Position numbers and translations under genes: made by a program
In this document: one piece after another, positions 1 through 64,000 of the stretch
Position numbering within the stretch: position 1 is the first letter of the stretch
Layout: the number at the start of each line of letters is the position of its first letter
NCBI GenBank assembly: GCA_951406725.2
Contig: OX597831.1
Coordinates: 68,076,001-68,140,000 of the forward strand
Direction of reading: 5' to 3'
DNA length: 64,000 bases
Origin: Octopus vulgaris
Lineage: Eukaryota
Notes under the pieces: model-generated
Database searches by the model: none
What the model was told of the DNA's origin: nothing
The model's input: only the letters and a program-made list of their open reading frames with translations

Positions 1-454
1 TGTGTACCCTACGAAAAATTACATTCTATGTCTTGATATATAAATATATGTATCTTTATAACAAATATTTTATGGAAATATGTGAGTGGATCTTCTTAGT
101 TAATATAGTGGCATTGTTGTCGTTTTGGAGAGGCTTGATGGCTGCATAGTTACGATTATACTTCTTTTATTATTTATTTATTTATGTGTTTGATGGTGTT
201 TGTGGATATGTATGTGTATGAGTGTATGTGTGTGTGTATACATATAATTATGTATGTATGTGCGATTGATCTGTGGATGTGCGTGTGCGTATGTGCGTTT
301 CTTGACTAACTAACCGTAAAATTTCTTTTGTGATTCAAATTTAAGACTATAAGCCAATCGAATCAATCTAGAATAATCAATATCAAGCGGACAGAAGAAT
401 CAGACTTATAGATATGTAGATGTCCAATTGATGTACTTGGTACAGACATGGTTG

Positions 455-513
<59 letters not shown>

Positions 514-845
514 AGTAATTTTTATTGACTTTTATAGGTTTATAATTTTATGAACTGAACTGTGTTTTTTTTACTATTTTTTATGTATATGTCTGATTTA
601 AATTTAAATGTGAGTGTGCATATATTTTCCTGTAGGTTAGTTTTGGAATTAGAAGCCCAATATGTAGAATAACTGTGTTTGTTAATATATATTGATATAT
701 TTTGTTTTGTTTATTTTGTATTATTGTATTAATGAGTATATATATATGTGTAGTATTATGAGTGTCTATGCACACGTTTTTATATTTTATATTTTTATAT
801 TTATATGTATAAAAAAATTTTTTTCACACTTATAATAAATTAAAT

Positions 846-956
846 TCTCTGAAGAGGCCGTGGGACATCCTTGTTAATGTCTCATTTATACCTGCCTTAT
901 ATGGCTTATAGGTTAAATGAGGCATACTTGTCCTTACGGCCGAAACAGCTGTCAGA
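846..956 (+). ncRNA. Minimal type I hammerhead ribozyme motif in a Penelope-like terminal repeat
   Basis: TCT-CTGAAGA(849-855)-GGCCGT...ACGGCC(936-941)-GAAA-CAGCTG-TC-AGA: intact core, palindromic helix III, GUC cleavage triplet at 951-953, about 75-nt helix II loop. Confidence 0.7.
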
Positions 957-1164
957 TATGATATAATTATATATTATATTTTATATTTTATATTTCTATT
1001 TCCTTGTCTAATTATATTTACAATATATTTTGTATAATGCCTTTGCTGTTATGTAATGGTGTAATAAAGTATTGATTGGGTATCATCTGATGGTTGATGT
1101 TGGATTGATTTAAGTATGTTTCTCCATTTTCTAATTTTGTAGTATATATATATATATATATGTA

Positions 1165-1362
1165 TATTTGTGTGTCTGTGTTTGTCCGCCCACCATAGCT
1201 TGACAACCAATTCTTGTGTGTTTACATCCCCGTAAGTTAGCAAAAAGAAACTGATAGAATAAGTACTAAGTTTACAAAGGATAAGTCCTGGGTTCGATTT
1301 GTTTGACTATAGGTGGTGCTCCAGCATAGCTGCAGTCAAATGACTGAAACAAGTAAAAGAAT
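1165..1362 (+). mobile_element. SINE family A, 3' half
   Basis: Matches the 3' part of the copies at 5027 and 56736 (gatagaataagtact...ggtggtgctccagcat...atgactgaaacaagtaaaaga). Confidence 0.75.
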
Positions 1363-3778
1363 AACAGAATATATATATATGTTATAGTCACGTATTTCCT
1401 CCCTCTTGTAAAGAAAGTTATTCCTTCACCCATTCGTTCCTTCAATATTTCCTCTATCTCTTCCTGTAGCACGTGCTCTATTCTATTTTCATTCGATAAT
1501 GTTCTGAATATCACCATCCTGCTTTCCATTTTTCGTTTTTCCTCCTCTGGTATGGTCATTTTTATGTTTGACCCTTCTTTTTTTTATCATCCCATAATAT
1601 TTTGCTATCTTCACTTCATTCCATTGTCTTCGGTTTCACCACTTGTGGGTCTGTGGTATCTCGACCTCCAGTAGCTTCCATGTAGCTTTTCATTTTTTCC
1701 ATTATTCACTTCTACCCAATGATGATGGCTTCACACAAAAATCTTGCTTCGAATTCTTCAAAAAACAACAAAAACTGAGTCTGCCCGAGATTATAGCAGC
1801 TTGCTTCTGCACGCAATATATATATTTCAAGTGAACACACAGTTGCTGATTTTGCAGCAAGCAAAAAAGCCAGTTCTAAAATCTCTCTAAGAATCAACAC
1901 AGTAGTTGTACTGACAAGTAATATTCATAGCCACTTTAACATGGCTGGCCATTCGAGTGAACTCTACTCTGATTTTTTAACCTCAAGAGGACCATTAGCT
2001 GGTTAATGATGCACAGCTACATCTGATGCACAGCCGCAACTGAGATTTTAGAACTAGCATTTTTGCTTGTTGCAAAATCGACTGATCTTGATATCTTTCC
2101 TTCTTCATCTCCCTCTATATTACAGGGAATGCAAACTTGTAATTTATACTGGCTCACTCAAAAAGTTTCCTACAATAGCAAAACTTTTCACTCGGTACCT
2201 TGAGTCCATACTTTGGGATAAATTAGATTTCCCCAATAGCTTAGCATGAAGACTTGTGACAGATTTTTGATATCTTTCCATAAGATATAATTGGTGTGGG
2301 GTGAACTTATCATTCCTCTTACATTTTATTATCATGGCTAACCATCCAATATGGTGGTTCATATTGTTGATGATTTTTTTCAAGTTTTAATTTTCCATCT
2401 AGGATGTTTCCATTCAGTTATTCCATTACTCTGTATACTGCAAATTTCTCATAGAAGGCTTCCAAGAATGATAGCAGCTGTGTATATGAAGATATTAATT
2501 GTCCAGTAATTAAGTTCACATGATGTTCTGCAACATCATCAGTAACTCTCAACATTAGAGCAGTAGGCTTTTTCTTTAATCTCGTTAAGAATGGCCTGTC
2601 ACTCGGTGACAGTTTAAATAAAGAGGAAAAGTTTTGTTGAATCAGTTACATGAGGAGATATATGAGTGATTTGTTAAAGTTATTTTCAGTCTTTCTTATG
2701 GCAGAATTTGGCCAGTTCCCAGTGTTTTGAGAAGATCAATTAGCATCATGAAAGGAAGCCATTTTTTTTCTCAAAGAGCTGCTTGCTTCTGAAGCTGTTT
2801 ATAAATTTGTTTAAGTTGAGGTGAGCTTTGTAATTTTTTAGCCACTTCATTTAGCTGATAGAAATGCTTTCTCAGGTCTTTTCATGGAATGAAAGTATAT
2901 TTTGGTTTGAATGTAAAGTCCAGGTGAAATGAGAAGAGTAATTATGTCATCTTAACTTACAAGTATTGCAGTGCTGCCTGCTTAGGGTTGTTGTTAACAG
3001 TATTAGCCATGATATACTTGCAGAATTCGACATGGTGGAAGGTGTATTTTGTAATCTGGTCTAAATGATACCATGTTGGTGGTTCTCTAATTTATAACTA
3101 AAAAAATGAACCAGTTACTGATTTAGGCTGGAGGAATAAGCATAAATGTAGAAAACATTCAAAAAGGCATTCTAAAAGGTCCTCTGCACCTGCATATCTA
3201 ATGTTGACTGTTCCAATATGCATGCATGCATGTGTGTGTGTGTATTTGCATCTTTTGCCATTGTATATCAGCAAGAGATGTAATAATTAGTGAAAAAACT
3301 GGTGCTTTGTTAACAAGGTTCTTTGTGAGAACTAAGTCTTTTGCATTGAATTACAGATTCCCTCATCTCACTCTGACCCTCAGTAATGCAGTGAACCAGT
3401 GATTGACTTACTGGAAACCCATAACCAATGCTGCTATTGTGAAGAAATTTGGATATAAAATATATAAATAATTCTATCGTTTGTAACTTTATGGGTATAT
3501 TTGATCTCAGCACTGTCACCAATATTTACAATGAATTTGGTAGTTATAAAAATGATGTATATCACTCTGTGGTAAACTATTTTGGGTTCAATGAATCCAA
3601 CTGCTGACTGTAAATACAATGCAATAATAATAACAAGATATGAAGTTATGATTCCTTGTCAACTCAGATGTTTTCATTCTCAATCAAATCTTAAGTGCAA
3701 TCTTCAAAATATACATCACTTTTTAACGTAAAAATTTTTTTACTGAAGTGCACTTATGCTCGGGTGACTGGCTTTTAA

Positions 3779-4080
3779 TCATCATCATCATCATCGTTTA
3801 ACATCTGCTTTCCATGCTAGCATGGGTTGGACGGTTCAACTGGGGTCTGGGAAGCAAGAAGGCTGCACCAGGTCCAGTCTGATCTGGCAGTGTTTCTACA
3901 GCTGGATGCCCTTCCTAATGCCAACCACTCCATGAGTTTAGTTGGTGCTTTTTACGTGCCAGACGAGGCTGGCAACGGCCACGATCAGATTGTGCTTTTT
4001 AGGTGCCATCAGCATGGAGGCCAGTCAGGGCAGCGCTGGCAACGGCCACGTTCGGATGGTTCTCTTACGTGTCGCCAGCA
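3779..4080 (-). mobile_element. SINE-like family B with (GAT)n tail
   Basis: catcatcatcgtttaac...ctggatgcccttcctaatgccaaccact; near-identical to copies at 10433, 49900, 51019, 55568 and 59612. Confidence 0.8.
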
Positions 4081-5026
4081 CTAGTATCGCAACTACAATT
4101 TCCATTGATTTTGATCGATTTCTAACACTTAAGTTATTTATACAAGCAACTTTGGTTAGTTCTCTCTAGGACTTATTCTATTAAACTATATCTGTCAAAC
4201 TGCTGCATACAGAACATACAGGAATACATTCTAAACAACACTAAGTTTTAGGTCAGTGTAAACATAAACACAGATACAAACAGTCAGACACTCACAAACA
4301 TGCACAAACACACACGCACACACATACACAATGATCTTCAGAGTTTCAGTCTGCTACTTAATTTTACTCCAAAGTTTGGTCTATCTAAAGTTACAGTAGA
4401 AAACACTTTGTGAATGTATTGTCTTGTGGGGTCCCACATGTTACACCCACATGTGGCTAAGTAAAATTTTTAATCACAGTTCATGCCTCACCAATATTGA
4501 TGTGGTTGGTTTCTCAACAGACAACTAGGGAACTAAATATTAAAGTCAAGTCTTTTTAGTAGGCTTACAACTTGTATGTCTGTAACAATAAATTCAATTT
4601 CGAAAATAATTGACTGAAGAATACTTTGACTGAAGAATGCTTTGAGAATCGAAAGAAAGAAACAGAAGAGTACCCAATTTTGATCACTTTTCAGGTGTGA
4701 TTTATGCTTGCATCAACACAGCATATATAACATGAATCTCTGTTGTATCATCTTAAAGGGTTTCATATACCAACCAAAGGCTTCAGTAGGATAATGGGAA
4801 CAATTTCTTCAAAGGTAGCATAATGTTTCCAGCAGCCACTAAGGACTCTGAATAGTCAACTTTTATGGTATTAAGTGGATATAAAATACATAGTATACTC
4901 TTAATAAGAAGCTTTTTTTATCACACTTATTATCCTCAGCGCTACTTCTCTCTCCCAACTGCTGGGTAAGCTGAGACATTTGTTGGAAACAAATCTCAAT
5001 AAAAGAAAAGGAAAAAAAAAAAAATA

Positions 5027-5410
5027 GGTGCAGGAGTGGCTGTGTGGTAAGTAGCTTGCTAACCAACCACATGGTTCTGGGTTCAGTCCCACTGCATGGC
5101 ATCTTGGGCAAGTGTCTTCTGCTATAGCCCCGGGCCGACCAATGCCTTGTGAGTGGATTTGGTAGACGGAAACTGAAAGAAGCCTGTCGTATGTATGTAT
5201 ATATATATATATATGTATGTGTATGTGTGTGTATATGTTTGTCCCCCTAGCATTGGTTGACAACCGATGCTGGCAAAAGAGACCGATAGAATAAGTACTG
5301 GGCTTACAAAGAATAAGTCCCGGGGTCGATTTGCTCGACTAAAGGTGGTGCTTCAGCATGGCCGCAGTCAAATGACTGAAACAAGTAAAAGAGTAAAAGA
5401 GTAAAGAGAG
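5027..5410 (+). mobile_element. tRNA-derived SINE family A
   Basis: A-box-like tggctgtgtgg, B-box-like ggttcagtccc, internal (TA/TG)n, gtaaaaga-repeat tail; at least 7 copies in the window. Confidence 0.85.
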
Positions 5411-6342
5411 CGTCTATGAAAAGATTTATTCCAAGTGATAAATTATGTAGAAGGTTTTTGTAAAAATATTCATTAATGCAGTTAACTAAGCAAAACTAGC
5501 AAGAATTATAAAAGAAACAAAGAAAAAAAAAGAAAAACTAATCAGGAGGGTTGAGAAAAATAAAACTGAGTAAAGTTAAGAGATTTAATACTCATGCGTT
5601 TTAAGTTTAGCTACAATATTGTTCTAGATAAAACTTTTTTTTTAACCATTTGAAACTACATTGAACATGTTTGTATGTATGCATATATTACTTATGTAAG
5701 TTAGTAATTAAGTATGTGTGTATGTATGTATGTATGTATGAACAGTTACAGAATCTTCACAAATCCTTCAGATACTCAAATACTATCAACAAAATTATAA
5801 ATGTCGAAAGGAATATTTTTGTTTTAGAGATTTTACTTTATTTAGTGAAGCAGAGGAATAAGAGATCGTAAGAATTAGTGTCATTAAAAAGTATGACAAA
5901 AATAAGAATATAATCAAAATGATTTTATTCTACTTGGGGAAATTATGTGAAATGGTAATGACATTAAGTACATTTCATAATGAAAATCTTGTCTGCTTTT
6001 TGAGTTTGTCAAGTAGTTTTTCTTCATTTTCTTCATTACCATTATTTTCTAAATTCCAATCGCAAAGTCATGGCTACCTTTTACTTTTTGTAATAGTTTT
6101 TGTTTTGTCAAATAAGGAAGTGCAATGCTCACGACCTTTGTAGGGCTTCCCAGAATGGCAAAATCAATATTCTTGATATTGTACTTTATTGCTTTCATCA
6201 TTACCTATATGAGTTGTTCAATAAGATGGATGGTACCATCAAGGAAATGTAGGACATTTATTGTTGAGGATGTGTTGTGGATATGGAGGTATATATGAGT
6301 AAAGGTGTGTGAGTATATGTGTGTGTGTGTGTAAATAACATA

Positions 6343-6725
6343 GTCTTTTACTCTTTCTTTTACTTGTTTCAGTCATTTGATTGCGGCCATGCTGGAGCAC
6401 CACCTTTAGTCAAGCAAATCGACCCCGGAACTTATTCGTTGTAAGCCCAGTACTTATTCTATTGGTCTCTTTTGCCGAACCACTAAGTTACGGGGACGTA
6501 AACACACCAGCATCGGTTGTCATGCGATGTTAGGGAGACACACACACACACATGTACATATATACGACGGGCTTCTTTCAGTTTCCGTCTACCAAATCCA
6601 CTCACAAGGCTTTGGTCGGCCCGAGGCTATAGTAGAAGACACTTGCCCAAGGTACCACGCAGTGGGGCTGAACCCGGAACCATGTGGTTGGTAAGCAAGC
6701 TACTTACCACACAGCCACTCCTGCT
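6343..6725 (-). mobile_element. tRNA-derived SINE family A
   Basis: Reverse complement of the 5027 and 56736 copies. Confidence 0.85.
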
Positions 6726-7989
6726 ACAAACTGAAGAAAATATGAAATAGATAGAAATGGTCTAGGAGTATAGTAAAAGATTGTGCTAAATGGCAACCTC
6801 TACACTGACTACTAGGACAAAGGAATACAAAAGGAAAAGCTCAAAGTGTCTCTGAAGAGACTATGTCTGTTACATTGACTATCTACAGAGATTTATTTTA
6901 GCTGTTACTCTCTCTCTCTCCCCCTCCTTTCCTCCCCCTCCCTCCTTGCAAAGCTGATCTCAGAAAGAATTGCGATTTGGCAGGACAAAACCGAGGACAG
7001 AATTTTTTTTTGCAGCCACTGCAGCTGGGCCTGCATGTCTTCTGTTAAGCAACAAGTCTGCGCATGGACACCCCACTTTATGAATATTTACTTGTGTAGT
7101 TATAATAGTCTTTTGTTACAGTGATTAAGTACAATATTATGGATGCAAAATATGGGACTTTGAAATATGTTGAGAGATACTGTGTGATATGGATATATGG
7201 TAAAGAAACACTTGAGATTGGGTTATTAGGCCAAACCTTGGGAAGGTTGTATTCTTCAGGTAAAGTAGCTCAGAATATGATATGACATATAGCATGTGTA
7301 CAAACACCTGGTGAATATTAACATACACAGCAGAGCAGATGCAGTTGATAAAGATGATATTAATGGAGATTAAATGAAAATCATGATAAGAATGATAATG
7401 ATGATGATATTAATGATAATTTTGATGCTAGTGGTACCCAATAATGATGACAACAAAAATTATTAAAAACAGATGGCAATGATGATAGTGATGATAATGA
7501 TGATGATGTCCAATTAAATATTGGGAAACTGTATTTCGTTTTCAGATACATATTTAATTATAAAGTGAATTAAAACACAGCAATACTATAGCAACAAACT
7601 ACAACAATTAAAGATGAATCACAAATTAAATCACTAAACGGTCGTGCAAATTTAATGCAATATAATTGGATGCAGATTGTGATAGAAATAAACTGATGCA
7701 TTATAAACATTCACGGATTATTCAGTGAGTGAGGACAAAGCAATAAAATAAAAGACAAAAATAGAGCAAGTATAATTATATATGGAATCATAATAGTTTC
7801 TGTTTCTGTTTGAGCTTTCTACATAAATACATCTGATTTTAAGCATCAACTATATAAGTTAATACAGAGAGTATGAGACAATGAGGGAGCCCTCTATGTA
7901 GTTGCTCAAACTGATAGCGATAGCAACTAGCCAAACATCATCTATGAAGCCACACCTTCACATCTTTAGAAAGGGGAAGGGAATAGGTC

Positions 7990-8860
7990 ACCAGTGGATC
8001 TGGCTCTGTGAAAGCTGTATTGATGGTCTCGTACAAGAGAGATTCAATTCATTAAAGAATGTCACTATCATTGGTTATTTCCATTACCTTAGAGATGTTG
8101 GAAGTGAGAGCAATAGGAATATTGTTGGCTGGGTCAAACAAGTTACCTTTCTTTGGAATTGGACCCACTAAGACATGTTTCCAAATGATAGGATGTATCC
8201 CTATAGTGATTAAGAGTTTGGTGAGTATCAAAGAATGTTCTAGGACACAATGATCAAGTGTAATGGAAGGGATATTCTTCAGACTCAGAGGTTTTGTTTG
8301 TTTATAAAATTTAGAGGTATTTTTGTACTTGGTACATGGATGATTAGAATGGAATAAATTGGGGATCTTTTCGGTTTGAACGGCAGTTTTTTCTAGCGGT
8401 GTCATATGAAATTGTCACCCATAATTATGACCCTAGTATCGATCTATTGCATTTCAATCTGTTTTAGGGTTAGGGTTAGGGGGAAGGATATCTTTTTTTC
8501 TTCACAAATGTAAATAAACCCAATCTGTTTCTTAAATGAGGAACATATTCATACGGCACAGTGTTTTTTTTTTACCTCAATAGACGTCAGTGATTGGTTG
8601 AAATTGCAGAAATTGAAGAAAAAAAACAACAAATATCTTACAAACTATAGAACTTTCTCAATAAAACCAAGAGAAAAAGATGTTTTATAAACACATTCTA
8701 CCAGTATACGAAGTTTAAAATTTTTTAGTTACCTAGAAATTATGTTAAAAACTGCCGTTCAAACCGAAAAGATCCTAAATTGGGATTTGCTGTGTGGTGT
8801 TGGTTGCAAAGTGGGCAGCAAAGGTGAAAGCTTTCTCTAATTCAACTCTTTGTTGTCTGC
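7990..8860 (-). pseudogene. Degenerate LINE reverse-transcriptase fragment, interrupted by a MITE
   Basis: ORF 8052-8405 has WKHVLVGPIPKKGNLFDPANNIPIALTSNISKVME, resembling the W-K...IPK.G....NYRPI.L.....K..E block of APE-type LINE RTs; outer limits approximate. Confidence 0.65.
8363..8775. mobile_element. MITE with 28-bp TIRs, 8-bp TSD and internal (TTAGGG)n
   Basis: ggatcttttcggtttgaacggcagtttt / aaaactgccgttcaaaccgaaaagatcc; TSD taaattgg (8355-8362, 8776-8783); second copy at 48824. Confidence 0.9.
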
Positions 8861-9093
8861 TTCATGAGAAGGCATATTTTCTTTCCCAAAAATGTTTCAT
8901 TAAATTTGATAGATATCCAAATTTAGACAAATTTTTTGAAGATTGACTTTGTATGAGGAGATGCAGCACAATCTTTCATCAGTGAACAGGTTGCAGTTTC
9001 AAGTGTCAAAAATCTCGACACCATATTACGAATATATATGTAAGTGAAACTAATGGTTTTGTGTGTTTCTGAATGGCTAACTAGCCTCTTCCA

Positions 9094-9535
9094 GTTCTAT
9101 ATTTAAGAGATGAGGAATTATGACAGATATTTGTCCTCATCTTGTTTGTTGTTAACACAACGTTTTGGCTGATATACCCTCTAGGTTTCATCAGGTGTTT
9201 GGGAAAAGTTTGAACCTGGGTTCTCATTCCTAAGGTATTTTTCGATGTTATAATAATAATAATAATAATAATTATTATTATTATTATTAATCACTATGCC
9301 ATAAGGTGTAGTGGTTAAGAGCACAGGCTACTAACTTCAAGATTCTGAGTTCGATTCCAGGCAGTGACCTGAATAATAATAATAATAATAATAGCATTGA
9401 AAAATACCTCAGGAATGAGAACCAATGTTCGAAATTTCCCCAAGACACCTGATGAAGGCTGGAGGGTATATAAGCTGAAATGTGTTAACAACAAACAAGA
9501 TGAGGACAAATATCCATCAAATGTAAATAATGTAA
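9094..9535. mobile_element. Fold-back element: inverted hammerhead-bearing arms around a tRNA-like Pol III promoter
   Basis: Arms about 9120-9250 and 9390-9530 are reverse complements; each has an acac-CTGATGA..GAAA-type core; centre 9304-9370 has A box (ggtgtagtgg) and B box (gagttcgattc) between (AAT)n tracts; cctcttcca direct repeat at 9085 and 9536. Confidence 0.7.
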
Positions 9536-10284
9536 CCTCTTCCACACTGCAGTTGCTTTATTTTCAGCACACAATCTCAGATCAAACCATTTGCTATGCA
9601 AGCATTCCTCTGTAAAACTTTACATAATGTTTTACTAGCACAAGCACACAAACTCATGCATGCATATATGACAAGCTTCATTTTTTGTCTCTGAAATTCA
9701 CTTACAAAGCATTGGTCAGCCCAGGGCTATATTAGAAAATTCTTGCCCAAGGCAGAGTGCAGTGGGACTGAAGCTGAAACTAGAGGGTTGGGGAAATGAC
9801 CTTCTTAACCATATAGACAGGCTTGCACCTATAGGCGCACACGCGCGCGCGCACACACACATTGTATGCATACATATATATGATTGTATGAAGTTAGCAC
9901 ATGTATTCTGAGTGTACTAGGTGAATATTGTGCACCAACTATATATGATAAATTTTATTTAAAATTTATGAGGTACATAAAAAGTATTTTGACTTTATTT
10001 TTTTTCCCTAAAAAAAACAAATGCCATGTGAACAAAATCCTTTGAGTGGGAGGTGATGCCACCCTTCCTGCATATGTGTGAAAATCTTTCGTGGTGGTTG
10101 GCCACACCAGCTCCTTGCTGTTACACCTAAAGAACGAATGTGTAGTGTGTGCTTGTCAAGATGACCAAATGCACCAAGCAGAGACCATAAACCCATGTTT
10201 CACAACCTGTGACGATGGTCTTCATGAAGTCTGGATCATGGTTTTTATGGTCTGTTCTCTAGGTGTAACAGCTGGGAACTGACA

Positions 10285-11252
10285 CAGTTTCTATCAACTG
10301 AATTCATTCACAGAGCACTGGCTGGCCCAGGGTTATAATAGAAGACACTTACATAAGGTTTCACACAATAAGACTGAACCTAAAGCTATGCATTTGCAAA
10401 GCACACTCCCAACTACATAGTCATGTCTGTACCTACGTAAAAAGCACCATCCGAACCGTGGCCGATGCCAGTGCCGCCTCGACTGGCTTCTGTGCCGGTG
10501 GCACATAAAATGCACCAATCCGACTGTGGCCGTTGCCAGCCTCACCTGGCACCTGTGCAGGTGGCACGTAAAAAGCACCCACTACACTCACGGAGTGGTT
10601 GGTGTTAGGAAGGGCATCCAGCTGTAGAAATACTGCCAGATCAGACTGGAGCCTGGTGCAGCCTTCTGGCTTCCCAGATCCCCGGCTGAACCATCCAACC
10701 CATGGAGAACGGACGTTAAACGATGATGATGATGATACACACAATATATAAATCCATCCATCCATCCATCTTCTCAGATGGATGGAGGAGGGTTGAGTTT
10801 CCCCAGGTTGACCCAATACTTCTCTGCATTGAAAAGTCACAACTTTGGTGCTATAAACATGTGATTAGAATATCATGGGAAACAATTGTAAGACAGACTC
10901 TTCAAGTCAAGCTAACTGGCTGGAGATTTAGAGGTAGACCAAAAATGAAATGGTTTGATAATATCCCATAATCTCAGTTGTTTATGTTTGGGGAAGTCTA
11001 ATGACAGTTGCTTCTGAAAGGACTCTATAGAGGACTCAACCCTCCTTTATCTATCCCTCCATCCATCTTCTCGGATGGATGGATTTATATATTGTGTGTA
11101 TGTATATTATATCTATGTACAGACATGACTATGTAATTAGGGAGTGTGCTTTGCAATTGCATAGCTTTAGGTGAAACCTTATGTAAGTGTCTTCTACTAT
11201 AACCCTAGGCCAGCCAGTGCTCTGTAATAGAAATTCAGCTGATAGAAATTGT
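10285..11252. repeat. Inverted duplication with an RTE-like spacer; left arm interrupted by SINE B
   Basis: 10285-10431 plus 10735-10800 is the reverse complement of 11035-11252; the spacer encodes GWRFRGRPKMKWFDNI, like RTE ORF C-termini. Confidence 0.75.
10433..10734 (+). mobile_element. SINE-like family B
   Basis: gtgttaggaagggcatccagctgtagaaa...ggacgttaaacgatgatgat tail. Confidence 0.8.
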
Positions 11253-12662
11253 AGGAAGCCTGTTGCATATTTGTGTGTTTGCATGTGTGTGTTTATAAAT
11301 ATACACACATTCATACTCATACAAATATACATTTCACTGTTCTGTTTATGAAGTGCCATCTTTAAAGATAATTAAATACTTGCACTGATCGGTCACTCCT
11401 GTAACCTAGTCATTGATCTTTGCTGCATATCTCAAATTGGGTAAAAGGATTTCTATTTATATAATTAATTACACGTCCAGAAAATCTTTTAACCAAATTT
11501 ATATTCAGTTGTCTTGTTAGGAGCTTGCAGAGTGTATAACCATTCTTATGCTAAGCTATTATCATGTGGTTACAGTGAGTCCTTATGGAACATCTCTAAG
11601 AAGTTGTGTACTATAAAGTACAATCAATTAAGTATTTGTTAATTATGTAGTGTTTTGTGTGGGAGTCTGGAGTTTTTTCACCCCACAGTCCAGTCTGTTC
11701 CTACTTGATATTTAATATTGTTGTTTCACCACAAATCTGTCTTGGTCCAGCAGAATGATGCACAGAATCCTTACAGCCAGGAAAATTCTGTCCTTTTCTT
11801 TCAGGATGTTTTCGCTGAGAGATTTGGCTGTTATTTCTAGCATACTGAAAAAGCACATAGAAATTTCTATGTTAGATTATTTTTGTTTTTAGTCTCTAAA
11901 TTGATCTCAATACTATGAATGATACTATTTTATTGATCTTATAAGGGACAAAAGATAATTTTGGAATAAGAGGAAGTAACTCAGTCAGAAATAGTGTAAA
12001 ATATTTTGTTTAAAGGACTGGTTTTGTTTATCCTATACAAAAATGTAATGCCTGCTTATTACATAACAGCCTAAGCTATAGCTAACTTCAGAAAATTAAT
12101 GCTGGACTTCAAAAGCTGGGTATTTTCCTTCAACCACAACCCTCTTTCAAACTCTGTGATCCCCAAAGATATATCCCAGATCCCAAGTATGCATATCTTA
12201 TTGACTACATCATGGTTAGGTAGGTATGTTTCAAAAGTATTCTGTTCACCTGTGCAATGAACTGACCATTGTATAATATTAATGAAGGTTACATCCCACG
12301 TGTGTCCTTTATGTCATTCAAGAATACCAAACATCAAGAAATAAATTGCTTCAAGCTCAACAATTCCAACTCATGTAGGATTTTATCACACTCTAGCTGT
12401 GTAATTCTAAGTTTCTGAAGGTAAGGATCACAAGTGACTCTCTTCCACATCTACAAAACTATCAGATTCAAGAAGAAAAACCTACCATAACTGTAAAGCT
12501 TCTGAGGAAATGCACAAAGCCCACTTAACAAATTTAGTCAATGTCTATCATACAGTCTGAAAACTAAATTCAGATGCTTCTGAGTGAAGCACCTCTGTTG
12601 GTGCCCTGAAAAACAAATGGAGAATTGCAAAATATTATGTTCAGAAGCATGCAAACAAGCAT

Positions 12663-12885
12663 ACTCTTTACTCTTTTACTCTTTTACTTGTTTCAGTCAT
12701 TTCACTGTGGCCATGCTGGAGCACCGCCTTTAGTCGAACAAATCGACCCCATGACTTATTTTTTGTAAGCCTAGTGCTTATTCAACCGGTCTCTTTTGCC
12801 AAACCGCTAAGTTACGGGGACGTAAACACACCAGCATCGGTTGTCAAGCGATGTTGGGGGGGGGGGGACAAACACAGACACACAA

Positions 12886-12930
<45 letters not shown>

Positions 12931-13093
12931 CGACAGGCTTCTTTCAGTTTCCATCTACTAAATCCACTCACAAGGCTTTGGTCAGCCTGAAGCTATAGTA
13001 GAAGACACTTGCCCAAGGTGCCACGCAGTGGGACTGAACCTGGAACCATGAGGTTCGTAAGCAAGCTACTTACCACACAGCCACTCCTACGCC
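12663..13093 (-). mobile_element. tRNA-derived SINE family A
   Basis: Full-length reverse-complement copy. Confidence 0.85.
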
Positions 13094-13552
13094 ATGGCGT
13101 ACATAATTACTATGCTGCATTAAAAACTCCTTATGTCCCTAGGAATTGTTCTGTAACACCAGCCAGATCATAAGTGGGTACACCTCTACACAAAGACTAG
13201 TCAGCAACTGGATAGAACACTTCAATGAACTCCTAAACCAGTCTACATCTGAGCATCTGGCAATGAAGAAGAAATTTTTAGACGCTTATCACCTTTTTAC
13301 CTCAATGAATCATTTGTTTTGGGTGAAGTTAGGGCTGCTGTAAAAATCCTAAAATAGGAAATCTTCTGAGCTGGATGATAGTGCAGCAGAGATATTGATG
13401 AACGGTCGTAAGCTCTGTACAACAGTACTTCAGTCACTACATTACAGAAAAATGGAACCAGGTGTGTGAACCTAAACATTAGAAGGGTGCTTAAAACATT
13501 ACTATCTCCAAAGCAAGGGAGACAAATATCTTTGTTCTAACAATAGATGTTT

Positions 13553-13861
13553 TTTTTGTTTGTTCCTTCTCGAGCCATGCCTGGTTCATAAGGGCTGGTT
13601 TCCTGGTTTCTTGGCATATAGGGTTCCCCACCTGGACGGGACGCCGGTCCGTCGCAGGTGAGCTGCAAGATGTAGGAGTAAAGAGTGAGAAAAAGTTGTG
13701 GTGAAAGAATCAGCAGAAGTTTCGCCATTACCTTCTGCTCAGAGCCACATGGAGCTTAGGTGTTTCGCTCATAAACACACATATCGCCCAGTCTGAGATT
13801 CGAACCCGCGATCCCTCAACTGCGAGTCCGCTGCTCTAACCACTAGACCATCTGCCTCCAC
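13553..13861 (-). mobile_element. tRNA-derived SINE family D
   Basis: Minus strand starts tggaggcagatggtctagtggttagagc...gggttcgaatctc (A and B boxes), then ctgcgacggaccggcgtcccgtccagg and an A-rich tail. Confidence 0.75.
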
Positions 13862-14884
13862 AATGGTAATCACTAAATTTGATGAACTGCAAGTATATGT
13901 GTGCATGTGTGTGTGTGTGTGTATGTGCACATATGTATGTATTTATACATGCATGCATACAAGTATGTGAGTGCATGTATGCATATCATTCTTTGCCTCA
14001 AGGGCCAATCAAATCAATTGTTGTTTGTTTGTCCATATTGAACTTCAATCTATTGTATCTTCAGACCACCATTACTAGCATTTCTGACAATTTTAATCCT
14101 TTGCATTACTCTATAAATTTTATTATTCATGAAATATCAATCTGCAACATTTTAGTCGTCGTTTGACTGCTTATATTAGAAACTTTTTATGTCACAATTT
14201 TAAATGTTTCTTCTAGTTCTTTGTTTGAATTTTATGTATTATATTTATTTGTCCATACATAAAAAAATAATATTTGTTTATTCTCTAAAGTTAAAGTGTA
14301 TAATTGAAAGAAATGCCAAAGCAAAGATAAACATTAAATTCCTTATAAATTTCTTCTCAGAAATGGTGATCACCTAAAAAGATAAAAGCTTCACAGAAAA
14401 TATAAGCTCAATGAGGCATTGATAGATATATGTGTGTATGTGTACACACACACACACATGTGTGTGTGTGTGTGCCTATGGATTTTGTGTGTGTATGCTT
14501 GTTTGTGTGACAGTGATCTATTCCACTTTCTGTGTACAATTCTTAGACTGGAGGGATAAATAGGTGAGATTGTTGTTAGCATTTAATTGAAATGGTTGGT
14601 GTTGAATGTGTGAAGAGGAAAATGGAAGTTGGTAAGAATTCTGCAGTGAAGGATTGAAGATGAATGATTAAACATGATCATAGCATTTTAGTTTGAGTTA
14701 TGATGGACAATATCCAGTTAGAATCTGCAGATATGGAGAAGCAGATGCATTGAATTTGTTTCAGATAGCAGTTGAATTCTTGATTGAAATCACAGACGGA
14801 GAACGCAGTTTGATCTTTTCTGCCTGTGCTTGTCTCATATGCGGTTTTTCCTTGAATGTGTTTTTACATACTCTCTCTCTTTCT

Positions 14885-15279
14885 CTTTACTCTTTTACTT
14901 GTTTCAGTCATTTTGACTGCGGCCATGCTTGAGCACCGCCTTTAGTCGAGCAAATCGGCCCCGGGACTTATTCTTTGTAAGCCTAGTACTTATTCTATCG
15001 ATCTCTTTTGATGAACCGCTATGTGACGGGGACATAAACACACCAGCATCGGTTGTCAAGCAATGCTAGGGGGACAGACACACAAACACACACACACACA
15101 CACACATACATATATACGACAGGCTTCTTTCAGTTTCCGTCTACCAAATCCACTCACAAGGCTTTGGTCGGCCTGAGGCTAGAGTAGAAGACACTTGCCC
15201 AAGGTGCCACACAGTGGGACTGAACCCGGAACCATGTGGTTGGTAAGGAAGCTACTTACCACACAGCCACTCCTGTGCC
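14885..15279 (-). mobile_element. tRNA-derived SINE family A
   Basis: Full-length reverse-complement copy. Confidence 0.85.
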
Positions 15280-17080
15280 TACTTGTGATCATTCAAGGAA
15301 TGTGAAACAAAATGCTAAAAGTTATGATAAAGCAAAAATGCCTATCATGTCATAAAATAATGTCATAATAGATTACAGTATATGCTCTGACAACCACAGA
15401 GTATAGCAAATATATATTATTTGTATCGATGACGATAGTATTACAGCCTATTGAGATATGACACCAATATATAAGATTGTGGTATCTCCTTGAGATTTTT
15501 GAAAATCTTTCATTCTGTTATTTGTTTGAAATGAGGAATGTTGTGCAGAATAAGTATTGTTTGTCAAATTTAAGAGCTGTCCTAGAACTACTATTGCTCT
15601 TTGGAGTCTGAAATTATTATTGCATTTGGCAGCAATGAAGACAAAGTGATGAAGAGTGGAAGCTTGGAAGCTAAAGAAGAGGAATGTAAGGCTAAAGCAA
15701 GCAGCGATTCATGCAGATTTGTTCTCATGAGCAATAATGTTAGAGAAAATGTAAATTTAATACAATCTTGGGTATGTTTCAAAGTTCCAGTTTTAGAAAA
15801 GGTGAAATCTTAAGAAAGTGATGTATAATTAAATACATAAAAATAAAAACAAATATAAAATAATTACTGCACACAGCTTTGTCACGCTGGTCATTCTTTT
15901 TATGTCCTTATGTAATGTCAGTCATATATCATTGTGTCTTCTTTAACATAAAGGTGATTTATGATTCATAAACTAAGGATAATACTGGAAAGTGAATATC
16001 TAAATATTTAATGGCTTAGATTTATTTGTTACCTTCCAATGTCAAACTGGAAAATTGATCACTTGGGATGAAAGTTTTAGCTGTTATCTGCCATGTGCAT
16101 GCAAACTTTGATTGCGTGTGAATAACATTTATGAAATAAAGTTTGCAAAGTTAGAAAGAATAAGTTAATGTGACTATAGCGGACGGGTACATATGGGAGA
16201 GTAACAGACCAAAGACATTACCTTGTCTCATCTTGTCTCTTAACATTCTTAATTTAAATCCACTTTGACTCTCTCATCTCTGAAACTTATTTTATAAGTA
16301 CCAATAAGTACAGGCAGTTAATAGTCTCAAATAACAAAATTAGAGACTAGCAATTTATATTGACATTTATGCTACATTGTGTATTACAAGATGGGTAACA
16401 CTTAATGGCTATGTTTCACCTTACTCAGAGCACAAACTGCAGAATTACAAATTCCACTGCTGGGAATCTGTTAGGCCTTTCATTAAATGGTAGAGCCGAG
16501 TTGAAGCCCTCTTGTGGATTGGGAAAAGCAATGGGAAACCATTTCCCTTAAATAACAACACAAGTATCTTTTAAGACTCCTAATAGGTTTATTAGCCAAA
16601 ACACAAGCCTTATACTTGGCCTATACAAACAGATTACTTATCCTGGCTTGAATAGTAAAAAAAAATCAATAATATTAGAGATTATATTTTCTTCAGGGAG
16701 AAATCAATATTACTATAAATTATATTTTATGACCATAAACAATATTATTAATATTAATAAGAATAAGTTAAAAAAGGCTTGGTTAACCTTTTCCTTACAG
16801 CATGTTTTGTATGATGTTAGTCATAAATTGGACCACATCATGAAAATAATAGTTTAACAGACATCATGCTAAACACCGAGTATATCATATATTGCACAAG
16901 TGAATCATAAAAATATTTCTCAAGAAAATTCGTGTAAATGCTATTTGACAATAAAATATGAATATGAAATTTTTGAGAATTTGACAGAGAAAATGTTATA
17001 TTTATAGAATTGTGACATTACGTATGCTCTATATCTAATCAGAAAGGATTGAATGGACCCTAAATGCCAAGGTTTACCCA

Positions 17081-17333
17081 CTCTTTACTCTTTTACTATT
17101 TTATTTGTTTCAGTCATTTGACTGTGGCCATGCTGGAGCACCGCCTTTAGTCAAGCAAATCGACCCTGGGACTTATTCTTTGTAAGCCCAGTACTTATTC
17201 TATCGGTCTCTTTTGCCGGACCGCTAAGTTACAGGGATGTAAACACACCAGCATCGGTTGTCAAGCAATGTTGGGGGGACAAACACAAACATACACACAC
17301 ACACATACATACATACATACATACATACATACA

Positions 17334-17368
<35 letters not shown>

Positions 17369-17532
17369 TGATGGGCCTCTTCCAGTTTCCGTCTACCAAA
17401 TCCACTCACAAGGTTTTGGTTGGCCCGAGGCTATAGAAGAAGACACTTGCCCAAGGTGCTACGCAGTGGGACTGAATCCGGAACCATGTGGTTGGTAAGG
17501 AAGCTACTCACCACACAGCCACTCCTGCACCT
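17081..17532 (-). mobile_element. tRNA-derived SINE family A with expanded internal (CATA)n
   Basis: Full-length reverse-complement copy. Confidence 0.85.
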
Positions 17533-19389
17533 ACATTAATATATAAAGTTAGATATGATGTCCATGGAATTAAATTGCTGCTTTACTGACACATAGTTTT
17601 AAAACCAAATTTTTGCTGCAGGCATTATGTTGTTTTATTGAGTAATTTTCATAACTCTGAACAATTCATTAAAAACAAGCTTCATTCCTTCTGCATTACT
17701 AAATTTTAGGAAGAATGTATTTGCTTCAACAAATTAAACAAGCCACTCATTAAACTATGGTAAAATAGAATATAACACCAGGTAACCACGAGACATGGAC
17801 ATAAAAATATATATAAGTAGTCACAATAATAAATTTAGTACTTGAATTGTACTTATGTATTGACCAGTCATCTTAACAAGAATTAACGTTTCGATTGAAT
17901 ATTAATCAAAATCTCTATTTCCTCAACATTATCTGCTTGCTCTCTCAGGAGTTCTGTAAATGTAAGTGTTCTGTTCACTTGTACTATTGAACTCAAATCC
18001 TTTCATGGATAAAACATGAAATAGACTATCATTCTATTCAGAAGAGATGGCATTTCTCAAATCCCTTAACCTTAAAGCTAAGATAAGCAGCAGAACATTA
18101 TGAGAGACCATGTAGTAGATAAAGAAAAGCAAACAACTTGAAACTAGTAACAACTGCTTAGGCATCTAAGTAACAAGGAGGAACAAAATTTACATTGTGT
18201 ACTTTAGAATTTTATGCATGACTTTTTGAAATCCTGCTAACCTATCAGACAATGCAACATTTGCAGCCAAAGAAAACAACTGAATTTCTAATGGAATTGA
18301 TAGAAACATACAAACTGAATTGGTTTTATTTCAAATAGCTTTGAAATCTTTCGTAATTCTGTCAACAAAAATAAATAAGAATAAGATACATAAGCACAGA
18401 ATAAAAAGTAAAAATAACTGAAGGAATAGAATGCATTAGACTGAACTAATAGCAGTTTACATTCTGTGTATCTCAAGTTTAATTGCTGCCTTTATAAACA
18501 TTATAACTGTCATGGCCAGAAACAATTTGTTGTTAGCCATTATAAGAAAAAGGATTTTTGAGTTTGCAACAAATATCTTGAAATTGTTCTTTTGAACACT
18601 TTCGCAGTCTATGTTTAAGAGGAAAGTTTACAGACAAACTTCATAGCCCATTGCTGTATAATATTATAATTCCATATTTGTTGCTAATAAAAAAGAAATA
18701 CTATTCCTATAAACAGAATTCCATTCTTATAAAAGAGTGTGTACAAGATCAATTTTTTGCAAGAGAAGTATTGGTAACAGCAATGATAATAATAATAATT
18801 CTTTCATTATCATTGGTACCAAGGTCTATTCATACATGCACTAAAATGTATGCAAAGGTATTACAAAACATGTGGGAATAACTAAAACAAAGTAACATAA
18901 AACTAAAAGAAGGAACAAAGACTAGACAGAATATTGAGATTTTATATGTTTTATGTTGAAGTTACATAAAACAAATATACAATAATATAAAAAGACATGA
19001 TATGATTTTTAACACGAGCACAAAGCTATGAATTTTTAGGGTGAGTTTAGTCAATTAGATCGACCCAGCACTTGACAAGAACTTATCATTGATCCTGAAT
19101 AATAATATCTGTAGATGTATTCAAAAGTAAGAAATCTTCATATATTCTACTATCACACATACAAACATACATATTTACTCTCAACAGTACACATATGTGT
19201 CCACAATAGGAACCTTCATGTCTTTGTTTACTCTGATCGAAATTACAGCCATATCTCTCTCAAACTATGTAGAATTTTGTATTTGACCAAAACAACTTAC
19301 AGTATATATCACCAATTAAAAAAAAAAGTTTGAATTCAGATTATAAAGGTTTGTTGCAAAATATTCTATATCACACCCTACCTCAAATA

Positions 19390-19590
19390 CGAGGGGTACT
19401 GCAAAGCTCCTGGTTTTAAGGGTATTGGTTGACGGCCCAAACTTCCAAGTTCCTTTACAGGGTTTAGAAAAACTGAAGGATTTCTGCGATAAGTGTGTGA
19501 ATCTGAGAGGGAAATATGTTGAATAAAAGGAGAACTGATCCTCCTGTATTTTCCTTTACTGAAAGCCAGGAAGTTTTCAGCACCCCCTCA
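19390..19590 (+). mobile_element. Internally deleted mariner (MITE)
   Basis: TA-cgaggggtactgcaaagctcctgg...ccaggaagttttcagcaccccctca-TA; interior encodes GLEKLKDFCDKCVNLRGKYVE*, a mariner-like C-terminus. Confidence 0.7.
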
Positions 19591-19793
19591 TACTGAATCA
19601 GGTGTTATTAGAAAGTTTCTAGACTGAACATGCTGTGATTGTATTGTTCTGCAGAAATGCATATACAACTGATGTAGCCAATCTACTGAATCAATCACAA
19701 ATAGGTTTCATACTATGTGCTTGTGTTCAATTACTATAATATTTCTATATTTGTAGGTCACATGTCATGCTAGAAAAATCATATGGTATTTAA

Positions 19794-20014
19794 CCCTTTC
19801 GTTACCAACCTGGCTGAAACTGGCTCTGGCTCTGTAGTACAAATGTTTTGTTTTCATAAGTTTTTAATTAAAATCTTCCACCAAACCTTAGTCACAAATA
19901 CTGTTCCTAACACCAGCTTAATGATAACTAAGTTATTTTACAAAATTCTGCGTTATATCTAAAATAATTGAAAGAAACACAGAACATCTCAAAATAAATA
20001 CAGTAACGAAAGGG
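19794..20014. mobile_element. piggyBac-type MITE
   Basis: TTAA-ccctttcgttac ... gtaacgaaaggg-TTAA. Confidence 0.8.
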
Positions 20015-23000
20015 TTAATGCTAGCTTATAAATTCAGACAATGTGCTTACATAAAATTTTGCATGCAGTTTGGTACATCTGCTTCCAAGATGCTACATCA
20101 AACTTTTGGTGAATATTCTTTTGATGGACTATAAGTTTTTGAGAGGTATGTGTATTTCAAGACTGGTCAAATGCCAGTGCTTCTACCACACACAGATTAC
20201 TTGTTTCATAGGGTCTCTTGCTAGTACTTTGTTCTTGCAGTAACTTAACTGATATTCGCATAAAACAATTATGTGGTCAGAATGTTGGATACTCAGGGTG
20301 TACTTCAGTCGAGTAGAGCTGCCACAGGAATGACATACCCAGATCCTACCTGTAGAGCTCTCAAACTTTGTATTAGTAGCAACAAGGCTGTTTTATGATG
20401 TCCCTCATGTGCTTGTCATTTTTAAAGGATTTTTTTTTTTAAAGAGAGGAGTTAATGTGTAGTCCCACCCACTTCAGTTAAAAGAAAATTATGTGCTTTA
20501 CGTTGATTGTGGAAAATAGTTCCTGCTAGAACCGCTCAACTTTAGGGCAATTGTAGTCTGAATTGTGAAAGCAGAAAATAATAGTTAATGGATTTTCCAA
20601 CAAGTTAACTATCATGATACACTCAGTGCATTTTGCAATACTGGTGCAGGCTTTAAGGAAAAAGCAAGACACCTACTCCTCCAGTGGCAGCATTCTGCTT
20701 GTTATCCATGCTGATGATGTTATATAGATGTATCCCTCAAATGTATTCTGCATAAGAGGCTTACAGTATATGTTTCAATGTTTCTGCAGGTAAAATAATT
20801 CCAAGGCTATAGTTATGTGCATTGTATGTAAGTTCATCCCTCTTAGCAATAGTTGTCAGTGTTTTAGCATTGAATGTACTGACAATAAGAGGTATTTTAT
20901 TTTGGGCAAATCCAACTGCAGCATCTTTATCTGTATCAGGGTTGAGCTGTCCATGAGTATTTAGTGTCCTGGGTATGTCTTTAAACTGCCTTTGGTGCTA
21001 GAATCTAAGACTGAGCAACTCCAGACATTGACTCACACTATGCCCAGATCTGTTCTGAGCTGAAACAGAACTAATTTAGTAATTATAAACCAGAATAATG
21101 TTTGCAAATATTTACCTGAAAACTGGAAATTATATACATTTTATTCATTTCCATAAAGTTGAGCATTTCTAACAGAGAAGAATTACTGAAGGAGTTGTGC
21201 TCTCAGCAATAGTGATGATGATATTGATAATAAGTATAAGAATCAGTCCCACTGCATGGCATCTTGGGCAAGTGTCTTCTGCTATAGACTCAGGCTGGCT
21301 GAAGACTTATAATTGAATTTGGTAGATGGCATGTATCAGTGTGTGTGTACATGTAAGTGTGTAAGTGCTTGTGCCTCCTAACAGGCACAGGGCCACAAAT
21401 CCAGAGTATGATTAGTTGTAACTCTGGTAGGATGGAAGGCAATGGTGGGATTGAAACTCTACTGTTTCTGCCATTCTCTTTCATTATAATAGTAATCATG
21501 ATGATTAGCTATAATAGTAATGATGATGAATTGCTATCTCATTAAAGTCTACAATTTAACAATATCTCACCACATCCCTAGAAACACAAACTTACTTTGA
21601 TCATTAATAACAATTTTAAAATTTAATGGTTATAAAATTTGAGACTCACAGGCATAAAAAGCTTAAGGAACTAATGGGCATTTCAGTGCAGCCACTACAA
21701 TACACAGTAAACAAGTTTTATAAAATACCACTTTTAAATATCGATAACTAAAGACAAATTTGTTGGTTATAAATGGATGCACATACAAATATTTCACAAA
21801 TTGGTATATTTTCTGTTTTATATAAAATTGTTTTATAAATTCCTTTGTCTTTTCTATGTCCCTTTTTATCATTATAATTTTGATGCATATAATTACGTTT
21901 ATTATGAAAATGGTAATTCTAAATTATAAAATATATTTAAATTGATCATAACACACAATTAAGAACACTTTTTGAACTGTGAATATCTATAAAATTGCAA
22001 GTTAATTATGGAATAACTATTTTAAAAAGTCCAAAAGCAACATTCTGTTGGTTTCTGATCACAAATTAAAAGTGGAAAATTCCTGAAGCAATTGGTATTG
22101 ATATTTTGAAAATAAAAAAAAACCTAAATTTCAAATTTTTTTGGAGTTAAAAGAATTTGAGATGGAGAGGGCAAAATTAAAAATTAAAAGCTAACTAATG
22201 GGGTGGGGGGAAGGCAAATTTGTAATCTCCGCTGGAAACAGGAATCTGAAGAAATGTTTGAAAAGCAAATATATATATAAACATTCGGGGGATATCTATT
22301 CAACATGTCTGTCTCAGCAGTGGTGAATAACATCAATATTTCCACTTTCAGTTTGTGATCATAAACTGAAAGAATGCCTAAAAAGCTATTTAATGAATCA
22401 ATACAAGCAGTCTAACCTGCTCGTAAGAATTTTTGCAAGTGGCTTGTGAATGTGATTTTTATACATAAAGTTTTCAAAATAAAAAAAAGAAAAAGAAAAG
22501 AAAAACACCTACCTTAAAGTTCTGTTTCATAAACATTAACTCAGTTTACTGATTATTCAATTAGTTATTACCAACACATCAATAAATATATATTTGCCCA
22601 GGAAAATACACAGCAGAATTTCCATGCTTTTGATCGAGTGTATCCAATTTAGCCACATTGATTATCAAGAAATAAGTCACCAACGTGAGAGAAGCCAATA
22701 CTTTTCATTTGAGTGTATTCAGTCATTCAACGGTGTTAGTGAATACTATGTTTGACAGAGGTTAACAATATGTTTCTAAATACTATTTTAATAATGATTT
22801 CAAACTTTGATACAAGGCTGGCAATTTTAGGGGTGGGAGGGTTAGTCAATTTCATTGACCCCCATTAATTGACTAGTACTTTATTTTATGAACTCAGTAT
22901 GTAACTTGTATAACTTGTATCTGTTTAGTAGCTTAGAGCTTTCCTTAGTTTCAAATTATTGAAATATTTTCGCTATTTAGAACCTCAAACTAACTACAAC

Positions 23001-23144
23001 CAGCCAGAGATGACAGAATGAAATGCCCCATCAAATTCATGGTACACTTCTAAATCCAAACTAGTCCACTCTACCAATCCCTTTCTGTGACTGGAAATGA
23101 CATGAACCAATCTTGAAATCACTATGTTGTCTTGCCATTTCTAT

Positions 23145-23256
23145 CAATATATATATTAAATATATATATATATATATACACATACACACACACATATATA
23201 TATACACACATATATACATACATATACACATATATATGCATATATATATATATAAA

Positions 23257-23300
<44 letters not shown>

Positions 23301-23308
23301 AATATACT

Positions 23309-23351
<43 letters not shown>

Positions 23352-23410
23352 GCATACACACACACAAACAAACACACACACACGCACATATATATATATG
23401 TATATATATG
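23145..23410. repeat. Compound (TA)n/(CA)n microsatellite
   Basis: Seen directly; source of the spurious YI/IY ORFs. Confidence 0.95.
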
Positions 23411-24285
23411 TTTAGAAGGTAATGTAATAAAACATTACGGACGATATATTATAAATAATTAAGATTATTTATAAATATATCGATGGCCAAACATGTTACC
23501 AAAAACAACATTGAAGAATGTTTATAATTATGAACTAGTCACAATTATAACAGTTTCAAAAACCTTACATGTTAAAAATAGCAGCCAAAACGGCAATAAA
23601 GCCATTTTATCACTCATAATATTTTTCTTTGCAATAAAAACCATCTCCAGACGAATACGTAAAAATCGAATGATGAGAATGCTGCATTGGTTGTTAAACT
23701 TTTTTTATTTGTATATTAAGGCTATCACATTTTGAGTGATTATCTCCCTTGATTTTGACATTTGGGAAAAAACCGTATTGGATCGTGAATTTTGCCTGTA
23801 TTATATTATATATCCTGAGTATATGTGATATTCGTATGTTTGTGTGCTGTGGAAGTTCATCGGGGGGGGGGAATGTTTCTTCTATGTGTGGAGTTCGTGT
23901 GTTGTATATATTCAATGTTCACTATCACTATCTGGGTTAGGTTGGTGTTGTAGGTTGTAATTCCTCTTTGAAATGCTGAAGTGGGAATTATTCCTTGTGT
24001 ATGCAGGGAAAGAATGTTTCATACCTAATATTGTTGATGTTTTGAAAGGATGACGGGTATGTTTGTAATGGGTGTTGGAACTTGTTGGTGTCATACAAGA
24101 GTGGCACCCCTTGATATATTGTTTTCTTACAACACAATTTGTGAATTACAGAGACTTTTCCAAAGGGATTTTTGTGTTTTCATCCAAAATGGAGACAAAC
24201 ACCATTCCTCCATGTGATTTAGCTTGAAACTTTGTTAAAGTATTAAGATATTTTTCTTAACATGAAACCAATGGTAGCCTTACAT

Positions 24286-24325
<40 letters not shown>

Positions 24326-24542
24326 ACACACATACATATATATATATATATATGCACTAACACCTATATATACATACATATATACATATATATATGTACA
24401 TATATATATATATATATATACACATACATTTTTTTATTTTTTCATTTTACTCAGTTTTTTAAAATCATGTTGAACCGTTAATCCCCACAATTTCCTCTCT
24501 TTTCTTTTTTTTTTATATTCTCCCTCCTCTTTTTTCTTAACT

Positions 24543-24578
24543 CTTTCTGTCAAAGAGCATAGGTTCGAAACGTCAAAG
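24543..24578 (+). ncRNA. Degenerate minimal hammerhead-like motif
   Basis: CTTT-CTGTCAA-a-GAGCatagGTTC-GAAA-CG-TC-AAAG; same family as 46124-46159. Confidence 0.5.
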
Positions 24579-24615
24579 ACTTTTCCAGTTTTCCTGAGTT
24601 TCACACATACACACA

Positions 24616-24653
<38 letters not shown>

Positions 24654-24694
24654 GTGTGAAGATAGATATATAGATAGACAGAAAGAAATGCATG

Positions 24695-24742
<48 letters not shown>

Positions 24743-25609
24743 TATATAAGTTTCTATAATATTTCTGTATATCTAATTTCACCGAAGGTGTTAATGAACT
24801 AGTGGTTAAAGATCTTGTTAAATATTTTCCAGTTGCTTGAAATTTTTCAAATTTTCAATACTTAATCCTGATGTAGTTTTGGATGTTGATGAAAATTGGG
24901 TTCATTTTTTCCTAAAGGTTAAAAATAAAGAAGCTATAAGCATTCGAAGTTATGCAATTTTTAACCAATCAGCAACCTCCATTTGGCAGAATATCACCTG
25001 TGTTGATCTCCATACAAACCTTTACATTCTCCCTCGACCTGCTAGAAATAGAAGAAAGTGAAAGCCCCTGTTGTGGAACTAACCAATAACATTCCATGTA
25101 CTACTTGTGGTAACTCTATTTTAGAATTCAATGCTCTACATTTTATAATTCCAAGCAAAGCTTCTAGAGCCTTTAGAAATACAGTCTGTTAGGAATTCAC
25201 ACAACTTTTCCAGTAATTCTATTGCCTTTATCTGTTACATGCCTTCCAATACTAATTGACTGAAAAACATTCAAGTAGGTGTTCATGCCTTTTATATTAG
25301 GATAATTAAGTTCACAGAGTTGGTCATGCCTTTTATGAAAATATAATTATGCTGTGTTCTAAACTGGGAATCTGAGAAAGGTAGTTCTAATCTCAGCAGA
25401 GACCTGCTACAAGATTCATGATGTGTTTTATGGATTAAAGGAAATTTATAGGCAAGTAAAGAAGTGTTTAAGATGTAATGCTAACCATGCATCATCAATA
25501 GTCATGAACTGAGAAAATTGTATAAGTTGCCTTGAAAGTGTTCATTATTTGCAAAAATTTAAAATATCATTTTGGCTGCCTGGATAAGAACTCCTTGCTT
25601 ATATATGTA

Positions 25610-26508
25610 TGAGGTGGTATCAAAAAGTTCCAGGGCTAGTTATGTTTAATAAAAAATAACATATTCACCTAAGTTTTAACATAATCTCCTTCATAATAGT
25701 CACCTTGTACAGCAATACAACCGGTTCTAGCATTCCTGCTGCTTTTGGAATCCTGCCTGGCAGTCATTCTCTGTAAGCAAGTCAAGGATTCTGCGATTTG
25801 TTCTTGCTCTCGACAACGGTGTTAAAACGATGACCTTTGAGCTGCCTTTTCATCTTGAGGAAGCAATGGAAGTCCATAGGGGCTAAATCTGGCGAATAAG
25901 GCGGGTGAAGAAGTGATACCATGTTGTCTTTGGCGAGAAACTCATGAGTGAGGAGAACTTGGTGACAGGGCACATTGTCATTGTGAAGAATCCCAACGTT
26001 AGGATTGCCTACACAGACCCATACGACAGACCAACAACATCAGCACTGCCATTGGTTGTCCTCCGACAATCATCATGCAAAAGCTGATGAATTTTCTCCC
26101 CATTTCCAGGGGTGATGCTTGTGGCAGGTCTTCCAGATCAATCATTTCCTTCTAAGGAGGTTCTTCTACTTTTAAAGCACTTGTGCCAATCGAAATATTT
26201 TGTGCGACCCATTGCCTCATCGTCGTAAGCTTGCCGAAGCATGTTCAATGTCTCTGGAGCGAATTTACCAAGTTTAATGCAAAATTTCAAGTTGGCTCTT
26301 TGTTCCAACTTCCTGTCTATGACAAAAATTGCAGACTAAAGCACACATGTGACCACAAAAATACGAATTTTACAACTTGCAAAGTAAACGCAGCAATGTC
26401 ACTCAGTACACTGCCTCATGAAGGTCACTGCTAGCTCTCACTGCACATGCAACCATGTGCTACCATCTGTAGGTGTGCAACAGAATTAGTCTGGGAACTT
26501 TTTGATAC
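25610..26508 (-). mobile_element. Defective mariner element with internal deletion
   Basis: TIRs gtatcaaaaagttcc / ggaactttttgatac; ORF 25782-25973 has HPPYSPDLAPMDFHCFLKMKRQLKGHRF. Confidence 0.8.
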
Positions 26509-27557
26509 ACACGCACACACAACATATATACACATGCACACACATACACACACACTTTAATAGGCACTGAAGAGTTTAGCGGTTTTAGTTGAAAATACAT
26601 TTTATGAAACTTTTAGGTCACTGGTTTATTAAATACAGACTGCTTCCTCGTGACCCCACCTCAGTTGATTCGATTTCTTCATGATGTTTCATTTTAAAGC
26701 CCTTTAGCTGTTCTTGATCGAACATTTAACTATTATAGACACTAATTATATTCCAACTCACCTAAGAGATATTCTAACAGCTTTTGTAGTCTTCATTTCT
26801 TTCCAGTTACTGAAATATCAAACATGATATTTTTGACTTGTAGCTAAATTACAGATCATAAAGTTGTAATAACAGTAAAATCAGGCTAGTATTATAAGTA
26901 AATTCAATAACTTGAATGACAAAGAATATATTTCTTTAAGTGAAATGAAAATAAAGATACAGAGTGACATGTAATGACTAAATATCTGAATCTCTAACTA
27001 TAAAATAGTAAGAAATAATATCGTTTTGGTATTGGTCTGATAACTTTTAACACGAAAAACATCACTATTTAGAATCAAATTAGCTACCTTATGGTATATT
27101 AACTAATCTTTCGTGTTTCAAAGTTCAAGCTATTTTGGATCTACTTTAGACCAACTTTGAGATTCAATAAAATATTAAGATCGAAGTTATATCGTTGCCA
27201 AGAGCAATTGATGTCCAGTCAAAAAGTGGATATGTATGGAATGTGAAAAAGGCAAAAGACCACAAATTTTATGGCTACAGTAGGAGCACCATTTTGCTTC
27301 TCTAACCTTTCACATGTAAGCATCATTGCATACAAATAAAACTTGCCATACCATCACAGACCCCAAAGGGGTCATGCTTATCTAGTCTCATAAACAATAG
27401 TTTCACTTACTAAATATATCAAGAAAATAATATCACACCTCACCCCAACCTTCACAACATGAGACTGAAACACGAAGTATATCAAGTTCACTGGCCTCAG
27501 AGAACATGTGAACATCTCACACAACCACACTGATCAGACCAAAACAATAAGCCCTAA

Positions 27558-27593
<36 letters not shown>

Positions 27594-28062
27594 TACTAGC
27601 AGTATTGCCCGGCTCGTGCGCCCGTGCATTCTATGCACGCGTGAATTAAGCTAAACTTGGATGAAGTTCAATCAAAATTCAGTTATTTTGGTTTTAAAAT
27701 CAAGCATTTAATGCCCTCTATTTTTGCGATTATGTGTTCCATTTCCTCAATAGGAAGTACGTAGAAGCGTTTCATAAATATTTGCTGATCAAATAATTGC
27801 ATTGTTGAATTATTCTTTTAGATCAGTATTTCTCAACGGGGATTTCAGGGGAGAGTTTCAGGGTGTCGCTGGCAATGTATCGTGATGATCAAAAATCCGG
27901 CCTGCTAAAATTTGGTTAAAGTGATTCAAACTGCAAACTCAACGCAAAATGGTCACATTTAATTCAAATCGTTAAAAATATTATGAAAACAATTGGTATG
28001 TGTTCACAAAGTCCAAACGATTAATACGAAAAAGCCCTCCACGCTACATCCCGAAAATTCAT

Positions 28063-28104
28063 TTCTTTGCCGAATTTCAAATTCTTTATAACCCACTAGG
28101 GGCG
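28063..28104 (-). repeat. 42-bp LINE junction repeat, copy 1
   Basis: ttctttgccgaatttcaaattctttataacccactaggggcg; 1 mismatch to copies 2 and 3. Confidence 0.95.
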
Positions 28105-29319
28105 ACATAGAAAAGAACATGACAATCACGAATGATGAGACATTTAAGATGCTTTGTGGGGTCAACTAAAAATTGGACTGAACAATAAAATCGAATGAAA
28201 TTACAATTACAATTACAAAGACACTTTTACAAATTGACAGAATGCAGTGGGGCGGGTCCGCGGACCCCACGCTCCCCGCCACGAACGTCAAATCAACGAC
28301 TGCTGAACGTCAATTCAACGACGACCAGCCTACCTTCCGGATCTGCAAAAATCAACTTTTTCCCAGAAACCCGGTTCTTTTTCACCAGGACCAACACCCC
28401 ACCTCCGCTGACCGACGGGTTCGGAGAGATAATTCTCTCGTAACCATCGAACAGCGGGAGCAGATCTCTTGGCCCCTTTAACCGGGTTTCTGTGGCAACA
28501 ACAACATCTAAATCCCGTGACCTGATGTCATTTAGGAAGCGCCCTTGCTTCCAGCTCGCCATCAGGCCACGTACATTTACGCACCCTACACAAATACGAG
28601 ACATTTTACTTACCTTTATGTCGGTGTCCTTGTTGGCCGGGGGGTGAAGTCCGCATTAATCAGTGACTCGTCCACTTCGAGTCGCGGACCCCTTATGTCC
28701 CCTGCAAACTGTGCATTTAACATATTAAAATTCATTACATCCAATTTGTGTATTTCTACGTTTTTATGTAGATTTCTGTAGGTTTTTATTTTCTCAGCGC
28801 TAGGTATGTTTCCCATTGCGCTTCTAAGTCTGTCATTGTCCTTGTTTATTGCAACATATACAATTTGGAATTCTGTAACTCTTTTTTGTGGGCTTTGTGG
28901 GGGTGATGGGGAGGAGGAGTTTTTCCTTTTGTGGAGTACCGTGTTTGGGTGGGGTGGGTTTCCCCTCCTGGGTGTTACTCTATTTTGTACTATGATTGGG
29001 TATATTTAGGTCCGTATTTTTTCTTTTTTTCATTTTTCTGGGTATCACGAAATCGTCATCCCCCTCTTGTTTTTTTCCTTCTTCTGTTTCAGTCGTTTTC
29101 TTCCTCCTCTCCTCTTCTTCAGCTTTTTTCCTTGCTTCTTCTTCTTCTTTCTTGCGGGTGGGGCATTCTGCTCGGATGTGGCCCTTTTCTCCACACCCGT
29201 AGCATCTGGGCTTACGCCCTTCGACCACCACCCGCAAGTTTATTTCGTCGTCGAAATTAATGCACTCAGGCACCTCCTCTAACGTTTCCGGCACCGCTTG
29301 CACTATTATTTGTAAAGCT

Positions 29320-29921
29320 TGTAGTCACCCTATACAACAGCGCGCGCGCGCAACGCCCTCTCGCGAATACACGAAGTCCGAAAGAGGGAATTTTGCTGAC
29401 GTGGCCTTAGCTGACGTGGCCTTGCTGACGTGGCCTTAGCAAGGGAGCGTGAGCCTTAACAAAGAGGCAAGGGAGCGTGAGCCTTAACAAAGAGACAAGG
29501 GAGCGTAAAGGTTGACCATTAGCGTCCGACAGACAGCGGCAGGCATTTCACCAAAGCAGACGTTTAATTCGCTCTCTCTCCGGTTTTGATAGCAGCAGTC
29601 TTTTGGCCGAAGACTTTTAACCTGAATTGTTGCAGACATCATCTTCTTCCTCCGGACGCCATTTTGGACCCGCTCTGTTTTTGGCGGCTGAACATTGTAA
29701 ATAGTACAATCGATTAACTTTCAGCCTTGCGCGCCCAGAACCTAGGACATCAGATATACCACTGAATTCTCACCGGTATAAAACAATAAAGTATATCTAT
29801 TTTTTACGTCTGCGTTTTGTGTTTCTTTGACTGGTAGAGTCTGGATATAAAAGCAACGGAAAGTGATTGCACCAACTTGCACCCCAAAAGTGCAAGCGGA
29901 GATATTCACATATTCGTTACA
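29320..29921 (+). repeat. 5' LTR
   Basis: tgtagtcacc...ttcgttaca; internal tandem repeats gctgacgtggcctt x3 and caagggagcgt x3; AATAAA. Confidence 0.95.
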
Positions 29922-29922
29922 G

Positions 29923-29932
29923 TGGTGACCCC
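29923..29932 (+). promoter_or_regulatory. Primer-binding site complementary to the tRNA-Trp 3' end
   Basis: TGGTGACCCC 1 nt after the LTR. Confidence 0.8.
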
Positions 29933-30357
29933 AAAGTTCCAGAGAACACTCAACAAAAAAAGAAACAATCCAGTTTTTCTGCCAAGTCTGAAACACGACC
30001 AACCTGTTTTCCAGTCCCTTTCAACAGTTTGTTTCTTCATCTGCACTCACGCACGGAAGAGAAAAAAAAAAAAAGAGAAGAAATTTTTTTTTCTCGATTA
30101 AAACGCGACGAAGGTTGGTAAAAAACAAAAAAAAGAAAAGAAGTTTTTTTTTCTATTCTCTGTGCACACAGTACAAACAAAAAAAAAACATTTTTTTTTT
30201 GTAAATTGCACATTCAAAATTTATTGGTTCAATTGTTGCTCTTTCTTCCTTTCTTTTTTCCCTTTGTTTTTCCTTGTTTCGTCTGTTCAGCGTTGGTTCG
30301 TTGTCAGTTTTCTTTTTTCCATTTGACAGAGTCATCTAGTGAATAAAAGGCTACAAA

Positions 30358-31086
30358 ATGTTTATGGGTTCGTTACCTACTTTTACAGGTGATGTCACAC
30401 TGTGGTTTTCACAGTTAGAGACACAATTTCGTGCACAAAGTATTACTCCCGAGCAGCAGTTGGAAATCCTTTATGGTTGCATGCCGCCGCAACTGGCATC
30501 TTCAGCAAGGGACCTTATTACAGACCCTAGTCCAGGCGCTACTTATGCGTCTGTTAGATTAGAGGTTGAAAAAAGAAATACACGAAGCGAGGAAAGTCGT
30601 TTCAACGAGTTAATGGCAGATGAGCAACTAGGGGACAGAACTCCGTCAGAATTTTTACGAAGACTGAGGGAGTTAAGTGGTAATGCATCAGATGCCCCCC
30701 TCCTTCGGAAGATTTTTTTCTCGAGGTTGCCCGCCTATATACAGACCGTTTTGACAACCGGCTTAGAGACAAATACAGTGGACCAAATAGCAACGATGGC
30801 TGATAAGATGGTTGAATTTGCCGTTCAACCATCGTCACGGTCTGTTTGTGCCTGTTCACAGACCTCTTCGGCCTCAATTGAGGGGCTTTTTAAACTAATA
30901 GAAACCCTCACTAAAAGGATGGACGCGATGTGTCGCGATGGTAAGCGATCTTCAAAATCGCGAAGTCGCAGTCGTTCATCCTCGAGATCAAAACAGTCTA
31001 AGTCTGGACTGTGTTGGTACCACTCCAAGTATGGAGAGAATGCACATAGGTGCACACAGCCATGCACTTATAAGTCTTTAAACTAG
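30358..31086 (+). CDS. gag: Gag with CHCC zinc knuckle
   Basis: 242 aa; LPTF..D..LWF.QLE..F, LGDRTPSEFLRRL, CWYHSKYGENAHRCTQPC (C-X2-H-X9-C-X3-C). Confidence 0.9.
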   Translation: MFMGSLPTFTGDVTLWFSQLETQFRAQSITPEQQLEILYGCMPPQLASSARDLITDPSPGATYASVRLEVEKRNTRSEESRFNELMADEQLGDRTPSEFLRRLRELSGNASDAPLLRKIFFSRLPAYIQTVLTTGLETNTVDQIATMADKMVEFAVQPSSRSVCACSQTSSASIEGLFKLIETLTKRMDAMCRDGKRSSKSRSRSRSSSRSKQSKSGLCWYHSKYGENAHRCTQPCTYKSLN

Positions 31087-31118
31087 ATTCGGAGAATTTG
31101 AGCACGTCAACTTCCTCC
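31077..31118 (+). promoter_or_regulatory. Predicted -1 ribosomal frameshift signal
   Basis: T TTA AAC right before the gag TAG; 7-nt spacer; hairpin GGAG...CTCC (31091-31118); the -1 frame is open into pol. Confidence 0.75.
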
Positions 31119-34100
31119 ACAACATTTTCTGGTTATCGTGCATTCTTTGTTAAAGATCTAGTGTCGAAGAAAAACTTCATGATAGACACTGGTTCTTGTT
31201 GCAGTATTTGGCCTCTGCGTTGCACAACTGACAGGCCAAAGCGATCTAACGTCATCTTGCACGCTATTGACTCGTCACCAATAGCCACATTCGGTCAGAT
31301 GTCGTTGCGCCTTGATATTGGTCTTCGACGAGACTTTCAATGGGTTTTTGTCATTGCCGACATTCCGCATCCTATTTTAGGTGCGGATTTTCTGGATAAA
31401 TTTGATTTGTTGGTAGATGTCAGACGTCGGAAGTTGGTCGATAGTTCGACTACACTCTCCACGCCGACCGGAGAATCTACCAATTTAGCTCTTAGCCCGA
31501 CATTTTTTGTCGGTACATCTGGAGATGTTTTTCACTCTCTTTTAGCTTCTTTTCCAGAGCTATATGATGTTACCTTTAGGGTGGCTAAGCCATTGCATTC
31601 AACACGACACTTTATAACAACAACTGGACCTCCTGTTTTTTCACGTCCAAGGCGTCTTGCACCTGATCGACTTAAAACTGCTAGGGCTGAGTTTGAGCAC
31701 ATGCTCCAGCTCGGTCTGATACGCCCCTCCACCAGTCCATGGGCATCTCCCCTTCATTTAGTAAGAAAAGGGGATACAGATTTTCGCCCGGTGGGAGATT
31801 ATCGGCGTCTAAATTCGGTGACGATTCCAGACAAATATCCCATAAGGATTTTAAACGATTTTTCGGCAAATTTACATAGCTGTACTATTTTTTCTAAGGT
31901 TGACCTGATACGTGCCTACCATCAAATACCGGTCAACTCAGACGATATTCCTAAAACAGCAATTACTACTCCTTTTGGCTGTTTCGAATTTTTATTTATG
32001 AGTTTTGGTTTGAGGAATGCCACTAGTACTTTCCAACGGTTTATAGATGAAGTTGTTCGCGGACTGGATTTTGTGTTCGCGTATGTCGATGACATTCTAA
32101 TCGCAAGTGATACGCATGAAAATCATCTCCTGCACTTGTCTCAGCTTTTTCAGCGTCTTCGCGACTATGGTGTTCGCATTAATCCAGACAAGTGTGTTTT
32201 TGGGCAACCATCTCTTAATTTTCTCGGTCATTATATTGACTCGAGAGGAATCAAACCACTCTCATCCAAAGTCGATGCTATTCAACGCATCGCACCACCT
32301 TCTTCTTTGCGTCAACTTCGCCATTTTTTAGGCATAGTAAATGTCTATAGACGTTTCATAGATCGGTGTGCGGACAAGTTGTTACCTTTAACACAAATGC
32401 TAAAGGGCAATTCCAAGAAGGACGCCCGTCTGACTCTTTCGGCTGAAACACTGTCTGCCTTTGAGTTGGTTAAAAAGAAACTAGCTTCAGTCCCTATTTT
32501 GGCACATCCGGCTCCTAATGCTCCACTTACTTTATCTGTGGACGCATCAGAGTCTGCAATTGGCGCTGTTTTGCAGCACACCGTAGAGGGTGAAGTTAAA
32601 CCTTTAGCTTTCTTTTCTTGTCAGCTAAAGCCAGCTGAACGCAGATATAGTACCTTTGATCGAGAGTTACTAGCGATCTATGTCAGTTCGGCATTTTCAA
32701 CACCAGCTCGAGGGACGAGAGTTTGTGATTTATACTGATCACAAGCCCCTTACTTTTGCATTGTCTTCTAAAACGGATAAACTCTCTCCTCGTGCTTTCC
32801 GTCACCTGGACTATATTTCTCAATTTACAAGTGACATTAGGCATGTGCCAGGCAGTGAGAACGTCCCTGCAGATGCTCTCTCTAGACTCCCTGTCAATTC
32901 CATTTCCTCTCCTGCAGCAATTGATTTAACTGCTATTTCGCAGGATCAACCACCTTTAGAGGAGTTGGATTTAACTTCGCCTAAGTTTATTAACTGTAAG
33001 TTTGACTACCTTCCGCTCCCTACAGCGGAAGGCTCTATTCTTTGTGACGTTTCTACCAGTTCACCTAGACCATTAGTACCTGAGAAACATCAACGTTCTG
33101 TGTTTGATGCTCTTCATTCACTGTCACATCCAGGTATCTCTGCCACAGTAAAGCTTGTTACTGCTCGTTTCTTCTGGCCCAATATGCGACGATCAATTAC
33201 CTCTTGGGCACGCTCTTGTTTGAGGTGCCAGAGTGCTAAAGTCCATAGACACGTTCGTGCTCCACTTGGACAATTTTCCTCTCCTGAAGCCCGTTTTCGC
33301 CATATCCACCTTGATTTGGTTGGACCATGGCCTGTGAGTCGCGGGTTCTCATACATTTTTCACGCTGGTCGGAAGCTATTCCTATAGCAGACATTTCAGC
33401 TGAAACTGTTGCGAGGGCTTTCGTATCTAATTGGATTTCGAGGTATGGTGTACCGTACAGTTTAACCACAGATCGTGGTCGACAATTCGAGTCTGCATTG
33501 TTTCGTGAGTTATCACGAATCCTGGGGATGCATCACATACGCACCACAAGTTACCACCCCGCTTCTAATGGGATGGTGGAGCGTTTCCATAGGCAACTTA
33601 AGGCCGCTTTGCGTGTCTCGCCGAATCCACAGACATGGACTGAATTTCTACCGATCGTCCTGCTTGGATGTCGGACTGCGATTAAAGCAGACCTTGGTTT
33701 TTCGTCTGCCGAGCTCTTGTATGGTACCACACTGGCATTGCCTGGTACGATGTTGGTGCCAGACAAGTCACAGTCTCTTAATTTAGAGTCTTATGTTGCT
33801 CGATTACGCAGATATTTTTCTGCCCTTCCTCCTATGGACCCTCGACACCAAAATCCTCCTTCTAGTGTGCCATCAGACCTTAATTCTTGGACGCATGTTT
33901 TTATTCGTGATGATTCTGTCAAAGGACCTCTTGTTTCTCCTTATAAAGGACCTTTTCGTGTGATTTCTCGCACGCCGAAGGTATTCAAACTTGAAATTAA
34001 CGGTCGTTCGGAGACCGTCTCCGTAGATCGTCTTAAAAGGGCATATTTTGAGGTGTCCACATCTTTTAATGACCCCACTGCTACAACCATCGTTGAACCT

Positions 34101-34268
34101 TCACATGCACCTTTGACAACACCACTATTTACACATGCACCATTATCAACACCAACATCGACAACACCACCTTCGTCGTCGCAGCCTGCCTCGAACAGAC
34201 CTTATGTTACGAGGTCAGGCAGAACTGTTCACTGGCCGAAAAAACTTTCCAAAACTATTCATATTTGA
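31080..34268 (+). pseudogene. pol: Pol (protease-RT-RNase H-integrase) with two disabling frameshifts
   Basis: IDTGS; DYRRLN, FGLRNA, YVDD; VDASE, ELLAI, TDHKPL; HH-CC, DLVGP, TDRG, NGMVERFH, PYKGPF; frames break near 32683 and 33360. Confidence 0.92.
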
Positions 34269-34475
34269 CATTTTCAATTGACTTCCCAGTGACAGTTCAG
34301 TACTCATTGAACTTTGCTCATTTTGAGTATTTTTTCTCTTTTTACCTTTAAGGTGAATTTTTTTTTTTTTTTTTTTGCTGTTTAATGTATTATATTGTGT
34401 GCTATTTTTGGTTATCTGGTGTCCACCTTGAGTTTTATGGTCACTACAAGGAATTGTTGTTCGTGCTTAGGCACT

Positions 34476-34484
34476 GGAGGGGAG
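34476..34484 (+). promoter_or_regulatory. Polypurine tract
   Basis: ggaggggag 3 nt before the 3' LTR. Confidence 0.75.
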
Positions 34485-34487
34485 CTT

Positions 34488-35092
34488 TGTAGTCACCCTA
34501 TACAACAGCGCGCGTGCGCAACGCCCTCTCGCGAATACACGAAGTCCGAAAGAGGGAATTTTGCTGACGTGGCCTTAGCTGACGTGGCCTTGCTGACGTG
34601 GCCTTAGCAAGGGAGCGTGAAGTCTTAACAAAGAGGCAAGGGAGCGTGAGCTTTAACAAAGAGGCAAGGGAGCGTAAAGGTTGACCATTAGCGTCCGACA
34701 GACAGCGGCAGGCATTTCACCAAAGCAGACGTTTAATTCGCTCTCTCTCCGGTTTTGATAGCAGCAGTCCTTTGGCCGAAGACTTTTAACCTGAATTGTT
34801 GCAGTCAAATCTTCTTCTTCCTCAGGACGCCATTTTGGACCCGCTCTATTTTTGGCGGCTGAACATTGTAAATAGTACAATCGATTAACTTTCAGCCTTG
34901 CGCGCCCAGAACCTAGGACATCAGATATACCACTGAATTCTCACCGGTATAAAACAATAAAGTATATCTATTTTTTACGTCTGCGTTTTGTGTTTCTTTG
35001 ACTGGTAGAGTCTGGATATAAAAGCAACGGAAAGTGATTGCACCAACTTGCACCCCAAAAGTGCAAGCGGAGATATTCACATATTCGTTACA
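34488..35092 (+). repeat. 3' LTR
   Basis: Near-identical to 29320-29921. Confidence 0.95.
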
Positions 35093-35988
35093 AGCTTGTC
35101 CCTTCCAATTCTCCTTCTGGGTTCTGACAATGTTTATGATATTAATTTTTTCTTTCAGTCCCATAAATAGGGCTGGAATGAGGCTTTTTACCTCAATTTC
35201 CGGTAGTATATCGTCTATTTTAATTTTTATTGTTCTTCTCCCCATATACGAGGGGAGAAGAATTATGTCTGTAGTTTTTAAAGGGTTGATCAAGTGTTTC
35301 CTCGCCTGTTCCTCCTCTTTAAAGTAAACCATTATCGTTGCATATTTCTTACCCGATGTAACGAAATCAATGTCTGTCCATATTGGTTTGAGACACTTTT
35401 CGGCCTGCTCCTTTGTTATTTTTTCTATTTTTCTTTCCTTAATTACAAACGATTTAAAAATTACCGTTTTCTTTATGGTCCTGGTTTTTATTTCTTGTGG
35501 GAGGGTGGCTTTTATGTTGTTCCCCTCCCGTTTGTACCTGTCCTTGTATTTGTCATATTCAATGTCTTTAGGTTTAATTTTTTCGGTTTTTCTGCCTGCT
35601 GCGGCTGCGCAGTTAACCGTTTTTTTTCACGTTTTCAACTGCTGGTACAGTTGTTTCCGAATTATCTGCTTTCAACATATTTTTTTCCTTTGTAGGTGAA
35701 CCTACAATATTTTCTTTTTTTGAAGGTGAACCTTCATTGACAAAATGTTCAACTGTTTTTTCCATTTTCACGCAAGTGGATTTTTTTTTTGTTAGATTGT
35801 GTCAAAACACACAATATGTTTCACAATGTTTCCCCTCCTTAAAGGAGGGGAATAACAAAGTTCTCTGGTTCACAAACCAGTCAAAAGTTTAATACAACGT
35901 TTTAACAACAAATTTTCAACAAGGTAAATCAAACACAATTATTAACAATTTTAGCTTACTTTCAAAACACAACTGACGCCTTCAAAAA

Positions 35989-36030
35989 TTCTTTGCCGAA
36001 TTTCAAATTCTTTATTACCCACTAGGGGCG
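35989..36030 (-). repeat. 42-bp LINE junction repeat, copy 2
   Basis: ttctttgccgaatttcaaattctttattacccactaggggcg, between the two LINE copies. Confidence 0.95.
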
Positions 36031-36243
36031 ACATAGAAAAGAACATGACAATCACGAATGATGATACAATAAGATGCTTTGTGGGATCAATTTAAAAATT
36101 TGACTGAACAATAAAATCGAATGATATTACAATTACAATTACAAAGACACATTTACAAATTGACAGAATGCAGTGGGGCGGGTCCGCGGACCCCACGCTC
36201 CCCGCCACGACACTTAGACTTGTGTTTACTTTTTTTTCCAGGT

Positions 36244-39200
36244 CTATCTCGCATTTGTGAGGGACCTTTTATTCGCCACATTCTTCCACCTTTCATCGAA
36301 CACTTTCTTACTCAGGCTCCTCCTCTCCAGTTCTATTTGTCTTTTCAGGTGGAATTTGAAGTATTCCACAAGACTAGAACCGGAGATGAAGTCGCCTGTT
36401 AGCATCCCTTTCACCCGCGTCTTCCATACTGCCTGTTTCGCAATTGAAACCACAGAGAGAAAACAATTCTTACCTTCTTTCGTTAAGAAATCAGGTGGGC
36501 TGATTTTCACAATGGATTCGGCTGATAGCTGTACTCTTCCTCCACTTGACATCAGTTGTTCGGCATAAACCCACATGTCTGTCACCTCCGGGCACTGCAC
36601 GATCGCGTGCGAGACGGTTTCCCCGTCTCGCCCACTTCTCGCGCAGGTCGGGCTGACTGGGGCACCATGCCTTGCGAGTTTATCTCGAACAGGTAAGGCT
36701 CCTCGGTAACACTGCCAAACCAAAGACTTCTGGAAATTATCCAGTGCCTTCGGCCCGAATGTACGTTGGAACAGACTGGCCAGCTGATTATCGTCGAAAC
36801 CTAGGGTTTCCCCTAGCGTATCATCGTTACCGGCCTCTACAAAACCTCTATAAAACACAGCGGTAGAACCACTGCCGCAGGCATTGCCCGAGCGACGGAA
36901 TAGTCGGAGTGCCGCAAGGCACTCCGTGTACCATGTACCCAACTTCGATCTACGATTATACCAGTCTTCCCGTCCACCGAAACTGGTGAACCTGGGAAAC
37001 ATCTGCTTCGCCAGCGGAGACCACACCCGTTCACCATCCAGATGGAGCCACAGGTGCCTTAGCCTTAGCGCATTTCTGCTCATCATTAGCCACGGCATCC
37101 CTAGTCCACCCTGTAACGGTTTTTGACAACAAATAGAGCGTTTCACAAGTGGTTTCGAGCCCTTCCACAAAAAGTGAAAGAGCTGTCTCTCCAACTTGTT
37201 CAACCACGAATCCGGGCAAGGCACGACGGCAAGGCGGTAGGTGATCACCGATGCGATAAACACATTGGCTACCTCCGCCCTACCTTTCAGGGATAACCAC
37301 CGCCAAGACCAGGTCTTGACTACTGCGGTCACCCTGCTCGATACCTCGCTCCAGTTCTTCTCTATTTGGAGGCCTGGTCCAAACCAGACCCCGAGCAACT
37401 TAATCGGGCCCTCCGTCCAACGTCCCACGACGCTGTCTGGAGGCATCGACTTGCCTCTCCAGGTGCCGAGTTGCAAGCCGACTGACTTTTCACGATTAAC
37501 CTTTGCTCCTGTCACCGTCTCGTAAACCTCTATGGCCTTGCCTACTTTACGTAGGAGGTCCATTTCGGTCACGATGATAGTGATGTCATCCGCGTACGCC
37601 GAAACCGACATTCCACGACCTGGCTGCCTCGGGATGCCACTCAGTTTTCGCAGCAGCGGCTCGAGAGCCACTACATACAAAAGCGGGGAGAGCGGACATC
37701 CCTGACGGACCGAGCGTTTGACCTTGAACGGCTTAGAAATAAAGCCGTTCACCCGAACTACCGAGTCGACGTTGTCATACAATTGTATGATCCACCTGAG
37801 GAAGCAAAGACCCAGGTCGAACTGAGCCAGGACGGACACCAGGTAACGATGGTCGACCCTATCGAAAGCTTTTGACTGGTCTAAATGGACCACTGCTCCT
37901 CCCTTGCCGGGATCATTATCCATTCCCTCTATCGTGTATCTAATTAGATGGAGATTATCCTGAATGGTTCTGCCCAGTACGGCGCACGTTTGCACTTTCC
38001 CGATCAGTCCATTCGCGACACGCGCCAATCTGTTCGATAACACTTTGGCCAAAATCTTCAACTCTGCGTTAAGCAGAGTGATGGGCCTGAAATTATCAAT
38101 GACGTCCCCCTTGCTCTGGTCCTTCCTGACTAGTGTCACCACTCCCCGGCGCACAGATCTGGGTATGAACCCATTCTGCTGCCAGTTCGCGTAGACGTCC
38201 GCCAGTAAGTCCCCGAACAAGTCCGGCATACTTTTATAAAGCTCGTAGGGCAGACCATCCAGTCCCGGCGCCTTACCCGCACCGCAGTCTGCCATGGCCT
38301 CCATTACCTCCTCAGGCGTGATCGGCTTCTCACTACACTCCGCATCCTGCCCCGAGAGGCGCGGCAGTCCGTCAAGAAGGTCCGTTAGGTCCCTCCTCTC
38401 ATCCGGCCCGCCGCCACCCCCAAAGAGCTGGGCGAAGTGGTCCTGAAAAGCTTGACACATCTCCTCGGGCTCGTCTGTCAACTTACCTTGTTGGTTCGTC
38501 AGAGATCGAATTGTGGCATCGTTACCACGTTGGGCTTCCACCACTCGGGCCCATCTCGCGGCATTAATTCCTTCGCTCCCCATTGTACGTTGTCTAGCTC
38601 TGACAATGCAACCCATGTGTTTGGCTTCGAGGTGCTGGTTTAAAACCAGTCTCTTGGCCTTCACCTGAGCCGCGTTGCCAGTTCGCATTGCTTCCTCTAG
38701 GTCCTTAACTAGAGTAGTTTCTTTTCTAGCCTCTCTAGCTACGAGATCTATACTATATCTAATAGACTCATATCTTATGGCTCGCTTGAGGGCATACCAC
38801 CATTTGTTATTGATAATGGAGCCGGTCATGGCCCTCTGGATCATTAACCTAATCCTGTCACTGTACTCCTTAATCGCCAAAAGGGACGTATTAAGTTTCT
38901 AGTAACCAGGACCTCTATTTATCTTATCTACGTCTAGCTTACAGGTGACCATCTTGTGGTCATTTTGTAGCTGACTATGTGGAGCTGTGGACTCTTAACT
39001 AGGTTTCTATCTACCTTCCTAATTAAAATCCTGTCTATGTATGACCTTGACGATCCGTCGCTGTTTGTCCATGTCCACAATGGAGCGTCCGGATGTTCCA
39101 GTCTATATGGATCTACCAGCTCAAAACGTCTTAGTAGATCCAGGAAGCAAGCATCTCTTTCCTGTCTGTTTGCGAGCCTACACAGTCTACCCGCACATTG

Positions 39201-39637
39201 CAGATTGTGTTGTAGTCTCCTAACATTACTAAAGGGCACGATGTACTGAGAAACTTCTCCAGGTTCCGAAAATACTCACTATTCCCCTTATTATTGGGGG
39301 CGTAAACCGCAACCAGTCTGATTGTCTTACGACTGCTGAACGTCAAATCAACGACGACCAGCCTACCTTCTGGATCTGCAAAAATCAACTTTTTCCCAGA
39401 AACCCGGTTCTTTTTCACCAGGACCAACACCCCACTTCCGCCGACCGACGGGTTCGGAGAGATAATTCTCTCGTAACCGTCGAACAGCGGGAGCAGATCT
39501 CTTGGCCCTTTTAACCGGGTTTCTGTGGCAACAACAACATCTAAATCCCGTGACCTGATGTCATTTAGGAAGCGCCGTTGCTTCCAGCTCGCCATCAGGC
39601 CACGCACATTTACGCATCCTACACAAATACGAAACAT
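36244..39637 (-). pseudogene. LINE ORF2 (APE endonuclease + RT + C-terminal zinc finger), disrupted
   Basis: NVRGL, VYAPN, GDYN, SYIDR; KAPGLDG, FRPITLLN, LDQSKAFDRV, RQGCPLSP, YADD; ETVSHAIVQC. Frameshifts near 39160 and 38965, stop in GY*KLN near 38900. Confidence 0.9.
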
Positions 39638-41306
39638 TTACTTACCTTTATGTCGGTGTCCCTGTTGGTCGGGGGTGAAGTCCGCTTTAATAAGTGACTC
39701 GTGTACATCGAGCCGCGGACCCCTTATGTCCCCTGAATACTGCGCATTTAAAATATTAAAGTTTAGCAAATCCATTTTGTATATTTCTACATTTTTAAAA
39801 AATTTTCTGTGTGTTTGTATTTTTTCAGCGGTTGGGATGTTTCCCATCCCGCTGCTTAAACTGTCGTTGTCTTTGTTGATGGCTGCATAAACTACTTGGA
39901 ACTCCGTGATTTTCTTTTGGGGGCTTTGTGGGGGTGATGGGGAGAAGGGGGAGGAGGAGTTTGGGGAGTATGTAGGGGAGGAGCACGGGGAGGTCATTTG
40001 GAGGGGAGGGTAATGTATGGTACTGTGGGGTGGGGGGTGATTCGTGTTGGTCTGGGGGGGTCTTATCTTTTTTTTCCTTTTGTGGAGTACCGTGTTTGGG
40101 TGGGGTGGGTTTCCCCTCCTGGGTGTTACTCTTTTTTGTGCTATTGTTGGGTATATTTAGGTCCGTATTTTTCCTTTTTTTCATTTTTCTGGGTATCACG
40201 AAATCGTCATCCCCCTCTTGTTTTTTTCCTTTTTCTGTTTCAGTCGTTTTCTTCCTCCTCTCCTCTTCTTCAGCTTTTTTCCTTGCTTCTTCTTCTTTCT
40301 TGCGGGTGGAGCATTCTGCTCGGATGTGGCCCTTTTCTTCACACCCGTAGCATCTGGGCTTACGCCCTTCGACCACCACCCGCAAGTTTATTTCGTCGTC
40401 GAAATTAATGCACTCAGGCACCTCCTCTAACGTTTCCGGCGCCGCTTGCACTATTATCTGTAAAGCTTGTCCCTTCCAATTCTCCTTCTGGGTTCTGACG
40501 ATGTTTATGATATTAATTTTTTCTTTCAGTCCCATAAATAGGGCTGGAATGAGGCTTTCTACCTCAATTTCTGGTAGTATGTCATCTATTTTAATTTTTA
40601 TTGTTCTTCTCCCCATATACGAGGGGAGAAGAATTATATCTGTAGTTTTTAAAGGGTTGATCGAGTGTTTCCTCGCCTGTTCCTCCTCTTTAAAGTAGAC
40701 CATTATCGTTGCATATTTCTTACCCCATGTTACGAAGTCAATATCCGTCCATATTGGTTTGAGACATTTTTCGGCCTGCTCTTTTGTTATTTTTTCTATT
40801 TTCTTTTCCTTAATGATAAACGATTTAAAAATTACTATTTTCTTCATGGTCCTGGTTTTTATTTCTTGTGGGAGGGTGGCTTTTATGTTCTTCCCCTCCC
40901 TTTTGTACCTGTCCTTGTATTTGTCGTAATCAATGTCTTCCGGTTTAATTTCTTCAGTTTTTCTGCCGGCTGCGGCAGCAAAGTTGTACGTTTTTTTCTC
41001 GGTTTCAACCGCTGGTGAACTTGGTTTGGATACACTTTTCGACAAAGTGTTTTCCTTTGTAGGCGAACCTACAATATTTTTCTCGTTTTCTACTGCTGGT
41101 GAACTTGGTTTGGAATCAATAGTGTTTTTCTTTGTAGGAGAACCTACGATATTTTCTTTAGAAGGTGAACCTTCATTGGCAACATCTTCGAATGTTTTAT
41201 CTATTTTCAACAAATGAATGTATTTTTTTTTTGTTTGTTTAATTGCGCTACAACGCACAATATATTTCACACAATATTTCCCCTCCTTAAAGGAGGGGAA
41301 TAACAA
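39638..41306 (-). pseudogene. LINE ORF1 (gag-like, CCHC knuckle), probably frameshifted near 40000
   Basis: CYGCEEKGHIRAEC; N-terminal NIVGSPTK/SKPSSPAVE repeats; the C-terminus conserved between copies (GDIRGPRL) lies in ORF 39638-39997; start codon uncertain. Confidence 0.8.
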
Positions 41307-41438
41307 AGCTTTCCTGGTTCAAAAACCAGTTAAAGTTCAATATAACAATTTAACAAACAATTTTTAAACAAACAATTTCAACACAATTTTAACAATATTT
41401 TGGCTCACGTGAAAAAACACAACCGACTCCTTCAAAAA

Positions 41439-41480
41439 TTCTTTGCCGAATTTCAAATTCTTTATTACCCACTAGGGGCG
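41439..41480 (-). repeat. 42-bp LINE junction repeat, copy 3
   Basis: Identical to 35989-36030. Confidence 0.95.
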
Positions 41481-41849
41481 TGTGGTGAACACAGTTCACG
41501 TCAAACAGCTGACTGAGTACAGTTCACTATTCAATGCATGGGATAAGGCCTAAACAAGCACATTATCGATTTTTGCACTTGCGAGATGAATTTCGAAACA
41601 GAAATAGCGCAGTTCAATTTTCATTCGCCTAAACTTTAAGTGACACATTTTTGGTGGTTCTACGATTTGTTGGCTAGGAGGAGATGTGCCGGGAAGTTAA
41701 ACACACAGACACACACACAGATACACACACAGACACACACACACATACACAAGTTGAGTTTTATATATATAAATTTAATATATGACAATTATTCTGTAAA
41801 TTTAATATGTGACAATTATTCTGAAATTTAATATGTTACAATTATTCAG

Positions 41850-41903
41850 TAGCCATGATAAAACTCCGAGTTTGGGATGTCGGGGTGGAAACCCACGCCG
41901 CTA
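41850..41903 (+). ncRNA. Degenerate hammerhead-like motif after three ~26-bp tandem repeats
   Basis: TAGC-CATGATAA-a-ACTCCGA...TCGGGGT-g-GAAA-CCCAC-GCC-GCTA; stems I and II pair, core mutated. Confidence 0.4.
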
Positions 41904-42200
41904 TCTCTTCACTTATAAGGCCATCAAAAAATGCTATGAAAATGACCGCTAATTAAGGGGAGGGAGTAAAGAAAGGTAAGGAGTAAAAATGTTCATAGTA
42001 ATCACGTAAGTGCGCATGTCCATACATACACATGCGCGCCCGAACACCCACGTACATGCGCCCATATGTATATACTCATCCACCTTCACTTGTAAAACAC
42101 ATATGCTCACTCACACATTCGCCAAAAACTATATACATACCCGCATACACGCTCGCACACACGCGCACAAAAATGGTTCATACATACGCCTGTATACGCA

Positions 42201-42765
42201 CATGCACAAGAAAAAACAGGGCTAAAGGCAAAATACAAAAAATGATGTGTAATATAGTGTAAAAAATAAGCAATAAGAGTAAAAACACGTCTATATACGC
42301 ACATACCCGCACACATCCACACGCGCGCACAAAAGATTCCATATACACGTCTATATACGCACAGGAAAAATGCAGGGTGGAAGGTAAAATACAGAAAAAT
42401 ATGTGTAAAAAATATTTGAGCAATAAAACTATAAAATAATATCTGTAAATATGTAAAAATATATATAAAAAATAGTTTTTTAAAAAATATATTTTTATAG
42501 TTTTATTGCTCATATATTTTTTTACACATAATTTTTCTGTATTCTACCTTCCACCCTGCATTTTTCCTGTGCGTATATAGACGTAAACGTCTATATACGC
42601 ACAGGAAAAATGCAGGGTGGAATTTTTTGTGCGCGCGTGTGGATGTGTGCGTGTGTGTTGGTATGTGCGTATATAGACGTGTTTTACTCTTATTGCTTAT
42701 TTTTTACACCTTTTTTACACATTTTTCTGTATTTTGCCTTTAGCCCTGTTTTTTTCTTGTGCATG
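42201..42765. repeat. Large imperfect palindrome with a nested perfect hairpin
   Basis: 42201-42440 is the reverse complement of 42490-42765; nested 36-bp arms 42549-42584 and 42587-42622. Confidence 0.9.
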
Positions 42766-42856
42766 TTTTTCATCCTGCAGTGTCCAACAAAAACCACCCT
42801 CCTTACCAAGGAATCTTACCAGTTTTTTGACTGAAGGCCCAACCATGAGAAAGGTT

Positions 42857-42890
<34 letters not shown>

Positions 42891-43606
42891 GCGCGCACGA
42901 TCGCCTCAAATGCGGGAGACTCAGGTACGCTATTTCTAAGTATGAGGCCTGCGTTCGCACTCATCACGTCATATAATTCAAATATAGAATCTAAATGCAT
43001 TAACGCAAATATAGAATCTAACGCTGTCAAATGCGAAATTGCTTGCTTTTTTTCCCGCAATGTTCCCTTTCAATTTCTGGCTTTATCCTCATATTTACTG
43101 ATACACCCATGGTAACCTTTCATCTCTCTCTCTCTCTCACACACAGAACATTTTAACTGCATTTTCAAATTTCATTTCACTAGAGCACATCTATGTGACA
43201 TCTATTCTATTGTACATGGCGTACATTCAGATATCGTCTTTATTTTGAATCCAAACTTTCTCTGCGTTGTTCTTTTATCTATCCGCATTCCATTACACTA
43301 TTAGACATTTGTTTGAAGCTGTGAAACGAAGCGTCTTACTGCCAATTAGTAACAACATTTTCTTTCACTTTGAATTTACTAATGTTTTCTGCGTATTTAT
43401 TCATTTTATATTGGAGAGAAACATCGTGAAAAATCATTGTGTTCCATTGAATCTTCCTCACACAGTCTTATATTCATTGAAATCAGACATTTATTTGTAG
43501 TCGTTACATAATTATGTACTGAACATGCATTATTGTTTTTTTTCACTAGTCTTTTTTTAGTTTAGATGAGATAAGTTCATGATTTCATTATGTCCAACAT
43601 TCCTAA

Positions 43607-43725
43607 GGTGGCGAGCTGGCAGAATCGTTAGCATGCCGGTCAAAATGTTTAGTGTTATTTTGTCTGCTGCTACGTTCTGAGTTCAAATTCCACCGAGGTT
43701 GATTTTGCCTTTCATCCTTTCAGGG

Positions 43726-43729
<4 letters not shown>
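43607..43729 (+). mobile_element. tRNA-derived SINE family C, 5' part
   Basis: ggtggcgagctggcagaatcgttagc...gagttcaaattcc...gcctttcatcctttc. Confidence 0.75.
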
Positions 43730-43776
<47 letters not shown>

Positions 43777-43842
43777 TAAATAAAATGAGACGACAAATCC
43801 AAGGCTGTGTGGAGTTTTCAGAACATTTATAAAGAGAAATTA

Positions 43843-43890
43843 GTCTTACAGCTGTTTCTGGGATATTAGAGACATCTCTTCATCAGAAAC
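43843..43890 (-). ncRNA. Minimal type I hammerhead ribozyme motif at the 3' end of a Penelope-like remnant
   Basis: GTTT-CTGATGA-agagatgt..atatccca-GAAA-CAGCTG-TA-AGAC; intact core, palindromic helix III, GUA triplet. Confidence 0.7.
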
Positions 43891-44649
43891 GATGTGAAAT
43901 GGTTCAATAGAGGGAAATATTAGAGTTCAATATAGTAGTTATTTTGGAAAAGGAGGCAAATTAGAAGTATATAAGGAAATAGGAGAATAAATGTAAAAAT
44001 AAAAATGTATAAAGATATTATAGCTGCAGTTCCATTATCCAAGGAAAGTGGTGTGTAGAAGTGGTATAAATGCTTCCTGTCCGTTGTATGTAAATTCCAA
44101 TAGGAGTTCATATTTTGTCATCACAAATGGAAAGTGTGGAGACGTAGATTCCATGTGCTTGTCCTTCAAAGGGGTTTTATGGTGTGAATGAAAATTTGAG
44201 AATGTAGTGATAGTATAAAGTGGATAGAGAGGGGAGAAGAGATGTGTGTGTTAAAATGAAGAGGTCAAAGGAAAAGGTGAGAAAAGTAGGAAAGAAAGAG
44301 GGAGAGGAAATCAAAAGAAGAGAAAAAGAAAAAGTGTAAAGAAAGGAAAAAGAAAAGGAAAAAGGAGTGTTGGTTGGTGGTCAAGATATTAAAAGGGGTG
44401 ATGGGAGAGGAGTAGGGGAGGGGAAGAAAGGGATAAGAATGTAAGTAATGAATATTTGTGAGGTGTGGTGTTATGTTAGAATGGGTACAGAAAAGGGTAT
44501 AGTAGGGGGTATTTTCTAAAGTGAGTAGTAAACTACAAAACGGAAGGGAAGGATACTAAGAATGGTCAAGTTTCTATAGACTTATGTGTTTTTATTCTAA
44601 TGGCTAATATGAGAATGTGGGTAGAGAAATCGGAGAAAGAAAGAAAGAA

Positions 44650-44721
44650 GTGTATATTGATATACATGTGTGTACATGTATGCCTTATTATATAGGCCTG
44701 CATACCCGTATGAATGCTTGC

Positions 44722-44761
<40 letters not shown>

Positions 44762-45010
44762 ACAATATATATATATACACACATACATACATATACATAC
44801 ATATGCATGCACACACAAGCATACATACATACACATATATATACATACACACATACCCATGAATACATGCATATATGTATACACGTGTGTACATACACAC
44901 GTTTATATGCATGCATACACACACATACACGTGCGCACACACATGCACATATATACATATACATACGTGCATACATCCACATACGTACACATATGCATGC
45001 CCATATGTGT
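44650..45010. repeat. Degenerate (CA/TA)n low-complexity tract
   Basis: Seen directly. Confidence 0.9.
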
Positions 45011-45149
45011 AGTATTAAACAATTAAAATATGATTGGAGAGTTAAAAAATGAAGTCAAACAGGGTTGTTGGGTATTACATAATTGCTGTTTGGAATATGT
45101 GCTGTGTGGTTATTTAGGTTGCATTTAGATTTGTGGTAAAATTTGAAGG

Positions 45150-45560
45150 TATGGAAAAAGTGGTGGTGGCATGTACCTAGCGCCTCGTTATATTTATTTA
45201 ATTGTATTGAAAAGTTGTGTTTAAATATGTGAAATGCCTCTTTTAGGCATAACTTACAGGCTGAGCCTGGACCTTGGTATTGAAGACCTTAATCTATTAT
45301 GGACCATGACAGGATGTGGGGAATATTTCTATTTTTGAGATGATGTATGTAACTGGCGAGTATTGTGGATTTACTAGGTTTCTCGTTTCTAAAAGAGTTG
45401 AAATGCACAGCATATCGTTGTTTAAAATTTATAGTTGATACTATATATATGGTTGTAGAATTGTGTAATCGTTGAGTATGGTGCATTTATAAATTACATT
45501 AGACCTTCTGCAATGGCTTTGTAGAGGGCAGATGGTCCCAGGACGGCAGTTACATGGTAG
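45150..45560 (-). pseudogene. Penelope-like GIY-YIG endonuclease remnant
   Basis: CNCRPGTICPLQSHCRRSNVIYKC...PYI / NFKQRYAVHFNSFR..STILASYIHHLK..WSII / CKLCLKE..I..LNKYNE..TCHH, broken by frameshift and stop. Confidence 0.8.
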
Positions 45561-45996
45561 TGCATTGTGGGGATTATTTTCAGGAATGGAGGGGGTAATA
45601 CTGTCAGAGGAGAGGTTAAAGTCGAGGGTAGATTGGTCTATGTTATTAACATTATTATTACTATTATCATTACTATTTCTATCGCTGTTGTTATTTATCC
45701 TATCTGTAATAGTGGTGGAAGTTGTAGTAGTAGTATTCTGGTTAGTGTTAGTGGGATTGGTAGAGTTTCCGTTGTGGACTAAAGTATAGGGTTCGATATT
45801 GGAGCTATGTATATGTTGGGCCCTCGTGTATTCAGAGTTGTTACAGTGCAAGTTTTGATAATAGAGAGAAAGTTTTCGTTTATTATATATATATATATAT
45901 ATATCCTCCTTCTTCCCTTCTTTCCTGAGCGTCCAATAATACTTTATTTGTTCCACATCCTTGCGTTGTTGTCTTTTTGTTTTCTTGTTTGGATTA

Positions 45997-46037
<41 letters not shown>

Positions 46038-46123
46038 AAAGTTTATAAAAAAAAACAAAAGACGAAGACAGGTGGTGTACAAAACAAACAGATGTATTAG
46101 TATAACGCTCAGGAATAGAAAGT

Positions 46124-46159
46124 CTTTTACGTTTTGAGCCTACGCTCTTCTACAGAAAG
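46124..46159 (-). ncRNA. Degenerate minimal hammerhead-like motif
   Basis: CTTT-CTGTAGA-a-GAGCgtagGCTC-aAAA-CG-TA-AAAG in a repeat whose tail runs into (TA)n at 46000-46033. Confidence 0.5.
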
Positions 46160-46264
46160 GGACACAGAAAAAAACAAAGAGAGAAAAAATGTGTGTAGTG
46201 GCTATCTATTTATGTATATCTATCTATGTATATCTACCTATCTCTATTCAGTTGTGTTTACTTG

Positions 46265-46303
<39 letters not shown>

Positions 46304-47184
46304 GTGTTTATTTATTCTCGTTTCAAAGTCCATTGTTGTCATTCTTATTGTTATTGTCATTGTTTTGGGATTGTAGGTAATGATCTGTTTAACAGATGTA
46401 AAATTTTTAGTGGTAAAGTGGTGATGAAAATTTTTAAGAAAAGGACCAATGAGTTAAAAAGTTTGAGAAGCATTTCTCCAGCTAATCTCACTAAGAGATA
46501 TATGCTAAGCTGAATAAATAGAAGTTAGTGAATATCTCTGCCAGTTCCTGCAACAAGTATGTTTCATTCTTTATAAATACCCTGTAATTTATTTGACACT
46601 GGTAAGAAATACTGCAAAAATAACTTGAAGCAATTTTCTTCTTTTTTTTTACAATACAATGTAGCCGAATGACTTGAAATTCATCATTGACAGATAGACA
46701 CAAGCTCCTATGTTGTGTTCACCTTCAAGCGAGGAAACACTGACCAAACACAACATGCTATATTGTCTTCGTTGTGACAAACTATGTTCCTGCTGATTTT
46801 GCAAACTAGTGGAATATAGCTATGCAAGACTTACATTATACCAATGACAGCATTCACAATACCACCTCAATTCAAATAGGTCTGGTACACAGTTAATACA
46901 CATTTAATACAGTTGTACACAGTTAATACAGAAGTTTCTATTTGTGACCCAGCTCAGCACAACCTTGTCAGACTGTCTACCATTGATGTCTTAGCTTCAC
47001 AGAAGGAGAGGGAGGGGAGAAGAGAGAGAGGAAGAGAGCGAGAGAGAGAGAGAAAGAAAGAAAGAGAGAGAGAGAGAAACAGCAAACAAGAGTTCTTTTT
47101 TCCGATCACACCAAACATATGCATCTTAAAATTTTCTTTATAGAATATGGACTATGTCACAAAATACTTGGACCAACCGCATTC

Positions 47185-47400
47185 TTTTCTTTTCTACTCT
47201 AGGCACAAGGCCCGAAATTTTGGGGGAGGGGCCAGTCGATTAGATCGACCCCAGTACACAACTGGTACTTAACTTATCGACCCTGAAAGGATGAAAGGCA
47301 AAGTCAACCTCGACGGAATTTGAACTCAGAATGTAAAGACAGACAAAATCCTGCTAAGCATTTCGCTCGGTGTGCTGACGTTTCTGCCAGCTCACTGCCT
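47185..47400 (-). mobile_element. SINE family C
   Basis: aaggatgaaaggcaaagtc...ggaatttgaactcaga...tctgccagctc. Confidence 0.8.
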
Positions 47401-48017
47401 TTTTGACCAGCAACATTATCATGCCTGACATATAAACACACACACAGTTAACAAATTTACCTGCAAACTAGCACTGCAACAAATTTTAATATATATGCAT
47501 ACACTTGCTATTCAATCTTTGCTGACTATTGCTAATATAAGAACCTTTCTCAATTTTTGAATAATTCATGAACTGAAGAATTTGACAGTCATCCTCAGTT
47601 CATTTAATTTTATTTGGTTTCATGGTTTTGCTATACTACTTTACTGTTGAACTGTACACACGAAGACATTCTATCATTACTTGTCTTTTTTTTCTCTATA
47701 ATACATCATACTTCTACCTTGATTGATCTGTTGAGCTAAGAATGGACACAAACTTGCAAGTTGAAGACAGTATGTTCTTTTCCTTTACATCTTCATATCT
47801 TCTTTAACAGATCAACTCTGTGCAATAAGTTAAACATGGTAGTACATTGCTTTTACACTCCAGTCATCTAATGGCCTTTAGTTTTGCTCATTTGTCTGAT
47901 GACAAACATATTTGAAGGGGATTCTTGTAGATCATTTCTCTTTATATTGAACCACTAACACCTCTGTTTAGATAAAGGCATTGTATTTAGATAACAATAT
48001 TATATTTGATACTATAT

Positions 48018-48235
48018 ATTTCTTCACTACCCACAAGAGGCTAAACATAGAGTGGACAAACAAGGACAGACAAAGGGATTAAGTCGATTACATCGACCCC
48101 AGTATGCAACTGGTACTTTATTTATCGACCCCGAAAGGATGAAAGGCAAAGTCGACCTTGGCGTAATTTGAACTCAGACGAAATGCCACAAAGTGTTTCG
48201 CCCGGTGCGCTAACGATTCTGCCAGCTCGCTGCCT
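48018..48235 (-). mobile_element. SINE family C (different tail variant)
   Basis: Same head and body as 47185, tail cccacaagaggctaaac...ggattaagtcgatta. Confidence 0.8.
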
Positions 48236-48823
48236 TATATTTGAGACTATAATAACTCCAAGTACTAAACTGCTGATGCACATGGGTAGATATGCTCTTT
48301 CAACATTTATTTCAGCCAACAATATCTCATGGCATCTGTGATGAATAAAATGCAGGCAAAATTTTGTTGAAACTGTCATTTTACCCTGATTCAAACCTTT
48401 CATTAGAAATCAGCATAGGTTCTACCTTTCAGCTTTTCTCTCACAATTCTTATTACACTCACCTTTGTCTCATAATACCTTATGAGAGACAGCAACATAT
48501 ATATTTAGCAGACATACAATTAGCATCTCTCTCTCTCTCTTGTACATTTATACAAAACTAAACAACAGAAGTAACACTTGTACATATATCTTTATCTTCA
48601 AGTCATTTAGAAGGAAATTTTCCATAAGTGAATTTTATAGCTTTCTGATAGAGTGAGAAAAGGAAAATAAATATTTATATTAATTTGCAAATGCATTGTT
48701 ATACTAAATTATTCTCTCTTCAACAACTTTGCAGCATTTTTCCCTATACTCATGCCTGTGCAATCATTTAACATTTTTATCATACCAGCATAGGAAGAGT
48801 GGATTGTCAGTTCTTATTCAAGG

Positions 48824-49253
48824 AGATCTTCTCGGTTTGAACGGCAGTTTTTTCTAGTGGTCTCATATGAAATTGTCACCCATAATTATGACCCTAGTAT
48901 CGATCTATTGCATTTCAATCTGTTTTAGGGTTAGGGTTAGGGTTAGTTAGGGGTGGGGGGAAGGGTATCTTTTTTTCTTCACAAATGTAAATAAACCCAA
49001 TCTATTTCTTAAACGAGGGACATATTCATACGGCATAGAATGCTTTTTTTTACCTCAATGGACGTCATTGATTGGTTGAAATTGCAGAAATTGAAGAAAT
49101 TAAAGACCAAATATCTTACAAACTATAGAATTTTCTCAATAAAACCAAGAGGAAAAGATGTTTTATAAACACATTCTATCAGTATACGAAGTTTAAAATT
49201 GTTTAGTTACGTGGAAATTATGTTAAAAACTGCCATTCAAACCGAAAAGATCC
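48824..49253. mobile_element. MITE with 8-bp TSD and internal (TTAGGG)n, second copy
   Basis: Colinear with 8363-8775; TSD attcaagg (48816-48823, 49254-49261). Confidence 0.9.
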
Positions 49254-49899
49254 ATTCAAGGCATTGTGTCTTGCTTGCTCATTTTATTTTGGCCTGATTT
49301 TGAGTGCTGGTTGCTCTTGCTAACATCAGTCATTTTACAGAGAACCATGAATACATTTTATAATGGTCCCGATACTAGAGATCTTGCAAGACAAACAAGT
49401 TGTCTCTTCACTGTTTCTGTTTGTTTGAGGATATATGTGAACCAGAGAGTCGTCAGAAGGGAGAATGTAAATGTGATGGAGAGAAACCAGCTGACAGAAG
49501 CAAAATGGTGGTTGGGGAGAGAGTAATGGAAAAAGGAAAGTGATAAGTAATTATATGTTTGCGTAGATGTAGTTATGAAAGAAGGAGTAATTGCAGCGTG
49601 TGTGTGTGTGGAGACAATATATGACGATGGAAAGATTGTTAGGTAAGAAAGTAATGTGTGCAAGAGAGAGAGAGAGAGAGTTGAAGTAAAATAATGATGG
49701 TAAGAGGGAGTAAGTGTTGGATGTCAATAAAGATATGCAGTAGTAAATGAAGGTTAATGGGACAGCTGCCCAAGGTGTCACACGGTGGGATTTGAAACCA
49801 TGTGCATGTGGTTGGGAAGCAAACTTCTTACCACACAGCCATACTTGCAACTACCATATATATATATATATATTTATATATATTTGCATCTACCATACA

Positions 49900-50144
49900 T
49901 GTGGCACGTAAAAAGCACCATCTGACCATGGCCGTTTGCCAGCCCAGTCTGACCCCCATGCTGGTGGCACGTAAAAGCACCCACTACACTCATGGAGTGG
50001 TTGGCATTAGGAAGGGCATCCAGCCGTAGAAACATTGCCAGATCAGACTGGGCCTGGTGCAGCCTTCTGGCTTCCCAGACCCCAGTCGAACCGTCCAACC
50101 CATGCTAGCATGGAAAGCGGACGCTAAATGATGATGATGATGAT
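49900..50144 (+). mobile_element. SINE-like family B
   Basis: ggaagggcatccagccgtagaaac...gatgatgat tail. Confidence 0.8.
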
Positions 50145-50191
50145 ATATATATACTAGCACCTACCATATATATATATATATATATATATAT

Positions 50192-50229
<38 letters not shown>

Positions 50230-50574
50230 AACGGCCACGGTCGGATGGTGCTTTTTACGTGCCACCGGCACATATATATATATATAATCAATAAATGTGA
50301 ATGGAACTAGCAAAATAGGGAGACCCGGATAGACATGAGATTGAATGGTTAAGGCTGACCTCAGACCCTGAGCTTAATGGAAGAGAAGACAAAGGACCAG
50401 GATCTCTGGCAATATCAGGTTCTTGAAAAGACCCACACCTGCAAACAAAACTGATTTCTGGAAGAGCTCTGTATTGTGCTCCCTACTCACAATATAGTAG
50501 CTCTCCCACCCTGCATTAGCCTGCCCCTTTTTCTTTGTCTCTTGGCTCCTGCAGACTACTAACCATGTCATTCT

Positions 50575-50959
50575 TATTTCTTGACTGCCCACAAGGGGCT
50601 ACACACAGAGGGGACAAATAAGGACAGACAAACGGATTAAGTCAATTATATCGACCCCAACCCCAAAAGGATGAAAGGCAAAGTCGACCTTGGCAGAATT
50701 TGAACTCAGAATGTAGCAGCAGACAAAATACCTATTTCTTTACTACCCACAAGGGGCTAAACACAGAGGACAAACAAGGACAGACAAACGGATTAAGTCG
50801 ATTATATTGACCCCAGTGTGTAACTGATACTTATTTAATCAACACCAAAAGGATGAAAGCCAAAGTCGACCTTGGCAGAATTTGAACTCAGAACGTAGTG
50901 GTAGACGAAATACCGCTAAGCATTTCGCGCAGTGTGCTAATGTTTCTGCCAGCTCACCA
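50575..50959 (-). mobile_element. SINE family C with tandem partial duplication
   Basis: Two successive cccacaagggct...gaatttgaactcagaa units (about 50575-50732 and 50733-50959). Confidence 0.75.
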
Positions 50960-51018
50960 CAGACTACTACGTTGAACAAAATGAATAATAATAATAACAA
51001 TAATAATAATAATAATAA

Positions 51019-51188
51019 CTACACTCACGGAGTGGTTGGCGTTAGGAAGGGCATCCAGCCGTAGAAACACTGCCAGATCAGACTGGAGCCTGGTGCAGCC
51101 TTCTGGCTTCCCAGACCCCGGTTGAACCGTCCAACCCATGCTAGCATGGAAAACGGACGTTAAACGATGATGATGATGATGATGATGA
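51019..51188 (+). mobile_element. SINE-like family B, 3' part
   Basis: Matches other B copies; followed by a long (TATATG/TA)n tract to about 51465. Confidence 0.8.
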
Positions 51189-51304
51189 TATATATATATA
51201 TATATATGTATATATGCATATATGTATATATGTATATGTATATATATATATGTATATGTATATATATATATGTATATGTATATGTATATATATATATGTA
51301 TATG

Positions 51305-51363
<59 letters not shown>

Positions 51364-51397
51364 GTATATATATATGTATATGTATATGTATATATAT

Positions 51398-51443
<46 letters not shown>

Positions 51444-51478
51444 TTGTATCTACCATATATATACATACACACTGACAT

Positions 51479-51516
<38 letters not shown>

Positions 51517-51941
51517 TGTTTCGAATTATTAACAATGTAACATTTTTTCATTTCATTTAAAAACTGCTGGCTGGAATTCAACAGAATTCCCTCAGAATGA
51601 TGGCAACAGTTATATGGCGTGTGTAAAAAAACATGAGGTCTTACACAAGAGCAAAACAAACCATGGCCATTCACATGCTTTTCACGAACTTTCAGTGTTC
51701 CAAATTATTAAAGCATGGTCTGATAATCGTGTAATTATGAATTGTAAATATGACTTAACTGCTTCAGAAAAATCTGTTATTACTTCTGGACTTTCAATAG
51801 GTAAATCAACATTAGAAATATCGAAAATAATTGGAGGATATCACCAGGCACAGGTGTGGCTATGTAGGAAGAAGCTTGTTTCTCAGTCACATTGTTCCAG
51901 GTTCAGTCCCACTGTGGGCCACCTTGGGCAAGTGTCTACTA

Positions 51942-53214
51942 TCAGGTCATCCCATGAGTTCTGTCCGATTTTACCTTTTTTAAAATTGAATGAAATTTAA
52001 TAGTATTTTAGAATGTCTAATGGAATTAAAAATTATTTTTATGCATTTGTGTACATTTAAACTAAGTAAATATTGTTTTACAGAATAATAGAATTAAAAT
52101 TTCTTTAATTAAAACACTTTCTAACATGGAACTATCGAAAGAGCATTTAAGACACATAATGTGTTATGAGCACAAAAAAGGAAACTCTCCAGCCAAAGTG
52201 ACTTGAAACATACACTCAGTTTATGGGAAAGAATGCTTGAATGAAAGAACTTGCGAAAGATGGTTTGCAAAATTCAGAAGTGGAGATTTCAGCCTTGAAG
52301 ATAAAGATCAAACAGAACGTCCAGTTGAGTTTGAGGATAAGCTCCTTGAGGCATTACTTGAAGAAAATCCTGCATTATTAGTTGAAGAATTGGCAATAAA
52401 GCTTAATTCAAACCATACAACTGTTCATCGTCATCTTCAACAACTTGGAAAGGCTCCTAAACTTGGAAAATGGGTGCCTCATGAATTGTCCGAAAGCAAC
52501 CACAGGTCATGAGTTGACATCTGCTCTTCTCTCCATTCTCGTGAACTCATTTCACCCTTTTTGGATAGACTTGTGATTGGTGACGAAAAATGGATCTTCT
52601 GTCAAAATGCTAAACATTGTAAACAGAAGCTTGGTAAAAGGGAAAAAGCTCAACCAGAACAAAGAAGGGAACTTCATAGAAAAAGTTCTTCTCTCTATCT
52701 GGTGGGATTGCAAAAGAGTAATTCACTTTGAATTGTTACCACCTAATGCGACAATCAATGACAGTCTACAGTCAGCAATTTGAACATTTGAATCAAGCTT
52801 TGAAAAAAAAAAGACCCGCTTTAGTGAACCGAAAAGGAGTGATGCTTCATCAGGACAATGCGTGAAAAATCACATCACAGAAGATCGAAGAGCTTGGTTG
52901 GGAAAAAAATTCCTCATCTACCCTATTCTCCTGACCTTGCTCTTTCAGAATACCATTTGTTTCATAGTTTACAGAATCGTTTGGGGGACATAAGTTTCAC
53001 AAGCCAGGAGGAGGTTGAAACTGACATTTCAGAGTACTTCGGTTTGAAATCAAAAGAGTTTTACATTGATGGGATTAAAAAGCTTGTAAATAGATGGAAG
53101 GAAGTCATAGATAATCAGGGAAAGTACATTGATGATTAAATTTCAATTAAATATAACATTTGATCACTTGTTTTCTTTATTCAAAATTCGAACTGAACTT
53201 ATGGGATGACCTGA
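51942..53214 (+). mobile_element. Full-length defective mariner (1273 bp)
   Basis: TA-tcaggtcatcccat...atgggatgacctga-TA; transposase 52126-53139 with WVPHEL, GDEKW, HQDN, PYSPDLA, plus stops and frameshifts. Confidence 0.92.
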
Positions 53215-53290
53215 TACTATAGCCTCGGGCTGACCAAAGTTTTGTGAGTGGATTTAGTAGACAGAAGCTGAAAGAAGCCTGTCGTATATA

Positions 53291-54472
53291 CAGGAGTTGG
53301 ACAAAATAATGGAAACACCTCGCATCATGGTTTTGAAATATCTATAAAATTGTCAAAAGCTTGTTAATTTTTATGTTTTTTTATTTATTATTAGTGTTGC
53401 TTAATATGTCTTGCTAAAATTGCTGTTTCTTTTTGGATATCATCTGAAAAAGGTAATTAAAATTCATTAAAATAATATATCTATTAGACTTTCAAAGTGG
53501 CCAAATCATTGGTGCTTGTATGGCAGGTGTTAGTATAATGAAAACAGTTGAAATGTTTGGTGTATCAAGAAGTACTGTCTTGAAAATAATGACAGCACTT
53601 GAGAAAGAAGGAAAAAACCTCTTCGTTGAAACAAAACTCCAGAAGAAAACCAGAACTTTCTGATAGGGACTGTCGGTCTTATGCAAATTGTTAGAAAGGA
53701 TCACTAAAGTACAGCTCCCAAAATTACTGCAGAGCTTAATGACCACCTCGAGAACCCTGTTTCCACAAAAATTGTTCACTGGAAGCTGCACAAAGCCGGA
53801 TTTCACAGGCTGCAATCAGAGAACCACTATGTTCAAAAACAAATGTTGCAAAGCATTTAGAGTGGAGTAAAAACCTACAGGATTGGTCCCTAGAGCAGTG
53901 GAAGAATGTTATTCTCTTGGATGAGTTATTCTTTTACCTTATTTCTGACCAACAGCCGAGTATACATATGGAGACAGCCAAAAGAAGAATTTGACCCAGA
54001 CTGCTTTCTTCCAACTGTTAAACATGGAGGAGGATTTGCGATGATCTGGGGCGGGGGGGGGGGGCTATATCTTGGAAATCCACTGGCCGAATGGTTTCCC
54101 TTCATGGCAGAATTAATAGTCAAGACTATTTAAGCATTTTATCTGATTGAATTCATCCTATTATTGCAGAACTGTGTCTGGAGGGAAACACAATCTTTCA
54201 GGATGATAATGCAGCAATTCACACTGCTAAAGTTGTTAGTTGTTACTGAATGGCACAAGGAACATTCTAGTGAAGTTGAACATCTTATCTGGCCACCACA
54301 GTCCCCAGATTTCGATATTATTGAACACTTATGGGGCATTTTAGAAAAGCAAGTAAGGAGTCGATATCTTCCACCATCATCACTACAAGAACTGGAGACT
54401 GTTTTAGCTGAAGAATGGACAAAAATCCCTTAGGAAACAATTCAAACTTTGTATGGGTCCATACCTCATACT
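53291..54472 (+). mobile_element. Tc1-family transposon, 3'-truncated
   Basis: TA-caggagttggacaaaataatggaaacacc; PTVKHGGG, FQDDNA, WPPQSPDFDIIEHLW. Confidence 0.85.
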
Positions 54473-55183
54473 GCAACTTAGTGATACAGCAAAACTGACT
54501 GATAGAATAAGTACTAGGCTTAGAAAGAATAAATCTGGGGTTGATGTCTTTGAATAAAACCCTTTTAGGTGGTGCTCCAGCATGGCCACAGTCAACTGAC
54601 TCAAACAAGTAAAAGTAAAAGAATAAACTGTGAGAAAATTTGTTACAGCTCCTATGGAGATACATAAGAGAGTCAACAATGGTCAGTCAAGGGTTGTTTC
54701 TCAATGTTCTCTGTCACGAATTAAGTGTGAAGCTGTAAAAACCCAGCTCTTACAAGTGGAGAACATTCTAAGCACATTGGCGAAACAATTGTGTCTAGAA
54801 CTATCCAATGTTGTCTTATGAAAATGGTCAGTAAACCAGTGACACCACTTAAAAGGTCTCCTTTGAGTAAAATACACATACTAAATTGTTTGAGATGGGC
54901 AGAAGATAACATGAAGGTTTGACTATTCAAAAGTTTTGATTATTATCGGAACTCATGCTATCCTTGATGGACCTGATTATTGGAGCAAAAGATGGGTTGT
55001 AAATGGACGAGATCATCATCGACACTTGAGATGCCATCAAGGAGGAGGAGGCATTATGATTTGGGTAGGTATTATTGGAGGTATTATGGTTGGTCCTTGG
55101 AAAGTGCCTGGCAGTGTTAAAATGAATGTGGATGCTTTATATAGGGTTTCTGATGGAGCACCTTGAACCATGGTTAACAAAAG

Positions 55184-55367
55184 CAGTGCTCTGCAACCTT
55201 TTCCCCTTGTGGTGTACTTATATTCTTTTCAAAATTCAACAGCACACCTGAACTAAAAATATAACTAAAAGTAAAGGGGAAAAAAATATATTCAGGTTAC
55301 ACTGCAGCACACATAGCATTGTCTCATGGCACACCAGTGTGCCATGGCATACGGTTGCAGAGCACTG
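55184..55367. mobile_element. hAT-like MITE inside the outer Tc1 transposase
   Basis: Perfect 15-bp TIR cagtgctctgcaacc / ggttgcagagcactg; no clear TSD. Confidence 0.7.
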
Positions 55368-55567
55368 TTCTAGATAACCATAATATTCATGCAAGATAAT
55401 GCACCCTCACACTCAGTGAAGAAAACTACAGAATATCTGCAACAATTAGGCTTCTGTGACCTTGGATGAGGAAGTGGCCTGCCTCTTAAACCCAAAGGAA
55501 AACTTGTGTAGTCTTCTGAAGTGATGAGTTTATGAGAATCAATGCCAATTTAAGAGCAAGGATGAAC

Positions 55568-55785
55568 TCATCATCATCATCATTATCATTTAACGTCCGT
55601 TCTCCATGCTAGAATGGGTTGGACGGTTCGACTGGGATCTGTGAAGCCAGAAGGTTGCACCAGGCTCCAGTCTCATCTGGCAGTGTTTCTACAGCTGGAT
55701 GCCCTTCCTAACGCCAACTACTCTGTGAGTGTAGTGGTTGCTTTTTCATGCCACAGGCACAGGTGCCAGGCGAGGCTGGCAAGTG
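55568..55785 (-). mobile_element. SINE-like family B
   Basis: Matches other B copies. Confidence 0.8.
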
Positions 55786-56299
55786 GCAAGCAAAAGTGGA
55801 TGTATCTCATGGTTTAACATCAGAGGAGATTCGTGTTCCATGGACCAGCACCTTTTCCAACTTATTTCAAACAAAGGCTCATACATCCCTTGCTAATTAC
55901 CTCACCTATCGTTTTTGAATGCTGTTTATTTGTTTATTTCTATTTCTCCCATCTTTATGATTATATGTGTTCATTTCAGTATGTACCTCAAACAATTAAA
56001 CTGGTATTTTCTTGTTTACATGAGTTTTAATTACAGCTTGCTAATAATTTGAAACAGCGAAAGTTTATGTAACTTTGGTAAATGGCCGTAGTTTCTGTGT
56101 TGTTCTACAGAACCTCATGCTTTTTACACACAATGTACATATAACTGTTGCCATCATTCTGCACTACTTCTGTTGAATTCCAGAAATATATTTAAAAAAA
56201 AAGATTTAAAAATGTTATGTCATTAATAATTTGGAACACAGTGAATATATATAACATTTCTGGTAGAATCCGTAAATAAATATGCACATTCATTTATAT

Positions 56300-56336
<37 letters not shown>

Positions 56337-56735
56337 CAACCTTCTTCCATATATAATTAACAAATGATGTTTAAAATAACATCATCTTAAATGTCTATGA
56401 ATTAAATCTACTGATGAAGTTAATTCCTCTTCAAAACTACTAATATTGACACAGACAACATTGAGATCAACATTCTGTGTATTCCTACTTTGATAACATG
56501 CATTTTGTCTAATTGGTTTAATGGATGTTTTGTTAATGTGTTGATATTATATTCAATTGAATTTCAAGACTAGATTATACACTTACTTTTTCTAATTTAA
56601 TTTAATCACCTCCAGTTAATGATTATTTTTGTTAAAATAACATTACAATTAATTCTCCGAGATGTTGACACTTGTCATTTGTAAAGTTTCCAGTGTTTCA
56701 GTTGAAAAAAGAAGAAAAACTGTTATACTGTTATA

Positions 56736-56897
56736 GGCGCAGGAGTGGCTGTGTGGTAAGTAGCTTGCTAACCAGCCACATGGTTCCGGGTTCAGTCCCA
56801 CTGCGTGGCATCTTGGGCAAGTGTCTTCTGCTATAGCCTTGGGCCGACCAAAGCCTTGTGAGTGGATTTGGTAGACGGAAACTGAAAGAAGCCTGTC

Positions 56898-56941
<44 letters not shown>

Positions 56942-57150
56942 ATGTGTGTGTTTGTGTGTCTGTGTTTGTCCCCCTAGCATTGCTTGACAACCGATGCTGG
57001 TGTGTTTACATCCCCGTCACTTAGCGGTTCAGCAAAAGAGACTGATAGAATAAGTACTGGGCTTACAAAGAATAAGTCCTGGGGTCGATTTGCTCGATTA
57101 AAGGTGGTGCTCCAGCATGGCCACAGTCAAATGACTGAAACAAGTGAAAA
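56736..57150 (+). mobile_element. tRNA-derived SINE family A
   Basis: Full-length copy. Confidence 0.85.
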
Positions 57151-58189
57151 AAAAAACATACACTACAAGCTTCACCTGCAGTTATGGAAATCTTGGTGGT
57201 CTAAATGAATCCCAAACCCAAATATTTGCTGATATAAGTGCTGCCAAACAATAATAATAATTCTTAACCAATTTTGTGGGAATGATAATAATTATTTTTA
57301 ATTTAAGAGCAAAGCTCAGTTTTAAAGAGAGGGTTTTAGTCAATACCTTTGATCCAAATATCTAACCATTATTTTTTTGAGCCCAGGGAGATCAATGGTA
57401 AAGTTGACCCTAGTAGGATTTGAACTCAGATGTTAGAAATCCAGAGTAACTGCCACAAAGCATTCTATCCAATGCTTTAATTATGCTGCCAATTCACTGT
57501 TTAAATCAGTTGTTCTCAACCATTTTCTTACCTATGGTACCCCTTTGATTTCTATTTTACTCTACTTGATCTCCATAGCCATTCAATGTATATAAAAAAT
57601 TCTTACTGTATTTTTATAATTAAATATTATTAGGAATTGCACTAAAAAAAATTTAATTATTTTGTGTATTGTAGAAGTATGAGCAATTTATTGCACATAT
57701 ATATTAACAACAAAATCTTGTATGGACACCAATGATCTCCATTGAAAACCATTGACGTAAATTACAATGACAAAAATAATATGCTTGAAAATTCGTTTGA
57801 AACATTGCAATACGTAAGCAAAATAGAGAGGTTTAATAAAACCTTATGGCAATGTGAGTGAGGAATAAAACAGAATAAGATATGGTGTTGCTTACAAATA
57901 ACAAATATGTCAAAATATTTAAAATTTCATTTTTAATATTTCAATAATTGGATTATCAAAAAATCCATTTTCAGTTAGTGTGAGAAAAGTTCTCTTACTC
58001 AGTTCATAGCCACCTCCATCTGTCTTCTGACAGAAAATTGCCTATTATACTGCTTTATAATTCAGCAGTTTTTATGTTAGTCCTTTCTATTATAAGTCCA
58101 ACCTGAAATTTATGTTACAAAGTATAGCAACATATAGGCACTTTTGTCTCAAAGTCAGTTTAAAGAAAACAAAAGTCCTCCATCAACCT

Positions 58190-58900
58190 GCACTACAACA
58201 AGAATACGTTTCACTTCACATCACCATTAGGGACAGTCAACCTGTTCACCTATCTGGGGTGCACCATCTTGTCAGATACCAAAATTGACATCAAACTGGC
58301 CAAGGCAAAGGGTGCATCTATCAGACTGTATAAAAGTGTCTCAGAAGAAAGAACTAAAATTGGTGTAATCAGAGTTGTCGTTCTGGCCACCCTCTTGTAC
58401 AGTTCAGAGTCATGGGTCACCTTTTAGCACTACCTATGACTCCTTGAGCGAGTCAATCAGTGATAGCTTCCCTCATCCTCAACAACCATTGGAGTGACCG
58501 TCATTAACATCGAGGTCCTAAAGAAGCAACTTAGCTGAAGACACGGCTCTGCTGGGCAGAACGTGTCACGAGGATGGAGGATCATCCACTTCCCATGATC
58601 ATCCTGTATGGTGAACTTTACTCTGGTCACCATGATTGAAGATGTACAAGTACTTCCTAAAGAAATCTCTCCACCAATGATCTGTTCTTGCCACTGACTG
58701 TGAAGCCTGGTATCTTACTGTCTTCTGGACTACAGCCTCCTTTATAGACACTCACAGGACCATACTTGCAGACAAAAGAGGGAAAGGAGGAAAAACAAGG
58801 TTTATAACAACCAGCCCTGATCAACTCACCTTCCCATGCAGCCTCTGCAGTCATGTCTGTTTTACCTGAATTAGACTCGTCAAGCATCAGCAAACCTTCA
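58190..58900 (+). pseudogene. RTE-clade LINE 3' remnant
   Basis: FTYLG..LS, TKIGVIRVVVLATLLYSSESWV, L.WAERVTRMED..LP..ILYGEL, terminal FPCSLC zinc-finger-like motif. Confidence 0.7.
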
Positions 58901-59013
58901 TCTGATGTGGACACCAAACTCCATAAATTATCACTTCACAAAGCCAAAGTGAGGTGTGTATGTATATATATATGTGTGTGTGTGCATGTGTGTGTATGTA
59001 CACACAAACACAC

Positions 59014-59046
<33 letters not shown>

Positions 59047-59611
59047 AAGAAATAGCAGATTTATTAGATACTGCTTGGTTGTGAGTGAAAATTTGACTGC
59101 TGGCAACTTTGCTTTTTTATGACTGCTAAGTTGATAGAATGTGTTTCAGTAACAATTCGAATGTAGACTTCAATGCTTCACTAGTGTCAATCAAGAAGTT
59201 AAAGCTACGGGAAAAAAGTTTTCTGTTTTAAATCAAAATTTAATTTTTATTCAAATTTTAGATTTTCATTTTTATTTTCAAATTTAGTTAACATTTTCCC
59301 AACACATGAATCATTGCTAATCCATTTAGTGAAAGAAAGAATGATAATTGGGATTCTTAGCAATATTTTTGATAGAATCCTGATCCATCGTTTTGTTATG
59401 GAGCAATGTTTTAACATTCTAATATCCTGTTTTTTCCAAACTCTTTTGAGTGATATTCTACTTTGTACAAGAAAATTACTTTCCATGAATAATAAAGAAG
59501 TTAATTTTGGATAATAAGGTATTTTCTTCGTAATGCAAGTTGAAGTGGGTGGGTTTTGTTTTCCAAAATCATTGTTATAAATCAGGGAGACGAAAACATT
59601 CTGGATTTCGA

Positions 59612-59803
59612 TCATCATCATCATCATCATCATCATCATTTAGCGTCCGTTTTCCATGCTAGCATGGGTTGGACGGTTCAACTGGGGTCTGTGAAGCTGG
59701 AAGGCTTCATCAGGCCCAGTCAGATCTGGCAGTATTTCTATGGCTGGATGCCCTTCCTAATGCCAACCACTCCTTGAGTGTAGTGGGTGCTTTTTACGTG
59801 CCA
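59612..59803 (-). mobile_element. SINE-like family B, 3' part
   Basis: Matches other B copies. Confidence 0.8.
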
Positions 59804-60778
59804 TAATTCTTTGCTACAAACAAGTAGGTTATTGTTATATGAAAACAGAAAGAATTACACAAAATTGTCTTTGAAACTACTTATAAGAAAATGAGAAGAT
59901 AAATGGTTTGAAAATCCCAAAGCAACAAGGGGTGAATACATTATCAAAGATAACCGTATAAGGTCAAATTATCATAATTCTCATACAAAGTAAAAACAAA
60001 TAAATCCAAATCAATGCAAAGTATAAAAAGGAGTCAAATCACAATTCATTTCTTTCTTTGTTCAGATAGTTCTAGAGAATATCTTTTTCACTTGTTTCTT
60101 TTTATCAAAAAACATCTTATTTGCTTTTTATCATTCTCTTTATAATTTCATATTATTTTTAATTAAAAATTATAGATTTAATATAATTTCTATAAAAGTA
60201 AAATAATATATGGCTTGATTAAAACAATATAGGCACATACACACATACACACACACTCTCACATGTGCACGTGTGTTTATGGATATATATATATATATAT
60301 AGTGTGTGTATGTATGTTTATACATATATATGCATATATATACCATATGTGTATGTATATATATATATGTATGTTTATATGTGTGCGTGGATATATATAT
60401 GTGTGTGTGTTTGTGTGTGTGTATACATATTTGTTATGGTAATAAAGCAACACTTGCAAGAGTTGTGTAGCAGAAGATACTCAGAAAAGATGCCAAACAT
60501 TTTGGCCCTTTACTCTTTACACTCTAAGGGAGCTGGTCACATCGAGGTCATGACTCTTGGATACCCCTCTGCTGCCACATTTTGTGAGACTATCAGCATT
60601 GTAATCTGCACCTTTCTGGGTAGCCAAGAGACCACTAAAGCCAAGATATCTTAGTTGCCATTACCATTTCAGTCCAAGAAACCATTTGAATGTAGAGTAA
60701 ATTGTTCCTTCCGAAGTTTGCTTCATTCCTTCTTGACTAAATCCAGTCAGCTGCAATTGCTGAAAGGGTTCAATGATC

Positions 60779-61238
60779 TTATGAAGAACTCAAAGCAGAG
60801 TTTTTCATAAGATAGTTGAAAGATTTACACACAAACACTTTTCCTTCAACTTCTATGTTCAAAATTTTGGCCTGGAAGCCACATGTTTTAGTCTTGTTGA
60901 TCCGGGTTTCTGCCATTCTGCTGTCACATGACATAATGACTTGAATTAGAATCTTTTGTTTTGATGAGTGTGAGTGGAGTACAATATCAGGGTTGTTGTT
61001 GCTCTTGATGATTTCTGAATGTGTTTTCCATCCTTGAAGTTCTGATGAGCACTCCCAGTCATCTCCCTCATCCAGTAGAACCTGTTTCCATAATTCAATT
61101 GATTCAGCTGTTTCAGACCACAATTGGTGGGACCTCTTAGGCTTCATCTTCTTCCTTGTAGTACAAATTGCATGTAAGATTTTTAAGCACTTGATTGTAC
61201 CTTCACATGTGCCTCCCTTAGGTTAGTGACACTTTGCA
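60779..61238 (-). pseudogene. Restriction-like endonuclease LINE remnant (NeSL/Hero/R2 group)
   Basis: CKVSLT*GR..RYNQVL then NPDIVL..KQKILIQV..NIEVEGKVFV, matching the RHN...PD...E...EVG.RGF pattern. Confidence 0.6.
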
Positions 61239-61286
61239 TGATGATGATGATGATGATGATATTGATGATGATGTTGATGATATTGA

Positions 61287-61321
<35 letters not shown>

Positions 61322-61490
61322 TACAAAGTGAGATAGGGGTTATGAGTGTAACCCACTATGGGATATCAGTTATCCAATATACTGCTAGTGAAGTACCCAA
61401 AAGGCAAATACATAAATGCTTATAATTGCAATGCAATTAATTCATTTATTGTATTAGATGGGCGAAGGTAAAATATTTTACCTCAAAATC

Positions 61491-61619
61491 ATAATACAAA
61501 TAAGAAAATGGAGGAACAGATTCCTTTCAATCATCAACTTACAGTAGTTAAATAATATGAATTGGTATTATCTGTAAGTTGATGATTGAAAGGAATCTGT
61601 TCCTCCATTTTCTTATTTG

Positions 61620-61625
<6 letters not shown>
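61491..61625. repeat. Perfect 54-bp inverted repeat with 27-nt spacer
   Basis: 61491-61544 is the exact reverse complement of 61572-61625; abuts (TA)n. Confidence 0.92.
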
Positions 61626-61659
<34 letters not shown>

Positions 61660-61894
61660 GAAATGTACAGAAAAACAAGATGAAGACAGGTGTATAAACA
61701 ACAAACAGGTGTATTAGTTCAACATATATATATTTATGTATATATGTAATATTTTGGACTAATGAGTATATGTCAGCTAGTGTGCTGATGTGTTGAGTAA
61801 ATCACTGGCACAGTTTGGGCTGTCTGATGCCATCCACAGTTGGGGTATGTTTCCTCTGAATCTACTTCAGGAATTCCCCAGTGTTAGTTGAAAT

Positions 61895-62240
61895 AATAAT
61901 TGATTAAATAAATAAAAGATGGAATTGGTTTTACTCTTTACTTTGTACGACAATCATTTCAACCTATCCTGCTACTGTCCTTTATAAGTGGAATGCTGTG
62001 TGCCATACTATGTTGCATCAATCTTGCAGTCTGTGTCACATATGAATGTACCTGATGTGACTCAGACTTGCATCAGTCTGTGTCACATATGAATGTACCT
62101 GATGTGACTCAGACTGCAAGATTGACCATATTATGGCACACAGCATTCCACTTATAAAGGACAGTTGCAAGAAGTCGAAACTGTCATCGTACAAAATAAA
62201 GAGTTATCCCAACTCTGTCATCTGTTTACTTAATTGATTA
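61895..62240. repeat. Fold-back element with hammerhead-like motif and central tandem duplication
   Basis: Inverted arms about 61895-62040 and 62103-62240; TGTAC-CTGATGt-GACT...AGTC-GAAA-ctgtca-TC-GTACA at 62094-62193; 47-bp period repeat at 62027 and 62074. Confidence 0.75.
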
Positions 62241-62326
62241 TATATATTTATATACACACACACATATATATATATGTACACACATATATATATTTATATA
62301 TGTATACACACACATATATATATATG

Positions 62327-62376
<50 letters not shown>

Positions 62377-62476
62377 CTAACAATATAGGATGAAGTCCCT
62401 TTCTCTACAGAAAAGGAATCCATCAGGAAGCGTGGTAGTATATTAAAAAAACCGTTACGGTTGAAGTATAAACATC

Positions 62477-62796
62477 ATATAATTAAGGGCTAAAGAGGGT
62501 TATTCTAAAGCCAATACACTGATTCATCCACTTATAATCCACTTGTTACAGGAGAATTGAAAATTTTAAATTTCATTTTTTTGCTTGCAATGCACAATGC
62601 AGCAATCAGGGTATCTTCAAATGGTTCACAAGTTTTTGAAATCTATCTTGATAAACAATCAGCACGTCCTAATTAATTAGATGGCATATAGTCCATCTTA
62701 AAATCATAGTTTATAATTCTCCTGTAACAAGTGGATTATAAGTGGATAAATCAGTGTATTGGCTTTAGAATAACCCTCTTTATCCCTTAATTATAT
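62477..62796. repeat. About 85-bp inverted repeat with about 150-nt spacer
   Basis: atataattaaggg...acaggagaatt versus aattctcctgt...cccttaattatat. Confidence 0.85.
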
Positions 62797-62799
62797 GAT

Positions 62800-62997
<198 letters not shown>

Positions 62998-64000
62998 AAA
63001 AAAGGTTTGAAAATGCAATTTAAACGATGTTTATTTACTTAACCGGTTTCACTCTTTGGTAAAAGATTGTCAAAAGTTACATTTAAGGAAACATTGAATA
63101 ATATGGGTTCAAAAAAGTTTTTTACATAATTGTCACATTGAATATTATGCATTCAAAAAAGTTTTTTACATAATTGTCACATTGGATATTATGAATTCAA
63201 AAATGTTTTTTTATACAAAATTGTCACATTACATGTATAAATATAGTGTTTGGTAACAGAGAAGTTCAATAGTGTGATGAGAATATTTGGAAAAATTGGC
63301 AGAAAAGGATAAAACAAATATATTATTGGAAATTTGGTTGCGTTAATTATTGGTTGTCGCAAATTGTCACATTACATGTATATATATATATACAGTCTTT
63401 GGTATATATATACAATATTTTGACAGCAAAAATTAAAATGGATTTTTTATACATCTCAGAATATTTTAAGTTGAAGGCGAGAATGTGTTGTTACTAACCT
63501 GTTTGTTTTAGCAGAAAGGTTGAATTGAGAGGAAAAAGGTTGTACCCAGTGTGGTGTATACTCCCCGTCAAGCATCAATGGTTTTGGGGTTATCAGGAGG
63601 TTAGTATGCCTGCTGGTCAAGCAGCGTCTGTTTGTCACACACATATATACACACACACACACACACACAACAACACACACACACACACATAGTATACAAA
63701 CACACACCACATACACACAACACACAAATATAACATGTATTTATATATAATATACACACACATATATATATAACATACATACACACACAACACACACACA
63801 CACACACACACACAACACACGCACACATCCATACATAATATAAATATCACACAAATACACCTAGCATATATATACACATACAATATACAGATACAGTATG
63901 TATATAATACACATACACAATATATGCATGCAATATACGTACGCAATACATACATATAATATATATATATATATAGACAATGCATATACATATATACATG

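What the first reader, a model, noticed from the sequence alone, without database searches (positions are those of the whole stretch)
28063..41480. Tandem L1/Tx1 LINEs bounded by a 42-bp 'mini-LTR' that fuses the poly(A) signal and the promoter start
Seen: the layout is R-LINE1-R-LINE2-R, with R at 28063, 35989 and 41439. There is no poly(A) tail and no other target duplication. On the element strand R reads CGCCCCTAGTGGGT-AATAAA-GAATTTGAA-ATTCGGCAAAGAA (copy 1 has TATAAA) and ends 22 nt after the poly(A) signal; copies 2 and 3 are followed by U/GU-rich sequence. If the A of ATTCGG is +1 (41451, 36001), a DPE-like GGTTG/AGTTG falls at exactly +28 in both copies. Established: several invertebrate LINEs use Inr+DPE internal promoters; HeT-A and Dictyostelium TRE5-A have terminally redundant designs; Xenopus Tx1L inserts site-specifically into a DNA transposon with a long TSD. 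Inference: the RNA would carry a 13-nt terminal redundancy (U3-R logic), so RT could jump from one RNA's 5' end to another's 3' end. That would explain two diverged copies in tandem plus a 29-nt stub of a third 3' end. The alternative is an unusually long TSD from repeated site-specific insertion into a Helitron, which would also be notable.
Basis: partly seen in the sequence, partly recalled or inferred. Interest (0 to 1): 0.82.

Follow-up and report, generated by a model that had tools for sequence, protein, structure and literature searches.

The report
LINEs stacked at a Helitron promoter
The 42-base 'mini-LTR' is not an end of the jumping gene but 16 bases of its landing site inside a common Helitron transposon plus its own last 26 bases, repeated because related LINEs landed at this one spot several times; the spot lies 29 bases behind a TATA box, so the LINE likely borrows the Helitron's promoter.

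Summary
The three 42-nt repeats exist, but R is a chimera. Its first 16 nt are a site in a non-autonomous Helitron (483 exact empty sites) and are duplicated on insertion. Its last 26 nt are the 3' end of an L1/Tx1-type LINE (419 exact copies genome-wide; only 20 junctions with that site). Single insertions elsewhere show a plain 16-nt target duplication. So the window holds repeated site-specific insertions: an old, internally deleted LINE with a Gypsy inside, a full-length LINE, and a 26-nt stub that removed about 70 nt of Helitron. The mini-LTR and internal Inr/DPE reading fails, and the same layout is published for crocodilian Tx1-Mar/SINEU-3. The nick lies 29 nt behind a conserved TATA box, and a variant of the 16-mer follows element 5' ends even at a locus with no Helitron. 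The RNA therefore probably starts in the duplicated target and carries it as a leader, as in R2. No RNA ends were mapped. ORF1-only partner elements share the termini and the site. The scan found these trains and the TATA spacing before, on other DNA of this genome.

The parts
27596..28062 (-). 3' arm of a non-autonomous Helitron (about 800 bp family, 'Helitron A'); ends CTAG before T
   Evidence: 1243 first-look candidates for its other arm
28063..28078 (-). Target 16-mer, copy 1 (original Helitron-side copy of the duplication)
   Evidence: same 16-mer once in empty Helitrons (loose ends at 28078)
28079..29319 (-). LINE copy 1, 3' part: 206-nt 3' end, 11-nt filler, then endonuclease/ORF1 region (about 3.1 kb of ORF2 deleted at 28284/28296)
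29320..35092 (+). Ty3/Gypsy LTR retrotransposon inserted in ORF1 of LINE copy 1; LTRs about 29320-29921 and 34487-35092; AGCT duplicated; pol broken into several frames
35093..35988 (-). LINE copy 1, 5' part (ORF1 start and 5' UTR)
35989..36004 (-). Target 16-mer, copy 2
36005..41438 (-). LINE copy 2, full length (5.4 kb): ORF1 with CCHC knuckle; ORF2 (APE endonuclease, RT, zf-RVT) lying in three frame pieces (39637-39131, 39275-38934, 38898-36244); ends AATAAA+GAATTT, no poly(A)
   Evidence: an unbroken 1130-aa ORF2 occurs in the C19 copy
41439..41454 (-). Target 16-mer, copy 3 (predicted 5' leader of LINE copy 2 RNA)
41455..41480 (-). 26-nt 3' stub of a third LINE (conserved tail shared with ORF1-only partners), joined to the Helitron through a CG microhomology
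41481..41770 (-). 5' arm of the Helitron, resuming about 70 nt past the nick; the deleted stretch held the TATA box

Best explanation
An L1/Tx1-type LINE has inserted repeatedly at one base of a high-copy non-autonomous Helitron, each time duplicating 16 nt of target, so R is that duplication plus the LINE's 26-nt 3' end; the site lies 29 nt behind a Helitron TATA box, which likely drives the LINE's RNA from inside the duplicated target. Shown: R's two origins, the 16-nt duplication around single insertions, tandem stacks at other loci, the TATA spacing, the missing poly(A). Inferred (about 0.9): target-primed reverse transcription from a nick after the 16-mer by the LINE's APE endonuclease; a full-length insertion rebuilds the site on its 5' side, so the next element lands between it and the TATA box, with the oldest copy farthest away. 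Inferred (about 0.6): the RNA begins at or near the nick and carries the 16-mer as a leader, whose cDNA anneals to the target and gives the uniform 5' junction, as postulated for R2. Truncated cDNAs lack the leader and join by microhomology with loss of Helitron DNA, which is what the stub did; it removed the TATA box and probably silenced the stack. Reverse transcription starts at a fixed point 6-7 nt after AATAAA set by the element's conserved tail, not by pairing of redundant ends.
For: Empty sites: 25 of 29 sampled Helitron copies carry the 16-mer once (21 exact, 4 with one mismatch, 4 truncated), none followed by a LINE end; 483 exact empty 31-mers. LINE tail: 419 exact 21-mers against 20 target-plus-tail junctions. 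Single insertions at C1, C2, C5 and C15 have the 16-mer on both sides with both Helitron arms. Of the 9 closest LINE 5' ends, 8 meet the 16-mer at the same base. Of 13 loci tallied, the outermost element is full length in 6 and the Helitron resumes at nt 1 in all 6; it is truncated in 4 with resumption at nt 71, 104, 232 and 245; in 3 no right arm was found. TATAAAA starts 29 nt upstream of the nick in 33 of 37 empty-site hits and is the only TATAWAW on that strand of one 800-nt copy; two other target families have TATA-like boxes at -30 and -29. RNA-borne target sequence: a T-to-G variant of the 16-mer occurs in 9 empty Helitrons and at 4 element 5' junctions; at C17 the Helitron-side copy has T and both 5' copies have G; at C7 two G copies sit in an array inside a SINE-like repeat with no other Helitron A sequence in 10 kb. 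A sister LINE at C31 has a 66-nt 5' extension inside a new 19-nt duplication. LINE copy 1 is more diverged at its 3' end from the closest copies (about 95%) than copy 2 (98.5-99%). Precedent: PMC4494074, PMC3774820.
Against: No RNA start or end was mapped; only contigs were available. The G-variant evidence comes from the ORF1-only partner, not from the LINE itself; the three 16-mers in the window are identical to the common form and so uninformative. C7 is equally explained by one read-through RNA spanning several units of an unseen array. TATA spacing is not general: Helitron B has it at -37 to -41, and 6 of the other 10 junctions looked at show none within 60 nt; the prior chance of a TATAWAW in a 9-nt window is about 0.012, and the lead came from an earlier scan note. 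32 of 127 3' junctions follow an ORF1-only 5' end with no recognised target linker, and one LINE-LINE junction at C8 lacks the 16-mer, so not all stacking is plain sequential insertion. Tx1 versus L1 clade was not tested by a tree.
Confidence: 0.7

Rival explanations
1. One reading: R is a 42-nt element-encoded terminal repeat joining the poly(A) signal to an Inr+DPE start; RNAs with a 13-nt redundancy let RT jump from one to the next.
For: R is real; AATAAA followed 20-25 nt later by U/GU-rich sequence would suit polyadenylation at the end of the 16-mer; target sequence does travel with RNA in partner elements.
Against: 16 nt of R are Helitron DNA in 483 empty sites; only 7 exact copies of R's first 27 nt exist, all at Helitron-site junctions; 3' ends at other targets lack the 13 nt and begin at the same base; junctions without a duplication show neither read-through nor poly(T); the DPE match is at chance level.
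Confidence: 0.04
2. Ordinary site-specific insertion with a purely DNA-made 16-nt duplication and an internal LINE promoter; the TATA spacing is incidental, and target sequence reaches new loci only inside occasional read-through RNAs.
For: All window features fit; a fixed second-strand nick also gives uniform junctions; many targets lack a TATA at -30; identical unit-unit junctions recur on different contigs, as multimer RNAs would give.
Against: TATA at -29/-30 in three unrelated targets; T/G asymmetry at C17; repeated 16-69-nt pieces of Helitron B upstream sequence between units at C15, C1, C7, C8 and the 66-nt extension at C31 are too long or too often repeated for a 16-nt duplication.
Confidence: 0.2
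3. The stub (and perhaps the whole tandem) came in one event: RT copied LINE copy 2 from a read-through RNA of a stacked source locus, or jumped to a third RNA, and stopped after 26 nt.
For: R2 and R3 are identical; short 3' stubs recur elsewhere (25 nt at C8, about 68 nt at C19); junctions without duplication are common among partners.
Against: Copy 1 is clearly older than copy 2 and has its own deletion and Gypsy insertion, so copies 1 and 2 are separate events; a separate truncated third insertion predicts the same sequence, as at C12, C17 and C25. The two cannot be told apart in this window.
Confidence: 0.2
4. Assembly artefact or local segmental duplication.
For: No short-read contig spans the whole stretch.
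Against: Copies 1 and 2 differ by 3-21% and in structure; the same junction type occurs on C8, C17, C19 and C25 with different elements.
Confidence: 0.01

Closest known systems
Crocodilian Tx1-Mar and SINEU-3 (Kojima 2015, PMC4494074; abstract, passages, sections 3, 15, 17, 20 read)
   Same: Tx1 LINE and a non-autonomous partner target one site in a non-autonomous DNA transposon; 16-nt duplication; tandem insertions 'sandwiching a TSD' by sequential insertion; 5' extensions from the target and transcription from the flanking transposon proposed.
   Different: Target is a Helitron, not a Mariner; the partner encodes ORF1p; the site sits at fixed distance from a TATA box; mollusc-type host.
Xenopus Tx1L in Tx1D (PMC1950540 passages; PMC4494074 section 3)
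   Same: APE-endonuclease LINE specific for a site in a non-autonomous DNA transposon.
   Different: piggyBac-type target; stacking and promoter capture not seen in the passages read.
R2 elements with target-derived 5' leaders (Eickbush 2013, PMC3774820; abstract and outline read; PMC6795142 passages)
   Same: Uniform 5' junctions where the RNA carries upstream target sequence, variable microhomology junctions where it does not; no promoter of their own.
   Different: R2 has a restriction-like endonuclease, targets 28S rDNA and is cut out of a Pol I co-transcript by a ribozyme; here the leader would come from a Pol II start at the insertion site (inferred).
HAL1, HeT-A, Ag-Sponge: ORF1-only non-autonomous LINEs (PMC5786205, passages)
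   Same: The 1.7-kb partner at this site encodes only an ORF1-like protein (32% identical to the LINE's ORF1 over 243 aa) and shares the LINE's termini; head-to-tail arrays as in HeT-A.
   Different: Arrays are interstitial, inside Helitrons.

Membership tests
LTR / terminal-repeat retroelement (mini-LTR) | Repeat is element-encoded and present at both ends at unrelated loci | tested here: not met
   16 nt are target DNA; absent from 3' ends at other targets
LTR / terminal-repeat retroelement (mini-LTR) | Promoter and RNA 3' end inside the repeat | not testable with these tools
   no raw RNA reads offered; DPE at chance level
L1/Tx1 group of non-LTR retrotransposons | ORF2 with N-terminal APE endonuclease, RT and C-terminal zinc-binding domain, no RNase H or integrase | tested here: met
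   PF03372, PF00078, PF13966; best solved relative human L1 ORF2p E 5e-47 against R2 1e-23; L1 endonuclease best
L1/Tx1 group of non-LTR retrotransposons | Separate ORF1 with CCHC knuckle | tested here: met
   zf-CCHC E 5e-4, 20.4 bits, just under the 20.8 cut-off, in the C19 copy; motif visible in window ORF1
Tx1 clade | RT groups with named Tx1 elements rather than L1 in a tree | not testable with these tools
   no named Tx1 reference came back; 'Tx1' rests on architecture and site specificity
Tx1 clade | Sequence-specific insertion into a multicopy target with fixed duplication | tested here: met
Helitron (non-autonomous) | 5' TC, 3' CTRR, inserted between A and T, no target duplication | tested here: met
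   minus-strand TC...CTAG in A|T in most sampled copies; the window copy lacks the terminal TC
Helitron (non-autonomous) | GC-rich hairpin about 11 nt before the 3' end | tested here: inconclusive
   a 7-bp stem lies farther in; near-terminal pairing weak
Helitron (non-autonomous) | Autonomous RepHel partner with matching ends | not tested
   not searched
ORF1-only (HAL1-like) non-autonomous LINE, partner element | Only an ORF1 homolog, termini shared with an autonomous LINE | tested here: met
   about 30 nt shared at each end
Stem-loop LINE tail | Compensatory changes in a 3' hairpin | tested here: inconclusive
   86.8% of cells paired but 0 of 11 pairs with a change on both sides in 31 tails

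The most novel reading that the evidence does not exclude
An APE-type LINE lineage homes on Pol II start sites (about 30 nt behind TATA boxes) of other transposons. Its RNA starts in, and may be polyadenylated just past, the duplicated target, so the target itself supplies short redundant ends. These fix the junctions, rebuild the site for the next element and can carry a landing site to new loci (as at C7), which would give a route for stacking and target switching.
Probability: 0.3. Interest if true: 0.72.

Novelty: new variant of a known kind. Interest (0 to 1): 0.42.

Why it matters
As a 'mini-LTR' it does not hold, and stacked site-specific Tx1 insertions around a 16-nt duplication are published. 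What remains of interest is how an APE-type LINE picks its target and is transcribed. If it lands at a TATA-driven start site and takes the target as its leader, it is a Pol II counterpart of R2's strategy, with a Helitron as safe haven and promoter. That is directly testable with 5' end mapping and an endonuclease assay, and it bears on how Tx1 families change targets. The scan has already reported the wider system from other windows of this genome, so this window adds a second view and the variant-tracking evidence for an RNA-borne target, not a first discovery.

Tried and rejected
RNA evidence: no RNA holder listed on record; three DNA-like runs and one guessed RNA run are contigs and cannot show ends or strand; they only repeat the empty-site junctions at 28078 and 41482. 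Covariation in the 3' hairpin: none. Naming the clade through homolog names: only 'hypothetical protein' (nearest named: Argonauta hians, 63%). An apparent 11-nt 3' read-through at C1 was dropped because one search placed a Helitron B arm 5 kb away, so it reads as a target duplication. Shared SNPs in the Helitron arm next to 5' junctions, which would show a long leader: none seen by eye in 4 LINE loci. C3, C12 and C32 sister loci share flanks over kilobases and were not counted as independent. The C3:181 Mb repeats include flank and were treated as DNA-level duplications; the near-identical C2:158 Mb units may be too. In one search locus L011 was read on the wrong strand and L026 missed by the pattern; counts are taken. 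My notebook's early figure of a 64-nt deletion is corrected to about 70 nt. Literature searches found no paper on a Tx1/L1 family targeting a Helitron or TATA start sites (0 papers; 1 unrelated listing). Repbase and Kojima & Fujiwara 2004 were not available, and no supplements were read; those of PMC4494074 and PMC13282606 may bear on novelty.
Full report
Observation. The three 42-nt repeats are at the stated coordinates. The DNA between them is minus-strand LINE sequence, but the first 'LINE' is a 2.1-kb remnant: about 3.1 kb of ORF2 are deleted at 28284/28296, and a 5.8-kb Gypsy element with 97.9% identical LTRs and an AGCT duplication sits in its ORF1. The second LINE (36005-41438) is full length, with ORF2 in three frame pieces. 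Domains are APE endonuclease, RT and zf-RVT; the nearest solved relative is human L1 ORF2p. The host genome is 2.8 Gb and microsatellite-rich, and the nearest named protein is from Argonauta, so an octopus-type host is inferred.

What R is. The flanks belong to a high-copy 800-bp repeat with Helitron ends (TC...CTAG between A and T). Of 29 other copies sampled, 25 carry the first 16 nt of R once and continue into Helitron sequence; 4 are truncated there. The exact empty 31-mer occurs 483 times. The other 26 nt are the LINE's 3' end: a 21-mer from it occurs 419 times, while a wider pattern finds only 20 places where the Helitron site precedes such an end. The first 27 nt of R occur 7 times, all at such junctions. 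Single full-length insertions at C1, C2, C5 and C15 have the 16-mer on both sides and both Helitron arms. Sister families have 16-19-nt duplications at other targets. So R is a 16-nt target duplication plus the LINE tail. The element ends 6-7 nt after AATAAA; 0 of 127 distinct 3' junctions have a run of 9 or more T within 25 nt (the set is what my fetched loci held and includes a few SINE-linked tails).

Why tandem. A full-length insertion rebuilds the site on its 5' side. Stacks with the 16-mer between units occur at C8, C17, C19 and C25. In the window the copy farthest from the rebuilt site is the most decayed. Among 13 loci tallied, all 6 whose outermost element is full length resume the Helitron at nt 1; the 4 with a truncated outermost element and a right arm resume at nt 71 (window), 104, 232 and 245; 3 had no right arm in the DNA fetched. 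The window's stub is thus a 5'-truncated copy with target deletion. Whether it is a third insertion or the tail of a read-through or jump cannot be told here. Kojima 2015 (PMC4494074; abstract, passages and sections 3, 15, 17, 20) describes the same layout for Tx1-Mar/SINEU-3 in a Mariner element, with a 16-nt duplication sandwiched between sequential insertions.

Partners. The same site takes a 1.7-kb element that encodes only an ORF1 homolog (32% over 243 aa) and shares about 30 nt at each end with the LINE. It has 332 first-look candidates and forms arrays of more than ten units, often in a second Helitron where 11 of 30 sampled sites are occupied by LINE-type tails. ORF1-only non-autonomous LINEs are a known kind (PMC5786205, passages). 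The scan reported these trains before on other DNA (e1-8663012, e1-8663684, e1-8662463, e1-8672739, e1-9518204).

What survives of the promoter idea. Following e1-8671901, I measured TATA spacing: TATAAAA begins 29 nt upstream of the nick in 33 of 37 empty-site hits (some loci overlap), and two unrelated targets have TATA-like boxes at -30 and -29. Helitron B has one at -37 to -41, and 6 of 10 other junctions have none. Independent signs that target sequence rides in the RNA: a T-to-G variant of the 16-mer is in 9 empty Helitrons and at 4 partner 5' junctions. At C17 the Helitron-side copy is T and both 5' copies are G; at C7 two G copies lie in an array inserted in a SINE-like repeat with no other Helitron A DNA within 10 kb. 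Pieces of 16-69 nt of Helitron B upstream sequence recur between units, and a sister LINE at C31 has a 66-nt 5' extension inside a fresh 19-nt duplication. For R2, uniform 5' junctions go with target-derived leaders and variable ones with their absence (PMC3774820, abstract); 3' target pairing aids R2Ol (PMC6795142, passages). Against: this evidence is from partners and sister families, multimer read-through explains part of it, and no RNA end was observed. The window's own deletion removed the TATA box.

What does not survive. An internal DPE is at chance level. A 3' redundancy leaves no trace: junctions outside the Helitron and the 32 junctions with no recognised target linker start at the same tail position without read-through or poly(T). 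The conserved tail can fold into a hairpin that includes the AATAAA, but without covariation.

Comparison and novelty. It works like Tx1L or Tx1-Mar (PMC1950540 passages; PMC4640811 passages on target-specific clades and tandem Utopia insertions) and probably like R2 at the 5' junction. It is an L1/Tx1-group LINE by architecture; Tx1 clade membership was not tested by a tree. It is not an LTR-like element. An octopus repeat survey lists active L1-Tx1 families but mentions no targets in its main text (PMC13282606, passages). Nine searches found no report of Helitron or TATA targeting; Repbase and supplements were not seen. HeT-A's promoter design and TRE5-A are recalled, not checked. Verdict: new variant of a known kind, interest 0.42; the headline mini-LTR claim is wrong.

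Noticed in passing
window 29320-35092 (+): Young Ty3/Gypsy element (LTRs 97.9% identical, 4-nt duplication) nested in ORF1 of LINE copy 1; pol split over several frames.
   Followed up: partly
window 28284-28296: The internal deletion of LINE copy 1 carries an 11-nt filler that matches sequence about 10 nt beyond the junction, like a templated end-joining insert.
   Followed up: partly
window 36005-41438 versus L103, L105, L106, L107: LINE copies are mosaics: ORF2 97-100% identical among most copies while ORF1 and 5' UTR swap between 72% and 97%, suggesting frequent template switching or recombination between subfamilies.
   Followed up: partly
L229-L258 (Helitron B site): A second Helitron family is occupied at one base by LINE-type tails in 11 of 30 sampled copies; ORF1-only units there show a uniform 10-13-nt target deletion at the 5' junction instead of a duplication.
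   Followed up: partly
L212-L213 (C8) and L221-L223 (C14): Arrays of 10-13 ORF1-only units; the same junction types recur on different contigs and in periodic blocks.
   Followed up: partly
L100:9120-9620 (C25): A LINE copy in the Helitron holds two short pieces ending in another subfamily's 3' tail, inside the LINE near the ORF1/ORF2 boundary.
   Followed up: no
L058, L102, L146:480-560 (oriented): A SINE-associated repeat carries nearly the same conserved 3' tail; it may be another partner of this LINE group.
   Followed up: no
window 42200-42770: Large imperfect palindrome (about 570 nt) just beyond the Helitron.
   Followed up: no
window 6339-6727, 12663-13093, 14875-15279, 17080-17531, 56734-57156: Dispersed copies of a 270-450-nt SINE-like repeat with a (CA)n/(TA)n core.
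   Followed up: no
L148 (C17:619.5 kb): The TATA box of this occupied Helitron is mutated, and one junction holds 23 nt rather than 16 nt of target.
   Followed up: partly
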